Below are positions 1-64,000 of a stretch of DNA of 64,000 nucleotides, piece by piece; position 1 is the first letter of the stretch; the number at the start of each line of letters is the position of its first letter. Position numbers and translations under genes: made by a program. The notes below the pieces were generated by a model that was not told the origin of the DNA, did no database searches, and saw only the letters and a list, made by a program, of their open reading frames with translations. Source of the stretch: Rubrivivax sp. (GTDB taxonomy: Bacteria > Pseudomonadota > Gammaproteobacteria > Burkholderiales > Burkholderiaceae_C). The stretch is from positions 38,465-102,464 of the forward strand of contig JAJTDM010000011.1 of the NCBI GenBank assembly GCA_021300575.1, given 5' to 3'.

Positions 1-309
1 GTCGTCCAGCGCCGCCGACTGCTCGATGTCCAGCACGGCCAGACGTTCCAGCACCAGTTGACGCGTCACGCGCAGTGCGCTGCCCAGGTCGTGCCCGCTG
101 GAGCGCAGGCCCTCGACTGTCCGGCGCATCGCCATGGCGTCGGGCAGGCCCGGCTCAAGCCGCTCCAGCAGATCGCCGTAGCGGCGCCGGATGCGCTGGA
201 CGAAGCGGCTGTGGGCGGCCTGGACCCGCGGCTCCATCCTGGCGTGGGGGGGCGAAGCCCCGTCGGCCGCCGGCAGTCGATCTTCGGCCTGCTGGAGAGC
301 GGCGCTCAT
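1..309 (-). CDS. glnE: N-terminal part of a glutamine synthetase adenylyltransferase-like protein (partial, runs off the window start)
   Basis: Minus-strand open frame from ATG at 309 to the window edge. It is absent from the ORF track because there is no stop in the window. Translation: MSAALQQAEDRLP...AHSRFVQRIRRRYGDLLERLEPGLPDAMAMRRTVEGLRSSGHDLGSALRVTRQLVLERLAVLD. It resembles GlnE N-termini from memory, but only 103 codons are visible. Confidence 0.5.
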   Translation of the reverse strand, partial: MSAALQQAEDRLPAADGASPPHARMEPRVQAAHSRFVQRIRRRYGDLLERLEPGLPDAMAMRRTVEGLRSSGHDLGSALRVTRQLVLERLAVLDIEQSAALDD

Positions 310-660
310 GGCTGCCACCGGCCTTTGCGGCGCGCTGAAGTGCTGTTCATCTGTTCCCTCTCCCAGCCTGATGTGCCCCGGAATCGTGGTTCCGTCGCGG
401 GCCGGCTCGCGCATGCTCGAAAGTCCGGCTTTTGCACAGGCGGCCCGCCTTTTTCGGTGTTCGGTCTGGGCGCTGTGGCGTTTTCAAGGCGTTCCTGCTG
501 GCTCCTTGCTCGCAGATGAGCGTACCGGCTTCACGTGGTTGAGCAGGCCAAGGGGCTTTTGGGCTGCGGGTTTCTTGGGGGCTCTTGGCGCCCACCGGAT
601 CGGTTGGCATGGTGGCGCCGACAATGCCGCCCTCGTTCTTGTTGCTGCCTGCCCTCCGCC

Positions 661-1476
661 ATGAAGATCGCCGCCCTGCAGATGGTGTCCACCCCCGACC
701 TCGCGCGCAACCTGGAGGCGGCAGGGCGCCTGATTGCCCAGGCGGCTGACGCAGGTGCGGCGTTGGCTGCATTGCCCGAGTATTTCTGCCTGCTGGGCCG
801 GCGCGACACCGACAAGCTGGCCCTGGCCGAAGTGCCGGGCCAGGGGCCCATCCAGCAGTTCCTGTCGGACGCCGCCTGCCGGCACGGCCTGTGGATCGTG
901 GGCGGCACGCTGCCCATGGCCGTCCCAGGGCGGCCTGACCAGGTGCGCAACACCTGCCTGGTGTTCGGGCCCGAGGGGCAGGAGCAGGCCCGCTACGACA
1001 AGATCCACCTGTTCGCTTTCGACAACGGCCGGGAGCAGTACGACGAGGCCCGGGTGCTGGAGCGCGGCGACGAGCCAGTGGTCTTCACCGCCGCTGGCCA
1101 TCGGGTGGGCTTGAGCGTGTGCTACGACCTGCGCTTTCCCGAGCTGTACCGGGCCCTGGCCTTCGCGCCGGGGCAGCCGTCATGTGACCTGATGTGCGTG
1201 CCGTCCGCCTTCACCTACACGACGGGCCAGGCCCACTGGGAGCTGCTGCTGCGCGCCCGCGCCGTGGAGAACCAGTGCTACGTGATCGCCCCGGCCCAGG
1301 GTGGGACGCACGAGAACGGCCGCCGGACCTGGGGCCACAGCATGATCGTCGGCCCCTGGGGCGAGGTGCTGGCCTGTCGGGACGAAGGCGAGGGGGTGGT
1401 GCTGGCGCAGATGGACGCCGCAAGGCTGGCGCAGGTGCGCCAGCAGTTGCCGGCCTTGGAGCACAGGCGGCTGTAG
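661..1476 (+). CDS. carbon-nitrogen hydrolase (nitrilase superfamily) protein
   Basis: In-frame ATG at 661 (MKIAALQMVSTPD...) inside ORF 535..1476. Family hallmarks: LPEYF, KIHLF and CYDLRFPELY with the catalytic Cys context. Confidence 0.85.
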   Translation: MKIAALQMVSTPDLARNLEAAGRLIAQAADAGAALAALPEYFCLLGRRDTDKLALAEVPGQGPIQQFLSDAACRHGLWIVGGTLPMAVPGRPDQVRNTCLVFGPEGQEQARYDKIHLFAFDNGREQYDEARVLERGDEPVVFTAAGHRVGLSVCYDLRFPELYRALAFAPGQPSCDLMCVPSAFTYTTGQAHWELLLRARAVENQCYVIAPAQGGTHENGRRTWGHSMIVGPWGEVLACRDEGEGVVLAQMDAARLAQVRQQLPALEHRRL

Positions 1477-1723
1477 GCTGGGGCCTGCCCTCGGCACTGA
1501 GTCCTCGGCAGGTGCTCAGAGGTCCGCGCGCGTTGTCGACTCTTGTCCCATGAGGCGTGAGCCTGGAGCCGGGCGCGAGATTCCACGGGGGAATGGACCT
1601 GGCGGTGCCCAGGTTTTCCCGAATTGGCACGCGCATTGCGCCTAGTAGTCTTGAAGACCGCGAAAGCAGCGTGTTTTGCGGCGTCCTGTCAATCCAAGAA
1701 CCGTTTTACTGAGGAGATCACCG

Positions 1724-3007
1724 ATGTTCCTTAACCTTCGTCCCCTGCGAGTGGCCGCCGCCGCAGCGCTGGCCTGCGCAATGACGCTGCCGGCGCTCGC
1801 CCAGCAGAACCTCGAGAAGCTCAAGCAGTTCAAGGTGGCCACCACCGACCTGAACATCCCGACGGTGCCGCAGACTGGCCGCAGGGCTGACTCGATCCGC
1901 GCCAACCTGAAGAACATCAAGATGCCCCCGGGCTTCAAGATCGATCTCTACGCTGTGGTGCCCGATGCCCGGCACATGGCTGTGGCACCCAGCACCAACA
2001 TGCTGTTCGTCAGCACCCGCAAGACCACCGTGTGGGCCGTGACCGACCGCGACAGCGACGGTGCTGCTGATGAGGTCAAGAGCTTTGCGCCCTCGCTGAA
2101 GTTCACCAACCCCAACGGCGTTTGCTGGACCAAGGACGGCTTCCTGATCGTGGTCGAGCACAACCGGGTGCTGAACTTCCCGGCGGCCGAGTTCTTCTAT
2201 GAAGGCCCGGACGTGGCCGTGATCGAGGTGGTGCCCCAGGGCAAGCTGATTCCTGTGGAGGAGGAGAGCTTCAACCACGGCGCCCGTGTCTGCGACGTGG
2301 GTCCGGATGGCAAGCTTTACATCTCGCTGGGCCAGCCCTTCAACGTGCAGCCGCGCGAGAAGGTTGCCGCCTACGACCGCCTGGGCATTGGCGGCATCAT
2401 CCGCATGAACGCCTTTGACGGCAGCGGCCGCGAGGTCTTTGCACGCGGCATCCGCAACTCCGTGGGTCAGGACTTCAATCCTAAGGATGGCTCTTTGTGG
2501 TGGACCGACAACCAGGTCGACGGCATGGGTGACGACATCCCCCCGGGTGAACTGAACCGCTCGACCAAGATGGGCGAGCATTTCGGCTTCCCCTGGACCA
2601 ACGGTGGCGTGCAGATTGCCGGCAGCAGCGCTGCGCCCGACCTGAAGGATCTGCCCGCCCCGGCCGGCATGATCGCGCCCCAGGTGAACTTCCCGGCGCA
2701 CCAGGCGCAACTGGGCATGGCCTTCGCCAGCGGCAACATGTTCCCCGAGAAGTACCGCAACGGCATGTTCGTGGCTTCGCACGGGTCCTGGAACCGCACC
2801 AAGGCCAGCGGTGCGTTGATCAACTTCGTTTCGCTGAAGGCTGACGGCACCGCCGACAAGTCCGAGGTCTTCGCCGAGGGCTGGATGGACGCCAATGGCG
2901 TCTATCGCGGCCGTCCGGTGGACGTGGCGATGATGAAGGATGGCTCGATGCTGATCAGCGACGACTTCGCGGGCGCCATCTACCGCGTGACCTACAGCGC
3001 GCCTTGA
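1724..3007 (+). CDS. PQQ-dependent sugar (sorbosone/glucose) dehydrogenase family protein, secreted
   Basis: GAGGAG RBS at 1711 and ATG at 1724. Signal peptide MFLNLRPLRVAAAAALACAMTLPALA. Beta-propeller-type sequence with the NHGARV and GELNR motifs typical of the soluble PQQ dehydrogenase family. Confidence 0.75.
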   Translation: MFLNLRPLRVAAAAALACAMTLPALAQQNLEKLKQFKVATTDLNIPTVPQTGRRADSIRANLKNIKMPPGFKIDLYAVVPDARHMAVAPSTNMLFVSTRKTTVWAVTDRDSDGAADEVKSFAPSLKFTNPNGVCWTKDGFLIVVEHNRVLNFPAAEFFYEGPDVAVIEVVPQGKLIPVEEESFNHGARVCDVGPDGKLYISLGQPFNVQPREKVAAYDRLGIGGIIRMNAFDGSGREVFARGIRNSVGQDFNPKDGSLWWTDNQVDGMGDDIPPGELNRSTKMGEHFGFPWTNGGVQIAGSSAAPDLKDLPAPAGMIAPQVNFPAHQAQLGMAFASGNMFPEKYRNGMFVASHGSWNRTKASGALINFVSLKADGTADKSEVFAEGWMDANGVYRGRPVDVAMMKDGSMLISDDFAGAIYRVTYSAP

Positions 3008-3113
3008 CGGCGCGTCTAAGCCTTCCTTGAGGGAGGCTTGTGCATGGCCCGGGCGGGCCGGATGACGTGTCCGGTCCGCCCGTTGACTGTCCACCTCTAC
3101 GGATCCTGCGAAG

Positions 3114-3446
3114 ATGTTTCGACCCTTGCATGGCCTGCTGGCGGCCGCTGGCCTGATCGCCTTTTCAGTCACCCCTTCACAGGCGCGGGACGTCGAGGCC
3201 GGACGCGCCAAGTCGCAGATGTGTGGCGTGTGCCATGGCCCCCTGGGCATCTCCACCGCACCCGATGCGCCGCACCTGGCCGGCCAGCCGGCGCTGTACA
3301 CCGCCGCGCAACTCAAGGCTTACCGCAGCGGCGCGCGCAAACACGAAGTGATGGCCGTGATGGCCCGTATGCTCAGTGATGACGACATCTCCAACCTGGC
3401 CGCCTGGTATGCATCTCTCCAAATCGAAGTCCAGCCTCCGCGTTGA
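3114..3446 (+). CDS. class I c-type cytochrome (monoheme)
   Basis: Signal peptide plus a single CGVCHG haem-binding motif. 110 aa, directly downstream of the PQQ dehydrogenase gene. Confidence 0.85.
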   Translation: MFRPLHGLLAAAGLIAFSVTPSQARDVEAGRAKSQMCGVCHGPLGISTAPDAPHLAGQPALYTAAQLKAYRSGARKHEVMAVMARMLSDDDISNLAAWYASLQIEVQPPR

Positions 3447-5652
3447 GCGGTCTGTGGCTCGCACATTCCCGGCGGCGCTGGCCACTCTCACCTCCCTGTC
3501 AGCCCTCTTCAGCGCGCAGGTGCGGGCCCAGGCCCCAGCGCCTGAGCCCGAGCAGGTGGTCATCACAGCCAGCGGCTTGGAGCGGCGCTTGTTCGACACG
3601 CCGTACGCCGTGGGCGTGGTCGATGCACAGGCCCTGCGTGCGGCCGGCCCGATGGTGAACCTGTCAGAGGCGCTGGCGCGCGTGCCGGGGCTGGTGGTGT
3701 CCAACCGTAGCAACTACGCACAAGATCTGCAGATCAACTCCCGCGGCTTTGGCGCGCGGGCCGGCTTTGGCGTGCGCGGGATGCGGCTGTATGCCGACGG
3801 CATCCCGGCCAGCGGCCCGGACGGGCAGGGGCAGGTGTCGCACTTCGACCTCGCCGGCGCGCAGCGCATCGAGGTGCTGCGCGGGCCCTTCACCGCGCTG
3901 TACGGCAGCAGCTCGGGTGGCGTGATCTCGCTGGTGAGCGCGGCGCCCAAGGAGCGGCGCTGGTCGGTGGATGGCGACATCGGCGCTGACGGCATGCGCC
4001 AGATGCGGCTGGGCGTCGAGGCGCCGCTTGAAGGGGGCTTCAGCGTGCGGGCCCAGGTCAGCCGATTCGAGACCGATGGCTTTCGGCCCCAGTCCTCCGC
4101 CACGCGCAGCCTGGGCAACCTGCGCCTGGGCTGGGAGAGCGCGCGCGACCGTGTGGTTGTGGTGGTCAACGCGCTGGACCAGCCCGCCCTGGACCCGCTG
4201 GGCCTGACCCGTGCGCAGTTCCAGCAGGACCCGGACCAGACCACCCCGCAGGCCCTGCCGCAGACGGCCCCTGGCCAGGCCGATCGGTTCAATACCCGCA
4301 AGCTCACGCGCCAGGACCAGGCCGGCCTGAGCTGGCGCCACCGCTTCGATGGCCAGGGCGCTCTGACCGAGGGCCACTTCAGCCTCTACCAGGGGCGCCG
4401 CTCGGTCACCCAGTGGCAGGCCATCCCGGTGAGCACCCAGTTCAACGCCGCCAACCCCGCGCTCACCGAGCGCCAGCCCGGCGGCGTGATCGATTTCGAC
4501 CGCAGCTACTCGGGCGCCGACGCCCGGCTGAACTGGCGCTGGACCCTGCCCGCAGAGCGCGAGATCCGCCTGACCGCAGGCGTCTCGATGGACGACAGCA
4601 ACGAGGACCGTCGCGGGTACGAGAACTTCATTGGCACCGGTGCCGCGCAGCAGCTGGGTGTGACCGGCAAGCTGCGCCGCGACGAACGCAACCGCGCTTC
4701 CACGCGCGATGTGTACGCCCAAGGCGAGATCGACCTGACGCCGGCCTGGACGGCGGTGCTGGGGCTGCGCGACGGCCGGGTGCGGTTCCGCTCCGAAGAC
4801 CGCTACGTCGTGGGCTTGAACGCAGACGACTCCGGTGCCTTGAGCTACGACTACACCAACCCGGTGGCCGCATTGCAATGGCGCGTTGTTCCCGCCTTGC
4901 AGCTGTACCTGAGTGCCGGCCGGGGCTTCGAGTCGCCCACCTTGGGTGAACTGGCCTACCGGCCGGACGGCCAGCCGGGCTTCAACACGGCGCTGAAGGC
5001 GCAGACGAGCCGGCAGGTGGAGGCTGGGGTGAAGTGGCGGCCGGCAGGGGGCGCGGTGGCGCTCGACGCCGCGCTGTTCGAGGCGCGTACCGATGACGAG
5101 ATTGGCATTGCCACCAACCGGGGCGGGCGCTCGACCTTCCGCAATGTCGGACGCACGCAGCGTCAGGGCGGCGAGGTCGATGTGCGCTGGCGCATCGCGC
5201 CGCAGTGGCGCGCTCAGGTCGCCCTCACGGCCTTGGAGGCCACCTACGTGGACGGCTTCTTCGTCTGCCGCAGCCTGCCGTGCCTCAGCCCCGACCTGCC
5301 CGTGCCGGTAGGCAACCGCATCGCCGGCACGCTGGCGCGCTCCGGCTTTGCGGAGGTGGCCTGGCAGCCGCGCCCTGCGGTCGAGATCGGCCTGGAGTTG
5401 AAGGGCCAGGGGCGCTTGCCTGTCAACGATGTCAACAGTGACTTCGCTGGTGGTTTCGGCCTGCTGGCCCTGCGCGCGCAATGGCGCCTGAACCTGGGCG
5501 CGGGGCGGCTGGACCTGCTGGCGCGCGTGGACAACCTGGCCGATCGCCGCGTGGCCGGCAGCGTCATCGTCAACGAGGGCAATTCACGCTTCTTCGAGCC
5601 CGCGCCGGGACGCAGCGGCTTGCTCTCAGCGCGCTGGTCGGCGCCGTTCTGA
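3409..5652 (+). CDS. TonB-dependent outer-membrane receptor
   Basis: Signal peptide ending AQVRAQA. Plug domain (VVITASGLERRLFDTPYAVGVV, IEVLRGPFTALYGSSSGGVISL). Long beta-barrel with a C-terminal aromatic residue (...RWSAPF). The start is uncertain (3376 or 3409) and overlaps the end of the cytochrome gene. Confidence 0.85.
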   Translation: MHLSKSKSSLRVERSVARTFPAALATLTSLSALFSAQVRAQAPAPEPEQVVITASGLERRLFDTPYAVGVVDAQALRAAGPMVNLSEALARVPGLVVSNRSNYAQDLQINSRGFGARAGFGVRGMRLYADGIPASGPDGQGQVSHFDLAGAQRIEVLRGPFTALYGSSSGGVISLVSAAPKERRWSVDGDIGADGMRQMRLGVEAPLEGGFSVRAQVSRFETDGFRPQSSATRSLGNLRLGWESARDRVVVVVNALDQPALDPLGLTRAQFQQDPDQTTPQALPQTAPGQADRFNTRKLTRQDQAGLSWRHRFDGQGALTEGHFSLYQGRRSVTQWQAIPVSTQFNAANPALTERQPGGVIDFDRSYSGADARLNWRWTLPAEREIRLTAGVSMDDSNEDRRGYENFIGTGAAQQLGVTGKLRRDERNRASTRDVYAQGEIDLTPAWTAVLGLRDGRVRFRSEDRYVVGLNADDSGALSYDYTNPVAALQWRVVPALQLYLSAGRGFESPTLGELAYRPDGQPGFNTALKAQTSRQVEAGVKWRPAGGAVALDAALFEARTDDEIGIATNRGGRSTFRNVGRTQRQGGEVDVRWRIAPQWRAQVALTALEATYVDGFFVCRSLPCLSPDLPVPVGNRIAGTLARSGFAEVAWQPRPAVEIGLELKGQGRLPVNDVNSDFAGGFGLLALRAQWRLNLGAGRLDLLARVDNLADRRVAGSVIVNEGNSRFFEPAPGRSGLLSARWSAPF

Positions 5653-5709
5653 CGCGGGGTAGGCCGCGCCGGCGGGTGCAGCGTCCGCGGCCTGCAGGCG
5701 CACGGCGCG

Positions 5710-6123
5710 TCACGCGTTCCAGGGGTTGATCAGACGCACGCCCAGGCCTTCAAAGTCTCGGGTGTTGCGTGTGACCAGGCTCAGATCGTGCTGCAGGGCG
5801 GTGGCGGCAAGCAGGCCGTCGATCACCGGCAAGGTTCGACCGGAAGTGGCTTGCACACAGCCCCAGCGGTCGGCTACCGCCTCATCGATGTCCAGCAGGC
5901 GGCCCACAAAGTAGTGGCGCAACTCCACCTCGAGCCAGTCGGTCAAGGCCTGGCGGAAGGCCGGGTCGGCCACGCCTTCGATGCCTTTGCGAATCTCGCC
6001 CAGGCTCAGGACCGACAAGTACAGCGATTGGCGCGGGCGTGCCTGCATCCAGGTGACGACCTGCGCGTTCGGCTCCCGGCGCCGCAGTTCGGACAGGACG
6101 TTGGTGTCGATCAGGTAGCTCAA
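5710..6123 (-). CDS. vapC: type II toxin, PIN-domain ribonuclease VapC
   Basis: MSYLIDTNVLSELRR N-terminus, 137 aa, with a 4-nt overlap onto the upstream antitoxin gene. Confidence 0.9.
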   Translation of the reverse strand: MSYLIDTNVLSELRRREPNAQVVTWMQARPRQSLYLSVLSLGEIRKGIEGVADPAFRQALTDWLEVELRHYFVGRLLDIDEAVADRWGCVQATSGRTLPVIDGLLAATALQHDLSLVTRNTRDFEGLGVRLINPWNA

Positions 6124-6380
6124 AACCTGAGCTCTCGCGGCAGACTGCCCGGGCCGCGGTCACGCTCCAGATCGACGTCCTCGCGCCCCGCCAGCGGAGA
6201 GGCGCGCATGAAATCCACCAAGGACTGTTCATTGCCCGAGAGTTGATCAAACAACTTGCGAGACACCACCACCGCCACGGACTGCCCGTGCAGCGTGATC
6301 TCCTGTGGCCCCTCTTGCGCCGCGTGCTTGACCAGTTCGGAAAACCGCGCCTTGGCCGTTTGCATTTGCCAACTTTGCAT
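6120..6380 (-). CDS. type II antitoxin (Phd/YefM-like) partner of VapC
   Basis: Internal start MQSWQMQTAKARFSELV... gives an 86-aa protein. The N-terminus is typical of Phd/YefM-type antitoxins, and the gene overlaps the vapC start by 4 nt. Confidence 0.8.
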   Translation of the reverse strand: MQSWQMQTAKARFSELVKHAAQEGPQEITLHGQSVAVVVSRKLFDQLSGNEQSLVDFMRASPLAGREDVDLERDRGPGSLPRELRF

Positions 6381-6487
6381 GACGAACCCTTCGGACCGGA
6401 TAAGACTGACCTGACAGGTCTGAATTGTACCCGTCCGGTGCTGAATCAATCAGCGTCAATCCATCAGCCCTTACCTCGGCGAATACC

Positions 6488-7687
6488 TCAGCGCCGCCCG
6501 AACATCATCTGTCGCGCCAGCACGCGTTGCAGCGGCGGGATGGCCTGCAGCAGGCCCAGGCCCAGGCCGCGTGCCGCCGCCACGCCGGGCCAGCGCCAGG
6601 TGAAGCTGCGGGCCAGGAAGTCGGTGGTGGCGATGGTGCTCCAGCGGTCGGGCGCGCGTTGCCATTCCACCTGCCGCAGGGCGCGGTCCACGTCAGGCTC
6701 GAAGCGCAGCGCCTGCACCAGGGAGAAGGCATCGCGCAACCCCAGGTTCAGCCCTTGGCCGGCCACGGGGTGCAGGGTCTGCGCGGCATTGCCGATGCGC
6801 ACCAGGCGCCCCGACACCAGGCTGCGTTCGGCGTTCAGCCCGAGGGCGAAGCGTTTGAGCGGGCTGAGCGCCACCACGCGACCGGCCGGGGCGGGCAGCA
6901 AGGTGTTGAGCACGGCGATGCGCTGGAGTTCATCCAGTGGCTCCACCGGGTCGTCATCGGTGCAGGTGCACCACACCAGCGCCGCGCGCAGCCGGCCTGC
7001 ACTTTCAGAGCCCAGCGGCAGCAAGGCCACCGGGCCCCGGCGCGTGAAGCGCTCGAAGGCGGTGCCTGCCTGGCCGCCTTCCAGTGTGGCGGTGCCCACC
7101 CAGGCCGTCTGGCGGTAGTCATGTGACAGGGCCTTGCGCGCCTGGTCGGCAAACACGCCGCCTTCGGCGACCACGGCGAGGTCAAAAGTCTCGGCAATGC
7201 CGGCATCGACTTCCACGCCTTGGGCCGGCGAGCCCTCAGAGCCCCAGGACTTGAGGCCGCTGACGGCCGTGCCGAAGCGTGACTGCAAGCGCCCCCTTGA
7301 GGCGGCCTCCTGGGCGCACCACGCGGCCTGCAAGGCGCTGACCAGCGGCCCGTAGGCGATCACGGCGCCCAGCAGGGGCACCTTCAGGTCGCGGGCCTGC
7401 AGCCTTACCTCACCGCCGTCCACGGAAGGCGCCACCTGCGACACATGCACCGCCTCGATGGGCGTGGCCTGCGCGGCGGGCCAGCACTGCAGGCGCTGCA
7501 GCAACTGCACGCTGCCCAGCGCCAGGGCCAGGGTGCGAGGGTCGGCCGAGACATCCCGGTCCACGGGTCGCGCGTCGAACAGCGCAATGCGCGCCCGGGG
7601 CAGCGTGCGCGCGGCGTGCAGGCCCAGCGCCAGCCCCACAGGGCCGGCGCCGATGACGGCAATGCGCAGTTCAGGCGTCGGGTTCAT
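6488..7687 (-). CDS. FAD-dependent monooxygenase, UbiH/UbiF/VisC family
   Basis: Start at [22 protein letters not shown] (Rossmann GxGxxG). Downstream motifs [21 protein letters not shown] are typical of ubiquinone-biosynthesis hydroxylases. Confidence 0.8.
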
Positions 7688-7773
7688 GCAGGCCGGACGA
7701 TAACCGAGGCCGCGCAGCGCGGCCGGCGATGCGCTACGCTGGTCTGGTACATCAACTTCTGCAGCCACCGAAC

Positions 7774-8754
7774 ATGCAATACCGCCGTCTGGGCCGTGCC
7801 GGCCTGCGCGTCAGCGCGCTGTCCCTGGGTTCCTGGGTCACGTATCACAACCAGGTGGGAGCCGACTCGGCCGTGGAGATGATGGCCGCAGCGTTTGACG
7901 GCGGCATCAACTTCTTCGACAACGCCGAGGGCTACGCCGGCGGGCGCAGCGAGGAGATCATGGGCCAGGCCCTCAAGCGCCTGGGTTGGCCGCGTTTGAA
8001 CTACGTGGTCTCCACCAAGTTCTTCTGGGGGCTGGACCGCGCCGGCGAAGCCGTCAACCGCCGCGACACGCTCAACCGCAAGTACCTGATGCAGGCCATC
8101 GACGGCTCGCTCAAGCGCTTCGGCCTGGAGCATGTGGACCTGGTCTACTGCCACCGCCCCGACCCGCACACGCCCATCGAGGAGACGGTGTGGGCCATGA
8201 GCGACATGATCCGGCAGGGCAAGGCGCTGTACTGGGGCACGAGCGAGTGGAGCGCGGGCGACATCCGCGCTGCCTGGGAGATCGCCGAGCGCCACCACCT
8301 GCACAAGCCGGTGGTGGAGCAGCCCCAGTACCACCTGTTCCACCGCAAGCGGGTGGAACAGGAGTACGCGCGCTTGTACGACGACATCGGCCTGGGCCTG
8401 ACCACCTGGAGCCCGCTGGCTTCCGGGTTGCTGACCGGCAAGTACCGCGACGGCGTGCCCCCGGGCAGCCGCGCCACGGTGGAGAACTACACCTTCTTGC
8501 GCGAGGGCCTGACGCACCCGGCGCGCAACGCGGCGGTGGCCCGGCTGTCGGAGGTGGCCGCTGAGATGGGCGTCACCACGGCCCAGCTGGCCATCGGCTG
8601 GGCGGCGCGCAACCCGCGCGTGAGCAGCGTCATCACGGGCGCCTCGAGCGTCGACCAGTTGCGCTCCAACCTGGGTGCGCTGGACGCTTGCACGCGCCTC
8701 ACCCCCGAGTTGCTGGCGCGCATCGACGAGATCACAGCGGGGCTGGCCGACTGA
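7774..8754 (+). CDS. aldo/keto reductase (Kv-beta-like subgroup)
   Basis: [21 protein letters not shown] start. Family blocks [19 protein letters not shown] and YWGTSEWS. Confidence 0.9.
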
Positions 8755-8840
8755 TCGGCGCAGTGGCGTAATCTCGTCCGTCCTCTGCCCGTGCGAGGGC
8801 AACGGAGATTCTTGGACCGGCCTGTTGTCTTCCTGAGCGT

Positions 8841-9530
8841 TCAGCCTGCTTGCAAGCTGGCCAATCGTTCGGTCGTTCCCACATCGGTCCAGGCGCCACC
8901 CCAGCGGCTGCCGCCCAGGCGGCGCTGCGCGATCGCGGATTCCAGCAGCGGGCGCAGCGGCAGGCGCTGCCCCACCGGCACGTGCTCGAACATCGCGTGG
9001 TGGAACAAGCCCACGCTGGCCCAGGTCAGGCGTGGGCCGTCGGCGTCGCTGCCCAGCAGACCGTCTTCGCGCAGGTTGAAGTCGCCGCGCGGGTGGTGGG
9101 GCGCGTTGGGCACCATCCACAGGTGAGCGAGGTGCGCACCGTCGATCACCGCTTGGGCCGGCGTGGGGTCGAAGTTGAAGCCGGGCAGAAAAACATCGCC
9201 CGAGACCACCCAGAAGGCCTCGCCCAGCAGTGGCAGCGCCTTGGCGATGCCGCCCGCGGTCTCCAGCGCGCCGCCATGGTCGCGGCCCTCGCGGGACCAG
9301 TGCAGCCGCACCCCCCAGCGCGCGCCGTCGCCCAGCGCGGGTTCGAACTGCTCTTCCAGCCAGGCGGTGTTGACCACCACCTCGCGCACCCCGGCGGCCG
9401 CCAGGGCCTGCAGGTGCCACTCGATCAGCCGCTGGCCGCGCACGCGCAACAGGGGCTTGGGGGTGTGGTCGGTGAGCGGGCGCATCCGCTCGCCCCGACC
9501 GGCAGCCAGGATCAGGGCGTGGCGGATCAT
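8841..9530 (-). CDS. sugar-phosphate nucleotidyltransferase (MurU-like)
   Basis: N-terminal LILAAGRGERMRPLTDHTPKPLL nucleotidyltransferase signature; 229 aa. Confidence 0.7.
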   Translation of the reverse strand: MIRHALILAAGRGERMRPLTDHTPKPLLRVRGQRLIEWHLQALAAAGVREVVVNTAWLEEQFEPALGDGARWGVRLHWSREGRDHGGALETAGGIAKALPLLGEAFWVVSGDVFLPGFNFDPTPAQAVIDGAHLAHLWMVPNAPHHPRGDFNLREDGLLGSDADGPRLTWASVGLFHHAMFEHVPVGQRLPLRPLLESAIAQRRLGGSRWGGAWTDVGTTERLASLQAG

Positions 9531-9748
9531 GGCCGGCGAGTGTAGGGGCCCGTCTCGGAGCCTGCCGGGATCCGCCGGGGGCTGAAGGCGGCTGGGCCGT
9601 GCAGGGTTGCGTCAGGGTCGGCAGATAAACTTTGGGTGCTTTTCAGGGAGTTTCGGTGTCTGCGCCGAAGTCCGCCCGGCGTCCGCTTCTGCGGCCAGCG
9701 GGTGCGGGTGACTCTCCCTGCCCTTGACCCCTCTTGCCTTCCCCGCTC

Positions 9749-11767
9749 ATGACTTCACAAGACACCTCCGCGATGGCCAACGCCATCCGCGCCCTGGCGA
9801 TGGACGCCGTCCAGCAGGCCAACTCCGGCCATCCCGGCGCCCCCATGGGCATGGCGGAGATGGCTGTGGCGCTGTGGGGCCGGCACCTGAAACACCACCC
9901 CGGCAACCCGCACTGGGCCGACCGCGACCGTTTCGTGCTCAGCAACGGCCACGGCTCGATGCTGATCTACGCCCTGCTGCACCTGACGGGGTATGACCTG
10001 CCGATGGAAGAGCTCAAGCGCTTCCGACAGCTGCACAGCAAGACCCCCGGCCACCCCGAGGTGGGCATCACCCCGGGCGTGGAGACCACCACCGGCCCGC
10101 TGGGCCAGGGCATCACCAATGCCGTGGGCATGGCGCTGGCCGAAAAGCTGCTGGCCACCGAGTTCAACCGCCCCGGCCACGCCGTGGTGGACCACCGCAC
10201 CTACGCTTTCCTGGGCGACGGCTGCCTGATGGAGGGCATCAGCCATGAGGCCGTGGCCCTGGCCGGTGCGTGGCAGCTGAACAAGCTGGTGGCGCTGTAT
10301 GACGACAACGGCATCAGCATCGACGGCGCCGTGCAGCCCTGGTACGTGGACAACGCGGCGCAGCGCTTCAAGGCGTGTGGCTGGAACGTCATCGGGCCTG
10401 TCGACGGCCATGACGTCAACGCTGTGGACGCAGCGCTCACGGCCTGCAGGGCGGCCGCCAAGCCCACCCTCATCATCTGCCGCACCACCATCGGCAAGGG
10501 CTCGCCCAACCGCGGCGGTACGGCCAAGGCCCACGGCGAGGCCCTGGGGGCCGAGGAGATCCGCCTGACGCGTGAGGCCATGGGCTGGGCGCACGAACCC
10601 TTCGTGGTGCCGGCCGAGGTCTATGCCCAGTGGGATGCCAAGGCCGCCGGCGCACAACGCGAGGCCGACTGGAACGCCCGCTTCGCCGCTTACCGCGCCG
10701 CGCACCCCGAGCTGGCGGCAGAGTTCGAGCGCCGCATGGCCGGCCAGCTGCCCGCCGGCTTTGCCCAGACCGCCGTGGACGCCGTCATCGCCGCCCACAC
10801 CAAGGCCGAGACCGTGGCCTCGCGCAAGGCCAGCCAGATCGCGCTGGAGGCTTTCACCAAGGCCCTGCCCGAACTGCTGGGCGGCTCGGCCGACCTGACC
10901 GGCTCCAACCTGACCAACACCTCGTCCACGCCGGCGCTGCGCTTTGCCAAGGACGGTACGCCCAACGGCGGGCGCCACATCAACTACGGCGTGCGCGAGT
11001 TCGGCATGGCCGCCATCATGAACGGCGTGACGCTGCACGGCGGCTTCATCCCCTATGGCGGCACCTTCCTGACCTTCAGCGACTACAGCCGCAACGCCAT
11101 CCGCATGGCCGCGCTGATGAAGCAGCGCGTCATCCACGTCTTCACGCACGACTCCATCGGCCTGGGCGAGGACGGCCCCACGCACCAGAGCGTGGAGCAC
11201 GCCGCCAGCCTGCGCCTGATCCCGAACCTGGACGTTTGGCGGCCGGCCGACACGGCCGAGACCGCCGTGGCCTGGACCATGGCCATCGGCAATGCCGAGC
11301 GCCCCACCGCGCTGCTGCTGAGCCGGCAGAACCTGCCCTACCTGCCCAAGGCCGGGCTGGACGAGATCGGCAAGGGCGCCTACGTGCTGGCCGAGCCGGC
11401 CGAGGTGGGCCTGAAGAAGAAGGCGCAGGCCGTGATCATCGCCACCGGCAGCGAGGTGCAGCTCGCCCTGCACGCGCAGGCGCAGCTGGCGCAATCCGGC
11501 ATTGCCGTGCGCGTGGTCAGCATGCCCAGCACCACGGTGTTCGATCGTCAGGCGGTGGCCTACAAGACCAGCGTGCTGCCGCCCAAGCTGCCCCGCATTG
11601 CGGTGGAAGCCGGTGTGACCGACGGCTGGTGGAAGTACGGCTGCGCGGCCGTGGTGGGCATCGATACCTACGGCGAAAGCGCGCCGGCGGGCGTGCTGTT
11701 CAAGCACTTCGGCTTCACGGCGGACAACGTGGCCGCTGTGGTGCGTCAGGTGCTCAAGCGCCGCTGA
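9749..11767 (+). CDS. tkt: transketolase
   Basis: [24 protein letters not shown] and [14 protein letters not shown] motifs. ATG at 9749 is preferred over the TTG at 9734. Confidence 0.95.
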
Positions 11768-11778
11768 ATTGCCCATGA

Positions 11779-12834
<1,056 letters not shown>

Positions 12835-12905
12835 TCCGTACAAAAAGCAACGCCCGCATACCGGCGGATACGCGTCAGCAACAGGCAGGCGCCTAGACTG
12901 TGGGG

Positions 12906-14618
12906 ATGAAGATCCTTGCTGCGGTGCTTGCAGCCGGCGCGGCGGTGCTCGTCACGTCCACGGCCGCGTTTGCCAATCCTTCCGCTGCTGCAGACCCCCC
13001 CACGGCCCGCGTCATCGTGGGGTACCGTGACGGGGCTGCAGTGGCAACCGCCCACCCCTGGCGCAAGGGCGCTCCGGCCAAAGATGTGCGCGCCGCGTCT
13101 CAACGCCGTGCCAATGCCCTGGCGCGCAGGGCCGGACATTCGCTCACCACAGGCCGTGTCATCGGGCATCACGCTCAGGTGGTCATGGCGCGTGGCGTGG
13201 ACTCGACGTCCCTCGCCCGCCGCCTGGCAGCGGACCCCGACGTGGCCTGGGCCGTGGTGGACCAGCGCCGGCGCGCATTGACGGTGCCCACCGATCCGCT
13301 GTTCAGCGCCGGCCCGGCCGTGAACCTGCAAACCCTCACGGGGGGCCCCGTGGTGGGCCAGTGGTACCTGCGTGAGCCCACCGACCTGTTCCGCTCGGCC
13401 ACCAACGCCCAGGCCGCCTGGGCCCGCTCCACGGGCAGCGGTGTGGTCGTGGCCGTCCTGGACACGGGTGTGCTGGCTGACCACGTGGACCTGGCCGGGC
13501 AGGTGCTGTCGGGCTACGACTTCGTGCGGGACACCATCTTTTCCAACGACGGGGATGGACGGGATGCGGACGCGTCCGACCCCGGCGACTGGATCACCGC
13601 AGCAGAAAACGCCTTTGGTCCCTACAGGAACTGTGGTCGGCAGGACAGTTCCTGGCACGGCACTGGCGTGGCCGGCATCGTGGCGGCAGCAACGAACAAC
13701 GGCATCGGCATGGCTGGACTGGCGTACGGTGCCAAGGTGCTTCCGGTGCGCGTGCTGGGCAAGTGTGGCGGTTTTGACTCCGACATCACGGCCGGCATGC
13801 TGTGGGCCGCCGGCATCGACCAGGCGGGTCTGCCAGGCAGCGCCACGCCGGCCAGGGTGCTGAACCTGAGCCTGGGCGGTGGATCGACAGCCTGTTCGGG
13901 TGTCTACCAGGACGCCATCGCGGCCGTGACGGCGCGGGGTGCGGTGGTGGTGGCTGCGGCTGGCAACAGCGATGGGGGGCCTGTGGGCGCTCCGGCCAAC
14001 TGCCCCGGTGTGATTGCCGTGGCGGGCTTGCGCCATGCAGGCACCAAGGTAGGCTTTTCCGACCTGGGCCCGGAAATCGCCGTCGCCGCCCCTGGCGGCA
14101 ACTGCGTGAACATCGAGCTGGGGCAGCCCTGCCTGTACCCCATCTTGACCCTGTCCAACAGCGGCCTGACGGTGCCGGCGGCGGGGGGTTCGGTCTACAG
14201 CGACAGCTTCAACATCTCCGTGGGCACCAGCTTTGCCACCCCCATGGTGGCGGCCACGGCGGCGCTGATCCTTTCGACCCGGCCCGACCTCTCGCCCGCG
14301 CAGGTGAAGATGGCGCTGCAATCAGGTGCCAGGCCCTTTCCCACGTCGGGAGCTGACAACGGTACCGACCCGACGCCAGTGAGCATCTGCCAACCCCCCT
14401 CGACGCAAGGGCAGTTGCAGTGCTATTGCGTCACCGGCTTGTGTGGGGCGGGCATGCTGGACGTTTCCGCTGCCTTGGCAGCAGCCGAGGTCTTGCCCGT
14501 TGCGACATCGGCGGATGGCGGCGGCGGCGCGCTGTCCTGGCCGTGGCTCCTGGCCCTGATCGCGGCCACGGCGGTGCTGTCAGCGCGGCCGCGCGGGCGC
14601 CGTCCGGTCCGCGGCTGA
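12906..14618 (+). CDS. secreted S8 (subtilisin-family) serine peptidase with a GlyGly-CTERM-like tail
   Basis: Signal peptide MKILAAVLAAGAAVLVTSTAAFA. Catalytic triad contexts VAVLDTGV, WHGTGVAG and GTSFATPMV. C-terminus is GGGGALSWPWLLALIAATAVLSARPRGRR. Confidence 0.85.
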   Translation: MKILAAVLAAGAAVLVTSTAAFANPSAAADPPTARVIVGYRDGAAVATAHPWRKGAPAKDVRAASQRRANALARRAGHSLTTGRVIGHHAQVVMARGVDSTSLARRLAADPDVAWAVVDQRRRALTVPTDPLFSAGPAVNLQTLTGGPVVGQWYLREPTDLFRSATNAQAAWARSTGSGVVVAVLDTGVLADHVDLAGQVLSGYDFVRDTIFSNDGDGRDADASDPGDWITAAENAFGPYRNCGRQDSSWHGTGVAGIVAAATNNGIGMAGLAYGAKVLPVRVLGKCGGFDSDITAGMLWAAGIDQAGLPGSATPARVLNLSLGGGSTACSGVYQDAIAAVTARGAVVVAAAGNSDGGPVGAPANCPGVIAVAGLRHAGTKVGFSDLGPEIAVAAPGGNCVNIELGQPCLYPILTLSNSGLTVPAAGGSVYSDSFNISVGTSFATPMVAATAALILSTRPDLSPAQVKMALQSGARPFPTSGADNGTDPTPVSICQPPSTQGQLQCYCVTGLCGAGMLDVSAALAAAEVLPVATSADGGGGALSWPWLLALIAATAVLSARPRGRRPVRG

Positions 14619-14930
14619 ATCACGCGGCGGCGCGGCCTGGTTCGAGCCAGGCAAGGTCTGCACCACACCCGAGGCGGACGCGCCTGTGGCCACCCCGGCT
14701 GCAGCGGACGCCGCGGCTTCAGCCGCAGCGATCTGCGCCAGCGCAGCCGACGCCGCCTTGGGCGACAGCACCACGACGGACTCCGGCCGGACCTGCTGCC
14801 GAAGGCGCTCGGGTTCACGCTGGGCGGCGCCGGGCGGAGGCAGGGACCCGCTGAACCCGCCTTGCGTCCAGACGCAGAAGCCCAGATTGGCCACGATCAG
14901 CACCAGGGCCAGCCAGGGGATCATGCGCAT
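14580..14930 (-). CDS. hypothetical small membrane-anchored Ala/Pro-rich protein
   Basis: N-terminal TM helix (MRMIPWLALVLIVANLGFCVW). The start overlaps the birA stop, suggesting coupling. The remainder is low-complexity, so this is weakly supported. Confidence 0.4.
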   Translation of the reverse strand: MRMIPWLALVLIVANLGFCVWTQGGFSGSLPPPGAAQREPERLRQQVRPESVVVLSPKAASAALAQIAAAEAAASAAAGVATGASASGVVQTLPGSNQAAPPRDSAADRTAPARPR

Positions 14931-15979
14931 GCGGCGTCTCCGTGCCTCAGGCGGATGCTGACCTCGCCGCCCACCACGCTGCGCAGGGCGCCGTCAGGCG
15001 CCCGCACCTGCAAGGCGCCCGCATCGTCCACCCCTTGCGCCATGCCCACGGGCAGGTCTGGCAGCGTGGTGGAGACAGCCTTGCCGTGCAGCAGGTCGCG
15101 CCGCGCGAACGCGTGCGCCACGCCCGCGAAGCCTGACTGCTCGAACCGGCGTACCGCCTGGAGCAGCGGCAGCACCACGCGGGCCAGGGCTTGCGCTGCC
15201 GTGGCCTGCGGCTCCATCTCCTGAAGGCAGGCCACGCCAGTGGCGGCCTGCTCCACCGTCACCGCCAGTTGCGGGCCGATGTTCAGGCCCACGCCGATGA
15301 CGCAGATGCGCGCTGGGGTGCGTGGCCCCTGGAGGCGTCGGGGGCCGGCTGCCGGCCCTGAAGCCGGCTGGGTGCCGACCTCAGCTGTGTGCGGGACATC
15401 CGCCCATCCGGCGGCGGTTTCGATCAACACGCCGCCCAGCTTGCGCCCGCCGCCCGCGGCCTGCTCATCGCGCAGCCACAGGTCGTTCGGCCACTTCAGG
15501 AGGATGCGCGGTGCGGCGGTTTCAGCGCCAGATGCCGGCTCGGCGTGCGGATCGCAGTTCGGGCCGCCATCCGGGTCCAGCGCCTGCGCCAGCGCCACAC
15601 CCACGGCCAATGACAAGCCGGACCAGTCCTGCGGCGCCAGGCTCAGGCCCAGGGAGAAGGTGAGCGATGACCCGGGCTGGGCGTGCCAGGCGCGGCCCTG
15701 CCGGCCCCGGCCCTGGGTCTGTTCCTGCGCCACGAGCAGGCAGTTGGTCCAGGTGGGGCGCTCGCCGCCGCCGGCACTGGCCGGCGCAGACACAGACGCA
15801 GACATAAACGCAGACGCAGACGCAGACAAGGCGGCCCGCGCTGCAGCGGCCCGCTCCAGCAGCGCCGTGTTCGTGGACGCGAGGGACTCCACCACCTCCA
15901 GTGTCAAGCCTGGCTCCACCCTCTGCAGGTCTTGCTGCAGGACCTGCAGACCCCAGCTTTCGCGCAGCTCGTCGGTCAT
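14921..15979 (-). CDS. birA: biotin--[acetyl-CoA-carboxylase] ligase
   Basis: GRGRQGRAW biotin-ligase signature and KWPNDL motif. Carries Ala/Ser/Gly-rich low-complexity insertions. Confidence 0.8.
   Translation of the reverse strand: MTDELRESWGLQVLQQDLQRVEPGLTLEVVESLASTNTALLERAAAARAALSASASAFMSASVSAPASAGGGERPTWTNCLLVAQEQTQGRGRQGRAWHAQPGSSLTFSLGLSLAPQDWSGLSLAVGVALAQALDPDGGPNCDPHAEPASGAETAAPRILLKWPNDLWLRDEQAAGGGRKLGGVLIETAAGWADVPHTAEVGTQPASGPAAGPRRLQGPRTPARICVIGVGLNIGPQLAVTVEQAATGVACLQEMEPQATAAQALARVVLPLLQAVRRFEQSGFAGVAHAFARRDLLHGKAVSTTLPDLPVGMAQGVDDAGALQVRAPDGALRSVVGGEVSIRLRHGDAACA
15786..15829. repeat. imperfect GCAGAC hexamer tandem repeat inside birA
   Basis: gcagacacagacgcagacataaacgcagacgcagacgcagac read directly. 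It encodes the SASASAFMSASVSA low-complexity insert on the minus strand. Confidence 0.8.
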
Positions 15980-16019
15980 GCGAGGCGCCCGGCGGTGGTG
16001 CGCTCAGCCCGGGCGAGGG

Positions 16020-16541
16020 TCACCGCTTGGGCGAGAGCATGGTGCGCCGGCAGTTCGGGCTGCCGCAGCGGCACTCATACTCCTTCTTCAGCTTGGGCGT
16101 GTAGCGCTCGTCGATGACCAGGCCGTAGTCGTAGAACAACTCCTCGCCGGGCATCAGGTCACGCAGCGCCTTGATGAAGATACGGCCGTCCACCTCGTCG
16201 GCCTTGCAATTGGGGTCGCAGGCGTGGTTGATCCAGCGCGAGGCATTGCCGCCGTACTTGGCATCGATGACATGCTGCTCGTCGATGTGGAAATAGAAGG
16301 TGTGGTGCGGATCGCGCGGGTCGTGCGGGTGGCGGCGCAGGGCCTCCCTCCAGGTGATGACCTCGCCGGTGTATTCGATGAGGGTCTGGTCCGCCGCGAT
16401 GGCCTGCAACGCGTACACCCCCTTGCCATGCACCCCGCTGCGGCGCACCTGGATGCGGCGCCCGGCGGTGGCGCGGGCGCGGGGTTCGCCCTTCGGCTGG
16501 ACAGTGCCTCCCACAGGGTCGGCTTGCGGCTTCTTTGGCAT
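16020..16541 (-). CDS. SET-domain protein-lysine methyltransferase-like protein
   Basis: VRRSGVHGKGVYA, NHACDPNC and ELFYDYG motifs plus a C-terminal Cys cluster (CRCGSPNC), that is, SET and post-SET. Confidence 0.85.
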   Translation of the reverse strand: MPKKPQADPVGGTVQPKGEPRARATAGRRIQVRRSGVHGKGVYALQAIAADQTLIEYTGEVITWREALRRHPHDPRDPHHTFYFHIDEQHVIDAKYGGNASRWINHACDPNCKADEVDGRIFIKALRDLMPGEELFYDYGLVIDERYTPKLKKEYECRCGSPNCRRTMLSPKR

Positions 16542-16709
16542 TCGTTACATTGAACTCATGGGTGCGCGCGCGTACATGCGAGAGTGTGGGGGTGCGCGCC
16601 AGGGTGCGCCCGCCCACGTGCATGCACGTGAGCGCGCGCGAAGACACACGATTGTAGGGAACGGGGTTGCGGCGCAGTGCGCCGCTGCCGACTGCCCGAA
16701 GAAGGACCG

Positions 16710-19331
<2,622 letters not shown>

Positions 19332-19403
19332 ACGTGATCTTCGAGAAGAGCTTGAACGCAGCGCGGCCGGCTGCAGCGCGCCCATGCGCCGTGGTTTGTG
19401 CGG

Positions 19404-19463
19404 GGGCTCGTGCGAGGGCTCGTGCGAGGGCTTGCACGGGGGCTTGCGCTGGGGCGTACGCGT
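19404..19463. repeat. five degenerate 12-bp tandem repeats (GGGCTCGTGCGA-like)
   Basis: gggctcgtgcga gggctcgtgcga gggcttgcacgg gggcttgcgctg gggcgtacgcgt read directly, immediately upstream of the AEC transporter start. Confidence 0.75.
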
Positions 19464-20426
19464 GACGCTGGAACTCCTGTTCAAGCTGCTGGCCATCTTT
19501 GCCACGGCGGGGGTGGGCTGGGTGGCGGCGCGCTGCTGTTCCGCACCATGGCGCGCATGGACTTCGCCGCCATGCCCTGGACCACGCTGGTGGCCTACTT
19601 CGCGCCCGTGCTGGCCTATCTGGGCGTGTTCTATGCATGGCAGCAGCGAAGAGTGGCGCGCCAGCAGGGCCTGGCCCAGGTTCAGCCGCCGCCAGCGGGC
19701 GCGCAAGTCGGGGCCTCCGCAGTCGAACGGGTCCGCGGCGGGCCTGCCGCGGCGGCCGCCACCCTGGGCGTGGCCGCCACGTACGGCAATTCGGTGCAGC
19801 TGGGCATTCCCATGGCGGCGGCCCTGTTCGGAGAGGTCGGCCTGGGCTTGCATCTGGCCCTGATCAGCCTGCATGGCTTGGTGGTGCTGACGCTGCTGAC
19901 GGTGCTGGCCGAGGTGGCCATCGCCCGTTCAGGGGCCGGGCAGTCTCTCGTCGGCACTGTCAAGACAGCGGTGCGCAGTGCCGTGTTCCACCCGGTGATG
20001 CTGCCCATCCTGCTGGGGCTGGCCTGGAACCTGACGGGCTTGGGCCTTCATCCCGTGGTCGATGCACTGTTGCTGTCACTGACGGCGGCCGTGGTGCCGC
20101 TGTGCCTGTTTCTCATCGGCACGAACCTGGCGCAGTACGGCCTGCGCGGGCGTGTGCGCGGCGCGCTGGGCCTGAGTGTGCTGAAGTTGCTGGTGCTGCC
20201 TGCGGTGGTGCTGCTGGGCGCGCACTTCGTCTTCGGCGTGAGCGGGCTGTCGCTGTCGGTGCTGGTGATGATGGCGGCGGCCCCGGTGGGCAGCAATGCG
20301 CTGATCTTCGCGCTGCGCTACCGCACCCACGAGGCCGAGGCCACGGCGGCCATCGTGCTGTCCACGGTGGCTTTCGTGTTCACGTCCTCGCTGTGGGTGG
20401 CCGTGCTGGCGCTGCTGGGCTGGTAG
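19462..20426 (+). pseudogene. AEC (auxin efflux carrier) family transporter with an N-terminal frame disruption
   Basis: The family N-terminus (V)TLELLFKLLAIFATAGVGWVAAR is in one frame from 19462. The rest (ALLFRTMARMDFAAMPWTTLVAYF... to 20426) is in another frame. About 25 residues expected between the two parts appear to be missing. Confidence 0.6.
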
Positions 20427-20496
20427 AACGCCGCTGCGCCTCGCGCGGCTGTCCGGCAAGGTGACCCGGCAATGGTTCTGGCCCGACAATGCAGGC

Positions 20497-21777
20497 ATGA
20501 AGGTTGTCGACATCCCCGCCTACATGGCGCACCTGGGCGCACAGGCCCGCGCCGCCTCCACCGCGATGGCCGCGGCCTCCACCGCAGCCAAGGACCAGGC
20601 CTTGCGGGCGCTGGCGCGGCGCCTGCGCGAGGCCTTGCCCGAGTTGCAGCATCACAACGCTCAGGACCTGGACGCCGCGCGCACCGCCGGCCTGGCCGAG
20701 CCGATGGTGGACCGCCTCAAACTGACGCCGGCTGTCATCGACACCGTCGCCCAGGGTTGCGAACAACTGGCCGCGATGCCCGACCCCGTGGGCGAGATCA
20801 CCGAGGTCAAGCGCCGCCCCTCCGGCATCAGCGTGGGGCGCATGCGTGTGCCGCTGGGTGTGTTCGGCATGATCTACGAGAGCCGGCCCAACGTCACCAT
20901 CGAAGCGGCCTCGCTGGCGATCAAGAGCGGCAATGCCTGCATCCTGCGCGGCGGCTCCGAGGCGCTGCACTCCAACCTGGCGCTGTGGCGTTGTGTGCAG
21001 GCCGCGCTCGCCGAGGCCGGCCTGCTTCCTGCGGCCGTGCAACTGGTGGAGACCACCGACCGCGCCGCCGTGGGCCGCCTGATCGCCATGCCGGAATCGG
21101 TGGACGTGATCATCCCGCGCGGCGGCAAGAGCCTGATCGAGCGCATCAGCGCCGAGGCGCGGGTGCCCGTCATCAAGCACCTGGACGGTAACTGCCACGT
21201 CTACGTGGATGCCGAGGTGGACCTGGGCCTGGCGGTAACCGTCACCGACAACGCCAAGACCCAGAAGTACAGCCCCTGCAATGCGGCGGAGTCCCTGCTG
21301 GTGCACGAGCGCCAGGCGGCAGCCTTTCTGCCCCGCATCGGTGCCGTCTTCGCGGCCAAGGGCGTGCAGATGCGCTGCTGTCCAGCTTCACGGGCCGTCT
21401 TGCAGGCCGTGCCCGGCGCAGAGCTGGTGGATGCCACCGAGGCCGACTGGTCCGAGGAGTACCTGGCACCCGTCATCAGCGTGAAGGTGGTGGCGAGCCT
21501 GGACGAGGCTATCGGCCACATCAACCGCTACGGCTCGCACCACACCGACGCCATCCTCACCACGAACCATCCGAACGCCATGCGCTTCCTGCGCGAGGTG
21601 GATTCGGCCAGCGTGATGGTGAATGCCAGCACGCGCTTTGCCGACGGCTTCGAATACGGCCTGGGGGCCGAGATCGGCATCAGCACCGACAAGTTCCACG
21701 CCCGCGGGCCGGTGGGGCTGGAAGGCCTGACCTCGATGAAGTGGGTGGTGCTGGGGCAGGGCGAAATCAGGACCTGA
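20497..21777 (+). CDS. proA: gamma-glutamyl phosphate reductase
   Basis: [14 protein letters not shown] start. Conserved blocks [24 protein letters not shown] and HTDAILT. Confidence 0.95.
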
Positions 21778-21862
21778 ACGCTTTTCTGCCAACGTTCGGT
21801 TGACATGCAGCCCTCATGCGGCTCTTCCCGGCCGCTCAGGGCACCCAGGACGCTCGTGCTGC

Positions 21863-22207
21863 TCAGGCAGCTTCTTCAGTCACCTCCGCCATGTCCATGG
21901 CGATTTGCGTGCACACCGAGCGGCACACGGCCACGGCCTGCTGGTTCTCGATGCGGTAGTAGATCTGAGTGGCGTCGCGCCGCTTGCCCAGGACACCCGC
22001 GCGGTACAGCGTGGACAGATGCTGGCTCATGTTGGGCTGGGTGGTGGGGATTTCCGCCAGCAACTGCGAGACGTTCTTCTCGCCATGGCACAGCGAACTC
22101 AGGATGCGCAGGCGGATGGGCGTGGACAGCAACCCGAAGAGCTCGGCTGCGGTGTTGAAGACGGCTTCAGAGTCGTCCCGCTCGGTGTCACTCATGCGAT
22201 TGCTCAC
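21863..22207 (-). CDS. ArsR/SmtB-family transcriptional regulator (SoxR-like by context)
   Basis: Winged-helix region LFGLLSTPIRLRILSSLCHGEKNVSQLLAEIPTTQPNMSQHLSTLYRAGVL. Last gene of the accessory sox operon. Confidence 0.85.
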   Translation of the reverse strand: MSNRMSDTERDDSEAVFNTAAELFGLLSTPIRLRILSSLCHGEKNVSQLLAEIPTTQPNMSQHLSTLYRAGVLGKRRDATQIYYRIENQQAVAVCRSVCTQIAMDMAEVTEEAA

Positions 22208-22266
22208 TCCACATCCAGAATATCAGTGGGTGATGATGCACGAATTCAGCGAACTTTGCTTGCAGC

Positions 22267-22620
22267 TCACTTCCTGGGGGCGGGAAACCGGTAGTGATCC
22301 CGCTGCAGCACGGCGGCCACGGCGGTCACTTCTTCCGGAAACAGGCCCAGGTTCAGCTCGGTGCTGCACATGTCCACCATGCCGCGCATTGCGCCAGGGG
22401 TGTTGATGCGCCCGGCCGGCCGGTAGATCGCCGAGCCGTCGCCGCCCACCTTGCGGATGTGGCAGGCGTTGCAGGCGTGTTCCTTGATGAGTTTCTCGCC
22501 CAGGGGCAGGTCGGCATCCTTGAAGATGTCGTGGCCCTGCGCGCCCGCCTGCATCGGCAGCAGGCCACTGCCTGCCAGCATGAGGCCGGCCAGGAGCCGC
22601 AGAGTCTTGGTTTTCATCAT
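22267..22620 (-). CDS. small periplasmic c-type cytochrome
   Basis: Signal peptide MKTKTLRLLAGLMLAGSGLLPMQAGA and a single CNACH haem motif. Confidence 0.75.
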   Translation of the reverse strand: MMKTKTLRLLAGLMLAGSGLLPMQAGAQGHDIFKDADLPLGEKLIKEHACNACHIRKVGGDGSAIYRPAGRINTPGAMRGMVDMCSTELNLGLFPEEVTAVAAVLQRDHYRFPAPRK

Positions 22621-22652
22621 GAGGCGTCCATCCACTGTCTGGTGCAAGGGTT

Positions 22653-23213
22653 TCATCCCAGGCGCAGCCATTCCATCACATCGTCTTCGAACATCTCGCC
22701 GGGGATGACCTGCCCGAGCCTGCCCTGCCGATCCACCGTGATGGTCAGCGGTATCACCTTGCGTGTGGACAGTGCCGCAGCCATGGCGTCCTGCGCCATC
22801 GTCACCTGAAAGCCGTAGCCGTGACGCGCAAGGTAAGCCTTCACGGTGGCCGGGTCCTTGTCCCGCGCGACGGTGATGATCGCCAGCGCGCGGCCGGTGG
22901 CCGCCCGCCGCAGTTTCTCGATGTGCGCGTTGTGGCGCAGGCAGAAGGGGCAGGTGGTGGACCAGAACACCACGATGACGTGCTTGCCCTGGGCCTGGGC
23001 CGAACCCCAGCGTGTGTCGTCCAGCAGCGTGACGTCGGGCCAGACGACGGCCTGCCCCTGCTGTGGCTGTGCCGATGCCGGGCCGGTCAGCGGGTACAGC
23101 GGGTACAGCGCGACCAGGGCCGCGGTGCGCAGCAGCCGCCGCCGTGGTGCAGTACCAGCCGCCAGGGCCGTGGGGGCGAGGGGTGGCGATGCGGGGGACA
23201 CCGGCGTGCTCAC
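22653..23213 (-). CDS. periplasmic thioredoxin-like thiol:disulfide oxidoreductase (TlpA / SoxS / SoxW-like)
   Basis: Twin-Arg-like signal (RRRLLRTAALVAL) and redox motif WSTTCPFC. 4-nt overlap with the upstream MBL gene. Confidence 0.8.
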   Translation of the reverse strand: MSTPVSPASPPLAPTALAAGTAPRRRLLRTAALVALYPLYPLTGPASAQPQQGQAVVWPDVTLLDDTRWGSAQAQGKHVIVVFWSTTCPFCLRHNAHIEKLRRAATGRALAIITVARDKDPATVKAYLARHGYGFQVTMAQDAMAAALSTRKVIPLTITVDRQGRLGQVIPGEMFEDDVMEWLRLG

Positions 23214-24166
23214 TTGGCCTGCTCCATGAGCAAGTAGGTGTTGTAGGCGTTCATCCGGTTGGCCACGCTGAACAGCGGCAGCTTCTCGAAGCGCGACCAG
23301 TCGGTGCGCGCATAGGCTTCTTCGAAGGGGTCCATGTTGCGCGCGGCTTCGCCCATGGTGCGCCGCAGGTGCAGCAGGTAGTCACGCGTCAGTTGCAGAT
23401 CATCGCGCACTCGGTCGGAGACCGGGCCGTGACCCGGCACCACCACCTGCGCGTCAAAACCCAGCAGCGTGTCGAGGGCCTGCACCCAGTGCGCGCTGTC
23501 GGCCTGGCCCACGAAGGGAATGCGGCCCCTGAACACCAGATCGCCAGCAAACAGCACCCGGCGCTGCGGCAGCCAGACGGCCAGGTCTTCCGGCGTGTGC
23601 GAAGGGCCCACCGGGTGCAGCTCCAGGGTGGTGTCGCCCACCTGCAAGGTGGCGGGGCCGTCGATCCACCGGTCGGCCGTCACCAGCCGCGTCTTCTCGT
23701 CCACCCAGGGGAAGAGCTCTTCCCGGCTGGCGGCCAGGCGCTGCTGTGCGGTGTCGGAGTTCAGGTACAGGAGAGCCTGGCGATGTGCCACGACGCTCGC
23801 GCCTTCGTCCTTGAAGACCTGCAGGCCGTAGATGTGGTCGGCGTGGTAATGGGTGACGATCACGTGTGTCACCGGCAGGGGGGTCACGCGGGCAATTTCG
23901 GCGCGCAACTCGCGTGCCAGTTCGGGCGAACCCAGCGCATCGATCACCACCACACCCGTGGAGGTGACGACGAAGCCCGCGTTGGAGATGAAGTTGCGGT
24001 TGGCTGAAGAGCCCAGCGCCGACAGGCCCTGCACCATCCAGATACCCGGTGCCACAGGCAGCGCCTGCGGTCGGTTGGCTTCATGGGCAGCGACGGCGGA
24101 CCCGGCCACCCCCAGCAAGCCCAGCATCAGGGCAAACACCGAGAGAACCTGTTTCAACATCAGCAT
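23210..24166 (-). CDS. periplasmic MBL-fold metallo-hydrolase (SoxH-like)
   Basis: Signal peptide and the THYHADH metal-binding motif. 318 aa, located in the sox locus. Confidence 0.8.
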   Translation of the reverse strand: MLMLKQVLSVFALMLGLLGVAGSAVAAHEANRPQALPVAPGIWMVQGLSALGSSANRNFISNAGFVVTSTGVVVIDALGSPELARELRAEIARVTPLPVTHVIVTHYHADHIYGLQVFKDEGASVVAHRQALLYLNSDTAQQRLAASREELFPWVDEKTRLVTADRWIDGPATLQVGDTTLELHPVGPSHTPEDLAVWLPQRRVLFAGDLVFRGRIPFVGQADSAHWVQALDTLLGFDAQVVVPGHGPVSDRVRDDLQLTRDYLLHLRRTMGEAARNMDPFEEAYARTDWSRFEKLPLFSVANRMNAYNTYLLMEQAK

Positions 24167-24391
24167 GTGTTGATATTACGATATTCAACGTCGGGCAAGT
24201 TCGATCCCCGCGGTCTGTCCATCACACGGGCTGCGGGCCGTTGGACAGCTGCTTTGTCCGAGAAAACGATGATGACGTTGCGGTGCCCACGCAGTTCAAA
24301 TCAGGCGCTTCACACACAATCTAAAATCGGCAGCGCCGGCGACTTGAATCGCCCGGTTGCCCAACCAAGACCATCAACGAGGAGAAGCACG

Positions 24392-24736
24392 ATGCAGATT
24401 TCTGTCCGCACTGCGCCCAAGCTGTCTGTCTGGGCAGGGGTGCTTGCACTGGCTTCGGCCGCTGCGCAGGCCCAGGCCCCCGCGCCCAACCCGCATCTGG
24501 CCCGTAACCTGGCGGCCACCTGCGCCAACTGCCACGGCACCAACGGCAACGCCCGCGGCGAGATGAAGTCTCTGGCGGGTACGCCCGCGGAGCGCACGGT
24601 GGCGCTGATGACCTACTACAAGACCACCCCTCAGCCCCAGGGCGTGACGATCATGCACCAGATCGCCAAGGGCTACACCGATGAACAGATCAAGCTGATC
24701 GCGGGCTTCTTTGCCGCCCAGCAGCCCCGGAAGTGA
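24392..24736 (+). CDS. flavocytochrome c sulfide dehydrogenase, cytochrome subunit (FccA/SoxE-like)
   Basis: GGAGA RBS at 24381 and ATG at 24392. Signal peptide and a CANCHG haem motif. Immediately precedes the flavoprotein gene. Confidence 0.8.
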   Translation: MQISVRTAPKLSVWAGVLALASAAAQAQAPAPNPHLARNLAATCANCHGTNGNARGEMKSLAGTPAERTVALMTYYKTTPQPQGVTIMHQIAKGYTDEQIKLIAGFFAAQQPRK

Positions 24737-24747
24737 GGAGATCCGCC

Positions 24748-26034
24748 ATGTCACAACGATTTCACAGCGAACTCTCCCGCCGCCGTCTGCTGGGCGCAGG
24801 TGCTGCCTTGTCCGGCCTTGCCCTCACCGGCTGCGCCGGCATGTCCAGCGGTCCGTCCATCGGCCGTGTGGTGGTGGTGGGCGGCGGTTTTGGCGGCGCC
24901 ACGGCGGCCCGCTATCTCAAGATGTGGGGCGGCAACGTCGACGTAACGCTCGTCGAGCGCAACACCAGCTTCGTGTCTTGCCCGATCAGCAACATGGTGC
25001 TGGGCGGCCACAAGCAGATGGGTGACATCACCCGCGGCTACGACGGCCTCAAGGCCATGGGTGTGAAGGTGGTGCAAGGCGACGTCACCGCCGTTGATGC
25101 GACGGGCAAGAAGGTGCGGCTGGCCGGTGGCGGCGAGCTGGCCTACGACCGCCTCATCGTCTCGCCGGGCATCGACTTCATGTACGAGCAGGTCGGTGGT
25201 CTGCAAGCCGCGGTGGACAGCGGGCGCATCACCCACAGCTGGAAGGCCGGCCCACAGACCGTGGCCTTGCGCAAACAGCTGGAGTCCATGCGTGATGGCG
25301 GCGTGTTCGCCATGTCGATTCCCCGGGTGCCCTACCGCTGCCCCCCTGGCCCGTACGAGCGGGCCTGCATGGTGGCCAGCTATCTGAAGACGGCCAAGCC
25401 CAGGTCCAAGGTGCTGGTGCTGGACGCCAACCCCGAGATCCAGTCCAAGAAGGCCTTGTTCGAGCGCGCTTTCAAGCAGCACTATGACGGCATCATCGAG
25501 TACCGTGCGAATGCCGAGCTGAAGGAAGTGTCGGGCCTGACGGCCAAGCTGGAGTTCGAGGACGTCAAGGCCGATGTGCTGAACGTCATCCCGCCACAGC
25601 GCGCCGGCGATCTGGCTCGCTCGGCTGGCCTGATCACCGTCAACAACCGCTGGGTGGGCGTGGACTGGCTGACCATGGAGTCCACTGCGGTCAAGGGCGT
25701 GCACATCCTGGGTGACGCCACGTTCTCGGCGCCCGCCATGCCCAAGTCGGGCCACATGGCCAACCAGCACGCCAAGGTGGCGGCTGCGGCCATCATCAAC
25801 CTGCTCAAGGGCGAGGCCGTGAACGCCACCCCGGTGGTGATGAACACCTGCTACAGCTTCGTCACCGCGCGCGACGTGGTGCACGTGGCCTCGGTGCACC
25901 AGTACGACGCCAAGGACAAGACTTTCAAGACCGTGCCGGGATCAGGCGGCGTGTCAACTGCCGCCAGCGCGCAAGAAGGTCTCTACGCCTTGAGCTGGGC
26001 CGACAACATCTGGAACGACATGCTCAACGCCTGA
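24748..26034 (+). CDS. flavocytochrome c sulfide dehydrogenase, flavoprotein subunit (FccB/SoxF-like)
   Basis: Tat signal SRRRLLGAGAAL, FAD fold VVVVGGGFGGATAARYLK, and the conserved CPPGPYERAC redox-active cysteine region. Confidence 0.9.
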   Translation: MSQRFHSELSRRRLLGAGAALSGLALTGCAGMSSGPSIGRVVVVGGGFGGATAARYLKMWGGNVDVTLVERNTSFVSCPISNMVLGGHKQMGDITRGYDGLKAMGVKVVQGDVTAVDATGKKVRLAGGGELAYDRLIVSPGIDFMYEQVGGLQAAVDSGRITHSWKAGPQTVALRKQLESMRDGGVFAMSIPRVPYRCPPGPYERACMVASYLKTAKPRSKVLVLDANPEIQSKKALFERAFKQHYDGIIEYRANAELKEVSGLTAKLEFEDVKADVLNVIPPQRAGDLARSAGLITVNNRWVGVDWLTMESTAVKGVHILGDATFSAPAMPKSGHMANQHAKVAAAAIINLLKGEAVNATPVVMNTCYSFVTARDVVHVASVHQYDAKDKTFKTVPGSGGVSTAASAQEGLYALSWADNIWNDMLNA

Positions 26035-26104
26035 GAGGGCCCCGAGGGCCGGGCGGTTGATGCCCCGGCCCATGGGGCGCCCCTCGCGGTCAGGGCAGAC
26101 CGGC

Positions 26105-26539
26105 TCAGGGCTTGATGTAGGCGTGGCCGGCCACCTGCAATTTGGTCAGCCGCACCACGCCTGAGGGCGTGAACTCGGCCTCTTGGATGAACTGCTCCCT
26201 CTTCAGGTTGCGGTTCCTCAGAGTGATCTCACACACCTCGAACTTGACGCCGCGAGCCACCAGCGCCGCCACCGGCCCGGCGAAGGCGCTGCCGTTGGCA
26301 TCCTTGGCGCCTTCGAGCAGGAAGTCCACGCCGTTGGCATGTGTCACCACGGTGATGCGGGCTGACGGGTCGGTGTCCAGGTGGTTGCGGATGTTGCGCA
26401 GGCCCTTTAGCCCTTGCGTGGCCGCATCGTCGATGTGGTAGGCCACACGGTCCTGCGCCAAGGCCATGGGCGACCAGAGCGCGGCCACGCTGAGGGCTGA
26501 TGCGGCCAGGGCGCCGCGGAGGGTGGTGGTCGAGGTCAT
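26105..26539 (-). CDS. DsrE/DsrF-like family protein with signal peptide
   Basis: 144 aa with a signal peptide. VVTHANGVDFL and FEVCEITL blocks resemble the DsrE-like sulfur-relay fold. Sits downstream of soxB on the same strand. Confidence 0.65.
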   Translation of the reverse strand: MTSTTTLRGALAASALSVAALWSPMALAQDRVAYHIDDAATQGLKGLRNIRNHLDTDPSARITVVTHANGVDFLLEGAKDANGSAFAGPVAALVARGVKFEVCEITLRNRNLKREQFIQEAEFTPSGVVRLTKLQVAGHAYIKP

Positions 26540-26587
26540 GGGTTCATCTCTCCTGCACAGTGATCCGTCAGGCCAAGGGCCCGATGC

Positions 26588-28333
26588 TCAGGCCATGCCC
26601 GGGTTGCCCTGCACGCCTACCAGCTTGGGCGTGTTGATCTTGCGGGCGCTGACCCGCTGCCCGGGGCGGGCCTTGAGCCAGGATTCAACCACGTCCCACA
26701 CGGGCTTGTGGCCGGCCTTGGCTGCCTCTTCGGCCACCGGGGCCCAGCCGGCCACCTTGTAGGTCTTGCCGGCCTCGACAGGCTTGCCGTTCAGGCGCAT
26801 CTCGCTGATGCGTGCGCCCATCTTCTCGCCGGGTGTCATGGTGTATTCGAGCCCGCCCACGCGCACCATGTCGCCGCCTTGCTGGTAGTAAGGGTCGGGG
26901 TTGAAGAGGTTGTCGGCCACGTCTTCCAGCACGGTCTTGATCGTCTCGCCCGTCATGGGGGTCACGGTGGCGTAGGGGTAGGTGATGGCCAACTGGTCCA
27001 TCATCAGCTCCCGCGTGATGGCCTGGCCCGGCAGCAGGCTGGTGCCCCAGCGGAAGCCCGGGCTGAAGGCGATCTCGGCGCCTTGCACCTCCATCAGCGC
27101 ATCACACACCAGTTGGTCCCAGCTGCCGTTGAAGTTGCCGCGGCGATACAGCAGACCGTCGGTGACGGCCAGCGTTTCGTTGAGCTTGGACTCGTAAGGC
27201 GCGCGGATGCGTGTGATCAGCGCTTCCATCTGAGGGTCGGCCTTGAGGAAGTTGCTGAACACGGGCAGCAGCCGGTAGCGGAAGTTCGCCACCTTGCCTG
27301 ACTTGACCTCGAAGTCCATCACGCCCAGGAACTTGCCGTTGCTGCCGGCGTTGGTGACAAGCGTGGTGCCCCCGGGGTTCTTCACCGGAACGGCCACGGG
27401 CACCCCGTCGTGGGTGTGGCCGCCGAAGATGGCGTCGATGCCACGCACGCGGCTGGCCATCTTCAGGTCCACGTCCATGCCGTTGTGGGAAATCACCACC
27501 ACCACCTGCGCGCCCTTGCTGCGCGCCTCGTCCACGGCCTTCTGCATGTCCTCGTCGCGGATGCCGAACTCCCAGTCCGCCACCATGTAGCGCGGGTTGG
27601 CGATGGGCGTGTAGGGGAAGGCCTGGCCGACGATGGCCACCTTCACGCCGTTCATCTCCTTCATCACGTAGGGCTCGAACACCGCGTCACCGAAGTCAGC
27701 GGTCTTGACGTTCTGGGCCACGAAGTCCACGCTGCCCTTGAAGTCCTTGTCGACGATCTCCTTGACCCGCTTCATGCCGTAGGTGAACTCCCAGTGGCCG
27801 GTCATCACATCCACGGTCAGGGCTTTACAGGCGTCCACCATGTCCTGCGCGTTGGTCCACAGCGAGGTGGCCGAACCCTGCCAGGTGTCGCCGCCGTCCA
27901 GCAGCAGGGCCCCAGGCCGGGAGGCCTTCAGGCGCTTGACCAGTGTGGCCAGGTGCGCGAAGCCGCCCACCTTGCCAAAGCGCTGCGCCGAGCGTTCGAA
28001 GTCCAGGTAGGTGTAGGCGTGGGCCAGGGCCGAGCCCGCAGGCACCTGGGCAATCTTGAGCAGGTGTTCACCCACCAGGTGGGGAATCTGCCCTTGCATG
28101 GAGCCGAGCCCCAAGTTGACGCTGGGTTCGCGGAAGAGGATGGGCTTGAGCTGCGCGTGGCAGTCCGTCATGTGCAGGAAGCTGACGAAGCCCGCGCCGC
28201 GGCCCAGCGGCGGCAGGTCGTACAACGCCTCTTCCGCCGTGGCGGCATCGGCTGTGGCGTGACGGGACAAGGTCATGCCCGAGACCGAGGCGGCTCCCAG
28301 GACTTGCAGGAATTCGCGTTTGCTCAGGCTCAC
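26588..28333 (-). CDS. soxB: thiosulfohydrolase SoxB
   Basis: Tat signal SKREFLQVLGAASV. Metallophosphoesterase motifs (HMTDCHA, GGDTWQGS, GHWEF, SHNG, GGHTHD) plus a 5'-nucleotidase-like C-terminal domain. Confidence 0.95.
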   Translation of the reverse strand: MSLSKREFLQVLGAASVSGMTLSRHATADAATAEEALYDLPPLGRGAGFVSFLHMTDCHAQLKPILFREPSVNLGLGSMQGQIPHLVGEHLLKIAQVPAGSALAHAYTYLDFERSAQRFGKVGGFAHLATLVKRLKASRPGALLLDGGDTWQGSATSLWTNAQDMVDACKALTVDVMTGHWEFTYGMKRVKEIVDKDFKGSVDFVAQNVKTADFGDAVFEPYVMKEMNGVKVAIVGQAFPYTPIANPRYMVADWEFGIRDEDMQKAVDEARSKGAQVVVVISHNGMDVDLKMASRVRGIDAIFGGHTHDGVPVAVPVKNPGGTTLVTNAGSNGKFLGVMDFEVKSGKVANFRYRLLPVFSNFLKADPQMEALITRIRAPYESKLNETLAVTDGLLYRRGNFNGSWDQLVCDALMEVQGAEIAFSPGFRWGTSLLPGQAITRELMMDQLAITYPYATVTPMTGETIKTVLEDVADNLFNPDPYYQQGGDMVRVGGLEYTMTPGEKMGARISEMRLNGKPVEAGKTYKVAGWAPVAEEAAKAGHKPVWDVVESWLKARPGQRVSARKINTPKLVGVQGNPGMA

Positions 28334-28428
28334 AATAAGTATCCGCTGATGTTTGAGGTCGGAAAAAGCCCGGACGAACCGGGCTCAGGCAGCGTTGCGC
28401 CTTTGCGCTTCTGCGCTGTTTCGTCGGT

Positions 28429-29076
28429 TCACTGGTTCACGGGTGAGCGTGGGTCCAGCAGCAGCGACATGATGTGGCGGATCTGCTCCTCGTTGAGCAG
28501 GTTCTTGTGGCCAAAGCGCGGCATGTTGGAGCACGCGGCGTAGGCTTTGCTGTTCCACAACTTGGCCCAGGTGTAGTGGATGATCGGCGCCACCGTCTCG
28601 GCCGTCACGTCGGTGATGCCGCGGTTCTTGCCGTAGTTCCACAGTGACGGGCCGATGGTGCCGTAGGAGAGTTCCTTCTTGTCGATCTGGTGGCAGTTGT
28701 AGCAGTTGCCGCCGTTGGCCTTGGGGTCGGCTGAAGCGTCCGTCCAGGTCATGCCGCGGCCGCTCTGGGCGATGCGCTCGCCCTGGACCCAGTGGCCGAA
28801 GTACTGGCCCCCGGTGGGCCACTTCACACTGGCCAGGGCTTCGGCCTGCACGCGCTCGGCCACCTCGTCGGACGGCGCCTTGTCGTCCGAGCAGGCGGAC
28901 TGGCCGAGATCCTGGTTCAGGCGGTCGACCTTGGCGATGCCCTGGTCGCGGAAGGACGTCTGGATGACGCTGCGGGCTTGCTGGTCCAGGCTGGGCGCTG
29001 CCGGGCCGGGAGCGGCGCAGCCGGCCACGACCACGGCGGCCAGCAGACAGCAGGCGGTGATGCTGATGGTTTTCAT
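28429..29076 (-). CDS. soxX: sulfur-oxidation c-type cytochrome SoxX
   Basis: Lipoprotein-type signal (VVVAGC) and NCYNCHQ haem motif. Position between soxA and soxB. Confidence 0.85.
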   Translation of the reverse strand: MKTISITACCLLAAVVVAGCAAPGPAAPSLDQQARSVIQTSFRDQGIAKVDRLNQDLGQSACSDDKAPSDEVAERVQAEALASVKWPTGGQYFGHWVQGERIAQSGRGMTWTDASADPKANGGNCYNCHQIDKKELSYGTIGPSLWNYGKNRGITDVTAETVAPIIHYTWAKLWNSKAYAACSNMPRFGHKNLLNEEQIRHIMSLLLDPRSPVNQ

Positions 29077-29091
29077 GACGATGTCTTTCCT

Positions 29092-29898
29092 TCAGCGCTT
29101 GATGGCAGGTGCGATCGACGCCGCACCCTTCGCGTTCACACCCATGTAGGTGCCCAGGGCGACCGTGACTTCGGAGCCGAAGCCGGGGTAGGGGAATCTC
29201 TGCTGTCGATAGCAATCGTTCAGGCGCAACTGCATGCCCCACATCTCGCCATTGCTCACGCGGTAGGCTGGCCAGGCCGCAAAGCCCACGCCATCCCCGG
29301 GGTTCTTGGTGAGGTTGGGCAGGTCCTGCAGGCGGATGCGCTGGCCGTCCACCGCATGGCAGGCGGCGCAGGAGAAATCGTGCGTGCCGCCGCGGTAGAA
29401 GAAGGCACGCTTGCCGATTTCGAAGCTGCGGCGCTCTTCCGGGTGGGCCTGCGGCAGGTTGAATCGCATGCCCCGGGACTCGGTCGCCACCCAGGTGGCC
29501 AGCGCGGTGACGTTGGCCATCTCACCCTGTCCGAAGCGGGTCTTGGCGATGGCCGCGCCGTCCAGGCCCTGCAGCGTGCTCATGCAGTGCACCAGCCGTG
29601 TTTCCAGGTCCATGACCTTGCCGGTGTCGGCAAAGTAGCGTGGCAACTCCACGAACACGCCCTTGACCACGCCCGGGCCCTTGCCCAGGTCACAGGCCTC
29701 CAGCGAGGCGTTCTTGGGGCCGCGCTTCTGCTTCCACAAGCCTTCCCCCTTGGCCTCGAACAGCTCGGCGGGGTTGCCGTCTTCGAGCAGCTTGCGGTAC
29801 TCGGCAATGCTGTCGGCCGCAGATTTGGCCTGCGCCCAGAGGGTGCCCGCGGCCATGGCAGCGCAAATGGCGATGCCGACGATGGTCAGTTGTCTCAT
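29092..29898 (-). CDS. soxA: sulfur-oxidation c-type cytochrome SoxA
   Basis: AGGAG RBS before the ATG at 29898 (MRQLTIVGIAICAAMA). CAACH haem motif. Position between soxZ and soxX. Confidence 0.9.
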   Translation of the reverse strand: MRQLTIVGIAICAAMAAGTLWAQAKSAADSIAEYRKLLEDGNPAELFEAKGEGLWKQKRGPKNASLEACDLGKGPGVVKGVFVELPRYFADTGKVMDLETRLVHCMSTLQGLDGAAIAKTRFGQGEMANVTALATWVATESRGMRFNLPQAHPEERRSFEIGKRAFFYRGGTHDFSCAACHAVDGQRIRLQDLPNLTKNPGDGVGFAAWPAYRVSNGEMWGMQLRLNDCYRQQRFPYPGFGSEVTVALGTYMGVNAKGAASIAPAIKR

Positions 29899-30007
29899 GA
29901 GTCTCCTCTCGTGGCGGTGATGTGTGATCACCCAGGTTCAAGGGGCGGGTTCTTGGCCCGCCCTCTGGCGTTTTACGTCGTGCGATCCGAATCAACAGGG
30001 CTCAGGG

Positions 30008-30319
30008 TCAGCTCACCGTGGCTTCGTCGGTGCGCTTGTCGCCCTTGTTGTCCACCCAGGTCACCGCGATCTTGTCGCCGGCCTTGGCGCCCTTGACGAA
30101 GAACTGCAGGAACGGGTTCTTCGAGACTGGGGTGCCCCACTCGGCGCTCATGACCTGCTTGCCGTTGTGAAGAGCGGTCACTTCCTGGATGAACCAGGCG
30201 GGAATGGTCTTGCCTGCGGAGTCGCGGCGCTGGCCGGTCTCCATTTCGTGGCTCATCAGCACGCGCACATTGGCCTTGTCGCCAGCCATCTGGGCGCGGA
30301 TGCGCATCGGGTCTGCCAT
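30008..30319 (-). CDS. soxZ: thiosulfate-oxidation carrier protein SoxZ
   Basis: 103 aa, MADPMRIRAQMAGDKANVRVLMSHEMETG, typical SoxZ. Follows soxY. Confidence 0.9.
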   Translation of the reverse strand: MADPMRIRAQMAGDKANVRVLMSHEMETGQRRDSAGKTIPAWFIQEVTALHNGKQVMSAEWGTPVSKNPFLQFFVKGAKAGDKIAVTWVDNKGDKRTDEATVS

Positions 30320-30376
30320 GGTGTTTCTCCTTGCTTGAGGTGTTGGTGCGTGGTTGCGGGGTCGCGGGCCTGGGCG

Positions 30377-30838
30377 TCAGCCGCCGCAGCCACCCAGCGT
30401 GACCTTGATTTCCTTGCCGCTGAACAGCACGCGCCCGTCGCCCATCATGGCCACGGCGAAGACGTTGGACGACTGGCCCATCTTGACCCGGGTGCTGAAG
30501 TTGGCGTCCACGGCGTCGCTCACGTCAAACACGGCCGCCAGCACGCTCGGGTTCTTCTCCACCACGATGGCCATGCGCTTGACGCCGGGCAGGTTGGTGG
30601 AGCAACCCACGGGCACCACGGCGCCGTTCTCTGCGATGTCCGGGCCGGTGAGCGTGATGTCCTTGCTCTCGACGGCGGCGGCACCGCCCAGTGCCTTGAT
30701 GGCTTCGGCCACGGACTTGGCTTCAAAAGCGGCCTTGGTCCAGGCGGCGTGGGCGGCCTGAGGCAGCAGGCCGGCGGTGGCCAGCAGGCCCATCAGGGTG
30801 GCGCTTTGCGCGAGCATCTCGCGGCGATTGGTCTTCAT
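30377..30838 (-). CDS. soxY: thiosulfate-oxidation carrier protein SoxY
   Basis: Tat-like signal MKTNRREMLAQSATLMGLLA and the diagnostic C-terminal GGCGG swinging-arm motif. Confidence 0.9.
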   Translation of the reverse strand: MKTNRREMLAQSATLMGLLATAGLLPQAAHAAWTKAAFEAKSVAEAIKALGGAAAVESKDITLTGPDIAENGAVVPVGCSTNLPGVKRMAIVVEKNPSVLAAVFDVSDAVDANFSTRVKMGQSSNVFAVAMMGDGRVLFSGKEIKVTLGGCGG

Positions 30839-30936
30839 GGGGTTCTCCTTCTGAGCGGGCGGGTTATCGTACTGTTGATCGTGCTGGAAATGGATCTTGT
30901 CGCTTTGACGTTCAAGAATCTGCGGTCGTGGGCGCG

Positions 30937-32112
30937 TTACTTGGCCGCACCGCTGGCCACCCATTGAGCCAACGCCTGGGCGTCAGCCTTTGGAAGGCTC
31001 TGGGCGGGCATGGGAATGGCGCCCCAAGCCCCTGCGGCGCCGCCCACAATCTTGCCACTCAAGTATTCCACCCGGTCGGCACGGCTCGCATACCTCTTGG
31101 CCACTTCCTGCATGGAGGGGCCCAGCACTTTCCTGTCCACGGCGTGGCAGGCCGTGCAATTGTGCTTGGCGAACAGGGCCACCGCGGCGGCTGCCTCCGC
31201 GCCACCTCCTGTGGCTTTTGTGGGCGTAGCGGCTGCAGCCGGCGCTGCCGGCTTGGCCTCAGGCGCTGCAGGGCGTGGTGCGGGGGCTGCGCCGGCGGGC
31301 GGTGCGGGCCTGGTGGTGTCCGCGCCCAGTTGAGCCCCCACGATGCGGTTTTGTTCCGCCAGGTTGCCGTGGGCGTTGCGCGCATGGTCCGGCAGAAAGG
31401 AGGCCACCTTGGCCTCGGTGGCGCAGTCCTTCATGCAGGCCGTGGCCTTGATGTCGGGCTTGCCGCCGTTGCCCAGCCCTTTGCCCGGCCACATGCCGTG
31501 GTCGGTGGTCATGCCGTTGCGATTGGGCATCAACTTCTGCACCTCGGCCATGTTGCGGTCGGACAGGGTGAAGTTTTCGGGTACCACCTCGGCCATGTTC
31601 AGCATGTAGGCCGTCACGGCATAGACCTCGTCGGTCTTCAGGGACTTGGGTGCGTTCCACGGCATGGCGCGGTTGATGTAATCCCACAGCGTGGACAGCG
31701 TGGGCACCTTCATCATGGTGGTGCGGCCCGGGAAGGACTCGTCGGTCAGGCGCTTGACGCGGCCGGTCTTGATGTCGTCCTTGGTGGTGCCGCCGATCAG
31801 GGGCGAGAACACCTCGTTGCTCTCGCCGAACACCCCATGGCAGGAAGCGCACTTGGCCTCCCAGATGTCCATGCCCTGGGCGACGGTGCCGCTGCCCTTG
31901 GGCAGGCCCTTGAAGTCCGGGCGCACGTCGATGTCCCAGGCGGCGATCTCCTTGGGCGTGGCAGCGCGGCCGACGCCAGGGAAGGGGCTGGCCGTCTGGG
32001 CCGCGGCCAGTGTGGTGCAGGCGCCTATCGCCAAGACTGCCAAGGCTGCCAAGGTGCGCTGAACGTGCTGCCAGTTCATGCCGAACATGCCGAACATACC
32101 GAAAGGCCTCAT
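30937..32112 (-). CDS. soxD: sulfane dehydrogenase cytochrome subunit SoxD (diheme)
   Basis: Two haem motifs (CASCHG, CTACHA) directly downstream of soxC. The start is ambiguous (32145, 32112 or 32079). Confidence 0.85.
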   Translation of the reverse strand: MRPFGMFGMFGMNWQHVQRTLAALAVLAIGACTTLAAAQTASPFPGVGRAATPKEIAAWDIDVRPDFKGLPKGSGTVAQGMDIWEAKCASCHGVFGESNEVFSPLIGGTTKDDIKTGRVKRLTDESFPGRTTMMKVPTLSTLWDYINRAMPWNAPKSLKTDEVYAVTAYMLNMAEVVPENFTLSDRNMAEVQKLMPNRNGMTTDHGMWPGKGLGNGGKPDIKATACMKDCATEAKVASFLPDHARNAHGNLAEQNRIVGAQLGADTTRPAPPAGAAPAPRPAAPEAKPAAPAAAATPTKATGGGAEAAAAVALFAKHNCTACHAVDRKVLGPSMQEVAKRYASRADRVEYLSGKIVGGAAGAWGAIPMPAQSLPKADAQALAQWVASGAAK

Positions 32113-32128
32113 CTTCGCGCTGCGGGGA

Positions 32129-33505
32129 TCAAGAGAGCTGGACATTCTTCACCTCCCCGCTGTCTTGCACGAGCCAGGTCTGGATGCTGTTGTTGTGATA
32201 GATCGAGCGCGTGCCGCGCACGGCGCGGGCCTGTCGGTAGGTGGGCTGGACATAGCCGGTCTCGTCCATGGCGCGGCTCTGGATCAGCGCCGGCTTGCCG
32301 TCCCACACCCAGTTGAGGTTGAAGCGGGTCAGGCACTTGGACAGCACTGGCGTTTGCAGCCTCGCCGTGCGCCAGTTGGCGCCGCCGTCCACCGACACAT
32401 CCACCCGGGTGACCTTGCCGCGGCCCGACCAGGCCAGGCCGCTGATGTTGTAGAAGCCCTTGTCCAGCAACACCTGGCCGCCCGAAGGCGTGGTGACCAC
32501 GCTCTTGCACTCCTGGATGCTGGTGTACTGGCGGTGCAGGCCCGAGGGCATGAGGTCGATGTAGTGGATGGCTTCGTCCTTGGCGGCGTAGGGCTGGTCG
32601 CCCACCTCGATGCGCCGCAGGTACTTGACCCAGCTCACGCCCTGCACGCCCGGCACCACCAGGCGCAGCGGGTAGCCGTTCTCGGGGCGCAGCATCTCGC
32701 CGTTCTGGCCGTAGGCCAGCAGCACCTCGCCGTTTTCCACCATCTCCATGGGGATGGTGCGCGTCATGGACGAGCCATCGGCGCCTTCGGCCAGCACGTA
32801 GCGGCCGCGCTTGTAGTCCACGCCACACATGTCCAGCACCATCTTCAGCGGCACGCCAGTGAACTCGCTGCAGCTGATCATGCCGTGGCTGTACTGGCAG
32901 GTGGGCACGGCCACGTTGCCCCACTCCATCCCGGTGTTGGCACCGCACTCGATGAAGTGGAAGCGGCTCACCGAGGGCAGCCGCATGAGTTCGTCCATCG
33001 TGAAGACCTTGGGCGTCTTCACCAGCTTGTCGTCCGAGCCATTGACCATCAGGCGGTGCTTGGACGGGTCCACGTCCCACCAGCCCTGGTGGTGGCGCTC
33101 GAAGTGCAAGCCGCTGGGCGTGACGATGCCGAACAGGCTCTGCATCGGTGCGAAGGACACCGAGGCCTGCGCGGTTTGCGTCAGCCCCGGGCTTTGCCGG
33201 CGCTGCACGTTGGCCTCGTACTTGGAGGGCTTGCCGTAGCCGTCGGTCACCACCGGTTGGCCCAGCCCTGCGGTGTGGGCCGGGTTGGTCAGGATGTTGG
33301 GGTCGCCCCCTTCACTGGGCACCGGATTGGACTGAGCCCGCACCGCCGTGGTGGCGGTGCCCGCTGCAGCGGCTGCGAAGGCCGCCCGGATGAAGTCTCT
33401 GCGGCCCGACTTCGCCTGGGCGAACACCGTCCGCGCGCCCTCCGGCGAGATGAAGTTCTCGGGCGCCTTGATCAGGCGCCCTGATGTCGATGCGTGGTCT
33501 GCCAC
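32129..33505 (-). CDS. soxC: sulfane dehydrogenase molybdopterin subunit SoxC
   Basis: Tat signal SGRRDFIRAAFAAAAAG and a sulfite-oxidase-family Mo-cofactor domain (HFIECGANTGMEW region). Confidence 0.9.
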   Translation of the reverse strand: MADHASTSGRLIKAPENFISPEGARTVFAQAKSGRRDFIRAAFAAAAAGTATTAVRAQSNPVPSEGGDPNILTNPAHTAGLGQPVVTDGYGKPSKYEANVQRRQSPGLTQTAQASVSFAPMQSLFGIVTPSGLHFERHHQGWWDVDPSKHRLMVNGSDDKLVKTPKVFTMDELMRLPSVSRFHFIECGANTGMEWGNVAVPTCQYSHGMISCSEFTGVPLKMVLDMCGVDYKRGRYVLAEGADGSSMTRTIPMEMVENGEVLLAYGQNGEMLRPENGYPLRLVVPGVQGVSWVKYLRRIEVGDQPYAAKDEAIHYIDLMPSGLHRQYTSIQECKSVVTTPSGGQVLLDKGFYNISGLAWSGRGKVTRVDVSVDGGANWRTARLQTPVLSKCLTRFNLNWVWDGKPALIQSRAMDETGYVQPTYRQARAVRGTRSIYHNNSIQTWLVQDSGEVKNVQLS

Positions 33506-33697
33506 GTCAATCCTTCCGGCGCTGAGTGGCCAGTTATTCTGAATATCAGCAAGTATGAATATATGGATGCGATCACGCCATTAGGGTAAACACGAGCCCT
33601 GGAGGGACTCGTGAGTCAACGCAGTGTCAGGTGGTGGCGATGAGCCCGGTCGGCGGCGCAGGCGCCGGATAAGGGAGGGCGCCTCGCGCGAACCGCC

Positions 33698-34123
33698 TCA
33701 GGCGTGGCCGATGACCGAGGCGGTGGCCACCAACTCCTCGAACAACGCCAGCGACACCTTGCCCGACACCGAGAACGGGTCCAGCGCGGCGGTGGCCGAG
33801 TACTTCAGCAACAGCGAGGGGTTGAGGCGCGACATGTTCACCTGGCCCATGGACCAGCTGGCGAAGCGCCGCTCGCCGATCTCTTCGTACAACAGCAACT
33901 CCACATCGGTGTGGCGCGGGTCGGCGCCGATGCGGTTGTAGAGCTTGTTGACGGCGCTGCGGCCCCCTTCGAGCACCTGCAGGAAGATGCCGCCGGAGTA
34001 GCACAGCACGCCAGTGACGCCTGTGGACGGGTTGTTGGCCTTGCTCTGGCGCAGGATGGTGACCAGCTCTTCCTGGTCCAGCGCCGGCACGGCCCGGCTG
34101 GCGTACATGAGTCGCACGAGCAT
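33698..34123 (-). CDS. stand-alone BLUF-domain blue-light photoreceptor
   Basis: MLVRLMYASRA...ILRQSKANNPSTGVTGVLCYSGGIFLQVLEG...FASWSMG matches the BLUF signature (Y, Q, W/M positions). 141 aa. Confidence 0.9.
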   Translation of the reverse strand: MLVRLMYASRAVPALDQEELVTILRQSKANNPSTGVTGVLCYSGGIFLQVLEGGRSAVNKLYNRIGADPRHTDVELLLYEEIGERRFASWSMGQVNMSRLNPSLLLKYSATAALDPFSVSGKVSLALFEELVATASVIGHA

Positions 34124-34127
34124 GGCC

Positions 34128-34883
34128 TCAGTTCCCCCTGTGCTTGGGCAGCAGCGACAGGAACTCGCGCCGCAGGTTCGGGTCTTTCAGGAAGGCCCCG
34201 CGCATCACGCTGTTGACCATGGCGGACTCGTTGTCCTTGACGCCTCGCCAGTGCATGCAGAAGTGGTCGGCCTCCATGACGATGGCCAGTCCATCGGGCT
34301 TGACGCGGTCCTGCAGTTCGTTGGCCAGCATGGTCACGGCCTCTTCCTGGATCTGCGGGCGGCTCATGATCCAGTCGCAGATGCGGGCGTATTTCGACAG
34401 GCCGATCAGGTTGGAATGCTCGTTGGGCATGAGGCCGATCCAGACGCGGCCGACGATGGGGCACAGGTGGTGCGAACAGGCGCTGCGCACGGTGATGGGG
34501 CCCACGATGATGAGCTCGTTCAGCCGCTCGGCATTGGGGAACTCCGTGACCGAGGGCATGCGGCGGTAGCGTCCGTGGAACACTTCTTCCAGGTACATCT
34601 TGGCCACCCGCTTGGCGGTTTCCTGGGTGTTGTGATCGCTCTCGGTGTCGATCACCAAGGCGCGCAGCACCTCGTTCAACTTCGCCTGCACCTCGGCCTT
34701 CAACTCCTCCATTTCGCCTTCCTGAATGAAGTCGGCGATGTTGTCGTTGGCATGGAAGCGCTGGTCGGCCGTGACCAGGCGGTAGCGGATGCGCTCCGAG
34801 GCGCTCAAGGCGGCGAGTTCTTCCTCGGTGCGGAAGATCCTGGCCGGAGCGTCTATCTTGCTGCGGGGCTTGTCGGACATCAT
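34128..34883 (-). CDS. folE: GTP cyclohydrolase I (FolE type)
   Basis: AGGAG RBS before the ATGATG at 34883. CSHHLCPIVG zinc site and the QIQEEAV block. Confidence 0.9.
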   Translation of the reverse strand: MMSDKPRSKIDAPARIFRTEEELAALSASERIRYRLVTADQRFHANDNIADFIQEGEMEELKAEVQAKLNEVLRALVIDTESDHNTQETAKRVAKMYLEEVFHGRYRRMPSVTEFPNAERLNELIIVGPITVRSACSHHLCPIVGRVWIGLMPNEHSNLIGLSKYARICDWIMSRPQIQEEAVTMLANELQDRVKPDGLAIVMEADHFCMHWRGVKDNESAMVNSVMRGAFLKDPNLRREFLSLLPKHRGN

Positions 34884-34920
34884 GGGCTCCTGCGGAGATG
34901 GAGTGGCATAGACTGCCCTG

Positions 34921-36061
34921 GTGGATCCAGTGTACGCCTCACCCGCGCTGAACCGGCTGCTGAGCGAGTGCGCTGACGCCGTGGCCGCCGTGCGCGCCGG
35001 GCGCTCGCTGACCGAGGTGCTGGCAGGGGTGCCGCCCGGGGCCCGGCCCGGGGTGCAGGCCCTGGCCTTCCACGTCATGCGCTGGATGGGAGGCGCTGAC
35101 GTGGTGCGTCAGGTGCTGGCCCCCCGCACCCCGCCGCCGCGCGTGGAGTCGCTGCTGGTCACCGGCATCGCCCTGCTGTGGCCCGACGCCGGCCCGCCCT
35201 ATTCCGAACACACCCTGGTGGACCAGGCGGTCACCGCGGCTCGGGAGCGCACGCCCGCCGCGGCAGCGTTCGTCAACGCGGTGCTGCGGCGCTTCCTGCG
35301 CGAACGCACCGCCCTGGTGTCGAAGGCCCAGCAAGACCTCACGGGCGCCTGGAACCACCCGGCCTGGTGGGTGGAGCGGCTGCGCAAGGATTGGCCCGGC
35401 CAATGGCAGCAGCACCTGAAGCTGGCCAACCTGCACCCGCCCATGACGCTGCGGGTGAATGCCCGCCGCCAGACCGCCGCGGGCTACCTGCGGCTGCTGC
35501 AAGGCCAGGGCCAGCAGGCCCAACTGCTGCAGGACCCAGCGTTCGGAGGCCATGCGGTGCAGCTGAGCCGGCCTTGCCCCGTCGACCGCCTGCCGGGCTT
35601 TGCCCCGGGCGGCCCGCCTGGGCCTGAATGCAAAGCTGCAGGTGGCCGACGCCCGACAGACCGCCCGCTGGTGGGACGGCAAGCCCTTCGATGCCATCCT
35701 GCTGGACGCCCCCTGCAGCGCCTCCGGCATCGTCCGGCGGCACCCGGACGCCCGCTGGCTGCGCCGACCGCAGGACATCGTGCAGCTGGCGCGCACGCAG
35801 GACGAACTGCTGCAGGCTCTGTGGCCCTTGCTCAAGCCGGGTGGCCGGATGGTCTACGCCACCTGTTCGGTCTTCATGGCCGAGGGGCGGGACCGGATCG
35901 ACGCGTTTTTGCAACGCCCCGAGGCCGACAGTGCCCTGCTGGACGCCGCCTCGCCCGGACATCTGCCGCCCCTGCTCGACAATCCACCGGTACTTCCCGG
36001 CTCCCCAGCCTCTGTGTCCGGTGACGGGTTCTATTACGCCCTGATTCACCGCCTGCCCTGA
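34921..36061 (+). pseudogene. rsmB: 16S rRNA (cytosine967-C5)-methyltransferase RsmB with an internal deletion and frameshift
   Basis: The N-terminal NusB-like part through ...VDRLPGFAPG is in frame 1 (ORF 34921..). The C-terminal part ARLGLNAKLQVADA...FDAILLDAPCSASGIVRRHPD...VYATCSV...GDGFYYALI is in frame 2 (ORF 35600..36061). The segment that in E. coli RsmB carries VQD..AAQ and the LDxCAAPGGKT SAM-binding loop is absent. Confidence 0.7.
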
Positions 36062-36093
36062 CCCGCCTGCCGTCCCTGCCCGTCCCGCCGCCG

Positions 36094-36668
36094 ATGCCGT
36101 CGCCGATGCCGTCGCCCCCCCCGCCGCGCCTGCCGGTGACCCGTCGCCAGTTGCTGGCCTGGCCTTTGGTCACGGTCGGGGGTGGGCTCGGGCTCGCCGC
36201 TGCCTGCGTGGGCCTCGGCACCCGCCATTGAACTGCTGACCCTGCGGCTGCAGCGGGCCGACGGGGTGCTGAGCCTGGACTTCGCGGCGCGCATCCATCT
36301 CTCCCGTGCCGTGGAAGAGGCGCTGCAGCGGGGCGTCCCGGTGTATTTCACGGCGCAGGCTCAGTTGCTGCGCAACCGCTGGTATTGGCGCGACGAGCGC
36401 GTGGCGCGCGTGCAGCGCACCTGGCGCCTGGCGTTCCAGCCGCTGACCTCCAGCTGGCGCGTGGGATTCGGCGGACTGAACCAGACGCAGGCCACGCTGG
36501 AAGAGGCGCTGGCGTCCCTGTCGCGCCTGAGCGATTGGAAGATCGCCGATCTGGCCCAGGTGGACCCGGACTCCCGGCACTACGTCGAGTTCTCCTTCCG
36601 GCTGGACACTTCGCAGTTGCCGGGCCCCATGCAGTTCGGGCTGACCACGCAGGCCGACTGGACGCTGG
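36094..36668 (+). pseudogene. DUF4390-family periplasmic protein, frameshifted after the signal peptide and truncated at the C-terminus
   Basis: Signal-peptide-like MPSPMPSPPPPRLPVTRRQLLAWPLVTVGGGLGLAAACVGLGTRH stops at 36229-36231 in one frame. The mature-type sequence AIELLTLRLQRADGVLSLDF...RWYWRDE...LDTSQLPGPMQFGLTTQADWTL continues in the next frame. The rest of ORF 36182..37204 beyond about 36668 overlaps the kinase gene and looks spurious. The DUF4390 family name is from memory. Confidence 0.55.
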
Positions 36669-36686
36669 CTGACGCTGGTCATCGGC

Positions 36687-38783
36687 GTGGTGGCCGTGCG
36701 CATGGTGCTGCGTCTGCGCCGCGGCAAGTTCGGCAGCCGGCTGCTGCTGAAGCTGGCGGGCATCTTTGCCATCGTCGGCCTGCTGCCCGGCCTGGTCATT
36801 TACACCGTGAGCTGGCAGTTCGCCTCGCGCAGCATCGAGAGCTGGTTCGACGTGCGCGTGGCCGGTGCGCTGGATGCGGGCCTGGCCCTGGGCCGCAGCA
36901 CGCTGGAGTCCTTGCAGTCGGACCTGGCGGCCAAGGCGGAAGTGGCGGCCGCGCGCCTGGCCGAACCCCCGGGCGTCATCGGCCCGCTGGCATTGGAGCG
37001 CCTGCGGGAGCAGTTCGGTGCGCTGGAGGTGTCGGTCGTGGCGTCCTCGGGTCAGCCGCTGGTGAGTGCGGTCGCGTCCGGGACCGGTGCTGCGGGTGCC
37101 GCGGGTGCGGGCGGCCTGGGCAGCCGGGAGCGGCCGCCGCCTGCCCTGCTGCGCCAAGCGCGCAGCGGCGGGCCGGCGAGTCAGATCGAGGGGCTGGAGG
37201 ATGACGCCGCGGGCGCCCGCATCCGCCTGCTGGTGCCGGTACCCAACAACGCGATCTCGCTGAATGCCGCCGAAGCGCGTTACCTGCATGTGGTGCAGCC
37301 GCTGCCCCGTGCGCTGACCAGCAACGCCCTGGCGGTGCAAGCGGCCTACAGCGAGTACCAGCAGCGCGCGCTGGCGCGGGACGCCCTGCGCCGCATGTAC
37401 ATCGGCACCCTGACGCTGGCGCTCGTGCTGGCCGTCTTCGGTGCCGTGCTGCTGGCCATCGTGCTGGGCAACCAGCTCACCCGGCCGCTCATCCTGCTGG
37501 CCGAAGGCGTGCGCGAGGTCGCCGCAGGCAACCTCTCGGCCCGCCCCGTTTTCGCCTCCAGTGACGAGCTGGGCGGCCTCACGCGGTCCTTTGCCGACAT
37601 GACGCAGCAGGTGGCCGATGCGCGCACCCAGGTGCAGCGCGGTGTGGACCAACTGGAGTCGGCCCGCACGCGGCTGCAGACCATCCTGGACAACCTGAGC
37701 GCAGGCGTCATCCTCTTCACCCGCGAGGGCCTGATCGACACCGTCAATCCCGGTGCCACGCGCATCCTGCGCCAGCCCTTGCAGGCCTATGCCGGGCGCC
37801 CCATGCAGGAGGTGCCGGAGCTGGCCCCTTTCGCAGACGCCGTGACCCAGCGGTTTCAGAACCTGGTGGCGGGGTCTGAGCCTGGCGAGCGCGAGCAGTG
37901 GCAAGACTCCTTCGAGCTGCGTGCGTCCCAGCCCGGCGCCATCACGCTGCTGGCGCGCGGCGCCATGCTGCCCGGCGACGCCCGCTTGCTGGTCTTCGAC
38001 GACATCACCGAGGTCGTCTCGGCCCAGCGGGCGCAAGCCTGGGCCGAAGTGGCGCGCCGCCTGGCGCACGAGATCAAGAACCCCCTCACGCCCATTCAGC
38101 TGTCGGCCGAGCGCCTGCAGCACAAGCTGGCCTCCAAGCTGGAAGGCGCCGATCAGGTCATGCTGGTGCGGGGCGTGGGCGTCATCGTCGACCAGGTCGA
38201 GGCCATGAAGCAGCTGGTCAACGAGTTCCGCGATTACGCCCGACTGCCCTCCGCCCAACTGCACCCCCTGGCGCTGAACGGTCTGGCCCTGGACGTGGCC
38301 TCCCTCTACGGCCAGGCGCAGGAGCAGGGCCAGCTCACACTGAGCCTTGGCTCAGACCTGCCCGACATCCTGGGCGATGCGGCCCAGCTGCGCCAGGTGA
38401 TCCACAACCTGGTGCAGAACGCGCTGGATGCCGTGTCTTCCCGCGAGGCCCCGCAGGTGGTGCTGGCCACCGAGGCTGTGCGCGGCGAGGCCGATGGCGC
38501 CGTCACCGCCGTGCGTCTGTCGGTGGTGGACAACGGCCCGGGCTTCGACGAGCAGGTGCTGCGCCGCGCCTTCGAGCCCTACGTCACCACCAAGCCCCGG
38601 GGCACGGGCCTGGGTCTGGCCGTGGTCAAGAAGATAGCTGACGAGCACCGAGCCCGCGTCCGCTTGCGCAACCGTCATGAGGGTGATGTGCCCGACGCCC
38701 CCGTGACAGGCGCCCGCGTTTCGATATCATTTTTCGCATTGGCACAATCTCCCGCGAGGGATGCGCCCCTGCGCCCCACCTGA
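36687..38783 (+). CDS. NtrY-like PAS/HAMP sensor histidine kinase (N-terminus apparently truncated)
   Basis: RRGKFGSRLLLKLAGIFAIVGLLPGLVIY TM segment, a second TM plus HAMP, a PAS region, H-box HEIKNPLTPIQLSAERL, and the ATPase G-boxes DNGPGF and GTGLGLAVV. The frame opens only at 36645, so the roughly 60-70 residue N-terminal TM region seen in homologues (from memory) has no coding space. Confidence 0.8.
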   Translation: MVAVRMVLRLRRGKFGSRLLLKLAGIFAIVGLLPGLVIYTVSWQFASRSIESWFDVRVAGALDAGLALGRSTLESLQSDLAAKAEVAAARLAEPPGVIGPLALERLREQFGALEVSVVASSGQPLVSAVASGTGAAGAAGAGGLGSRERPPPALLRQARSGGPASQIEGLEDDAAGARIRLLVPVPNNAISLNAAEARYLHVVQPLPRALTSNALAVQAAYSEYQQRALARDALRRMYIGTLTLALVLAVFGAVLLAIVLGNQLTRPLILLAEGVREVAAGNLSARPVFASSDELGGLTRSFADMTQQVADARTQVQRGVDQLESARTRLQTILDNLSAGVILFTREGLIDTVNPGATRILRQPLQAYAGRPMQEVPELAPFADAVTQRFQNLVAGSEPGEREQWQDSFELRASQPGAITLLARGAMLPGDARLLVFDDITEVVSAQRAQAWAEVARRLAHEIKNPLTPIQLSAERLQHKLASKLEGADQVMLVRGVGVIVDQVEAMKQLVNEFRDYARLPSAQLHPLALNGLALDVASLYGQAQEQGQLTLSLGSDLPDILGDAAQLRQVIHNLVQNALDAVSSREAPQVVLATEAVRGEADGAVTAVRLSVVDNGPGFDEQVLRRAFEPYVTTKPRGTGLGLAVVKKIADEHRARVRLRNRHEGDVPDAPVTGARVSISFFALAQSPARDAPLRPT

Positions 38784-38805
38784 GCCCTCGATTCCCGCAA
38801 CGCCC

Positions 38806-39567
38806 ATGTCAACGATTCTTGTAGTGGACGACGAACTCGGCATCCGGGCGCTCCTGTCGGAGATCCTGGCCGACGAGGGCCACACCGTGGAACTGGCCGA
38901 GAACGCCAGCCAGGCGCGAGCCGCGCGTGAGCGTTCGCGCCCCGACCTGGTGCTGCTGGACATCTGGATGCCTGACGTGGATGGCATCACCCTGCTCAAG
39001 GAGTGGGGCAGCGCCGGGCTGCTGACCATGCCCGTCATCATGATGAGCGGCCACGGAACCATCGACACAGCCACCGAGGCCTCGCGCTACGGGGCCTCGG
39101 CGTTCCTGGAAAAGCCCATCACGCTGCAGAAGCTGCTGAAAGCCGTGGACCAGGCCCTGTCGCGCTCCAGCGGGCCACGTGCGCCCGCTGCCTCGGGTGA
39201 GTTGGCCAACCACGCGAACGGTCCGGCCGCAGGGCAGGGCGCCGCAGGCCTTGCACGAACGGCCGCGTCCACCCCGGCCGCCGGCGCGGGCGTGCCGGCG
39301 GCCGCTGCGGGCGGCCCGATGGCGGGCGTGGTGACGATGGTGACCTCGGCCTTGCCGCCGCCCCGCCAGGCCTTCGACCTGGACCGCCCCCTGCGCGAGG
39401 CGCGCGACGCCTTCGAGAAAAGCTACTTCGAGTTCCACCTCGCCAACGAAGGCGGCTCCATGACCCGGGTGGCCGACAAGACGGGCCTAGAGCGAACCCA
39501 TCTGTACCGCAAGCTCAAGCAACTGGGCGTGGACCTCACCCGCACCAAGCGCAACGGCCAAGGCTGA
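38806..39567 (+). CDS. NtrX-like response regulator (receiver plus Fis-type HTH, no AAA+ domain)
   Basis: MSTILVVDDELGIRALL...LVLLDIWMPDVDG receiver domain and C-terminal HTH GSMTRVADKTGLERTHLYRKLKQLG. Confidence 0.8.
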   Translation: MSTILVVDDELGIRALLSEILADEGHTVELAENASQARAARERSRPDLVLLDIWMPDVDGITLLKEWGSAGLLTMPVIMMSGHGTIDTATEASRYGASAFLEKPITLQKLLKAVDQALSRSSGPRAPAASGELANHANGPAAGQGAAGLARTAASTPAAGAGVPAAAAGGPMAGVVTMVTSALPPPRQAFDLDRPLREARDAFEKSYFEFHLANEGGSMTRVADKTGLERTHLYRKLKQLGVDLTRTKRNGQG

Positions 39568-39594
39568 AGCCTCAGGCTATACTTTCAAGCTTAC

Positions 39595-39670
39595 GGCCAA
39601 GTAGCTCAGTTGGTAGAGCAGCGGATTGAAAATCCGCGTGTCGGTGGTTCGATTCCGCCCTTGGCCACCA
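39595..39670 (+). tRNA. tRNA-Phe (anticodon GAA)
   Basis: 76-nt cloverleaf read by hand: acceptor ggccaag/cttggcc, D-arm gctc-agttggt-agagc, anticodon stem gcgga/tccgc with loop ttGAAaa, T-arm ggtgg-ttcgatt-ccgcc, encoded CCA. Confidence 0.95.
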
Positions 39671-39680
39671 CCATTCGGAA

Positions 39681-39713
39681 CCGTCGTCTTACTTGTTGAG
39701 ACGGCGGTTTTTT
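39681..39713 (+). terminator. rho-independent terminator after tRNA-Phe
   Basis: Stem ccgtcgtct / agacggcgg followed by a T6 run. Confidence 0.7.
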
Positions 39714-39805
39714 CATTGTGGGAGTGGCGTTTTGAACGTCACTCACGCTGCTACCACTTTGCCCCCACGCTGCTGCCGCTGACAGCACAGGGCGAGGGCT
39801 GCTGA

Positions 39806-41089
39806 ATGACAGCCGCACTCAAGCAGCAAGACACTGACCGACACGCGGATAGCAACTCCGCTGCTGTGCTGTCGCTGGCCCACCAACGCAGGCTCACTGC
39901 CCTTCATTCAGCACCGCCCCACAGCGTGTCACTCCGCGACGGGGAACTGGTTGTCTATCGCCGCAACCGCAGTCTTCTCTACCAATGCCGCTACAAGTTG
40001 GCCGACGGCATTTGGGTGAGACAGACAACAGGCAAGGCCGCACTGGAACACGCCGTTGTCCGTGCCTGCGACTTGTATGACGAGGCCAGGTATAGACAAC
40101 GGCTGGGCCTCGCACACCGCACACACTCGTTCGCACACATTGCTGCTGTCTGCGTTGGTGAGTTGCGGCAACAGATAGACGTGAAGGGCAAGAAGACGGC
40201 ACTGAACGACTATGTGTCCTGTATTGAACGCTACTTCGTGCCCTACTTCGGCGAGAGGCAACTGGAGACGCTGACACGCAAGGACGTGGTGGAGTTTGAG
40301 GTGTGGCGGGACAGGCAAATGCTGCGTCGCCCAAAGACCAGCACGCTCAACAACTTCAGTTCTGCTTGGAACCGCGTCATTGCCACTGCGGTTCAACACG
40401 GCTATGTCAGCGAACGAGTGCCTGTGCCGCACCTCACCAGCAAGGGCGAGAAGGGCACGACAAGGCCTGCGTTCAGCGAGGACGAGGTGACAAAGTTGCT
40501 GGCCTTTATGGAGGAGTGGCAGCACAAGGGCAGGCTCGCAGTGGAACGCGAGATACGGCCCCTGCTACGCGACTACGTGGAGTTGCTGCTGCTGACGGGA
40601 ATGCGGCACGGCACGGAAGCAATGAACATCCGCTGGAACCACATTGAGTGGCACACGAAGGACGGTGTTCGCTACCTACGCATTTGGGTGAGCGGCAAGA
40701 CAGGCGGCAGGTGGCTCATAGCCAAGCACAGGGCGGTGGAAGTGCTCCAGCGACTACACGCAAGGCAGAAGGACATTGCGGCTATGTCGCTTGAAACGTT
40801 GTTCGCAGAGAGGGTGCCGCACCTGCTGTTCAGGTTCAGCGACGGCTACCAACCGCAGAGTCTGGTTGGCACCTTCCGCAAGTTGATGCGGGACAGCGGA
40901 CTGCTGAAGGACGGAGAAGGGAAAACCCGAACACTCTATTCACTTCGCCACACATATGCTACGTTGGAATTGTTGCGAGCGGGCACTGACATTCACACGC
41001 TGGCAAGACAAATGGGCAACTCTGCGGCAATGTTGGAGCGTCACTACAGCAAATTGACTGCGACTATGGCTGCGGAGAAGTTGGCTTGA
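39806..41089 (+). CDS. int: tyrosine-type site-specific integrase
   Basis: 427 aa. Catalytic-domain motifs LLLLTGMRHGTEA (Arg), YSLRHTYATLELL (His-x-x-Arg) and LERHYSK (Tyr). Adjacent to the tRNA attachment site. Confidence 0.9.
   Translation: MTAALKQQDTDRHADSNSAAVLSLAHQRRLTALHSAPPHSVSLRDGELVVYRRNRSLLYQCRYKLADGIWVRQTTGKAALEHAVVRACDLYDEARYRQRLGLAHRTHSFAHIAAVCVGELRQQIDVKGKKTALNDYVSCIERYFVPYFGERQLETLTRKDVVEFEVWRDRQMLRRPKTSTLNNFSSAWNRVIATAVQHGYVSERVPVPHLTSKGEKGTTRPAFSEDEVTKLLAFMEEWQHKGRLAVEREIRPLLRDYVELLLLTGMRHGTEAMNIRWNHIEWHTKDGVRYLRIWVSGKTGGRWLIAKHRAVEVLQRLHARQKDIAAMSLETLFAERVPHLLFRFSDGYQPQSLVGTFRKLMRDSGLLKDGEGKTRTLYSLRHTYATLELLRAGTDIHTLARQMGNSAAMLERHYSKLTATMAAEKLA
40936..41089 (+). repeat. 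direct repeat copy 1: the 3' end of int
   Basis: tattcacttcgccacacata...caagacaaatgggcaactctg.ggcaatgttggagcgtcactac... aligns by eye with 41873-42028, with scattered substitutions. Confidence 0.85.
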
Positions 41090-41399
41090 GGCCGTGGGGT
41101 CAAGGCGTGAGGCACTACTGTTCACGCGAGCCAGATGCTTCTGTTCAGCTACAGCCACTAGCCGCAGAGTCTTGTTGTTGCCCCTTAAACGCTACTTTAT
41201 ACGTAGTGGGTTGATCAATTACCGGAAGGTTCAGGGGAGACCCGAAACCTCTATTCAGGTCGACGCAACTATGCTGTGAGCGCACCAAAGTCTGACAAAG
41301 ATGACAGGCATGTACTTGCGTTGCAAATTGCCATTCTTATGCTGTGTTGGAGGACTATGGTAGTAAGTTAACGGCAGCTATGGCGGCGGAAGGAGTGTA

Positions 41400-41573
41400 A
41401 TGAATGAGTCCGGATTATTAATGAGAATAATGAAAGTTTTCGAAGGCTTAATGAAGGGTTTTGTTGCATTTGGTTTAAGTTTTATCATTGTCGCCGCCTG
41501 TTTGCTTGGGATATTTATATTGATTGCTATCTCTATCTTGGGAGATATCCTCAAAAAGGGTATCATTTTTTAA
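41400..41573 (+). CDS. small hydrophobic protein (57 aa)
   Basis: Below the ORF-track size cut-off and translated by hand: AGGAG at 41391, ATG at 41400, MNESGLLMRIMKVFEGLMKGFVAFGLSFIIVAACLLGIFILIAISILGDILKKGIIF, stop at 41571-41573. Predicted TM segment(s). Confidence 0.5.
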   Translation: MNESGLLMRIMKVFEGLMKGFVAFGLSFIIVAACLLGIFILIAISILGDILKKGIIF

Positions 41574-41588
41574 ACACTAGGAGATTCT

Positions 41589-41849
41589 ATGAATTCAATA
41601 ATGGCCCGTCTTTTCGTTTTTATCAACGAAGTATTGTCGTTGATTGTAGTTGCTGCCAATTTCGTGATAGGCTTGGGCTTAATGGGGGAGTTTGGTATTT
41701 GGGGTGTGCTTTATCTGTTTCTGTCCACGTTGTTATTGATAATCATATTTGGTTTTGCTGCCCTATACATTGAGTCTCACAAAGCCATAATACAGATTCG
41801 TGATATATTGATGACGCACCAGACGAATTCTGATAGTGGTATCAAATAG
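41589..41849 (+). CDS. small two-TM membrane protein (86 aa)
   Basis: AGGAG RBS at 41578-41582. Two hydrophobic stretches (LSLIVVAANFVIGLGLM; VLYLFLSTLLLIIIFGFAALY). Confidence 0.55.
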   Translation: MNSIMARLFVFINEVLSLIVVAANFVIGLGLMGEFGIWGVLYLFLSTLLLIIIFGFAALYIESHKAIIQIRDILMTHQTNSDSGIK

Positions 41850-41872
41850 CTGTGGGAATTTAAGTAACCAGA

Positions 41873-42028
41873 TATTCACTTCGCCACACATACGCTACGC
41901 TTGAACTGCTGCGTGCTGGAACAGACATTCATACGTTGGCAAGACAAATGGGCAACTCTGCCGCAATGTTGGAGCGTCACTACTCAAAGTTGACTGCGAC
42001 TATGGCGGCTGACAAGTTGGCTGACTGA
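41873..42028 (+). pseudogene. orphan integrase 3'-end fragment (direct repeat copy 2)
   Basis: Encodes ...SLRHTYATLELLRAGTDIHTLARQMGNSAAMLERHYSKLTATMAADKLAD*, nearly identical in protein to the int C-terminus, with no upstream integrase coding sequence. Confidence 0.8.
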
Positions 42029-42048
42029 ATATAATATATGAGGAAGAT

Positions 42049-43212
42049 ATGGATAAGAATTTTAGTATAGAGGAGTGCGTGCTCGGAAATGACGAATTTA
42101 AAATATTCCTTGCAAATAAGTATGCGATATCCAAACACCCAACTCTGGGCGAGTATATATTCAACGATAAGTTGTATTCCTCACTAAACGATGCGTTGCT
42201 TGCGGCGAGAGCGGCTTACATTGAGGGTCGTGAAGACTTTAAGGAGGCGTCAACTAATGACTCTACCCATTTATTGGAAACGCCTCGCACGAGTTCGGAG
42301 GGAGCTGGTTTTGCTATAGGACGATTCGTGGCAGAGAGACCAAAGGTTGCGGGTGCAATCGTCGCTGGAGTCTTGGCTATATTTTCTCTCTCGGCATACC
42401 AGGTCCACGTCGAAGAAGAAAGGAGGCGGGAGCAGAAAGAAAGGAGGCAGGAGCAGGCACTGGCGAACAAACTCGGATTCGACTCGATAGAAGAAATGAA
42501 GAAACTCAATTCAATGGGTTTTGCCGATAAGACCAAGTTTCTGGATGCAGAGGCAAAGAAGCTTGGTTTTTCCACCAATGCTGAGATGAAAGAATGGCTT
42601 GCCAAAGGTGCTAAGACGGGGAAGGAAAAGGAGGAACTCATTGCGAAGGCAAAGTCACTCGGGTTTGACGGGTTTGACCAAATGCAGGAACTCCAGGCGC
42701 TGGGCTTCAATACGATGGCAGAAAAGATTGCCAAAGACAAGGCGGACGAAAAACGCGAGAGGGAGGAGGCTGTAGAGAGGGAGCGGCGTGCTGAAGCTAG
42801 TAGAGTATATACAAACCAGACAGTTTTCATTCGTATCTTGCAAACCAATCTATTTGATTTGGAATTAGCAAAAGCTAGAAATAATTCTGTGGCCGAAGGG
42901 ATGATTGAGGAGCGTCTAAAAGCAAAGGAGCTGGAGATACTTGGGGCTGAAAACTACGCGCGGAACTGGGAGTGTATTGTGTGGAGAGTGTTCAACGCGG
43001 GTTGGATTCAGTGTCTGACACAACTAGGATTAACAAAACAACCACACCTCTACTATGACCTTCGGATGAAGGCGCCATTATCCGCACAGAATGCCTCATC
43101 TCTGAATGCCGGAGAAACTCTGAGGTTTTCAGGGCGACTAAAGAAGTTTTGGGGGGCGCGCCTCGGAAATCCTACGCTTGATGTGCAAGATGCGGAAATT
43201 CAAGGCAATTAG
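42049..43212 (+). CDS. hypothetical single-pass membrane protein with five LGF-x3-4-EMK-type repeats in a charged coiled region
   Basis: GAGGAAG RBS. N-terminal soluble domain, TM helix VAGAIVAGVLAIFSLSAY, and ER/K-rich region with repeats KLGFDSIEEMKK, SMGFADKTKFLD, KLGFSTNAEMKE, SLGFDGFDQMQE and ALGFNTMAEKIA. The C-terminal domain is unrecognised. Confidence 0.7.
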   Translation: MDKNFSIEECVLGNDEFKIFLANKYAISKHPTLGEYIFNDKLYSSLNDALLAARAAYIEGREDFKEASTNDSTHLLETPRTSSEGAGFAIGRFVAERPKVAGAIVAGVLAIFSLSAYQVHVEEERRREQKERRQEQALANKLGFDSIEEMKKLNSMGFADKTKFLDAEAKKLGFSTNAEMKEWLAKGAKTGKEKEELIAKAKSLGFDGFDQMQELQALGFNTMAEKIAKDKADEKREREEAVERERRAEASRVYTNQTVFIRILQTNLFDLELAKARNNSVAEGMIEERLKAKELEILGAENYARNWECIVWRVFNAGWIQCLTQLGLTKQPHLYYDLRMKAPLSAQNASSLNAGETLRFSGRLKKFWGARLGNPTLDVQDAEIQGN

Positions 43213-43326
43213 AAGCGGACTGGTGACGGCAATGTTTGCTGCTTTTGTCGCTTATCAGTTAATTAATGGCAATCATTTTGATTACAAAATGTAGATATTT
43301 TCTTTGTAAGATCATGGAGTTTAAAA

Positions 43327-43905
43327 TTGAATATTTCTAAATTAATGATCGTGGCAATATTCTGCGTCTTTTATGGATTGCAGGCTCGAGCCCAAACCAC
43401 CCCGACAGAGCGCGGATTTAAGTCGGACTCTGAAATGAAAGCCGCATACGCACGGGGATTCTTCACGGCGAAGGACTATGAACTTTATACTATTCATGGA
43501 TTCCGAAATAGAGATGAGTTTTTGAAGTATCGAAGTTCAACTATGGAGACAAAGGCGCGCATTGTTTCAAGAAACATGGCTGTAAAAGAGGGGATAGATA
43601 ACTATCGAAGATGCTCAAGAATTTACTATGGTGTGCTTCGCTTTCTTGCGGATCAGCAAAACGATTCACAATTTAATGAATTTCAGAATGCATTTGCCCC
43701 GGTGATGGAGTTGGGTGCGATACAATTCGCAAATCAAGGCGTGAGTATTGAAGATTTCAAGGCCGATGGGTTGAAGAATTCGCCTCCATTCTCCACAGTT
43801 ATCGAAGTTAAAAGATTAACAGATGGATGGGATAATTGCCGCCAGACTTTGGAGCGTTACTGGAGTATAGTCAAGTTCGACGAATGGAAACTCACCTCGC
43901 GCTAG
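43327..43905 (+). CDS. hypothetical secreted protein sharing the GF-x-EMK-type motif
   Basis: GGAG RBS 7 nt before a TTG start. Signal peptide NISKLMIVAIFCVFYGLQARA. Motifs RGFKSDSEMKA, RGFFTAKDYEL and HGFRNRDEFLK. Confidence 0.65.
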   Translation: MNISKLMIVAIFCVFYGLQARAQTTPTERGFKSDSEMKAAYARGFFTAKDYELYTIHGFRNRDEFLKYRSSTMETKARIVSRNMAVKEGIDNYRRCSRIYYGVLRFLADQQNDSQFNEFQNAFAPVMELGAIQFANQGVSIEDFKADGLKNSPPFSTVIEVKRLTDGWDNCRQTLERYWSIVKFDEWKLTSR

Positions 43906-43926
43906 TCTCTCGAAAGAGGATGTGTA

Positions 43927-44259
43927 ATGGTTAATCTCACCGGCAATTTTCCATTTTGGCGAAGCATGGTTGCGTTGATGACAGTAATGTCTTTCACCAG
44001 TGGCGCCGAAGCGCAAATATCTGAAGCAAAGTGTAATATGTGGAGAAATGTTATGCTTCAGCAAACCATGAGTTTTCGAGAACGAGGTGTTCCTGTCGGT
44101 AATGCTGAGGAGACGTACAACAGTGAAGATGATGTAAGGACTCGGGTATTTTTGAAGCGAATAGTACGTATGGTGTATGCGGAGCCGGAAAAGTCCCGGA
44201 CATATGTTGTCAACGGTGGCTTTACTCAGGACTGCATCAAGACTCACCGTGGATACTAG
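43927..44259 (+). CDS. hypothetical small secreted protein (2 Cys)
   Basis: AGAGGA RBS. Signal-peptide-like MVALMTVMSFTSGAEA. 110 aa with no recognisable family. Confidence 0.55.
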   Translation: MVNLTGNFPFWRSMVALMTVMSFTSGAEAQISEAKCNMWRNVMLQQTMSFRERGVPVGNAEETYNSEDDVRTRVFLKRIVRMVYAEPEKSRTYVVNGGFTQDCIKTHRGY

Positions 44260-44292
44260 TATCAATCTATAATTCGTTTACTGTGTAATGAC

Positions 44293-44318
44293 AAAAAGCC
44301 CGCAAGTTGCGGGCCTTT
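44293..44318. terminator. bidirectional rho-independent terminator between convergent operons
   Basis: aaaaa-GCCCGC-aagtt-GCGGGC-c-ttt, a GC stem flanked by an A-run and a T-run. Confidence 0.65.
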
Positions 44319-44335
44319 AATTGATTATCGAGTCT

Positions 44336-45043
44336 CTACCGCATCGCTGCCTTGAGTAGGCTGGCTGTGAGAACGGCGGCTTCTTCTGCCTGTCGCTTTG
44401 CTCTCTTTGCCAATCGCAGCACAGCAAAGATTACGCTGCGGAACGAGCCAGCATTACCAGCAATGGCACTGAGAAGTTGAGTATCGCTTAAAACAACCCC
44501 TTCGTCTGCGGCAATGCGGCGAGCAAGTGGCAGAAAGTCTGTGTCAGCGGCTGCGTTCATTTCCACCAACACACACCTGTCCTTCACGCCTTTGTCTAAC
44601 TGGCTAATGTTGTTGGTTGTGAGAATGAACACGGCACGAGAGCTGTTCAGCGTAGTCTTCAGTCCTCCTTGTGCTGTTTTGTTGAGTGAATCCACTTCGT
44701 CAAAAATGTAGTAGTGGTGTCTGCTTTGATTGAACGACATGACAGACAATTGACGCTTCACTAAATCCAAAATCGGAGTGCCAGTGTGTCCTTGTTGGCA
44801 ACCGAAAAACTCCGCCTCCATCCCCAATTCCTCACCCGTTTGTGCCTTCTCAATCAAGCCAGGTAGCAATTTCGCCAATGTTGTCTTCCCTGTGCCAAAT
44901 GTGCCGTAGAGAAGAATTCCTGTCTTGCCCGAAAAAGGAATTGGCAAGTCACCGCTGACAATATCTTCAATCAGCTGCTTTGAATCCTCGTTGCCAAAGA
45001 CGAACTCAGATAGCGTTTTTGGGGTGTAGTTTATAGTGTTCAT
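44336..45043 (-). CDS. clamp-loader (RFC / T4 gp44)-like AAA+ ATPase, short form
   Basis: AAGGA RBS. N-terminal YTPKTLSEFVFGNEDSKQLIE (RFC box-like), Walker A GTFGTGKTT, Walker B YYIFDEVD, sensor-1 ILTTN, and an SRC-like DRC motif. Only 235 aa. Confidence 0.85.
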   Translation of the reverse strand: MNTINYTPKTLSEFVFGNEDSKQLIEDIVSGDLPIPFSGKTGILLYGTFGTGKTTLAKLLPGLIEKAQTGEELGMEAEFFGCQQGHTGTPILDLVKRQLSVMSFNQSRHHYYIFDEVDSLNKTAQGGLKTTLNSSRAVFILTTNNISQLDKGVKDRCVLVEMNAAADTDFLPLARRIAADEGVVLSDTQLLSAIAGNAGSFRSVIFAVLRLAKRAKRQAEEAAVLTASLLKAAMR

Positions 45044-45480
45044 TTTATTGATCCTTTATTTTGTATTGATTTAGGGTACGACAATGAAGCCAGTCGCACC
45101 CTACTGTATTGATTACGCTGCAGCCTTTTGCAGCTCGCTATAGAGTGCAGTAAGCGCAGCATTCACAGCGGTACCACTGCGGGTGAGCGCTTTTATGTGA
45201 AAACTGCCATCCGCCTGCTGCTCAGCCAGTAGTACACACTCGGTCCCCACAAATTCAGCGTCAGCCAGTTCTGCGAGACGTTGCTTTGCAATGGCGAGCG
45301 TGGGAAGCGACGTCAGCGAAGACTTGACTTCCTCTGCCTTCTGCTTGGGGCTCTTGTAGGTGGCACTCCGAGAAAGCTTCACCTCTTGTATCCCGCCCTT
45401 TTGCTCAATCCATGACGACAAGGCGCCTGGGGTTACCCCCGCGTCTTGTGCAGCGCGCAGGACAATTGAATAGGTACTGA

Positions 45481-47150
45481 GTCGGCCCTGCAAAACACCG
45501 TAAGTCCTTGTTTTAATTGATATTTCAGGGTGTTTCCGGATGGTCAGAACTCTCGAGAAGATATCCAATGGCGCTCAATTCCTGAGAGTTTTGGAGCTGA
45601 AGAGATGGCCACTGACGACTTCTTCCGCGCGCGTTTGGATGGCATGGTCGATCCCCGTCACCCGCTGGTAGTTCTCGCCAGCCGCATGCCGTGGCCGCAG
45701 ATTGAGGCCGCGCTGGCGCCGGCCTTGGCACACAAGGACCGCAAGGGCCGCACGGTGGAAGGCGCCGACATGTTCGGCCCGACGCTGTCGGTGGCCGGCG
45801 CGGGCGTGAGTGCTGCGGGCCGGCCGCGTTTGCCCATTCGGCTGATGGTCTCGCTGCTGTACCTCAAGCACGCCTTCAACGAGAGTGACGAGTCGCTCGT
45901 GCAGCGCTGGAGCGAGAACGTCGTCTGGCAACTCTTCTCCGGGCTGGAGTACTACTCGACCAAGCTTCCGTGCGACCCTGCGCAGATCAGCCGCTTTCGT
46001 AAGATCCTGGGTGAGGCCGGCGTGGAGCAACTGCTCAAGACCACCATCGAGACGGCCGTGGCCATCAAGGCGGTGAACAAGGCCGAGTTCGAGCGCGTGA
46101 TCGTGGACACCACGGTGCAGGAGAAGGCGATTGCCCACCCGACCGACTCGCGGCTGCTGGATGTGGCGCGCCGGCTTGTCGTGCGCCACGCGCAGCGCGC
46201 GGGCATCGCGCTGAAGATGACCTACGAGCGCGAGGGCAAGACGCTGCGCCGGCGCGCCGGCGGCTACGCCCACGCCAAGCAGTTCAAGCGGCTGAAGACC
46301 GTGGTCAAGCGCCAGCGCACCATCCTGGGGGTGCTGATCCGCGAGGTCACCCGCAAGATGGAGCAGATGACCACCTTGGCTGCTGACATCAAGACCAAGT
46401 TGATGACCTGGCTGGAGCGCGCCGAGCGCATCCGGACTCAGAAGACCAAGGACAAGAACAAGCTGTACGCGATGCACGCCCCTGAGGCGGAGTGCATCGG
46501 TAAAGGCAAGGCCCGCAAGCCCTACGAGTTCGGCGTCAAGGCCAGCATCGCCGTCACGCACCGCAAAGGGTTGGTGGTGGGCGCCAGGACCTTCCCCGGC
46601 AACCCGTACGACGGGCACACCATGGCCGCCCAGATCGAGCAGACCAGCACGCTGCTGGAGAACATCGGCGTCAAGCCCACCACGGCTGTGGTGGACATGG
46701 GCTACCGCGGCGTCGACGAGGATGTTCCAGCCGTGCAGGTCATCCACCGCGGCAAGGCCAAGAGGCTCACCGCCCAACAAAAGACCTGGCTGAGACGACG
46801 TCAGGCCGTTGAGCCGACCATCGGTCATCTCAAGGCCGACCACCGGATGGACCGCTGCTGGTTGAAGGGGACTGAAGGCGACGCGCTGCACGCGGTGCTG
46901 TGCGCGGCGGGGTTCAACATCCGCTGGTTGATGCGCGCCATCGCCGAGCAGGCGGCCAAGGCCGCCAAGGCGTTTGTTTTTGTCCTCTTCAGGCTGTGGT
47001 CGTGGCTGCAGATGGCGCTGGGCGGGCGCTATGCGACCATCAGACAAGCAATAAGCCCCGAAGACCAGTTCGAGCGGCGCCATGGAACGCCCGCCTTGGG
47101 TCGCTGTCAACGTATGGTCGGGGCGGCTGGGTGAATTTTGCAGGGCCGAC
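45481..47150 (+). mobile_element. IS element (IS5/IS1182-superfamily-like), 1670 bp, with terminal IRs and a 6-bp target duplication
   Basis: IRL gtcggccctgcaaaacacc (45481-) matches the reverse complement of the right end, gtcggccctgcaaaattcacc (-47150). TACTGA is duplicated at 45475-45480 and 47151-47156. The GC-rich body contrasts with the AT-rich surroundings. Confidence 0.85.
45605..47134 (+). CDS. DDE transposase of the IS
   Basis: 509 aa from MATDDFFRARLDGMVDP. DDE-region blocks VIVDTTVQEKAIAHPTDSRLL, AVVDMGYRG and EPTIGHLKADHRMDRCWLKG. The stop codon lies inside the right IR. Confidence 0.85.
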   Translation: MATDDFFRARLDGMVDPRHPLVVLASRMPWPQIEAALAPALAHKDRKGRTVEGADMFGPTLSVAGAGVSAAGRPRLPIRLMVSLLYLKHAFNESDESLVQRWSENVVWQLFSGLEYYSTKLPCDPAQISRFRKILGEAGVEQLLKTTIETAVAIKAVNKAEFERVIVDTTVQEKAIAHPTDSRLLDVARRLVVRHAQRAGIALKMTYEREGKTLRRRAGGYAHAKQFKRLKTVVKRQRTILGVLIREVTRKMEQMTTLAADIKTKLMTWLERAERIRTQKTKDKNKLYAMHAPEAECIGKGKARKPYEFGVKASIAVTHRKGLVVGARTFPGNPYDGHTMAAQIEQTSTLLENIGVKPTTAVVDMGYRGVDEDVPAVQVIHRGKAKRLTAQQKTWLRRRQAVEPTIGHLKADHRMDRCWLKGTEGDALHAVLCAAGFNIRWLMRAIAEQAAKAAKAFVFVLFRLWSWLQMALGGRYATIRQAISPEDQFERRHGTPALGRCQRMVGAAG

Positions 47151-47561
47151 TACTGACACGTCGACGGTCGACATTGCCAAATACAGCTTTGACAACACGA
47201 GTTAGCATAGGGCTCTTCTTGCTGACACGATAACCACGAAGCTCAAGAAAATCATTAAGCTCATCGTTTCTTGTTTTGCAAAATGCCGACGAATCATTCA
47301 TCTGTCCATAATCAAGACAATCTGCCAATACGGCATATAGATGCTGATTGCTAGTACGATGGGATAAACTGCTTTCCCACTGCACCCTTCTTTCTTCCAA
47401 TCGCTGTAGCAGCGATAGTGAACTGGATACGCCGGACAAACTTTGCGGATTCGCATCCACATCCTGTTGTGTATTCTCGGTGCTCACTGCCAAGCAAATG
47501 TTCCCTAATTCATCACCATCATTAGTGTCTGAGTTAGTTGTGGTCGTAACTTTCATCTCTC

Positions 47562-47620
47562 TATTCATATATATCTCCTCTAATAAATGAATATCAACGG
47601 TTTGTTGATATATATGAATA
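47562..47620 (-). promoter_or_regulatory. perfect 14-bp inverted repeat enclosing the RBS and overlapping the start codon of the IS-split gene
   Basis: tattcatatatatc (47562-47575) and gatatatatgaata (47607-47620), spaced 31 nt apart. On the mRNA the 3' arm contains the AUG and the loop contains the AGGAG. Confidence 0.5.
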
Positions 47621-47746
47621 TACATCAGTGGAATTTATTATGCAACTGAGTATATATTTTAGGGAGTAAATATGAACGCAGAATCAGAAAATGTATGATG
47701 AATGAGAACAGATGAGGATAAGTGGAAAAGTCGTTCAAAACGACAC

Positions 47747-48319
47747 TCAAACCAACTCAACTGCACGCCTCTTCATATCGTCATTGACAGTTATGTAGCG
47801 CTGCGTGGTGGCGATGCTTCGATGTCCGGCCAACTCAGCTAGCACGAACACTGAGATCCCCTGGCTCGACAGTGAAGTGAGAAAGGTCTTGCGTCCTGAG
47901 TGCGAACTCGCCCCTCGTACCCCAGCTCCTTTGTATAGCCAATAAAAGTGCTGCGCGAGGGTATTCGGGGTGAACGCACGTCGCGGACCACGCAGGGTGG
48001 GGAAAAGAGGCTGTGTCTCGTCATACCAAGTTCTGCTTTCCACCCACTCAGCCAACTCAGCATGTAGCCTGCTATTGACGTAGATGGTGCGTGCGTGCCC
48101 GTGCTTGGCACGGTCAGCAGTGAGCGCGATCTCGGTGAACACCCTGCCATCGGAGTTACGCACATCTCCTACCCTCAAACCTGCTACTTCTCCAACACGC
48201 ATCCCCGCCATCGCGGTGAGCAAGAACATGACGCGATTGCGCTGTGCATAGGCTTGTGTTGAGATGTACTCAAGCACTCGCTGTATTTCTGCTGCTGTAA
48301 GTGATTTTGCTGCTGCCAT
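47747..48319 (-). CDS. small (190 aa) catalytic-domain-only tyrosine recombinase, FimB/FimE-sized
   Basis: GGAGAG RBS and start MAAAKSLTAAEIQRVL. Motifs AMAGMRVGEV (Arg), SHSGRKTF (His-x-x-Arg) and GHRSIATTQRYI (His, Tyr). Confidence 0.85.
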   Translation of the reverse strand: MAAAKSLTAAEIQRVLEYISTQAYAQRNRVMFLLTAMAGMRVGEVAGLRVGDVRNSDGRVFTEIALTADRAKHGHARTIYVNSRLHAELAEWVESRTWYDETQPLFPTLRGPRRAFTPNTLAQHFYWLYKGAGVRGASSHSGRKTFLTSLSSQGISVFVLAELAGHRSIATTQRYITVNDDMKRRAVELV

Positions 48320-48809
48320 CGCGCTCTCCAAATAAGTGGTGTGCGAACAAGTGTGTGTTCTTTGGTACAGGTCGGACAAGAGAGTCCAGGTAATTCGGCG
48401 GGTTTCTCAGTAATCATTGAGAGTCAATGACATAGGTATTCGACCAAACACTTTGCATGTTCTCTTTGTTCTCTGTATTTAGCGCTGAAGATGAGCGAAG
48501 TCAAAGAAATAAAGCGCTACTTGAAGAAATAAGCCCTACAAGCTGGGCAACTGAGGTTCAAGCTACCCAAGCATTCGCCACGCTGTAAAAAACGTTTGTG
48601 CGCGTGATTTGGCGTTGAGCTATGCTTTATGCAGTACCGATCTGTACGCCAAAGAGCTAATTTTTCGCTGTACTATTTCTCAAAGGTGCGTAGATCTCGA
48701 CCTCTGGTGCTTTGCTCTATGTGTGTAATGAATACTTCAAAGTGAAACGACAACACTATGGCACTAGCCCATGTATTGATGGCTAGATGAAATGAAGACT
48801 CACTATCGA

Positions 48810-49343
48810 CTAACTTAAGTCCATCAACAGTGCTTGGTGTGGAATCTGTGTGTTCTCGAAATCCCAAGTATCAGCATTTCCGCGCTCGGCTTCCTTTGTT
48901 ATGTAGCTGAGCCATTTAATGTTGTTTTCAGGCGTTGCTTGCTCTATCCAAAGTCTTTCTCCACTCAAACCTGCCTTCCGTACCCAACAGTGCTCAAACA
49001 CCTTTCTCAACTCAATCATGTCTATTCCCGGCGGGATGTTGCCTATAGCAAAATTGAAGTGAATTGTGTTCTGGGAACTGTATGACTCAAAAGCACCTTC
49101 TATGGTTGTCAGTAGTAGAGGCGAGTACAGGCTTGGCTTTCTTAATGCCTTTGCCTGATATAGAGACTGACTGAATGTGCGTCTAAAATGGCGACATTTC
49201 TTCTGTGCCTCTGTACGCATACTCATAATTTGCCTGTCAGTGGCCTTGTATGTATGAAATGTCGTGTGTGCGACTGCCCAGTGCGTTATGTGTTTACTGT
49301 AACCGTTAAGGAATGATCTGATGTGATGTGCTGTAATCTTCAT
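48810..49343 (-). CDS. hypothetical protein (177 aa)
   Basis: Longest ORF in this AT-rich stretch, divergent from the 49496 gene. No clear SD sequence and no recognisable motif. Confidence 0.45.
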   Translation of the reverse strand: MKITAHHIRSFLNGYSKHITHWAVAHTTFHTYKATDRQIMSMRTEAQKKCRHFRRTFSQSLYQAKALRKPSLYSPLLLTTIEGAFESYSSQNTIHFNFAIGNIPPGIDMIELRKVFEHCWVRKAGLSGERLWIEQATPENNIKWLSYITKEAERGNADTWDFENTQIPHQALLMDLS

Positions 49344-49495
49344 ACATCTATTTAGCTAAGACCAAACAATACCATAAAAAAATATGTGAATTATGTGGAT
49401 TTGCCGAATGGGTGATGACTTGAAATCGGTTGCTCTCATCTTGCCGATGAACATAAACTGCACTCATTGCGATACTAATTTAGGAGAAAGTAGCA

Positions 49496-49936
49496 ATGGG
49501 AACACTAAGCACGCTGAAACTGACTGCTGTTCAACGACCTCAGCAACTGAGCGCCGTCCAACTGCGCCGAAACAAGTTGCTTCGACGGCTGGACGAGCAG
49601 ATGAAGCTGGCATCTGCACAGGAAGAGGGAAAGCAATTCGCTCCTCTTCGGCTGCGCACTGTGACTGACCCGGCAACGGGTAGCCGCCGCACTGTTGAGT
49701 CCAGCAAACGTGTAAAGGCTTGGTGGTTCAAACAAGAGAGCGGCAAGTTCGCACTGAGCATCCGTTACGGAGCAAAGGTGCTGGAGTTGGCAAAGGGCAA
49801 GTATGCTGTAGAGGTTGCTTCGCCGAAAGATTTGATTTCCACGCTGGAGATTGTCAAGTCTGCGGTGGAGGCAGGTGAACTGGACGGCGCAATCGAGCAT
49901 GCCGCAGGGCGCCTGCGTCAAGGGTTCAAGAAGTGA
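49496..49936 (+). CDS. conserved hypothetical protein (146 aa)
   Basis: AGGAG RBS. MGTLSTLKLTAVQRPQQLS...KAWWFKQESGKFALSIRYGAKVLEL...AGELDGAIEHAAGRLRQGFKK resembles a family seen on mobile elements of proteobacteria (possibly DUF6641, from memory only). Confidence 0.6.
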   Translation: MGTLSTLKLTAVQRPQQLSAVQLRRNKLLRRLDEQMKLASAQEEGKQFAPLRLRTVTDPATGSRRTVESSKRVKAWWFKQESGKFALSIRYGAKVLELAKGKYAVEVASPKDLISTLEIVKSAVEAGELDGAIEHAAGRLRQGFKK

Positions 49937-50030
49937 TAAGTCCGATGTTTGTCCTGAACAGCCTGGGGCGTATCAAATCGATGTGTGGTTAGCACAATTC
50001 AGACTTCGACTAATTCATGCTAAATACTTG

Positions 50031-50381
50031 ATGAAGAAGTATTTGGGACAGTTGCGTATTGGTGGGAAGATAGTGAGAACTGTTGTGTACGCAGAAAATG
50101 CAACACATGCTCGCCTTATTCTTCAATATCAATTTGGAATAGCAAGTGTTGTTGGAAATCCCTGGTTGGTAGGGGAGGAGTCTGAGGTGCAAGCCTTGTG
50201 CGATAGTTCCGCGAAACCAACTTCTCCGAAGCCTCCCATGTCTATCCCACAGTTGCGTATCAATTCGCTCAAGCAAGGCATAAAGCGTGGGAAAGAGCAA
50301 TTACGGGCAGAGCGGGATAGGCAAAAGCGACAGCGCGAGGTGATCCGTAAAAGTAATAAGAGATCGGCGTCTATTTTCTGA
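50031..50381 (+). CDS. hypothetical protein (116 aa) with a basic C-terminus
   Basis: Internal ATG (MKKYLGQLRIGGKIVRTVVYAENATHARLILQ...) within ORF 49851..50381. The upstream part of that ORF overlaps the preceding gene. Confidence 0.45.
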   Translation: MKKYLGQLRIGGKIVRTVVYAENATHARLILQYQFGIASVVGNPWLVGEESEVQALCDSSAKPTSPKPPMSIPQLRINSLKQGIKRGKEQLRAERDRQKRQREVIRKSNKRSASIF

Positions 50382-50957
50382 GTATTCCTGGTGTTTGGCA
50401 GTCGGAATGAACTTGCGTGTTAAGAAAAAGCACGATTTTTGAACAGTAAATGATCGGAAATTGCTATATCAATGCGCGTCAGATGTAAAGGGGATGACCG
50501 GCATAGCTGAAAATGTGAACTAGCGATCTGGCTGTTTTCGCTACGCTGTAATGCTGTGACAGGCATCTGACATTCTTTCCAAACTGACCACTACCAAATC
50601 TAAATTCCGGCCTGTGTGTCTTGCGACAAAATGAGAAGTCGCATTAATAAATAAGAATCGAACGAGGTGAGCTGTGAACAAAGTCCGGGATGCGTACGAT
50701 GCCTGAATACGCTGCTGCGTTTAGATAGGCTGCGGACGCTAGATAAATCGGAATAAGCCAGTATAAGACTACTTTATTCTAGGAAGAAATAGTGTCGTTT
50801 TAGGAGACAGTCGAAAGGGCAATGGGATATGCTTCAATACATTATTAGACGGTGTGAAATTGTTGCTTCGCGTTCCTCGCGTACAAAATACGCACACCAA
50901 CTTTCTACGACGCTGTATCAGCTTGAAAATCAAGTTAGAAATTGGTCTAGCAAGCGT

Positions 50958-51002
50958 TTGAAAATCCGCGTGTCGGTGGTTCGATTCCGCCCTTGGCCAC
51001 CA
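50958..51002 (+). repeat. attR: exact 45-bp copy of the tRNA-Phe 3' half
   Basis: ttgaaaatccgcgtgtcggtggttcgattccgcccttggccacca is identical to 39626-39670. Confidence 0.9.
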
Positions 51003-51025
51003 TTCCAAGGCGCCAACCGTACGCG

Positions 51026-52249
51026 ATGACCTGCCGGTTCGTTGCCACCCTTGCCCTTGTTGCGACGCTGCTGGCCGGCTGCACTACCTACCCGGTCGGT
51101 AACCGTCAGGCGGTAGGCGATTGCCCGGCCTGTGCCGCCGGCACAGTCGAACTGCCGCTGCTGCAGGGGGCGCTCTCGTATCCGATCGTGGAGGTCGCGA
51201 TCGACGGCCGGCCCGGATACCGCTTCCTGTTTGACACCGGCGCCATGGGCACGGTGATCTTCCGTCACCCCCGAACAGCCGACCTGGCGCTGTCCCCCCG
51301 TGGCGAGATCGCAGTTGGCGGCCTGGGCGATGGTGCGCGCCCGGCTGCACAGGTCGCGCCCGGGGTCGCGCTTCAACTTGGACCATTGACGCTGCGGGAC
51401 ATGACGGTACTGGTGCTGCCAGTTGATCGGCTGGCGCTGTTCGGATCGCCAGATCTGGTGTTCATCGACGGCATCATCGGCAACGACCTGTGGACCCGCT
51501 TCGGCGTGGAGGTCGATGCCGCTGCCGGGCGAATGCGCCTGCACCGCCTCGGCACTACGGATCTGGGGGCAGGTGCGCGTAGCGCCGCGCTCACAGTTCG
51601 GCACGACCACCTGTTCGTCCCGGTCCGGGTCACGCTCGATGCCAGCCGCGATCCGGTCGCCGTCGACCTGCTGCTCGACAGCGGCGACGCCGGCGCGCTG
51701 TATCTCGTGACCGACCCGGTGCGGGGACTCGTGCCGCCGGAAGGCGCAGTGACAATCGAGGGGCCCGGGATACAGGGCCAGAGCCGCGCGATGGCCGCAC
51801 GCTCAACGGCGGTCGAGGTTGCCGACGTCCGGTGGCTGAACGTCCCGACTGGCTTTGGCCCGGAGGGTTCCGGGAGCAGGGAGCTTGGTGTCGGCCTCAT
51901 CGGAGTCGGGCTGCTGTCGCGGACCCGCTGGGCGGTGGACGTCGGGCAGTCGCGGCTGTGGCTGGCACCCGGCGACGCAAGCGAGCGTCGCTTCGAGGAC
52001 GGCTCCTTCGGGCTGGCCACCGCCGTGGTGGCGCGCCGGTTGCTGGCCCTGCTCGTGCAGGCGCAGAGCCCGGCGGCGAAGGCAGGTCTGCAGGTCGGTG
52101 ACGAGTTGATCTCGCTCGACGGTTCTTCGATCACGGGCAGCCAGCAGGCCGCCGTCGAAGCGGCGCTGCAGACTCGCCGCACAGCGACGCTGTGTTGGCG
52201 CCGGGTTGACGATGTGCGCTGCGGGACCTTGACGCGAGCGGCGCCCTGA
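51026..52249 (+). CDS. lipoprotein with tandem retropepsin-like aspartic protease lobes and a C-terminal PDZ domain
   Basis: Lipobox LLAGC. Two D-T/S-G sites (FLFDTGAMGTVIF; LLLDSGDAGALYL). C-terminal PDZ-like LLVQAQSPAAKAGLQVGDELISLDG. Confidence 0.7.
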   Translation: MTCRFVATLALVATLLAGCTTYPVGNRQAVGDCPACAAGTVELPLLQGALSYPIVEVAIDGRPGYRFLFDTGAMGTVIFRHPRTADLALSPRGEIAVGGLGDGARPAAQVAPGVALQLGPLTLRDMTVLVLPVDRLALFGSPDLVFIDGIIGNDLWTRFGVEVDAAAGRMRLHRLGTTDLGAGARSAALTVRHDHLFVPVRVTLDASRDPVAVDLLLDSGDAGALYLVTDPVRGLVPPEGAVTIEGPGIQGQSRAMAARSTAVEVADVRWLNVPTGFGPEGSGSRELGVGLIGVGLLSRTRWAVDVGQSRLWLAPGDASERRFEDGSFGLATAVVARRLLALLVQAQSPAAKAGLQVGDELISLDGSSITGSQQAAVEAALQTRRTATLCWRRVDDVRCGTLTRAAP

Positions 52250-52407
52250 AGGCCGCCGGGCTCGTCGGCAAAGGCGGCGCCGCCGCCCGATGGGTGCGGC
52301 GGCACGAGGCCTGCTTCATCGCCTACAACCCTATTGCGCTTGCTCGCGCGAACCTGTACGCCGAATCCCGCCGAGTGGCGCATCAGCGTTCGGTTTTCGC
52401 GTTCAGT

Positions 52408-52758
52408 CCACCACCATCCGGAACCGTCGTCTTGCTTGTTGAGACGGCGGTTTTTTCATTGTGGGGCTGTCGTGATGAACGTCACACACGCTGCTGCCGC
52501 TGACAGCACAGGGCGAGGGCCGGTGAATGACAACCGCGGTCAAGCAGCAAGACACGCAGCAGCACATTGAGCGACACGCGGATAGCAACTCCGCCGCTGT
52601 GCTGTCGCTGGCCCACCGCCGCAGGCTCACAGCACTGCCCCACAGCGTCTCACTCAGCGATGGGGAACTGGTTGTCTATCGTCGCAGCCGCTACAAGTTG
52701 GCTGACGGCACTTGGGTGAGACAGACAACAGGCAAGGCCGCACTGGAACACGCCGTTG
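52408..52758 (+). repeat. diverged duplicate of the region downstream of tRNA-Phe (terminator plus integrase 5' end)
   Basis: ccaccaccatccggaaccgtcgtctt...gagacggcggttttttcattgtgg... through ...ggcaaggccgcactggaacacgccgttg aligns with 39665-40058, with substitutions and several indels. Confidence 0.85.
52424..52456 (+). terminator. second copy of the tRNA-downstream terminator hairpin
   Basis: ccgtcgtct / agacggcgg stem plus a T6 run, as at 39681-39713. Confidence 0.6.
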
Positions 52759-52769
52759 GGCTTGCGTGA
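52527..52769 (+). pseudogene. truncated integrase remnant (first ~80 codons only)
   Basis: MTTAVKQQDTQQH...SAAVLSLAHRRRLTAL...DGELVVYRRSRYKLADGTWVRQTTGKAALEHAV parallels the N-terminus of the 39806 integrase, with internal deletions and a premature end. Confidence 0.8.
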
Positions 52770-52803
52770 GCTCGGGTATCGCCCAAGCACGATACGCTCG
52801 CTC

Positions 52804-52847
52804 TATCGCCCTTTAGCGATATATTGATTAAATCGCCTTAAAGCGAT
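52804..52847. promoter_or_regulatory. two palindromes (TATCGC-N6-GCGATA and ATCGC-N6-GCGAT) upstream of hipB; candidate HipB operators
   Basis: Read directly at 52804-52821 and 52832-52847, 35-80 nt upstream of the hipB ATG. E. coli HipB is known to bind multiple short palindromes in its own promoter. Confidence 0.45.
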
Positions 52848-52881
52848 ATGCTACAAAAAACACTTTTAACTGATAACCGCC

Positions 52882-53259
52882 ATGGACTATCCTGTCCAGC
52901 TCGTCAGCCAACTGCAGCAACTGCTGAAATCCTTGCGCAAGTCGCGCCGGATCACGCAAGCAGAGCTTGCCCGGCGTCTGGGTGTCGTGCAGTCGCGAAT
53001 TGCCGACATCGAACGTGACCCTGGCGCAGTGAGTGTGGAACAACTGCTGCAGGTACTGGCCATGTTGGGTGCTCAGATGGTGGTCCGCCAAACCGACCCC
53101 GGGCCCTCAGCTTACAAGCCAAGCGTCGACTTGGAAGCGCATCTCCGGGCCCAAGCGACCGCGATGGCCAAGCTGACGACGGGGTCTAAACCGGCCATGC
53201 CGGTGCCCGTCGTGCCACCGGAAGGCCCGCACGACGACGAGCCACGGGGCCAATGGTGA
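52882..53259 (+). CDS. hipB: XRE-family HTH antitoxin HipB
   Basis: LRKSRRITQAELARRLGVVQSRIADIE HTH, immediately upstream of hipA. Confidence 0.8.
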   Translation: MDYPVQLVSQLQQLLKSLRKSRRITQAELARRLGVVQSRIADIERDPGAVSVEQLLQVLAMLGAQMVVRQTDPGPSAYKPSVDLEAHLRAQATAMAKLTTGSKPAMPVPVVPPEGPHDDEPRGQW

Positions 53260-53325
53260 TGAGCGTGAGGTCAACCGCCGTCGCCATGGTCGCGGCCCCG
53301 CAGAACAAGCCCCAAGGGCGCAGTC

Positions 53326-54687
53326 ATGGCTGACGTCCGCGAGCTCTGGGTCTGGATGAACGGCGAGCGCGTAGGCACGTGGCAGCGCACACGCACCGGC
53401 GGTCACCGCTTCGTCTACGAGGAGTCCTGGCTGGCATCCGCATGGGTGCGTCCCCTGTCGCTGTCGCTGCCCATCACCCCAGACCGGACGGTCGCTGGCC
53501 CGGTGGTAGCCAACTTCTTCGACAACCTCCTGCCGGACGACGAGCGCATCCGGCGCCGTGTGAGCGCACGCTTCAGGGTCGGCTCGACCGAGGTCTTCGA
53601 CCTGCTGCAGGCCATCGGCCGTGACTGCGTCGGCGCCGTCCAGTTGTTGCCCCCCGAGCAGCCGCCGACTGGCTTTGACCGGGTCGAGTACGAGCCGATG
53701 GACGATGAGGCGGTCGCCCGACACTTGCGTGGGGTCGCTGCCGAACCGGGTTTGGGAGCAGACCAGGACCCCGACGATCTGCGCATCTCGATTGCCGGAG
53801 CGCAGGAGAAGACCGCGCTGCTGCGGGTCGACCGCCAATGGTGTCGACCACTCGGTGCCACACCGACCACGCACATCCTCAAACTGCCCCTTGGCCTGGT
53901 GGGCGGTAGCCGCCTGGACCTCACGCACTCGGTCTACAACGAGTGGTTGTGTGCGCAGCTGCTGCGCGAACTCGACCTGCCGGTGGCGACCACGGACATC
54001 GCTACTTTCGGCAACGAGACGGTGCTGGCGGTGGGGCGCTTCGACCGGCAGTGGGTGGAGGGGATCGATACCTCGCCCCGCTGGATAGCGCGCATTCCAC
54101 AGGAGGACTTCTGCCAGCTGCTGGGCAGGGCCTCCCACAAGAAGTACGAGGCCCAAGGCGGGCCGGGCATGGCGCATTGCCTGCAGGTGCTCCGAGGCAG
54201 CCGGACCGCCACCGCCGACATCCGCCACTTCCTGTGCGCCCAACTGGCCTTCTGGTTGTTGGCCGCCACCGACGGCCATGCCAAGAACTTCTCCATCTTT
54301 CTGCTGCCCGGTGGCGGCTACCGCATGACCCCGCTATACGACGTCATCTCCGTGTGGCCGGTCATCGGGCAGGGGCCGAATCAGGTGGCATGGCAGGAGG
54401 CCAAGCTCGCGATGGCGGTCCGCTTAAAGAACGTGCATTACCAGCTCGACCGCATTCAAACGCGACACTGGCATGGGCTGGCACAACGCAGCGGGGCTGA
54501 AGGCGTCTGGGACGCGATGCAGGCGCTGGTAGCTCGGGTGGACCCCGCCATTGCTGCGGTGCAGGGGCTGCTGCCTGCGGGATTCCCAGAGCCCACGGCC
54601 GGCGCCATCTTCGACGGGTTGCGACGGCAGCAAGGCAGATGGCAGGCGGGGCTGCAGAGCCTGGCCGGGCCAGCCGGCGGCGGCTAA
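53326..54687 (+). CDS. hipA: type II toxin serine/threonine kinase HipA
   Basis: N-terminal coupling domain (LWVWMNGERVGTW), SIAGAQEKTALL P-loop-like motif, and catalytic DGHAKNFSIFL. Confidence 0.9.
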   Translation: MADVRELWVWMNGERVGTWQRTRTGGHRFVYEESWLASAWVRPLSLSLPITPDRTVAGPVVANFFDNLLPDDERIRRRVSARFRVGSTEVFDLLQAIGRDCVGAVQLLPPEQPPTGFDRVEYEPMDDEAVARHLRGVAAEPGLGADQDPDDLRISIAGAQEKTALLRVDRQWCRPLGATPTTHILKLPLGLVGGSRLDLTHSVYNEWLCAQLLRELDLPVATTDIATFGNETVLAVGRFDRQWVEGIDTSPRWIARIPQEDFCQLLGRASHKKYEAQGGPGMAHCLQVLRGSRTATADIRHFLCAQLAFWLLAATDGHAKNFSIFLLPGGGYRMTPLYDVISVWPVIGQGPNQVAWQEAKLAMAVRLKNVHYQLDRIQTRHWHGLAQRSGAEGVWDAMQALVARVDPAIAAVQGLLPAGFPEPTAGAIFDGLRRQQGRWQAGLQSLAGPAGGG

Positions 54688-54773
54688 AGCGCCTGCCGCG
54701 ACTACGCTGAAATCTTTGGCAAAGAACTGGCAAGCCGGGTGCTGTTGTCGCAGTGCCGGCAAGCTGACGCTAC

Positions 54774-54806
54774 CCGCGTGTCGGCTGTTCGATTCCCCAT
54801 TTGACT
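54774..54806 (+). repeat. degenerate remnant of the tRNA-Phe T-arm/3' end (outermost att remnant)
   Basis: ccgcgtgtcggCTgttcgattccCcAttTgAc compared with the tRNA ccgcgtgtcggTGgttcgattccGcCctTgGc. It lies at the point where core-like genes resume. Confidence 0.5.
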
Positions 54807-54885
54807 AATGCCGGTATGGCGCACAGCGGCTTGTGGGACAGGGGGTTTGAGCCGGGTCAAACCCCTTGGGGCCAGATGCCTGAGT

Positions 54886-55662
54886 TCAACGGTCGGAGTC
54901 GATGATCACTTCTTCCCCGAACTTGCCAAAGCATGGCCGTCTGTCGTAGTCGATGGCGTTGGTTGCTCGCAAAACGCGCACGCCCCGGATCCCGGCGGCC
55001 TGGGCATATTCAATGTCCGAATCGGAGTCGCCGTAGTACATGGTCAGATTGCGTGCACGCATGGCTTCTGTTTTGGACTTCATCGCAGTGAAGATGATGG
55101 GACCGGCAAACTCCACGCCGAACATTTTGCGCATGCGTGCTTCCAGCTGCGCACCTTCCACCCCCACGCGCGCCGTGATGTAGTGGATGCGGTCACCGCG
55201 CTTTTGATGCAGCGCCAGGAGGTCTCGCCCCACCTGTTTGGGGATCACATAGCGGTCGTGCACATGGTGCACGTCATGCCAGGCCTTGGGGTTGGACACT
55301 ACGGCGCGAATGTCCGCGCCATAGGGGTTGGATCCCCCCGGGCCATCGGTGTTGAACAAGACAGCCTGAAAGCTGGGGCTCGGGAAAACCAATGTGTCGT
55401 CGATGTCAAAACCCACATCCACGGGGCTTTTCGGCAAACTGGCTTGCAACTCGGCCATCGTGATCCAGCGCCCGGGTGCGACGGAGCGGGCCAACTGGCC
55501 CGTGCTCAGCAGGTTTGTTTTGCCGCAAGTGGGAGCGACCGTGGTAGCGCTGCTCTTCACCGGTGCGGTCGCGCCAGCAGGTGGGGTCGTGTTGGCGCAG
55601 CCCACCAAAACGGTGGCGGCCAAGCAGACCAAGGCGCTTGCGGCGCGGTTGAGGGTGATCAT
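54886..55662 (-). CDS. class B (AphA-like, HAD superfamily) acid phosphatase lipoprotein
   Basis: Lipobox LVGC. FDIDDTLVFPSP and YGDSDSDI motifs, and a C-terminal GEEVIIDS as in AphA. Confidence 0.8.
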   Translation of the reverse strand: MITLNRAASALVCLAATVLVGCANTTPPAGATAPVKSSATTVAPTCGKTNLLSTGQLARSVAPGRWITMAELQASLPKSPVDVGFDIDDTLVFPSPSFQAVLFNTDGPGGSNPYGADIRAVVSNPKAWHDVHHVHDRYVIPKQVGRDLLALHQKRGDRIHYITARVGVEGAQLEARMRKMFGVEFAGPIIFTAMKSKTEAMRARNLTMYYGDSDSDIEYAQAAGIRGVRVLRATNAIDYDRRPCFGKFGEEVIIDSDR

Positions 55663-55820
55663 GTTCTGTCTCCTTTTGAATACGTGTGAAGCCCCAATGG
55701 ATGGCACAGCTCGTGCCAAGGAAGCGGGGGCAAGGCGCTGCCTTGGTCAAGAAAACAGGACCAAGGTCCGCGGCTTTGCCTGGCGTGCACAGGCGATGCA
55801 GTGGCTTGACCTGGGCGGGA

Positions 55821-57560
55821 TCACCCCAACAAGGCATTCAGAAAAATGCGCGGCATTTTCAGTAAGCTGGGGCGGTGTTGAAACGCCACCAGCAACTTGC
55901 CCAGAATGGCCCCTTTGCGGTTGGTGATGAACCATGGCGGGCGCGGCAACAAGGTGAACGACAAGCTCAGCAGGTTGCGCGGAAAGGGTCGAAACGGGGC
56001 TTCGACCACGGCGCGTTCGGTCTTGTCGAACAGCAAGGTGTTGTGCACCACGCCGATGCCGCTTTGCACATCGTCCAGCGTGTGCCCCGGAAACGCGCCC
56101 CAGGGGGACTGTGCTGACAAAAAGCCCAAGCCCGTCCAGGCGTTGATGGCGATGGTGCCGTAGCGCAGATCGGCCAGGATGGCTTCAAACCGCGGGCGTC
56201 CGATCTGGGCGATGGTGCGGGGGTGGATCACGATGTTGGCCCCCAAGGTGCCGTACAGCTGGCTGTTGGCCATCTCGATCGCGGCGATCAAGTAGGCCTC
56301 GGCATCATGTCCGCCCAGTTCCACCACGTTGAGCGCGGGCGCAAACACTTCGGTGCTGCGCGCTTTGGCGTTGCCCAGGTCCAGCGAGGACATGACCAGG
56401 TCTTGCGCGCCGGGGCGTTGGACGGTTTTGAAGGTGGGGTTGTTCGTGCAGAACTCGGCCAGGCGCTCGGGTGCGCCGGGGTAGTACAGGCCGCGAGGCA
56501 AAGCGTTTTGGATCACGCCCTCGAGTGACTGCACAAAGGCGGTTTTTTGCGCCCAGTCTTTGGGCAGCACCAGCACTTGGCAAGCCACGCAGTTGAAGCC
56601 CGAGTTGTGCAGTTTCTGCGTGGCCACTTGTTCGGCCTGAAAGCGGATGTCGGCCGCCGACCAAGGGCCCGGCACCACGATGGTCGGGCACACAGCGCCC
56701 AGCTCCGAGGTGATCTGCCGAGTGTTGACCGGCGTGTTGGCGGCCTTGTTGGCGCGGCCCTGCTCACCGGTGCCCCACACGATGGCGTCGTGCGATGCCC
56801 CGGCGCCAGTGATGTGCAAGGTTTCCACCAGCGGGTGATTGCACAGGTATTGCCCCACATCGGTGCCGCCGCGCACGATGCGCACAAAGCCACGGTCAAT
56901 CAGCGGTTTGAGTGCGGCATTCAAGAACTCGATCAGGTAATCGTTGACCGGGTTCATCTTCAGCATCGCCACTTCGTTTTCGGCAAACAGCTTGTGGAAC
57001 ACATCTAGCGGCGCAATGGCCGCGATGTTGCCCGCGCCCAGCACCAGCGCCAATTGGCCGGTTTTGTGCTGCGGGCTGGCCGGGTCGTAAATGCCTGCCG
57101 TGTGCTCGGCCAGGTTGGCGCGGGTCACGCCCGGCTGCATCCACACATCGAGCTTGACGCCGCTGAGCAGCAAGTGGTCCCACAACGAATGCGGCAAAAC
57201 GCGTGCGGCCAGTTGCCCGTTGGGTAACTCGCGCAAAGGCAGATCGCTGAGGTGTTGCTTGCCCTGCACCTTGGACAGCGTGGCCATCATCTGGTTGCAA
57301 TAGGCCATGACGGTGTACGGCCCCGAAAGCCATTCCTCGCCTTCGAGCGGCGAGCCGACCGGAATGCCTTTTTGGCGCGAAGCTTTCTCGGACCAGGCCT
57401 GCGCCACGGGCAGCAAGGCGTCCTTGATCTCGTTCAGGATGGCGATGCGCTCGGCCACCGAGGTTTGCACCCAGCGGCTGCGGTGGTCCGCCAGAGTCTG
57501 CAGGTCTTGGTCCAGGCTGGATTGGCACTCGGCCAGGGTGGGCAGGTTTGGTGACGACAT
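55821..57560 (-). CDS. aldehyde dehydrogenase-family protein (long, ~580 aa subgroup)
   Basis: ALDH-like blocks (LVLGAGNIAAIAPLD, FNCVACQVLVLP with the catalytic Cys context). Confidence 0.7.
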   Translation of the reverse strand: MSSPNLPTLAECQSSLDQDLQTLADHRSRWVQTSVAERIAILNEIKDALLPVAQAWSEKASRQKGIPVGSPLEGEEWLSGPYTVMAYCNQMMATLSKVQGKQHLSDLPLRELPNGQLAARVLPHSLWDHLLLSGVKLDVWMQPGVTRANLAEHTAGIYDPASPQHKTGQLALVLGAGNIAAIAPLDVFHKLFAENEVAMLKMNPVNDYLIEFLNAALKPLIDRGFVRIVRGGTDVGQYLCNHPLVETLHITGAGASHDAIVWGTGEQGRANKAANTPVNTRQITSELGAVCPTIVVPGPWSAADIRFQAEQVATQKLHNSGFNCVACQVLVLPKDWAQKTAFVQSLEGVIQNALPRGLYYPGAPERLAEFCTNNPTFKTVQRPGAQDLVMSSLDLGNAKARSTEVFAPALNVVELGGHDAEAYLIAAIEMANSQLYGTLGANIVIHPRTIAQIGRPRFEAILADLRYGTIAINAWTGLGFLSAQSPWGAFPGHTLDDVQSGIGVVHNTLLFDKTERAVVEAPFRPFPRNLLSLSFTLLPRPPWFITNRKGAILGKLLVAFQHRPSLLKMPRIFLNALLG

Positions 57561-57574
57561 GGAGCACTCCGGGT

Positions 57575-59215
57575 TCAGGTGATGTCGCGCAATTCGCGGC
57601 GCAAAATCTTGCCGACCGTGGACTTGGGCAGTGTGTCGACAAAGGCCAAAAGTTTGGGCACTTTGTAAGCGGTCAAGGCGGCGCGGCAGTGGGCTACCAG
57701 TGCGTCGCTGGTGAGGCTGGCACCCGGTGCGCGGACCACAAACAGCTTCAGGGCTTCGCCTGTTTTGTCGTCAGGAACGCCCACGCAGGCGCATTCGGCC
57801 ACGCCGGGGCAGCCGGAGACCACGGCCTCGATTTCGTTGGGGAACACATTGAAGCCCGAGACGATGACCATATCCTTCTTGCGGTCCACGATACGTAAAA
57901 ATCCCTCCGGGGTGATCACGCCCACATCGCCCGTGCGGAAGTAGCCGTTAGGCGTGAACGCAGCCGCATTGGCCTCGGGTTGGTTCCAGTAACCCTGCAT
58001 GACCTGCGGGCCTTTGACACAGACTTCGCCCGACTCACCCAGAGCCACCTCTTGGCCCGATTCATCCAGCAGTTTCACGTCCGTGTCCGGCAAGGGCAGG
58101 CCCGTGGTGCCACTGAAATCCTGAATGCTGGCGGGGTTGAACGAGACGACAGGACTGGTCTCGGACAGGCCATAGCCTTCGCGAATGAAGGTGCCGGTGA
58201 TGGCTTTCCAGCGGTCTGAGGTGGGCCTCAGCACGGCTGCACCACCACCGCCGGACAGGCGCAGGTTAGAGAAGTCCACCTCACCAATGCGGGGGTGCAT
58301 GCTCAGGCCCGCGTACAAAGTGTTCACACCCATGAAGACGCTGGGCCGCGATTGCTTGAGCACCTCGACAAAACCGTCCATGTCGCGTGGGTTGGCCACC
58401 AGCCAGTTTTTGGCCCCCACGGTGAAGTAGGTCAGGAAGTTCACCATCAAGGCGAAGATGTGGTATAGCGGAATGGCCGTGACCACCACCTCCTGACCTG
58501 GCCGCACGGCCGAGGGCATGAAGGCCTTGTACTGAGCCACGTTGGCCACCAGGTTGCGGTGCGTCAGCGCCGCGCCTTTGGACAGGCCCGTGGTGCCTCC
58601 GGTGTATTGCAAAAACAGCAGGTCCTGACCCGTCAAGCTCACAGGCGTGCGTTGCAGGCTACCGCCTTGGGCGAGCGCGTCGGCCAGCGCAGTGGCGTGT
58701 GTCAAACGCACATCCACAGCCGGGGAAGGCAGCACCGCTGGGGTGCCGTCGCCCGGGGCCACGGTGACCACATTGCGGATGTCGGTCGCGGCGATGGCTT
58801 CGGCCAGGGCAGGCGTGGCCCCGGTGAAGATGATGATGGTCTCGCTACCCGAGTCCTTGAGCTGATGGGCCAGCTCACGCGGGGTGTAGAGGGGGTTCAC
58901 ATTGACTTGCACCGCCCCCGCCCGCGCAATGCCCAAAAACACGATAGGGAAGGCGATGAAGTTGGGCACCATGACAGCGATGCGATCGCCTTTTTTGACG
59001 CCCAGGCGCTGTTGCAGCCAGGCGGCGAAGGCCGCCGATTGGCGGTCCACATCTGCATAACTCAGGGTCTGGCCAAAGGCGCAGAAGGCGGGCTGATCGG
59101 CGTATTGCGCCATGGCCTCTTCCATCATGTGAACCACCGAGGGGTAAGCATCGGCGTTGATGGAGGCTGGGATGTTGTTGGCGGCGTAGGTGGTCAGCCA
59201 GGGTTTTGTGCTCAT
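57575..59215 (-). CDS. fadD: long-chain-fatty-acid--CoA ligase
   Basis: Start MSTKPWLTTY. AMP-binding motifs YTGGTTGLSKGA, GYGLSETSP and TGDVG...VDRKKDMVIVSGFNV. Confidence 0.85.
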   Translation of the reverse strand: MSTKPWLTTYAANNIPASINADAYPSVVHMMEEAMAQYADQPAFCAFGQTLSYADVDRQSAAFAAWLQQRLGVKKGDRIAVMVPNFIAFPIVFLGIARAGAVQVNVNPLYTPRELAHQLKDSGSETIIIFTGATPALAEAIAATDIRNVVTVAPGDGTPAVLPSPAVDVRLTHATALADALAQGGSLQRTPVSLTGQDLLFLQYTGGTTGLSKGAALTHRNLVANVAQYKAFMPSAVRPGQEVVVTAIPLYHIFALMVNFLTYFTVGAKNWLVANPRDMDGFVEVLKQSRPSVFMGVNTLYAGLSMHPRIGEVDFSNLRLSGGGGAAVLRPTSDRWKAITGTFIREGYGLSETSPVVSFNPASIQDFSGTTGLPLPDTDVKLLDESGQEVALGESGEVCVKGPQVMQGYWNQPEANAAAFTPNGYFRTGDVGVITPEGFLRIVDRKKDMVIVSGFNVFPNEIEAVVSGCPGVAECACVGVPDDKTGEALKLFVVRAPGASLTSDALVAHCRAALTAYKVPKLLAFVDTLPKSTVGKILRRELRDIT

Positions 59216-59292
59216 GGTTTTCTCGATTTCAGTCTGTGAGGCGCCAGGCGCAGAGCCGCTTGGCCCGGCGTGTGTAGATTGGGGTTTCGTGT

Positions 59293-60894
59293 TCAGGCCT
59301 GGCGAATCAGGTCGGCGGCTTTTTCGCCGATCATGATGGTGGGCGCGTTGGTGTTGCCGCTGCACACCGTGGGCATGATGGAGGCGTCCACCACGCGCAG
59401 GCCTTGCAGGCCGTGCACGCGCAGCTGGGCATCCAACACGGTCATCGGGTCGCTGGCCGGACCCATCTTGCAGGTGCCCACCGGGTGGTATTGCGTGTCG
59501 GCACGGCGGCGGATGTCGGCCGCGATGGCGGCCTTGTCGTGCTTGTCCACCGGGTAAAGCATCTTGCCGCGAATGGCGTCAAAGGGCTTGGACTCGATGA
59601 TGGCTTGCTGCATCTGCACGCCTTTGACCAGCAGGTCCAGGTCGCGCTCGTCGCCCAGAAAGTTGGGGTCGATCATTGGCGCGGTGCGCACATCGGGGCC
59701 GGCCAGCGTGACGCTGCCCCGGCTGTGCGGGCGGATCACGTCGACATGGCAAGAAAAGCCGTGGCCCAGGTGCAGCTTGCGGCTGTGGTCGTCCACGATG
59801 CCGACCACAAACACCAACTGAAGGTCGGGCGTTTCTACCTCGGGAGAGGACCGGAAAAACGCGCCCGATTCGGCAAAGGTGCTGGTGACCAGGCCCGTGC
59901 GTTTTTTCTTCCACTCGCCAATCGCCTTCGTGATTTTGACGGTGCCGGTGGCCGACACGCCAAAGGTCTCGGAGTTGCTGGGCGCACGCCAGGTTTGCAC
60001 ATGGTCGATGTGGTCGTGGAGGTTTTTACCCACCCCTTCGAGCGCATGCACCACCGGGATGCCGTGGCGCTGCAACTCGGCCGCTGGCCCAACGCCGGAG
60101 GTCATGAGCAATTGCGGCGAGCCAAAGGCCCCGGCCGACACAATCACTTCGCGGCGTGCGCGCAGTTCGCTCACCTGGCCGCCCTGGTCGATGCGCACGC
60201 CCACCGCGCGTGTGCCTTCAAACAGGATTTGGGTGGTGACGGTGTTCGTCTTGACGCTCAGGTTGGGGCGCGACAGATGAGGCGTGATGTAGGCCTTGGC
60301 CGCGCTGTGGCGCTCACCGTTTTTGTGGAAGACCTGGTACATGAACGCGCCAAACTGCTCGGCCCCGTTGTAATCAGGGTTGTACGGAATGCCGTGCAGG
60401 GCGCAGGCGTCCAGGAACATTTTGTTGACGGCGCTGGGGCTGCGCAGCTCAGCCACGTTTTGCGGGCCGCCTGTGCCGTGGTAGGGGCTGTTGGTGTGGG
60501 TCTCGTTGTGCTCGGCTCTCTTGAAGTAGGGCAGCACGTCTTGGTAAGACCAGCCGCTGTTGCCCAGCGCCGCCCAGTGGTCGTAGTCTTGCTTGTTGCC
60601 GCGCACATAGAGCATGGCGTTGATCGAGCTGGAGCCGCCCAGCACCTTGCCCCGGGGCTGGTAGCCCTGGCGGCCGTTCAGGCCTTTCTGGGGCACGGTC
60701 TTGTACGCCCAGTTGTTGAACGGGATGGGCAACATGGTCACCACACCCGCCGGGGCGTGGATGAACACGCTCTTGTCCGGACCGCCCACTTCGATGAGGC
60801 ACACGCTCACGGTGGGGTCTTCGCTCAGGCGCGAGGCCACCACGCAACCGGCCGAGCCGCCACCCACCACGATGTAATCAAATGCTTGGCTCAT
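59293..60894 (-). CDS. GMC-family (choline dehydrogenase-like) FAD oxidoreductase
   Basis: [35 protein letters not shown] and C-terminal HPVGTCKMG motifs. Confidence 0.9.
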
Positions 60895-61056
60895 GCTCGC
60901 TCCTTCGTTGCTTTGTTGAGTGGGGCCAGTCTAAAAACCGCCGTCTCGGGTGACTATCCAGATTTCTGCAAGCTGGCTTTTGGCCCACTAGGGATAACCC
61001 TGCGGATTGACGCTGTGCACCCCAAAGGATTCAATTCCTTGCCAGCGTTCATACCC

Positions 61057-62004
61057 ATGCACGCATCCACAGTCACTTCTGCGACCTCGGTCACCCGACT
61101 CGACGCCTTCGATCCGCAGGCGCTGGTCTTGGCTTTGCAAGAAGGTTTTTTGGAGCATGTGCAGCTGGAAAAGGGCCGCTTTGCCGGGCAGATCGTGCAC
61201 AGCGTCAGCCCGCTGTGCCGCACCGATTGGGGGCAGTACAACCTGGCGCTTTTGGCCCAGGGTGACCTCTCGCCCGAGTGGCTGTCGGTGGGCATCTTTT
61301 TGAATGGCCACGGCGTGTGGCGCGTGCAAGGCCAAGAGCTGCGCAACGGCGACCTGGTGGTCTATGCGCCTGGCCGCGACATGTGCATCAGCCTGCCGCC
61401 GCAGGCGCAGTGGGTGGGCGTGCAATTGCCACCCCACAAACTGCATGCCCTGGGCCTGCACATGGCCCGGGGCGTGAGCGCCTTGCACCTGCCCGGACAA
61501 CTGCCACCGCAGGCGCTGCAGCAACTGGTGGAGTTGTCGAGCGTGTTGGGCCCCAACCGGCAGCACGACCTGGACGCGGCGCTGGTGGACCAAGCGCACG
61601 AACAACTGCAACACATCCTCTGGAGCGAGTTGGCCCGGCGCTGGCGTCAGCCCAGCAGCAGATCTGGGCTCAGCCTGCAAACCCGCGAGCGCTTGTTGCA
61701 GTCGGTGGACCAATGGGCCAAGGACCACAGCACCACACCGCTGCGTATCGACGCGCTGAGCGAGGCGCTGGATGTGCCCATCTGGCAACTGGAGCGGGCG
61801 TTCTTGCAAACCTATGGCATGACCCCGCAGCGCCTGATCACCCTGCGCCGCTTGGCCAAGGCCCGCCGGGCGCTGCAACTGCAAACCGGCAGCGTGACCG
61901 AAGTCGCCATGGGCCACGGCTTCTGGCACTTGGGGCGCTTTGCAGGGCTGTACAAGAGCTACTACGGCGAAAGCCCGTCGGAGACGGTGCGGGCCATGGG
62001 GTGA
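61057..62004 (+). CDS. AraC-family transcriptional regulator
   Basis: In-frame ATG at 61057 (MHASTVTS...) within the chimeric ORF 59404..62004. C-terminal AraC HTH region LSEALDVPIWQLERAF...VTEVAMGHGFWHLGRFAGLYKSYYGESP. Confidence 0.8.
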   Translation: MHASTVTSATSVTRLDAFDPQALVLALQEGFLEHVQLEKGRFAGQIVHSVSPLCRTDWGQYNLALLAQGDLSPEWLSVGIFLNGHGVWRVQGQELRNGDLVVYAPGRDMCISLPPQAQWVGVQLPPHKLHALGLHMARGVSALHLPGQLPPQALQQLVELSSVLGPNRQHDLDAALVDQAHEQLQHILWSELARRWRQPSSRSGLSLQTRERLLQSVDQWAKDHSTTPLRIDALSEALDVPIWQLERAFLQTYGMTPQRLITLRRLAKARRALQLQTGSVTEVAMGHGFWHLGRFAGLYKSYYGESPSETVRAMG

Positions 62005-62093
62005 GGTGGTTGAGGGGCTTTGGAGTCTTTTTCCCCGGCTCTTGCAGAACTGGATGTTTCAATTTCCTATGCTCAACGACCGGGAACGGCGGC

Positions 62094-62786
62094 TCAGACC
62101 GCCAGGTGCGCCTCTATAGCCTGACGGCCGAGCGCGGCCAGCGCGCCTGCGGCGACCTTGCGGCCGTGGTCGAGCACCAGCACCTCGTCGGCAACGGCCT
62201 CGACGAAAGACAAGTTCTGCTCGACGACGACGAAGCTCGCGCCGGCGGCGCGACGCTGGTGGAGCAGCCCGGCCATGCGCTCGATGTTTTCCGGCTGCAC
62301 GCCTTCGGTCGGCTCGTCCAGCAGCGTCAAGGGCGCGGACAGCCCCAGCGTGCGTGCGAAGGACAGCAGCTTGCGCTCGCCACCGCTCAGGCTGCCGGCG
62401 CGCTGGCGCAGCCGCTGCTCCAGCAGCGGGAACGCAGCGAAGGCCTCGGCGTAGCGCGCGCGGCTGCGCTCGGGCAGGTGCAGCCACAGGTTGTCGGCCA
62501 CGCTCAGTTCGCCGAAGACCACGTTCTCCTGTGGTGCGTAGGCGATGCCCAGTCCCAGGCGCGCATGTGCTGCGGTGCCTGCCAGGTCGCGCCCGCGCCA
62601 GTGCACGCGGCCCTCGGCCAGCGGCAGGAAACCGGCCAGCGCGCGCAGCAGCGTGGTCTTGCCCACGCCGTTGCGGCCGAGCACGCCGAGCACGCGCCCC
62701 GGCGCCACGGCGCCGCCCACGCCACGCACGACGAGGGTGTCGCCATAGCCGCAGACCACCTGCTCGAACGCAAATCCGTCGATCAC
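62094..62786 (-). CDS. ABC transporter ATP-binding protein (LivF-like)
   Basis: Walker A GRNGVGKTT, signature LSGGERKLL and Walker B LTLLDEP. 4-nt overlap with the upstream gene. Confidence 0.85.
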   Translation of the reverse strand: MIDGFAFEQVVCGYGDTLVVRGVGGAVAPGRVLGVLGRNGVGKTTLLRALAGFLPLAEGRVHWRGRDLAGTAAHARLGLGIAYAPQENVVFGELSVADNLWLHLPERSRARYAEAFAAFPLLEQRLRQRAGSLSGGERKLLSFARTLGLSAPLTLLDEPTEGVQPENIERMAGLLHQRRAAGASFVVVEQNLSFVEAVADEVLVLDHGRKVAAGALAALGRQAIEAHLAV

Positions 62787-64000
62787 TTGCGCCCCCCCGC
62801 ATAGACCGCCCGTACCGCCGGGTCGGCCTGAACCTGCGCCAGGCTGCCCTGCGCCAGGCGCTTGCCCTGGTGCAGCACGAAGACCTCTCCGCCCATGGCG
62901 GCCACGGCGCTGATGTCGTGCTCGATCAGCAGCGCCGCGGCATCGATGCGCCGCACCGCCGCGCGGATGACGCCAATCATGTGCTGCGTCTCGGCCGGCG
63001 ACAGCCCGGCGCAGGGTTCGTCCAGCAAGAGCAGCCGCGGCTCGGGCAGCAGCGTCATCACCAGCTCCAGCGCCTGGCGCTGACCCTGTGACAGCTGCCC
63101 GGCGGGCGTCTCGCGCCGGTCCTGCAGCTCAGGGAAATGCTGCAGCAGTTCATCCAGCAGCGCGCTGTGCCAGCACAGCGGGGCGCTGCGCAGCGCGTCG
63201 GCGCCGTGCATCCGGCCGGCCCACAGCGCGACCAGCAGGTTCTGCCGTACGCTGAGCTGCGCGAACACCGACGGTATCTGCAGCTTGCGCCCGACGCCAC
63301 AGCGGGCGACGCGCCAGGCGCTCAGGCCACCAATGGGCAGGCCGTCGAGCACGATGCGCCCCCGCAGCAGGGGCAGCCGGCCGGTCATGACGTTGAAGCT
63401 CGAGGTCTTGCCCGCACCGTTCGGTCCGATCACGCTACGGATGCCCGCGCCTTGCAGCGCCAGGTCCAGGCCGTCGAGGATCTTCACCCCCGACTGCGCG
63501 GTATGCACCCCCTCGAAGGCAAGCTGCAAAGGGGCGCTGGCGCGTGGCGCTGCAGGCGCCGGCAGCGCCGTGCCGTCATCGCCCAGGGGCCTGAGCCCCG
63601 GCATCAATCCGGCCATGCCATCGGGCAGGAAGCGCACCACCGCCAGGAACAGCAGGCCGACGAACACCTCCCAGCTGGCGAAGCGGTCGCGCAGCTCCGC
63701 CGAGGCAAAGCCGACCACCACCGCGCCGAGCAGCGCACCCAGCGCGCTGGCCTTGCCGCCAACCGCGGCCCAGATGACGAACTCGGTCGACAGCACGAAG
63801 CCCAGGGCCTGCGGCGTGACGATGCCCTGGTGCACCGAGAAGAGCGCGCCGGCCAGCGCGGCGAGCAGCGCGCTCAGCGCGTAGGCAGCGGCCTTGACGC
63901 GTTCCGTGGCGTAACCCAGCAGCTGCAGCCGGTCTTCGTTTTGCTCCAGTGCGCCCCACAGCACGCCCAGCGGCCGGCGAAACAGCAGCGTCAGCAAGCC
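62783..64000 (-). CDS. fused ABC permease (LivM-like C-terminus) / ATP-binding (LivG-like) protein, partial (5' end beyond the window)
   Basis: The frame is open to the window end. Membrane segment (...VIWAAVGGKASALGALLGAVVVGF...) followed by the ABC domain GPNGAGKTS, LSQGQRQALE and LLLLDEP. Confidence 0.75.
   Translation of the reverse strand, partial: GLLTLLFRRPLGVLWGALEQNEDRLQLLGYATERVKAAAYALSALLAALAGALFSVHQGIVTPQALGFVLSTEFVIWAAVGGKASALGALLGAVVVGFASAELRDRFASWEVFVGLLFLAVVRFLPDGMAGLMPGLRPLGDDGTALPAPAAPRASAPLQLAFEGVHTAQSGVKILDGLDLALQGAGIRSVIGPNGAGKTSSFNVMTGRLPLLRGRIVLDGLPIGGLSAWRVARCGVGRKLQIPSVFAQLSVRQNLLVALWAGRMHGADALRSAPLCWHSALLDELLQHFPELQDRRETPAGQLSQGQRQALELVMTLLPEPRLLLLDEPCAGLSPAETQHMIGVIRAAVRRIDAAALLIEHDISAVAAMGGEVFVLHQGKRLAQGSLAQVQADPAVRAVYAGGRK

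Follow-up and report, generated by a model that had tools for sequence, protein, structure and literature searches.

Three co-oriented, low-GC open reading frames, g1, g2 and g3, which occupy the cargo position of an 11.3-kb island directly behind its integrase, are genuine, lineage-restricted genes for envelope proteins carried as island cargo, and the first two encode a common 14-residue repeat. We consider it very probable that the genes are real exported cargo and that the repeat is truly shared. The window, the stretch of 64,000 nucleotides that was analysed, contains the trio and its signals as follows:

42009..42037, plus strand, sigma-70-like promoter CTGACA-17-TAATAT directly 5′ of g1 (consensus match only)
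42049..43212, plus strand, g1, 387 aa, ATG start (ORF, hydropathy and repeat positions)
42463..42744, plus strand, GF-repeat region of g1, aa 139–232, with units at G143, 157, 173, 205 and 219
42741..43178, plus strand, swapped cassette, the distal C-terminal domain of g1 (blastn breakpoints)
43327..43905, plus strand, g2, 192 aa, TTG start (ORF)
43927..44259, plus strand, g3, 110 aa, ATG start (ORF)
44298..44314, both strands, intrinsic-terminator hairpin, GC-rich and bidirectional, separating g3 from the convergent AAA+ gene

The reading frames lie exactly where the initial annotation had placed them, and the good ribosome-binding sites that it reported could be read for all three genes: AGGAAG 4 nt upstream of the ATG of g1, GGAG 7 nt upstream of the TTG of g2 and AGAGGA 7 nt upstream of the ATG of g3. 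The genes had also been said to end at a shared terminator. A hairpin is present 3′ of g3 (on the minus strand z = −3.4 with a UUUUU tail, on the plus strand with a weaker tail). Another, weaker one, again with a T-run, lies behind g1 at 43227-43241, so g1 may be partly separate from the g2–g3 pair, in which the gap is 21 nt. Trio sequence was found in none of the RNA runs examined.

The trio had been described as island-borne, and the boundaries and integrase of the island could be located. It is inserted at tRNA-Phe in a freshwater bacterium with 68% GC and has the features of a tRNA-integrated genomic island: insertion at the tRNA 3′ end, a repeat at the far boundary, an integrase by the tRNA and foreign composition (GC of 0.43–0.48 in the island and 0.43–0.47 in the trio versus 0.65–0.72 in the flanking chromosome). 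The final 46 nt of the attL/attR direct repeat are identical. A joint from 52486 to 39766 hints at an attP-type junction. The features of the island outside the trio are:

39595..39670, plus strand, tRNA-Phe (GAA) (ARAGORN)
39610-39670, attL, the 3′ part of tRNA-Phe (direct repeat family D3 with 50942-51002)
39806..41089, plus strand, divergent tyrosine integrase, 427 aa (ORF, weak Pfam matches)
41087..41872, plus strand, insert of ~790 bp absent from allele L001 (blastn of the window against L001)
41400-41573, plus strand, small membrane-protein ORF, 57 aa, within the insert (ORF, RBS visible)
41589-41849, plus strand, small membrane-protein ORF, 86 aa, within the insert (ORF, RBS visible)
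41873..42022, plus strand, duplicated remnant of the integrase 3′ end (direct repeat D1, blastn; 87% identical to 40937-41086)
44336..45043, minus strand, AAA+ ATPase, clamp-loader-like, 235 aa (Pfam AAA)
45480..47151, plus strand, IS element with 16-nt perfect terminal inverted repeats
45530-47134, plus strand, DDE_Tnp_1/DUF772 transposase of the IS element (Pfam)
47747-48379, second recombinase, XerC/D-like (PHROGs/NCBIfam scans)
49496..49936, plus strand, DUF6641 gene, island backbone (Pfam E = 1.5e-14; tblastn)
50942..51002, plus strand, attR, which repeats part of the tRNA-Phe 3′ end and marks the right boundary of the island (direct repeat, GC step)

The weak Pfam matches of the integrase are to Phage_int_M and SAM_3, and a C-terminal LRHTYAT...HYSKL motif can be read from its translation. 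In L001, the second allele of the locus, the integrase gene truly ends at the position matching the duplicated remnant, which is 20 nt upstream of g1. The AAA+ gene is convergent with the trio and adjoins it in both alleles; its product matched phrog_168 (E = 1e-23), with NCBIfam RFC/DnaX matches all under the cut-off and only weak generic P-loop matches in PADLOC. The IS element interrupts a 278-aa backbone gene, leaving pieces at 45113-45568 and 47107-47625; this gene is uninterrupted in the L001-type contig. A literature search on DUF6641 and on comparable tRNA-Phe islands returned nothing relevant.

Judged from the sequences, the GF motif is a true repeat of 14 residues whose homologous units occur five times in g1 and three times in g2. 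Its count in either protein was reached in none of 20,000 composition-preserving shuffles. A repeat HMM built solely from the units of two remote metagenomic proteins, P0012 and P0013, recognised every unit of g1 and g2 and scored 25.3 and 14.0 bits, respectively; the highest scores among 1,000 shuffles were 7.3 and 7.0 bits. Run over all six frames of the window, it found g1 (E = 4e-7) and g2 (E = 3e-3) only. The motif that the initial annotation saw in both the anchored and the soluble protein is thereby upheld as a homologous repeat. P0012 has a lipobox (LLTAC-G) ahead of its GF repeats and P0013 an N-terminal TM segment followed by 11 units. Because a signal peptide, lipobox or TM anchor precedes the repeats in these proteins, they are expected to be extracytoplasmic. 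In the AlphaFold2 model of g2 (pLDDT 77.5; 85–91 in the repeat helices), each unit consists of a 9-residue helix and a 5-residue x-G-F-x-S/T linker, and the S/T-x-x-E/D of the repeat looks like a helix N-cap.

In its short helices, Gly-hydrophobic turn and S/T-x-x-E cap, the unit resembles HeH/SAP/LEM-type motifs (Ish1, PF10281), and Ish1 and IF2_N were among the weak top Pfam matches of the g1 repeat region. The Ish1 score was 12.2–14.9 bits against a cut-off of 26.6, and g1 is therefore not a member; moreover, HeH/SAP/LEM motifs are cytoplasmic or nuclear nucleic-acid binders, unlike the extracytoplasmic repeats described here. The GF unit is thus a clean repeat with no matching Pfam-A model; it could be made a new curated family and, being found in membrane-anchored, lipoprotein and soluble periplasmic proteins, is a tractable structural target.

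All three products had been proposed to be targeted to the envelope, in agreement with the TM segment of g1 and the signal-peptide features of g2 and g3. In g1, an N-terminal domain (aa 1–97) is followed by a TM helix, an ER/K stretch (121–140), the GF repeats, a further ER/K stretch (228–256) and a C-terminal two-Cys domain, the head (approximately residues 257–387). The only hydrophobic segment is at residues 98–121 (Kyte-Doolittle 19-residue window, 1.78). Net charge is about +2 on its N-side versus about 0 on its C-side, a weak positive-inside signal. An N-in/C-out orientation would fit g1, and would therefore put the repeats and distal domain on the periplasmic side.

The signal peptide of g2 (aa 1–22), of the cleavable type, has an n-region, an h-region and an ARA-Q end without Cys at +1. 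It precedes the GF repeats (aa 26–69), with units at G30, 44 and 58 in an exact 14-residue period, and a predicted C-terminal four-helix domain with Cys96 and Cys171. In g3, a signal peptide with an AEA-Q end (aa 1–29) precedes a helical domain (AlphaFold2 pLDDT 82.7) with Cys36 and Cys103, the motif NSEDDVRTRVFLK and a C-terminal CIKTHRGY. Cys pairs are present in each extracytoplasmic domain; the g1 head has two Cys in the window and four in L001.

The initial annotation recognised no family for any of the three proteins, and the database searches agreed with it. Neither g1, g2 nor g3 gave a match above threshold in Pfam, NCBIfam or PADLOC, or a family at E ≤ 1 in PADLOC-DB v2, and in the PDB neither the g1 sequence nor the profiles of g2 and g3 retrieved anything at E < 0.3. 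The isolated domains of g1, P0001 (a g1 relative, see below) and P0013 likewise gave nothing above threshold in Pfam, NCBIfam, PADLOC and PHROGs scans. In Pfam, no HTH, zf-HC2 or other recognisable domain was found in g1 residues 1–97, and no toxin or other domain in either variant of the g1 head, that of the window or that of L001, at E ≤ 10. Foldseek searches of the g2 and g3 models against the PDB gave nothing at E < 1, and no solved immunity protein was matched. The sole above-threshold match of the trio in PHROGs was that of g3 to phrog_2315 (E = 6.8e-7, 30.4 bits; residues 16–90 on profile positions 8–83, covering 75 of 109), small phage proteins of unknown function that resemble g3 in being small, exported and helical. 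The g3 model also resembled small phage proteins, with TM ~0.6 and probability 0.99 but E only 0.13–0.25; two of these are annotated "lipoprotein", and fold neighbours with that label include proteins of Burkholderia phage BcepSauron and Stenotrophomonas phage BUCT548.

Relatives of g1 and g2 were few. Identical copies of the g1 protein are encoded on 21 contigs from metagenomes or MAGs. Among 5.8 billion proteins searched through a word index, a single g1 relative came up, P0001, which is 90% identical over the N-terminal 63% only; since only the 8,000 word-richest candidates were scored and these are of low complexity, homologues of the C-terminal domain may have been overlooked. No g1 match was obtained by tblastn against plasmids and phages. 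The same word-indexed search returned essentially only g2 itself for g2, and HMMER, run with g2 over all 1.84 billion cluster representatives, added P0012 and P0013 only. P0012 is a full-length remote homologue (E = 5.5e-8, 27% identity) that keeps the length of g2, the three repeats and both cysteines. A scan of viral contigs with the g2 profile found no relative. On sequence grounds, g3 is the sole trio member with a family, albeit a small one: eight homologues with 40–63% identity and 20 invariant columns, in which both mature cysteines are kept in every full-length member. Its profile found one MAG locus only among 185,579 species genomes, and neither tblastn against 50,697 phage genomes nor a scan of 2.9 million viral contigs detected a relative.

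Two known classes of envelope protein bear comparison with g1 and g2. TolA/TonB-type tethers share with g1 an N-proximal single TM, a long charged helical spacer and a C-terminal globular domain that presumably extends in the direction of the outer envelope, a likeness of architecture only: Pfam found no TolA or TonB C-terminal domain in g1, the island ORFs include no TolQR or ExbBD-like partner genes, and TolA and TonB lack a cytoplasmic domain of 97 residues like that of g1. A 14-residue GF repeat is not known from their spacers. Ltp-type superinfection-exclusion lipoproteins (PF07553) are extracytoplasmic proteins of all-helical repeats, encoded beside the integrase on integrated temperate-phage elements; they block phage DNA entry at the envelope, and their repeats have a G-F-S/T-x-x-E-like turn. 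Helical extracytoplasmic repeats, the integrase neighbourhood and this turn make the likeness to g1 and g2 a lead. However, PF07553 had no match in g1, g2, P0012 or P0013, even with isolated repeat regions at E ≤ 10, and the Ltp-type unit is a three-helix domain of ~50 residues whereas the GF unit has 14 residues and one helix. Ltp-type proteins have a lipobox whereas g2 has a signal peptidase I-type site, although P0012 does carry a lipobox.

Apart from the g1 cassette, the locus in the window and that of L001 are 91–96% identical by blastn. In place of the cassette, L001 has a non-homologous segment of 382 bp; homology returns 34 nt before the g1 stop and continues at 95.7% identity through g2 and g3. 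A 21-bp tandem duplication also alters the length of the g1 stalk. All three frames are intact in both alleles, and the RBSs (including the GGAG of g2) and start codons are kept. The conserved part of g1 differs by 15 synonymous and 8 non-synonymous changes, and its pN/pS of 0.15 indicates that this part is under purifying selection. By comparison, 11 of the 12 differences in g2 are non-synonymous, as are four in g3, with one synonymous; with so few changes, neutrality accounts for them as well as diversifying selection does, and constraint on g2 could simply be relaxed. In every sample the window allele is 100% identical, and it so carries no information on constraint.

Replacement of a C-terminal domain as a cassette within an otherwise 91–96% identical locus is also seen in polymorphic toxin loci. 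Here, however, neither a toxin nor a trafficking domain was detected, an internal TM anchors g1 in place of secretion, and the downstream g2 and g3 do not follow the change of head. Matched immunity to the g1 head was considered as a role for g2 and g3 and rejected: both run on at 95.7% identity across the head swap, without co-variation, and therefore are not cognate immunity genes.

That the trio forms one conserved system, as the initial annotation had envisaged, was not supported. All three genes are found side by side in no more than two alleles, nearly identical, of a single island. This restriction to one lineage, which the initial annotation had itself named as grounds against its proposal, weakens the case for a system; the absence of co-occurrence elsewhere leaves the repeat link between g1 and g2 intact. 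None of seven remote contexts of g3 homologues has a g1- or g2-like neighbour; a DUF6641 homologue is next to or near the g3 homologue in four of them, and every g3 homologue is clustered with further small proteins that are secreted or are lipoproteins. A two-Cys lipoprotein beside g3 homologues was examined as a diverged g2 and rejected (BLASTP E = 3.1, hhalign probability 0.2). P0012, the only full-length g2 homologue, lies in a locus without a g1- or g3-like gene, among Sel1, TPR and LPP20-type-looking lipoproteins (the last by eye). We think it somewhat probable that g3 is independent of g1 and g2; it would then be a passenger of the island family rather than an obligate third subunit.

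A function can be proposed from this arrangement. g1 would be an inner-membrane tether, TolA-like in architecture only, that keeps a variable head off the membrane, and g2 might use its repeats to pack against the stalk of g1 or to bind an envelope partner that g1 also binds. The likeliest role, protection or exclusion at the envelope for the host of the island, is speculative and, in our view, doubtful; such protection might keep out a phage or another mobile element, or might neutralise a toxin that acts in the periplasm, and the swappable g1 head might give specificity. The package as a whole, with real cargo genes, a tether, soluble periplasmic proteins and a protective or exclusion role, falls a little short of being probable. 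Its most specific form, in which the GF unit is an undescribed extracytoplasmic helical repeat and g1 and g2 form a tether–adaptor pair acting as a head-specific barrier to phages or mobile elements, is very unlikely. If the protective reading were true, the locus would be an envelope-acting, defence-like module missed by current defence-system catalogues, with a built-in exchangeable specificity domain and carried on a small island widespread in lake metagenomes. At present it amounts chiefly to a clearly bounded group of exported orphan proteins, and such cargo is common on mobile islands.

The proteins may instead be ordinary structural or adhesive accessories of the envelope, with GF repeats that bind peptidoglycan or an outer-membrane component and no part in conflict. 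The TM, charged helical spacer and globular head of g1 resemble periplasm-spanning tethers, P0012 sits among lipoproteins, and P0013 is anchored, with no recognisable mobile context on its short contig. We nevertheless hold this to be unlikely: Pfam found no known peptidoglycan-binding or adhesin domain, the genes are horizontally acquired low-GC cargo of one lineage only, and head swapping with a non-synonymous bias is unusual in housekeeping scaffolds.

Rather less plausible still is an immunity role in the periplasm for g2, g3 and the small secreted proteins beside g3 homologues. They would be orphan immunity proteins, gathered on a recombinase-bearing island, that counter interbacterial toxins acting in the periplasm (T6SS or colicin-like effectors, for example), and g1 would be an unrelated anchored protein. 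Small, exported, disulfide-capable, fast-diverging proteins without a family would suit this, as would the clustering of g3 homologues with small secreted proteins or lipoproteins and the second, XerC/D-like recombinase of the island. But no toxin gene or remnant lies nearby, Foldseek matched no solved immunity protein, neither g2 nor g3 varies together with the exchanged head of g1, and the repeat common to g1 and g2 is left unexplained.

The counts in g2 and g3 are also consistent with the trio being decaying or functionless hitch-hikers, kept by chance on a clonal island, with these two genes already neutral. An IS has already disrupted a backbone gene of the same island, the RNA runs examined contain no trio sequence, and the uniform window allele is silent on constraint. 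Against this are the intact frames and unchanged RBSs and start codons of both alleles, the pN/pS of the g1 N-terminal part, the strong conservation of the g3 family and the retention of repeats, cysteines and length in P0012 at 27% identity, and we judge it highly improbable. Scarcely credible is an anti-sigma- or ToxR-type transducer (g1), whose 97-residue cytoplasmic domain would pass on a periplasmic signal picked up by the head, with periplasmic modulators (g2 and g3), controlling island excision or replication, for although g1 has the predicted order of cytoplasmic domain, one TM and periplasmic domain, its N-terminal part is under purifying selection and the locus adjoins the integrase and is convergent with the AAA+ and 278-aa backbone genes, residues 1–97 contain no HTH, zf-HC2 or other domain, no sigma-factor or regulator gene is adjacent, and P0012 and P0013 have no such cytoplasmic domain.

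A related island, L013, has an integrase (43% identical to that of the window island), a small recombinase, DUF6641 and a g3 homologue in common with the island described here. By guilt by association at this single locus, its cargo offers a comparison: a cytosine methyltransferase gene and a convergent ORF, a putative restriction partner, adjoin its integrase.

Three co-oriented ORFs, g1, g2 and g3, lie directly behind a tyrosine-integrase gene. Their coordinates and lengths as first annotated were confirmed, and the good ribosome-binding sites correspond to a Shine-Dalgarno-like sequence 4–7 nt upstream of each ORF; only 21 nt separate g2 from g3. The host chromosome in the window has a GC content of 0.64–0.73, whereas the block at ~41–51 kb has 0.43–0.48 and begins just 3′ of tRNA-Phe and the integrase. 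With these two at the left and a partial copy of the tRNA at the right, the block is therefore an integrative island of ~11.3 kb. The features are as follows.

39595–39670, tRNA-Phe
39806–41089, divergent tyrosine-integrase gene
41087–41872, insert of ~790 bp between the integrase end and an integrase remnant
42049–43212 (+), g1, 387 aa
43227–43241, weaker hairpin with a T-run, 3′ of g1
43327–43905 (+), g2, 192 aa
43927–44259 (+), g3, 110 aa
44298–44314, GC-rich hairpin 3′ of g3, between the trio and the convergent AAA+ gene
44336–45043 (−), short clamp-loader/RFC-like AAA+ ATPase (phrog_168, E = 1e-23)
45480–47151, IS element with a DDE_Tnp_1/DUF772 transposase and 16-nt perfect terminal inverted repeats
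47747–48379 (−), second, XerC/D-like tyrosine recombinase, 210 aa
49496–49936, DUF6641 gene, conserved backbone gene of this island family (phrog_31551, E = 4.6e-23)
50942–51002, partial copy of the tRNA 3′ end (attR), right end of the low-GC block

The terminator proposed to be shared by the three genes is present after g3, and there is also the weaker hairpin after g1. The hairpin after g3 has a better fold and a better U-tract on the minus strand and is therefore a bidirectional terminator. The trio sequence was absent from all RNA runs in which transcripts were sought. Opposite the g1 repeat and ER/K region runs a Ser/Phe-rich, low-complexity antisense ORF of 210 aa (42216–42848, −), which is most likely no gene but a consequence of the sense strand being rich in GAA/GAG/AAG.

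The central feature of the trio is a 14-residue repeat, the GF unit. In g1, a single hydrophobic segment (residues 98–121) is followed by an ER/K-rich stretch, five GF units (at G143, 157, 173, 205 and 219), a second ER/K stretch and a ~130-residue head with two Cys. g2 has a signal peptide (n-region, h-region, ARA|Q) and three units spaced by exactly 14 residues (G30, 44 and 58). The motif count of g1 or g2 was reached in none of 20,000 shuffles of either protein. A full HMMER scan with g2 of 1.84 billion cluster representatives recovered only two new relatives, the metagenomic proteins P0012 and P0013. P0012, a 203-aa lipoprotein, aligns to g2 over its full length (E = 5.5e-8) and keeps three GF units at the 14-residue period together with both g2 cysteines. 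P0013 (321 aa) has the overall plan of g1: an N-terminal TM segment, ~11 GF units and a two-Cys C-terminal domain. An HMM built from the units of P0012 and P0013 alone detected all five units of g1 (25.3 bits) and the three of g2 (14.0 bits), against at most 7.3 and 7.0 bits, respectively, among 1,000 shuffles; when all six frames of the window were scanned, it matched only g1 and g2. Together these results identify the GF repeat as a real, homologous and very rare module, and the motif first noticed in the sequence is thereby borne out. In every case the repeat is preceded by a signal peptide, lipobox or TM anchor. This placement speaks for an extracytoplasmic repeat and for an N-in/C-out orientation of g1.

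In the AlphaFold2 model of g2 (pLDDT 77.5), the units form helices of 8 or 9 residues (34–42, 48–56 and 62–69; pLDDT 85–91), and four helices in residues 73–179 carry Cys96 and Cys171. The unit is thus predicted to be a ~9-residue helix plus an x-G-F-x-S/T linker, and S/T-x-x-E/D would be the helix N-cap. g3 has a signal peptide (AEA|Q) and a helical body (pLDDT 82.7); its Cys36 and Cys103 are present in all full-length homologues.

That the trio belongs to no recognisable family held for g1 and g2, which gave nothing at or above threshold in Pfam, NCBIfam or PADLOC, including isolated domains at E ≤ 10; the weak top matches of the g1 repeat region (Ish1, IF2_N and YfbU) scored 12–17 bits against cut-offs of 25–27. 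We are highly confident that g1 and g2 have in common a genuine repeat matched by no Pfam-A model. The PDB contained no match by sequence to any of the three or by fold to the g2 and g3 models. g3 does match phrog_2315, a phage family without assigned function (E = 6.8e-7), and the fold of its model is similar to that of small phage proteins, of which two carry the annotation "lipoprotein" (TM ~0.6, probability 0.99, E only 0.13–0.25). Its homologues (n = 8) are 40–63% identical; searches of 50,697 phage genomes and 2.9 million viral contigs gave no relative, and 185,579 species genomes only one.

We then compared the window with L001, a second, near-identical allele of the island. In L001 the integrase ends 20 nt 5′ of g1 and the insert is missing. 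Two RBS-preceded ORFs for small membrane proteins (57 and 86 aa) lie on the insert. Beyond it, 150 bp of integrase 3′ end are duplicated (41873–42022): this remnant is 87% identical to 40937–41086 and lies ~790 bp downstream of the real end. The arrangement has the appearance of either a recombination event between two related islands or the gain of a cassette at the end of the integrase. Homology within g1 stops at 42741 and resumes at 43178, so the head has been exchanged as a cassette (437 bp in the window, 382 bp in L001). The head in L001 contains four cysteines as well as another RRFKSVSDMKEY-type motif. A 21-bp tandem duplication (42416–42456, AAGAAAGGAGGCGGGAGCAG twice), which adds 7 residues to the first ER/K stretch relative to L001, is a slip-type length polymorphism of the g1 spacer. 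Between the alleles, synonymous and non-synonymous changes number 15 and 8, respectively, in the conserved part of g1 (pN/pS 0.15), 1 and 11 in g2, and 1 and 4 in g3; the counts for g2 and g3 are too few to tell diversifying from relaxed selection.

The trio was expected to co-occur in other genomes, and this failed beyond a single lineage. Ten further contigs, from metagenomes or MAGs, carry the window allele (41999–44330) at 100% identity, and those that cover the flanks place it at an unchanged chromosomal site; the allele was detected in no fewer than 20 runs from lakes or fresh water. The second allele (L001 and a 5-kb JGI contig) keeps the order integrase-g1′-g2′-g3′-AAA+. Only within this one lineage does the trio belong together: none of the seven remote loci with g3 homologues (L004, L007, L010–L014) has g1- or g2-like neighbours, and the P0012 locus, with Sel1, TPR and LPP20-like lipoproteins (LPP20 assigned by eye), is without g1 or g3. 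A two-Cys lipoprotein beside three g3 homologues was considered as a g2 relative and rejected, having no homology to g2. Instead, the g3 family tracks the island backbone: the DUF6641 gene, on which the literature searched held nothing, is adjacent to or near the g3 homologue in four of the seven loci (L004, L010, with one ORF between, L013 and L014). We regard g3, with moderate confidence, as a passenger that travels independently with this island family and not as an obligate partner. In L007 (8992–11362) and L012 (1031–3835), g3 homologues sit inside low-GC clusters of small exported proteins, among them a TM2-domain protein, a TM plus zinc-ribbon protein, two-Cys lipoproteins and an LPP20-like lipoprotein (by eye), which points to "small periplasmic proteins" as a type of cargo that recurs in this group of islands.

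The observation in the initial annotation is therefore confirmed, and its reading as an island-borne envelope system is supported in part: the trio encodes exported orphan proteins, a type of cargo that mobile islands commonly carry, and what is new is the GF repeat and the cassette-like g1 head. Tentatively, g1 would tether an exchangeable head to the inner membrane, holding it in the periplasm on rigid charged helices and the GF stalk; g2, via the same repeats, might attach to that stalk or bind the partner that g1 binds. The role could be protective, excluding incoming phages or elements or neutralising periplasmic toxins. Four points lead us to consider this: the integrase-adjacent slot, the swapping of the head, the bias towards non-synonymous changes and the weak connection of g3 to phages; the lack of a PADLOC match for the trio counts against it. 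In the related island L013, which has in common with the window the integrase (43%), the small XerC/D-like recombinase (45%) and DUF6641 (51%), that slot holds a cytosine methyltransferase gene and a convergent ORF read as its putative restriction partner. Alternatively, the products could be orphan immunity proteins, ordinary envelope scaffolds or an anti-sigma-like transducer, or the genes could be decaying ORFs. We hold with high confidence that the genes are real, their products envelope-targeted and the trio island cargo.

The AAA+ ATPase and the XerC/D-like recombinase together suggest a replicating or satellite-like integrative element. The IS splits a 278-aa backbone gene into 45113–45568 and 47107–47625; the L001-type contig has this gene unbroken, and the IS is at the identical site in all metagenome contigs extending that far. 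In lake metagenome run X1, assembler depth over 38500–52500 was 15–16.5 on the island vs 8.3–9.1 on the flanking chromosome (~2x), an excess not clear in the other three runs; extra copies or an extrachromosomal form could account for it. The stretch just after tRNA-Phe (39665–39755) is repeated with 90% identity at 52408–52498, 12.7 kb downstream and beyond attR, and a second element, in tandem, may occupy the region at 52.4–62 kb (GC 0.63). A 52486→39766 joint is present in contigs of three metagenomes (runs X2, X4 and X9). Its source may be a larger, 12.7-kb element in circular or tandem form, or simply a left junction that varies between strains.

What the first reader, a model, noticed from the sequence alone, without database searches (positions are those of the whole stretch)
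44336..48319. Candidate novel three-gene module: small tyrosine recombinase, unknown 259-aa protein and clamp-loader-like AAA+ ATPase (inactivated by an IS)
All three genes are on the minus strand with short gaps (178 nt and 69 nt). Each has its own SD sequence, and the unit ends at a strong terminator at 44298-44314. The combination of a 190-aa catalytic-only tyrosine recombinase, a protein with no recognisable domain and a 235-aa RFC/gp44-like ATPase does not correspond to any system I can name. It could be a recombinase plus ATPase-helper mobility module, by analogy with IstB, TnsC or MuB helpers, or an island replication, partition or defence module. The middle gene is cleanly interrupted by an IS, which may indicate that the module is costly or counter-selected.
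Basis: partly seen in the sequence, partly recalled or inferred. Interest (0 to 1): 0.75.

Follow-up and report, generated by a model that had tools for sequence, protein, structure and literature searches.

The report
Decayed core of unnamed genomic island
The three genes are real and always travel together, but they are the damaged remains of the four-gene core of a widespread, undescribed family of small mobile DNA islands that insert next to tRNA genes in freshwater bacteria; how that core works is still unknown.

Summary
A 190-aa tyrosine recombinase with only the catalytic domain (rec), a 259-aa gene (mid) split by an IS5-family element, and a 235-aa RFC/gp44-like AAA+ ATPase lie on the minus strand with 178- and 69-nt gaps and a terminator.

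They are not a free-standing three-gene system. In about 100 related loci the order is DUF6641, rec, a 250-aa gene on the opposite strand (p250), mid, ATPase, a variable cargo slot, then an integrase beside a tRNA. This is the backbone of an unnamed family of 7-11 kb islands in Polynucleobacter, Limnohabitans and relatives. mid alone has about 980 clusters at 50% identity. mid and p250 match no Pfam family, solved structure or Foldseek target.

A 15-17-bp palindrome (TGTCGTT-N-AACGACA) is scattered at fixed places in these islands: 420 sites against 1.6 expected. A covarying inverted repeat lies upstream of rec.

The window copy is decayed. p250 is gone, one palindrome remains, mid is interrupted, and the element's own integrase is a 52-codon stub.

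My best guess, which is inference, is a module that processes the excised island: replication and multimer resolution, or mobilisation by a recombinase-like relaxase. No known defence, transposition or partition system matches.

The parts
39595..39670 (+). tRNA-Phe (GAA). Its last 45 nt (39626-39670) form the left attachment repeat of the island.
   Evidence: ARAGORN, Rfam tRNA 72 bits, repeat found by blastn.
39806..41089 (+). Intact 427-aa tyrosine integrase ('int2' type). G+C about 59%. Only about 50% identical to the integrase normally linked to this backbone.
   Evidence: ORF; phrog_1 integrase 5e-34; tblastn against the L006 integrase 49.7%.
41867..42022 (+). 52-codon C-terminal remnant of the backbone's own integrase ('int1' type).
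   Evidence: tblastn: 84.6% identity to residues 380-430 of the L006 integrase.
42049..44259 (+). Cargo slot. Three genes (387, 192 and 110 aa) for predicted membrane or secreted proteins with no assigned function.
   Evidence: ORFs. No family hits except phrog_2315 for the 110-aa protein. The same slot holds 42 different gene families in 48 relatives.
44298..44314 (.). G+C-rich hairpin followed by a T-run on the minus strand. Terminator of the mid-ATPase operon and, on the other strand, of the convergent cargo genes.
   Evidence: Sequence; terminator scan.
44336..45043 (-). 235-aa AAA+ ATPase of the clamp-loader (RFC/gp44) type. It has the ATPase base and lid domains only, with no collar domain.
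   Evidence: Pfam AAA; NCBIfam RFC 6e-16; phrog_168 1e-23. PDB RFC small subunit 1iqp 2e-7. Phage gp44-like proteins 27-32% identity. Walker A/B, sensor 1, DRC arginine finger and sensor 2 conserved in 70 distinct sequences.
45113..45475 (-). 3' part of the middle gene (mid, codons 140-259 plus stop).
   Evidence: In-frame reconstruction; tblastn to L006 mid 72%.
45480..47151 (+). IS5-family insertion sequence, 1672 bp. 16-bp perfect terminal inverted repeats; 4-bp target duplication CAGT (45476-45479 and 47152-47155). G+C about 65%, like the host.
   Evidence: Empty site in L019.
47152..47568 (-). 5' part of mid (codons 1-139). Its N-terminal 50 residues are of a type seen only in this lineage (L020, P0001).
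47649..47676 (-). Promoter-like site (TTCATA-16-TATACT) upstream of mid.
   Evidence: Consensus scan only.
47730..47744 (.). The only perfect copy left in the window of the island family's dispersed palindrome (GTCGTT-NNN-AACGAC). It starts 2 nt after the recombinase stop codon.
   Evidence: Same position in 43 of 67 relatives.
47747..48319 (-). 190-aa tyrosine recombinase (rec). Catalytic domain only, with no core-binding domain.
   Evidence: Pfam PF00589 2e-24. XerA/XerC/XerD and FimB-type models all below their cut-offs. PDB XerC-like 4a8e 1e-14. R, HxxR, H and Y conserved in 59 sequences.
48340..48489 (-). Conserved non-coding region upstream of rec. It holds an inverted repeat (48444-48469, only 4 of 7 pairs kept here), the motif TATGTCATTGA (family consensus GCTAAGTCATTGA), a second weaker hairpin, and AAAGAACACACACT.
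   Evidence: Alignments. Covariation test: 6 of 7 pairs with compensatory change, score 0.371 against at most 0.105 for slid controls.
48810..49343 (-). 177-aa ORF of unknown function. It occupies the position of a non-homologous 150-aa gene in relatives.
49496..49936 (+). DUF6641 protein (146 aa), a conserved backbone gene of the island family.
   Evidence: Pfam PF20346 1.5e-14; phrog_31551 5e-23; synteny.
50958..51002 (+). Right attachment repeat: a perfect 45-bp copy of the 3' end of tRNA-Phe. The island spans 39671-51002, about 11.3 kb, at about 45% G+C in a 68% G+C genome.
   Evidence: blastn; composition.

Best explanation
**What it is (well supported, about 0.85).** The three genes are what is left of the conserved core of an unnamed family of small (about 7-11 kb) integrative islands in freshwater Betaproteobacteria and some Gammaproteobacteria.

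The intact backbone contains:
- a tRNA-targeting integrase;
- DUF6641 and a few small ORFs;
- the block rec (tyrosine recombinase without a core-binding domain), p250 (opposite strand, with a C-terminal region that looks like a helix-turn-helix), mid and an RFC-like AAA+ ATPase. mid and the ATPase sit about 60-160 nt apart on one strand, with a terminator after the ATPase (probably one operon);
- a cargo slot between the ATPase and the integrase.

The backbone also carries two kinds of cis element: a 15-17-bp palindrome scattered at fixed positions, and a covarying inverted repeat upstream of rec.

**How it works (inference, about 0.35-0.4 for this version).** The block serves the island after the integrase has excised it.
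- p250 binds the palindromes and keeps mid-ATPase, and itself, repressed.
- mid plus the ATPase form an ATP-driven, arginine-finger-dependent oligomer. It engages DNA or the host replication machinery so that the excised circle is replicated or maintained.
- rec acts on its inverted repeat to resolve multimers of that circle.

**The window copy is a wreck.** p250 and all but one palindrome are lost. mid is cut by an IS5-family element, which probably also silences the ATPase by polarity. The backbone's own integrase is a stub. The remains now ride inside an island bounded by 45-bp tRNA-Phe repeats that carries a different integrase.

Loss of the presumed repressor p250 may have made mid-ATPase expression costly. 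That would fit two independent IS hits in mid in this lineage.
For: **Shown**
- Synteny DUF6641 / rec / p250 / mid / ATPase / cargo / integrase holds in every one of about 100 loci where the contig reaches far enough. 67 loci hold both rec and p250.
- The same block occurs in a clade whose mid is only 30-35% identical, often as tandem copies.
- Islands lie beside tRNA-Phe or tRNA-Met and are bounded by direct repeats.
- The ATPase-integrase gap ranges from 35 bp to 5.8 kb and holds 42 unrelated gene families: DNA methylases, O-acyltransferase, outer-membrane protein, RTX protease and others. The block is therefore backbone, not cargo.
- The ATPase keeps Walker A/B, sensor 1, the DRC arginine finger and sensor 2. 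rec keeps R, HxxR, H and Y.
- Palindrome: 420 sites with at most one mismatch in 739 kb, against 1.6 expected. They sit at conserved places: the rec/p250 junction in 43 of 67 loci and the 5' end of mid in 82 of 93.
- Inside mid the palindrome encodes 'VVxND'. Of 68 distinct ORFs, 65 use exactly GTC GTT..AAC GAC, although background codon use predicts about 1.4%. The constraint is on the DNA.
- Inverted repeat upstream of rec: 6 of 7 pairs show compensatory changes.

**Pointers to mechanism**
- rec-like proteins of about 190 aa on Legionella plasmids lie next to parB/repB.
- The ATPase's nearest relatives are replication clamp loaders.
- The one lineage without p250 has also lost the palindromes. 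In the ATPase the site has changed by two synonymous and one non-synonymous substitution.
- Two independent IS insertions hit mid in this lineage.
Against: - No function has been shown for any of the four proteins.
- mid and p250 have no sequence or fold relatives. Their roles as ATPase partner and palindrome binder are guesses.
- The helix-turn-helix call for p250 rests on weak hits (Sigma70_r4, E = 0.12, in 4 of 30 members) and on reading the sequence.
- No replication initiator, primase or helicase is recognisable, and no origin-like iteron cluster was found.
- An RFC-like ATPase without a collar domain has no known precedent as a replicon initiator.
- The link between p250 loss and palindrome loss rests on one lineage.
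- IS elements may simply prefer A+T-rich foreign DNA in a high-G+C host.
- Excision or circular forms were not observed, because no read data were available.
Confidence: 0.5

Rival explanations
1. **Mobilisable island with a recombinase-like relaxase.** rec is a relaxase related to tyrosine recombinases (the MOB_M class, like MobK of pIGRK, MpsA of SGI1 and TcpM of pCW3). It nicks at the conserved inverted-repeat region upstream of its gene, which acts as an origin of transfer. The excised island is then carried by the secretion system of a helper conjugative element. mid and the ATPase are relaxosome or coupling accessories.
For: - Known relaxases of this class lack both DNA-binding domains of ordinary tyrosine recombinases but keep the catalytic residues (PMC8152469). 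rec does the same.
- Their origins of transfer lie close to the gene (upstream of it in pIGRK) and contain inverted repeats (PMC6414798; PMC8152469). rec has a covarying inverted repeat followed by a conserved 13-mer about 110-130 nt upstream.
- 96% of MOB_M relaxases lie near an integrase and are often annotated as integrases (bioRxiv 10.64898/2026.01.13.699239). rec always accompanies a full-length integrase.
- The islands contain no phage-like or replication genes.
Against: - rec is clearly Xer-like: XerA model 2e-21, PDB 4a8e 1e-14. MpsA shares only about 13-15% identity with XerH and Cre.
- Homologues of rec at 35% identity lie beside par/rep genes on Legionella plasmids that already have a MOBF relaxase, which looks like resolvase duty.
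- The MOB_M profile could not be run.
- No AAA+ ATPase is known in such modules.
- No helper conjugative element was identified.
Confidence: 0.25
2. **Phage satellite.** The island is induced by a helper phage, replicates using mid-ATPase (perhaps by taking over the phage or host sliding clamp) and is packaged into helper capsids.
For: - Small size (7-11 kb), tRNA integration, tandem arrays and a cargo hotspot with surface-modifying and methylase genes all resemble P4-like elements and PICIs.
- The ATPase is closest to phage gp44 clamp loaders.
- DUF6641 and the 110-aa cargo protein match PHROG families.
Against: - No capsid, terminase, primase, AlpA or other hallmark satellite gene was found.
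- mid is absent from 50,697 phage genomes and from IMG/VR contigs.
- DUF6641 has no tblastn hit in the phage collection.
Confidence: 0.1
3. **Anti-phage defence or addiction system.** rec, mid and the ATPase (with p250 as regulator) protect the host or stabilise the island. Expression is toxic, which is why it was knocked out here.
For: - Tight operon structure. AAA+ ATPases are common in defence systems.
- Two independent IS knock-outs of mid in one lineage.
- Weak PADLOC similarities to TRIP13 and mad8 (E about 1e-3).
Against: - No significant PADLOC hit.
- The block never appears as cargo in other contexts. It is always linked to the same integrase and DUF6641 backbone, while the real variable slot lies beside it.
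- Conservation of order over a 30% identity range with element-wide cis sites is typical of element core genes.
Confidence: 0.07
4. **Invertible switch.** rec is a FimB/FimE-like invertase. It flips the roughly 0.9-kb segment between the palindrome after rec and the palindrome in the 5' end of mid. That segment carries p250, the mid promoter and the mid start codon, so flipping turns mid-ATPase on or off.
For: - The layout mirrors fimE-fimS-fimA: a small recombinase without a core-binding domain lies immediately upstream of a segment flanked by inverted, palindromic sites.
- The FimB-type model NF007370 gives 5e-10.
Against: - None of 67 loci shows the segment in the other orientation.
- The same palindrome also occurs at four or five other fixed places in the island.
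- Hexamer arms only 3 bp apart leave no room for the usual 6-8-bp crossover region.
- The score is far below the family cut-off: 39 bits against 221.
Confidence: 0.04

Closest known systems
tRNA-integrating genomic islands and integrative mobilisable elements (such as SGI1-type IMEs and P4-like or PICI satellites)
   Same: Integrase next to a tRNA gene; direct repeats of part of the tRNA; low G+C in a high-G+C host; tandem accretion; a conserved backbone plus a variable cargo slot.
   Different: None of the backbone genes other than the integrase belongs to a family used by those elements. There is no relaxase of a classical family, primase, Rep, AlpA, capsid or terminase gene. The backbone instead has two proteins of unknown fold, an RFC-like ATPase and a second, minimal tyrosine recombinase.
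[quoted passage not shown]
   Same: Catalytic domain of a tyrosine recombinase without the core-binding and arm-binding domains; catalytic residues retained; inverted repeats in the non-coding DNA upstream of the gene; a separate integrase close by.
   Different: rec is much closer to Xer recombinases than the known members are. No MpsB-like helper was recognised. Membership could not be tested because the profile was not available. No nicking or transfer data exist.
Small Xer/FimB-like tyrosine recombinases of plasmids (about 190 aa, such as those next to parB/repB on Legionella plasmids)
   Same: Same length and domain make-up; 35-46% identity; encoded on mobile replicons.
   Different: Those are not linked to mid, p250 or the ATPase. 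Their function is also only inferred from context.
Clamp-loader AAA+ ATPases (archaeal and eukaryotic RFC small subunits, phage T4 gp44, bacterial DnaX/HolB)
   Same: Alignable over the whole AAA+ base and lid (residues 3-228). Walker A/B, sensor 1, the SRC-type arginine finger (DRC here) and sensor 2 are all present.
   Different: Only 235 aa, so it lacks the C-terminal collar domain that holds clamp-loader pentamers together. Scores are far below every family cut-off. No sliding-clamp gene and no gp62-like or delta-like partner. The partner gene mid has no fold match, including to gp62 in PDB entry 3u5z.
KorB operators of IncP plasmids and chromosomal parS sites
   Same: A short palindrome repeated at dispersed, conserved positions over a whole replicon, sometimes inside coding sequence.
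   Different: No ParB/KorB or ParA homologue is encoded. The sequence is unrelated. This is a resemblance in layout only, recalled from general knowledge and not tested.

Membership tests
Tyrosine recombinase superfamily (Pfam PF00589) | Catalytic domain scoring above the Pfam gathering cut-off | tested here: met
   86.5 bits against a cut-off of 27.1, residues 6-180.
Tyrosine recombinase superfamily (Pfam PF00589) | Catalytic residues R, HxxR, H/W and the Y nucleophile | tested here: met
   R41, H129-x-x-R132, H166 and Y174 are at least 95% conserved in 59 distinct family members.
Tyrosine recombinase superfamily (Pfam PF00589) | N-terminal core-binding domain, as in ordinary recombinases | tested here: not met
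   The protein starts at the catalytic domain. It aligns to residues 102-273 of XerC-like 4a8e and to positions 94-259 of the XerA model.
XerC/XerD/XerA recombinases | Score above the NCBIfam equivalog cut-off | tested here: not met
   XerA 76.5 against 220; XerC 60 against 335; XerD 54 against 330 bits.
FimB/FimE-type DNA invertases | Score above the NCBIfam subfamily cut-off | tested here: not met
   NF007370 39.4 bits against 221.
FimB/FimE-type DNA invertases | An adjacent segment flanked by inverted repeats and found in both orientations | tested here: not met
   Palindromes flank the p250 segment, but 0 of 67 loci have it inverted.
Recombinase-like (MOB_M) relaxases | Tyrosine-recombinase catalytic domain without core-binding or arm-binding domains, with catalytic residues retained | tested here: met
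   Criterion taken from PMC8152469.
Recombinase-like (MOB_M) relaxases | Inverted-repeat-bearing non-coding region next to the gene (origin of transfer) and an integrase close by | tested here: met
   Covarying inverted repeat 110-130 nt upstream. An integrase is in every island. This is compatible with membership but not specific to it.
Recombinase-like (MOB_M) relaxases | Score of at least 84 bits with the CONJscan MOB_M profile; site- and strand-specific nicking; requirement for transfer | not testable with these tools
   The profile and the reference sequences (AAS55463.1, AAK02039.1, ABC96296.1) were not available. pIGRK is not in the plasmid collection.
Clamp-loader (RFC/gp44/DnaX) AAA+ ATPases | AAA+ module with Walker A, Walker B, sensor 1, SRC arginine finger and sensor 2 | tested here: met
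   GTFGTGKTT, IFDEVD, LTTNN, DRC and GSFR are conserved in 70 sequences. Aligned to RFC small subunit 1iqp over residues 44-228.
Clamp-loader (RFC/gp44/DnaX) AAA+ ATPases | C-terminal collar domain that assembles the pentamer | tested here: not met
   235 aa in total. Matches stop at about profile position 220-240 of models 314-413 positions long.
Clamp-loader (RFC/gp44/DnaX) AAA+ ATPases | Score above the family cut-off, and partner clamp or other loader subunits encoded nearby | tested here: not met
   Best score 58 bits against 280. No clamp or second loader subunit in any island.
Transposition helper ATPases (IstB, TnsC/TniB, MuB) | Match to the family model and a partner transposase within a transposon bounded by terminal repeats | tested here: not met
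   No IstB, TniB or MuB model appears among 18 Pfam or the 25 best of 51 NCBIfam hits. The only transposase is the unrelated IS5 element that interrupts mid. Relatives have none.
Known anti-phage defence systems (PADLOC v2) | Significant match of the component proteins | tested here: not met
   Best E-values are 7e-4 (TRIP13) for the ATPase, 0.02 for mid and 0.005 for rec. The library dates from 2023.
Phage satellites (P4-like, PICI, cfPICI, PLE) | Hallmark genes (primase/replicase, AlpA, capsid or packaging genes) or presence in viral sequence collections | tested here: not met
   No such domains. mid is absent from phage genomes and IMG/VR.
tRNA-integrating genomic island | Integrase beside a tRNA gene, direct repeat of part of the tRNA at the far end, and deviant composition | tested here: met
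   tRNA-Phe 39595-39670; integrase 39806-41089; 45-bp perfect repeat at 50958-51002; 45% against 68% G+C.
IS5 family (the interrupting element) | Transposase above the family cut-off, terminal inverted repeats and a short target duplication | tested here: met
   NF033578 519 bits against 275. 16-bp perfect inverted repeats. 4-bp CAGT duplication, with an in-frame gene after its removal.

The most novel reading that the evidence does not exclude
The collar-less RFC-like ATPase and its partner mid (an unmatched fold) form a new kind of element-encoded DNA-loading machine. It is targeted or regulated through a palindrome scattered over the whole island, in the way ParB/KorB systems use dispersed sites. 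It would drive a so far unknown way of replicating, maintaining or transferring a new class of tRNA-integrating islands that is abundant in freshwater bacterioplankton. A minimal tyrosine recombinase would serve as its nicking or resolving enzyme.
Probability: 0.2. Interest if true: 0.85.

Novelty: new variant of a known kind. Interest (0 to 1): 0.6.

Why it matters
**Size and ecology.** mid alone has about 980 clusters at 50% identity (545 and 805 hits in two searches). The islands sit in some of the most abundant freshwater bacteria, Polynucleobacter and Limnohabitans.

**What the cargo does.** The islands shuttle genes that alter the cell surface and methylate DNA, that is, traits relevant to phage and grazer interactions.

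**What is unknown.** The backbone is built from proteins with no described relatives. Two of its four core proteins match no known family or fold. A third is a replication-type ATPase stripped of the domain that normally assembles it. The fourth belongs to the class of minimal tyrosine recombinases, some of which have recently been recognised as hidden relaxases.

**What could be learned.** Working out this module could reveal how a whole class of 'immobile-looking' genomic islands moves. It would also give functions to DUF6641 and to two large orphan families. The dispersed palindrome and the covarying repeat upstream of rec give direct experimental handles.

For the window itself the result is more modest: it holds a decayed, probably non-functional copy.

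Tried and rejected
**Homology and fold searches that found nothing**
- mid and p250 against Pfam, NCBIfam, PHROGs and PADLOC, including 48 distant mid relatives and relaxed thresholds.
- Profile searches of PDB sequences.
- AlphaFold2 models: mid pLDDT 70 with a confident helical core at residues 48-195; p250 pLDDT 80. Foldseek against PDB (both models) and BFVD (mid only) gave a best E of 0.18-1.4.

**Collection searches**
- mid against phage genomes, plasmids and IMG/VR: no match.
- Rfam scan of the whole island: only the tRNA.

**A lead that failed**
- Azospirillum plasmid pAB510d has a 46%-identical rec followed by a 253-aa gene on the opposite strand and a 481-aa gene. I suspected a p250 homologue and a mid-ATPase fusion. 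Profile comparison showed no relationship.

**Ideas tested and dropped**
- That the missing p250 was removed by recombination between the two flanking palindromes. Rejected because the window has about 310 nt of unrelated sequence, with a new promoter and a new N-terminus of mid, rather than a clean site-to-site junction.
- That the palindrome is a transcription terminator. Rejected because it has a 6-bp A+T-rich stem, no T-run, and often lies inside coding sequence.
- The Pfam TrwB_AAD_bind hit of the ATPase (29 bits, a 60-residue stretch around Walker B). I treat it as generic P-loop similarity, not as evidence for a coupling protein.

**Not obtainable**
- pIGRK, for a direct comparison with MobK: not in the collection.
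- Literature searches for DUF6641, clamp-loader-like ATPases in islands, and freshwater tycheposons found no description of this family.

Full report
**1.
The window is a 68% G+C genome with a 45% G+C stretch at about 41-51 kb. On the minus strand lie three genes:
- a 190-aa ORF at 47747-48319, called rec here;
- a split ORF, called mid;
- a 235-aa ORF at 44336-45043.

The split is caused by a 1672-bp element at 45480-47151. It has perfect 16-bp terminal inverted repeats, host-like G+C, and an IS5-family transposase (NF033578, 519 bits against a cut-off of 275). Removing it and one copy of the 4-bp duplication CAGT joins 47568-47152 to 45475-45113 as one 259-aa reading frame.

A 93%-identical metagenome contig (L019) is uninterrupted at exactly this point.

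**2. Where it sits.**
tRNA-Phe lies at 39595-39670. Its last 45 nt recur perfectly at 50958-51002. The genes therefore lie inside an 11.3-kb island with a 427-aa integrase at its left end (39806-41089).

**3. The three genes belong to a larger conserved unit.**
- The reconstructed mid protein has 545 relatives in the 5.8-billion-protein collection. All are unnamed and none has a Pfam domain.
- A profile search of 50%-identity representatives finds 984 clusters.
- I examined 100 loci: 8 from genomes (Polynucleobacter, Oxalobacteraceae, Dechloromonas, a Methylococcaceae MAG), 80 from lake metagenomes and 12 from protein look-ups.
- The gene order is nearly invariant: DUF6641(-), a few small ORFs, rec(+), a 250-aa gene on the opposite strand (p250), mid(+), ATPase(+), a variable stretch, then a roughly 430-aa integrase(-) beside tRNA-Phe or tRNA-Met.
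- 67 loci hold both rec and p250. mid is followed by the ATPase wherever the contig continues.
- A clade whose mid is only 30-35% identical (Limnohabitans and others) keeps the same four-gene block, DUF6641 and an integrase. Two copies often lie in tandem.
- p250 has 445 relatives, again all unnamed.

**4. Backbone, not cargo.**
The distance between the ATPase and the integrase varies from 35 bp to 5.8 kb. In 48 loci it holds 42 unrelated gene families: DNA methyltransferases, an AT3/SGNH acyltransferase, an outer-membrane protein, a flagellin fragment, an RTX metalloprotease, GNAT enzymes and many unknowns. In the window this slot holds three predicted membrane or secreted proteins (42049-44259).

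So rec, p250, mid and the ATPase are fixed and the genes beside them are exchangeable. mid is absent from 50,697 phage genomes, 72,556 plasmids and IMG/VR.

**5. The proteins.**
- **ATPase.** It aligns over its whole length with RFC small subunits, DnaX and phage gp44 (NCBIfam 6e-16, phrog_168 1e-23, PDB 1iqp 2e-7, phage proteins 27-32% identical). Walker A, Walker B, sensor 1, a DRC arginine finger and sensor 2 are conserved in 70 distinct sequences. It ends after the lid domain and lacks the collar that assembles clamp loaders. All scores are far below family cut-offs. A conserved trans-acting arginine implies that it works as an oligomer.
- **rec.** It is a catalytic-domain-only tyrosine recombinase (Pfam 86.5 bits) with R, HxxR, H and Y conserved. 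It is closest to Xer-type enzymes. Similar proteins of about 190 aa are common on plasmids: 907 records, for example next to parB/repB on Legionella plasmids.
- **mid.** The model has a disordered N-terminus, a confident helical core (residues 48-195) and a small beta hairpin.
- **p250.** The model is mostly helical. Its confident C-terminal domain reads like a helix-turn-helix, but only weakly by profile.
- Neither model has a Foldseek match, and neither family has a PDB or Pfam relative.

**6. Two cis elements, found in passing, that probably matter most.**

(a) **A dispersed palindrome**, T-GTCGTT-NNN-AACGAC-A.
- It occurs 420 times (at most one mismatch) in the 739 kb of related loci, against 1.6 expected.
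- There is a median of 4 per island.
- Positions are conserved: 2 nt after the rec stop codon (43 of 67 loci), in or just before the first 20 codons of mid (82 of 93), at about 80% of the ATPase gene, at the ATPase/integrase junction, after DUF6641, and inside the integrase gene.
- In mid it encodes 'VVxND'. Of 68 distinct ORFs, 65 use exactly GTC GTT..AAC GAC, where background codon use predicts about 1.4%. The DNA is under selection, not the peptide.
- Distant clades keep TGTCGT...ACGACA with changed inner bases.
- Hexamer half-sites 9 bp apart centre to centre suit a dimeric helix-turn-helix protein.

(b) **A conserved non-coding region of about 170 nt upstream of rec.**
- It begins with an inverted repeat of 8-15-nt arms and a 5-12-nt spacer. 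The arms differ between clades but stay complementary: 85.7% paired, 6 of 7 pairs with compensatory change, covariation score 0.371 against at most 0.105 for slid controls, 0 of 500 shuffles as high.
- It is followed by GCTAAGTCATTGA, a weaker second hairpin, and AAAGAAAACACACT.
- In one clade a third arm copy abuts the rec ribosome-binding site.
- The geometry is that of a tyrosine-recombinase core site or the inverted repeat of an origin of transfer.

**7. The window copy is decayed.**
- It is the only locus with room for p250 that lacks it. The rec-mid interval is 178 nt of unrelated A+T-rich DNA with a new promoter-like site and a new N-terminus of mid. That N-terminus is shared only with L020 and P0001.
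- Only one perfect palindrome remains (47730-47744). The site inside the ATPase has drifted by two synonymous and one non-synonymous change.
- The inverted repeat upstream of rec keeps 4 of 7 pairs.
- The integrase type that normally accompanies this backbone survives only as a 52-codon C-terminal fragment (41867-42022, 85% identical to the L006 integrase). The intact integrase at 39806-41089 is about 50% identical and has a higher G+C.
- In relatives such as L007 the backbone sits on the 5' side of tRNA-Phe, bounded by a 57-bp repeat that includes the 5' half of the tRNA. A second, int2-like integrase gene lies on the 3' side. The window therefore looks like a chimera, in which remains of an int1-type element lie inside an int2-type island.
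- mid is cut by the IS here. In L019 it is cut by a different, IS21-type element about 80 bp away.

**8. Mechanism.**
Shown: a conserved, element-bound four-gene block with intact catalytic motifs and element-wide cis sites. Everything beyond that is inference.

My preferred reading is that the block acts after excision:
- p250 binds the palindromes as a repressor or organiser;
- mid and the ATPase form an ATP-dependent complex that recruits or loads replication machinery on the circle;
- rec resolves multimers at its inverted repeat.

This fits the replication ancestry of the ATPase, the plasmid context of rec homologues, and the joint loss of p250 and palindromes. It also suggests why mid was knocked out twice, namely derepression after loss of p250. 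I give the backbone claim about 0.85 and this specific mechanism about 0.35-0.4.

The main rival (about 0.25) is that rec is a relaxase related to tyrosine recombinases.
- MobK, MpsA and TcpM likewise lack both DNA-binding domains.
- The origins of transfer of pIGRK and SGI1 lie close to the relaxase gene, and that of SGI1 carries inverted repeats.
- 96% of such relaxases sit near an integrase.
- Sources: PMC8152469, PMC6414798 and bioRxiv 10.64898/2026.01.13.699239.

I could not run the MOB_M profile. The satellite, defence and invertible-switch readings are weaker, for the reasons given under rivals.

**9. Comparison and novelty.**
In kind this is a tRNA-integrating genomic island, which is ordinary. 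In content its backbone matches no described element. I found no paper on DUF6641, on this gene block or on such islands in Polynucleobacter or Limnohabitans. I therefore rate it a new variant of a known kind, with a one-in-five chance that the mid-ATPase-palindrome system is mechanistically new.

**10. Limits.**
- There were no read data, so excision, copy number and orientation could not be checked.
- The metagenome contigs are short.
- PADLOC dates from 2023.
- The p250-palindrome link rests on one lineage.
- Structure models were built from alignments of moderate diversity.

Noticed in passing
window 47730-47744; related loci L001-L104 (for example L006 922, 3329, 4261, 7191): A 15-17-bp palindrome (TGTCGTT-N-AACGACA) is scattered at conserved positions through the whole island family: 420 sites against 1.6 expected. 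It also occurs inside three different coding sequences, where codon choice shows that the DNA is under selection. The window keeps a single copy.
   Followed up: yes
window 48340-48489 (-), inverted repeat at 48444-48469; alignment A5: A conserved non-coding region upstream of the small recombinase holds an inverted repeat whose arms covary between clades, followed by a conserved 13-mer. It looks like a recombinase core site or an origin of transfer.
   Followed up: yes
window 41867-42022 (+): A 52-codon C-terminal fragment of a second integrase, 85% identical to the integrase that normally accompanies this backbone. The island is a chimera of two integrase lineages. A small 86-aa membrane-protein ORF (41589-41849) lies between the intact integrase and the fragment.
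   Followed up: partly
window 39665-39752 and 52408-52495 (similarity continues to about 52535): The 88 bp that follow tRNA-Phe, and then the leader of the integrase gene, are repeated (91%) 1.4 kb to the right of the island's right end. No integrase ORF follows the second copy. It is probably the scar of an older tandem island. A high-G+C 418-aa ORF (50993-52249) lies in between, and a HipA-like ORF (53326-54687) follows.
   Followed up: partly
L019 1-663 (corresponds to window position about 47234): In a 93%-identical relative the same middle gene is interrupted by a different insertion sequence, whose end carries an IS21-type IstB, about 80 bp from the window's IS site. The window's own site is empty there.
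   Followed up: partly
L007 744-800 and 9114-9170; L007 9451-10122: tRNA-Phe is used from both sides. The usual form of this island inserts on the 5' side and duplicates 19 nt of upstream sequence plus the 5' half of the tRNA. A second integrase type occupies the 3' side, which is the arrangement seen in the window.
   Followed up: partly
L016, L102, L103, L104: Two copies of the backbone (rec, p250, mid, ATPase with DUF6641) lie in tandem in several genomes and contigs. This suggests repeated integration at one site.
   Followed up: no
window 42049-43212 (+) and L006 5765-6877 (-): In different islands, the cargo gene next to the ATPase (window) or filling the whole ATPase-integrase slot (L006) encodes a protein with tandem short 'xLGF(D/T)xxxE/K' repeats after a hydrophobic segment. 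The two are not detectably homologous by BLAST. Function unknown.
   Followed up: no
L106 (Azospirillum sp. B510 plasmid pAB510d, 434862-437713): A 46%-identical small recombinase is again followed by a roughly 250-aa gene on the opposite strand and then a 481-aa gene. Neither neighbour is related to p250 or mid by profile comparison.
   Followed up: yes
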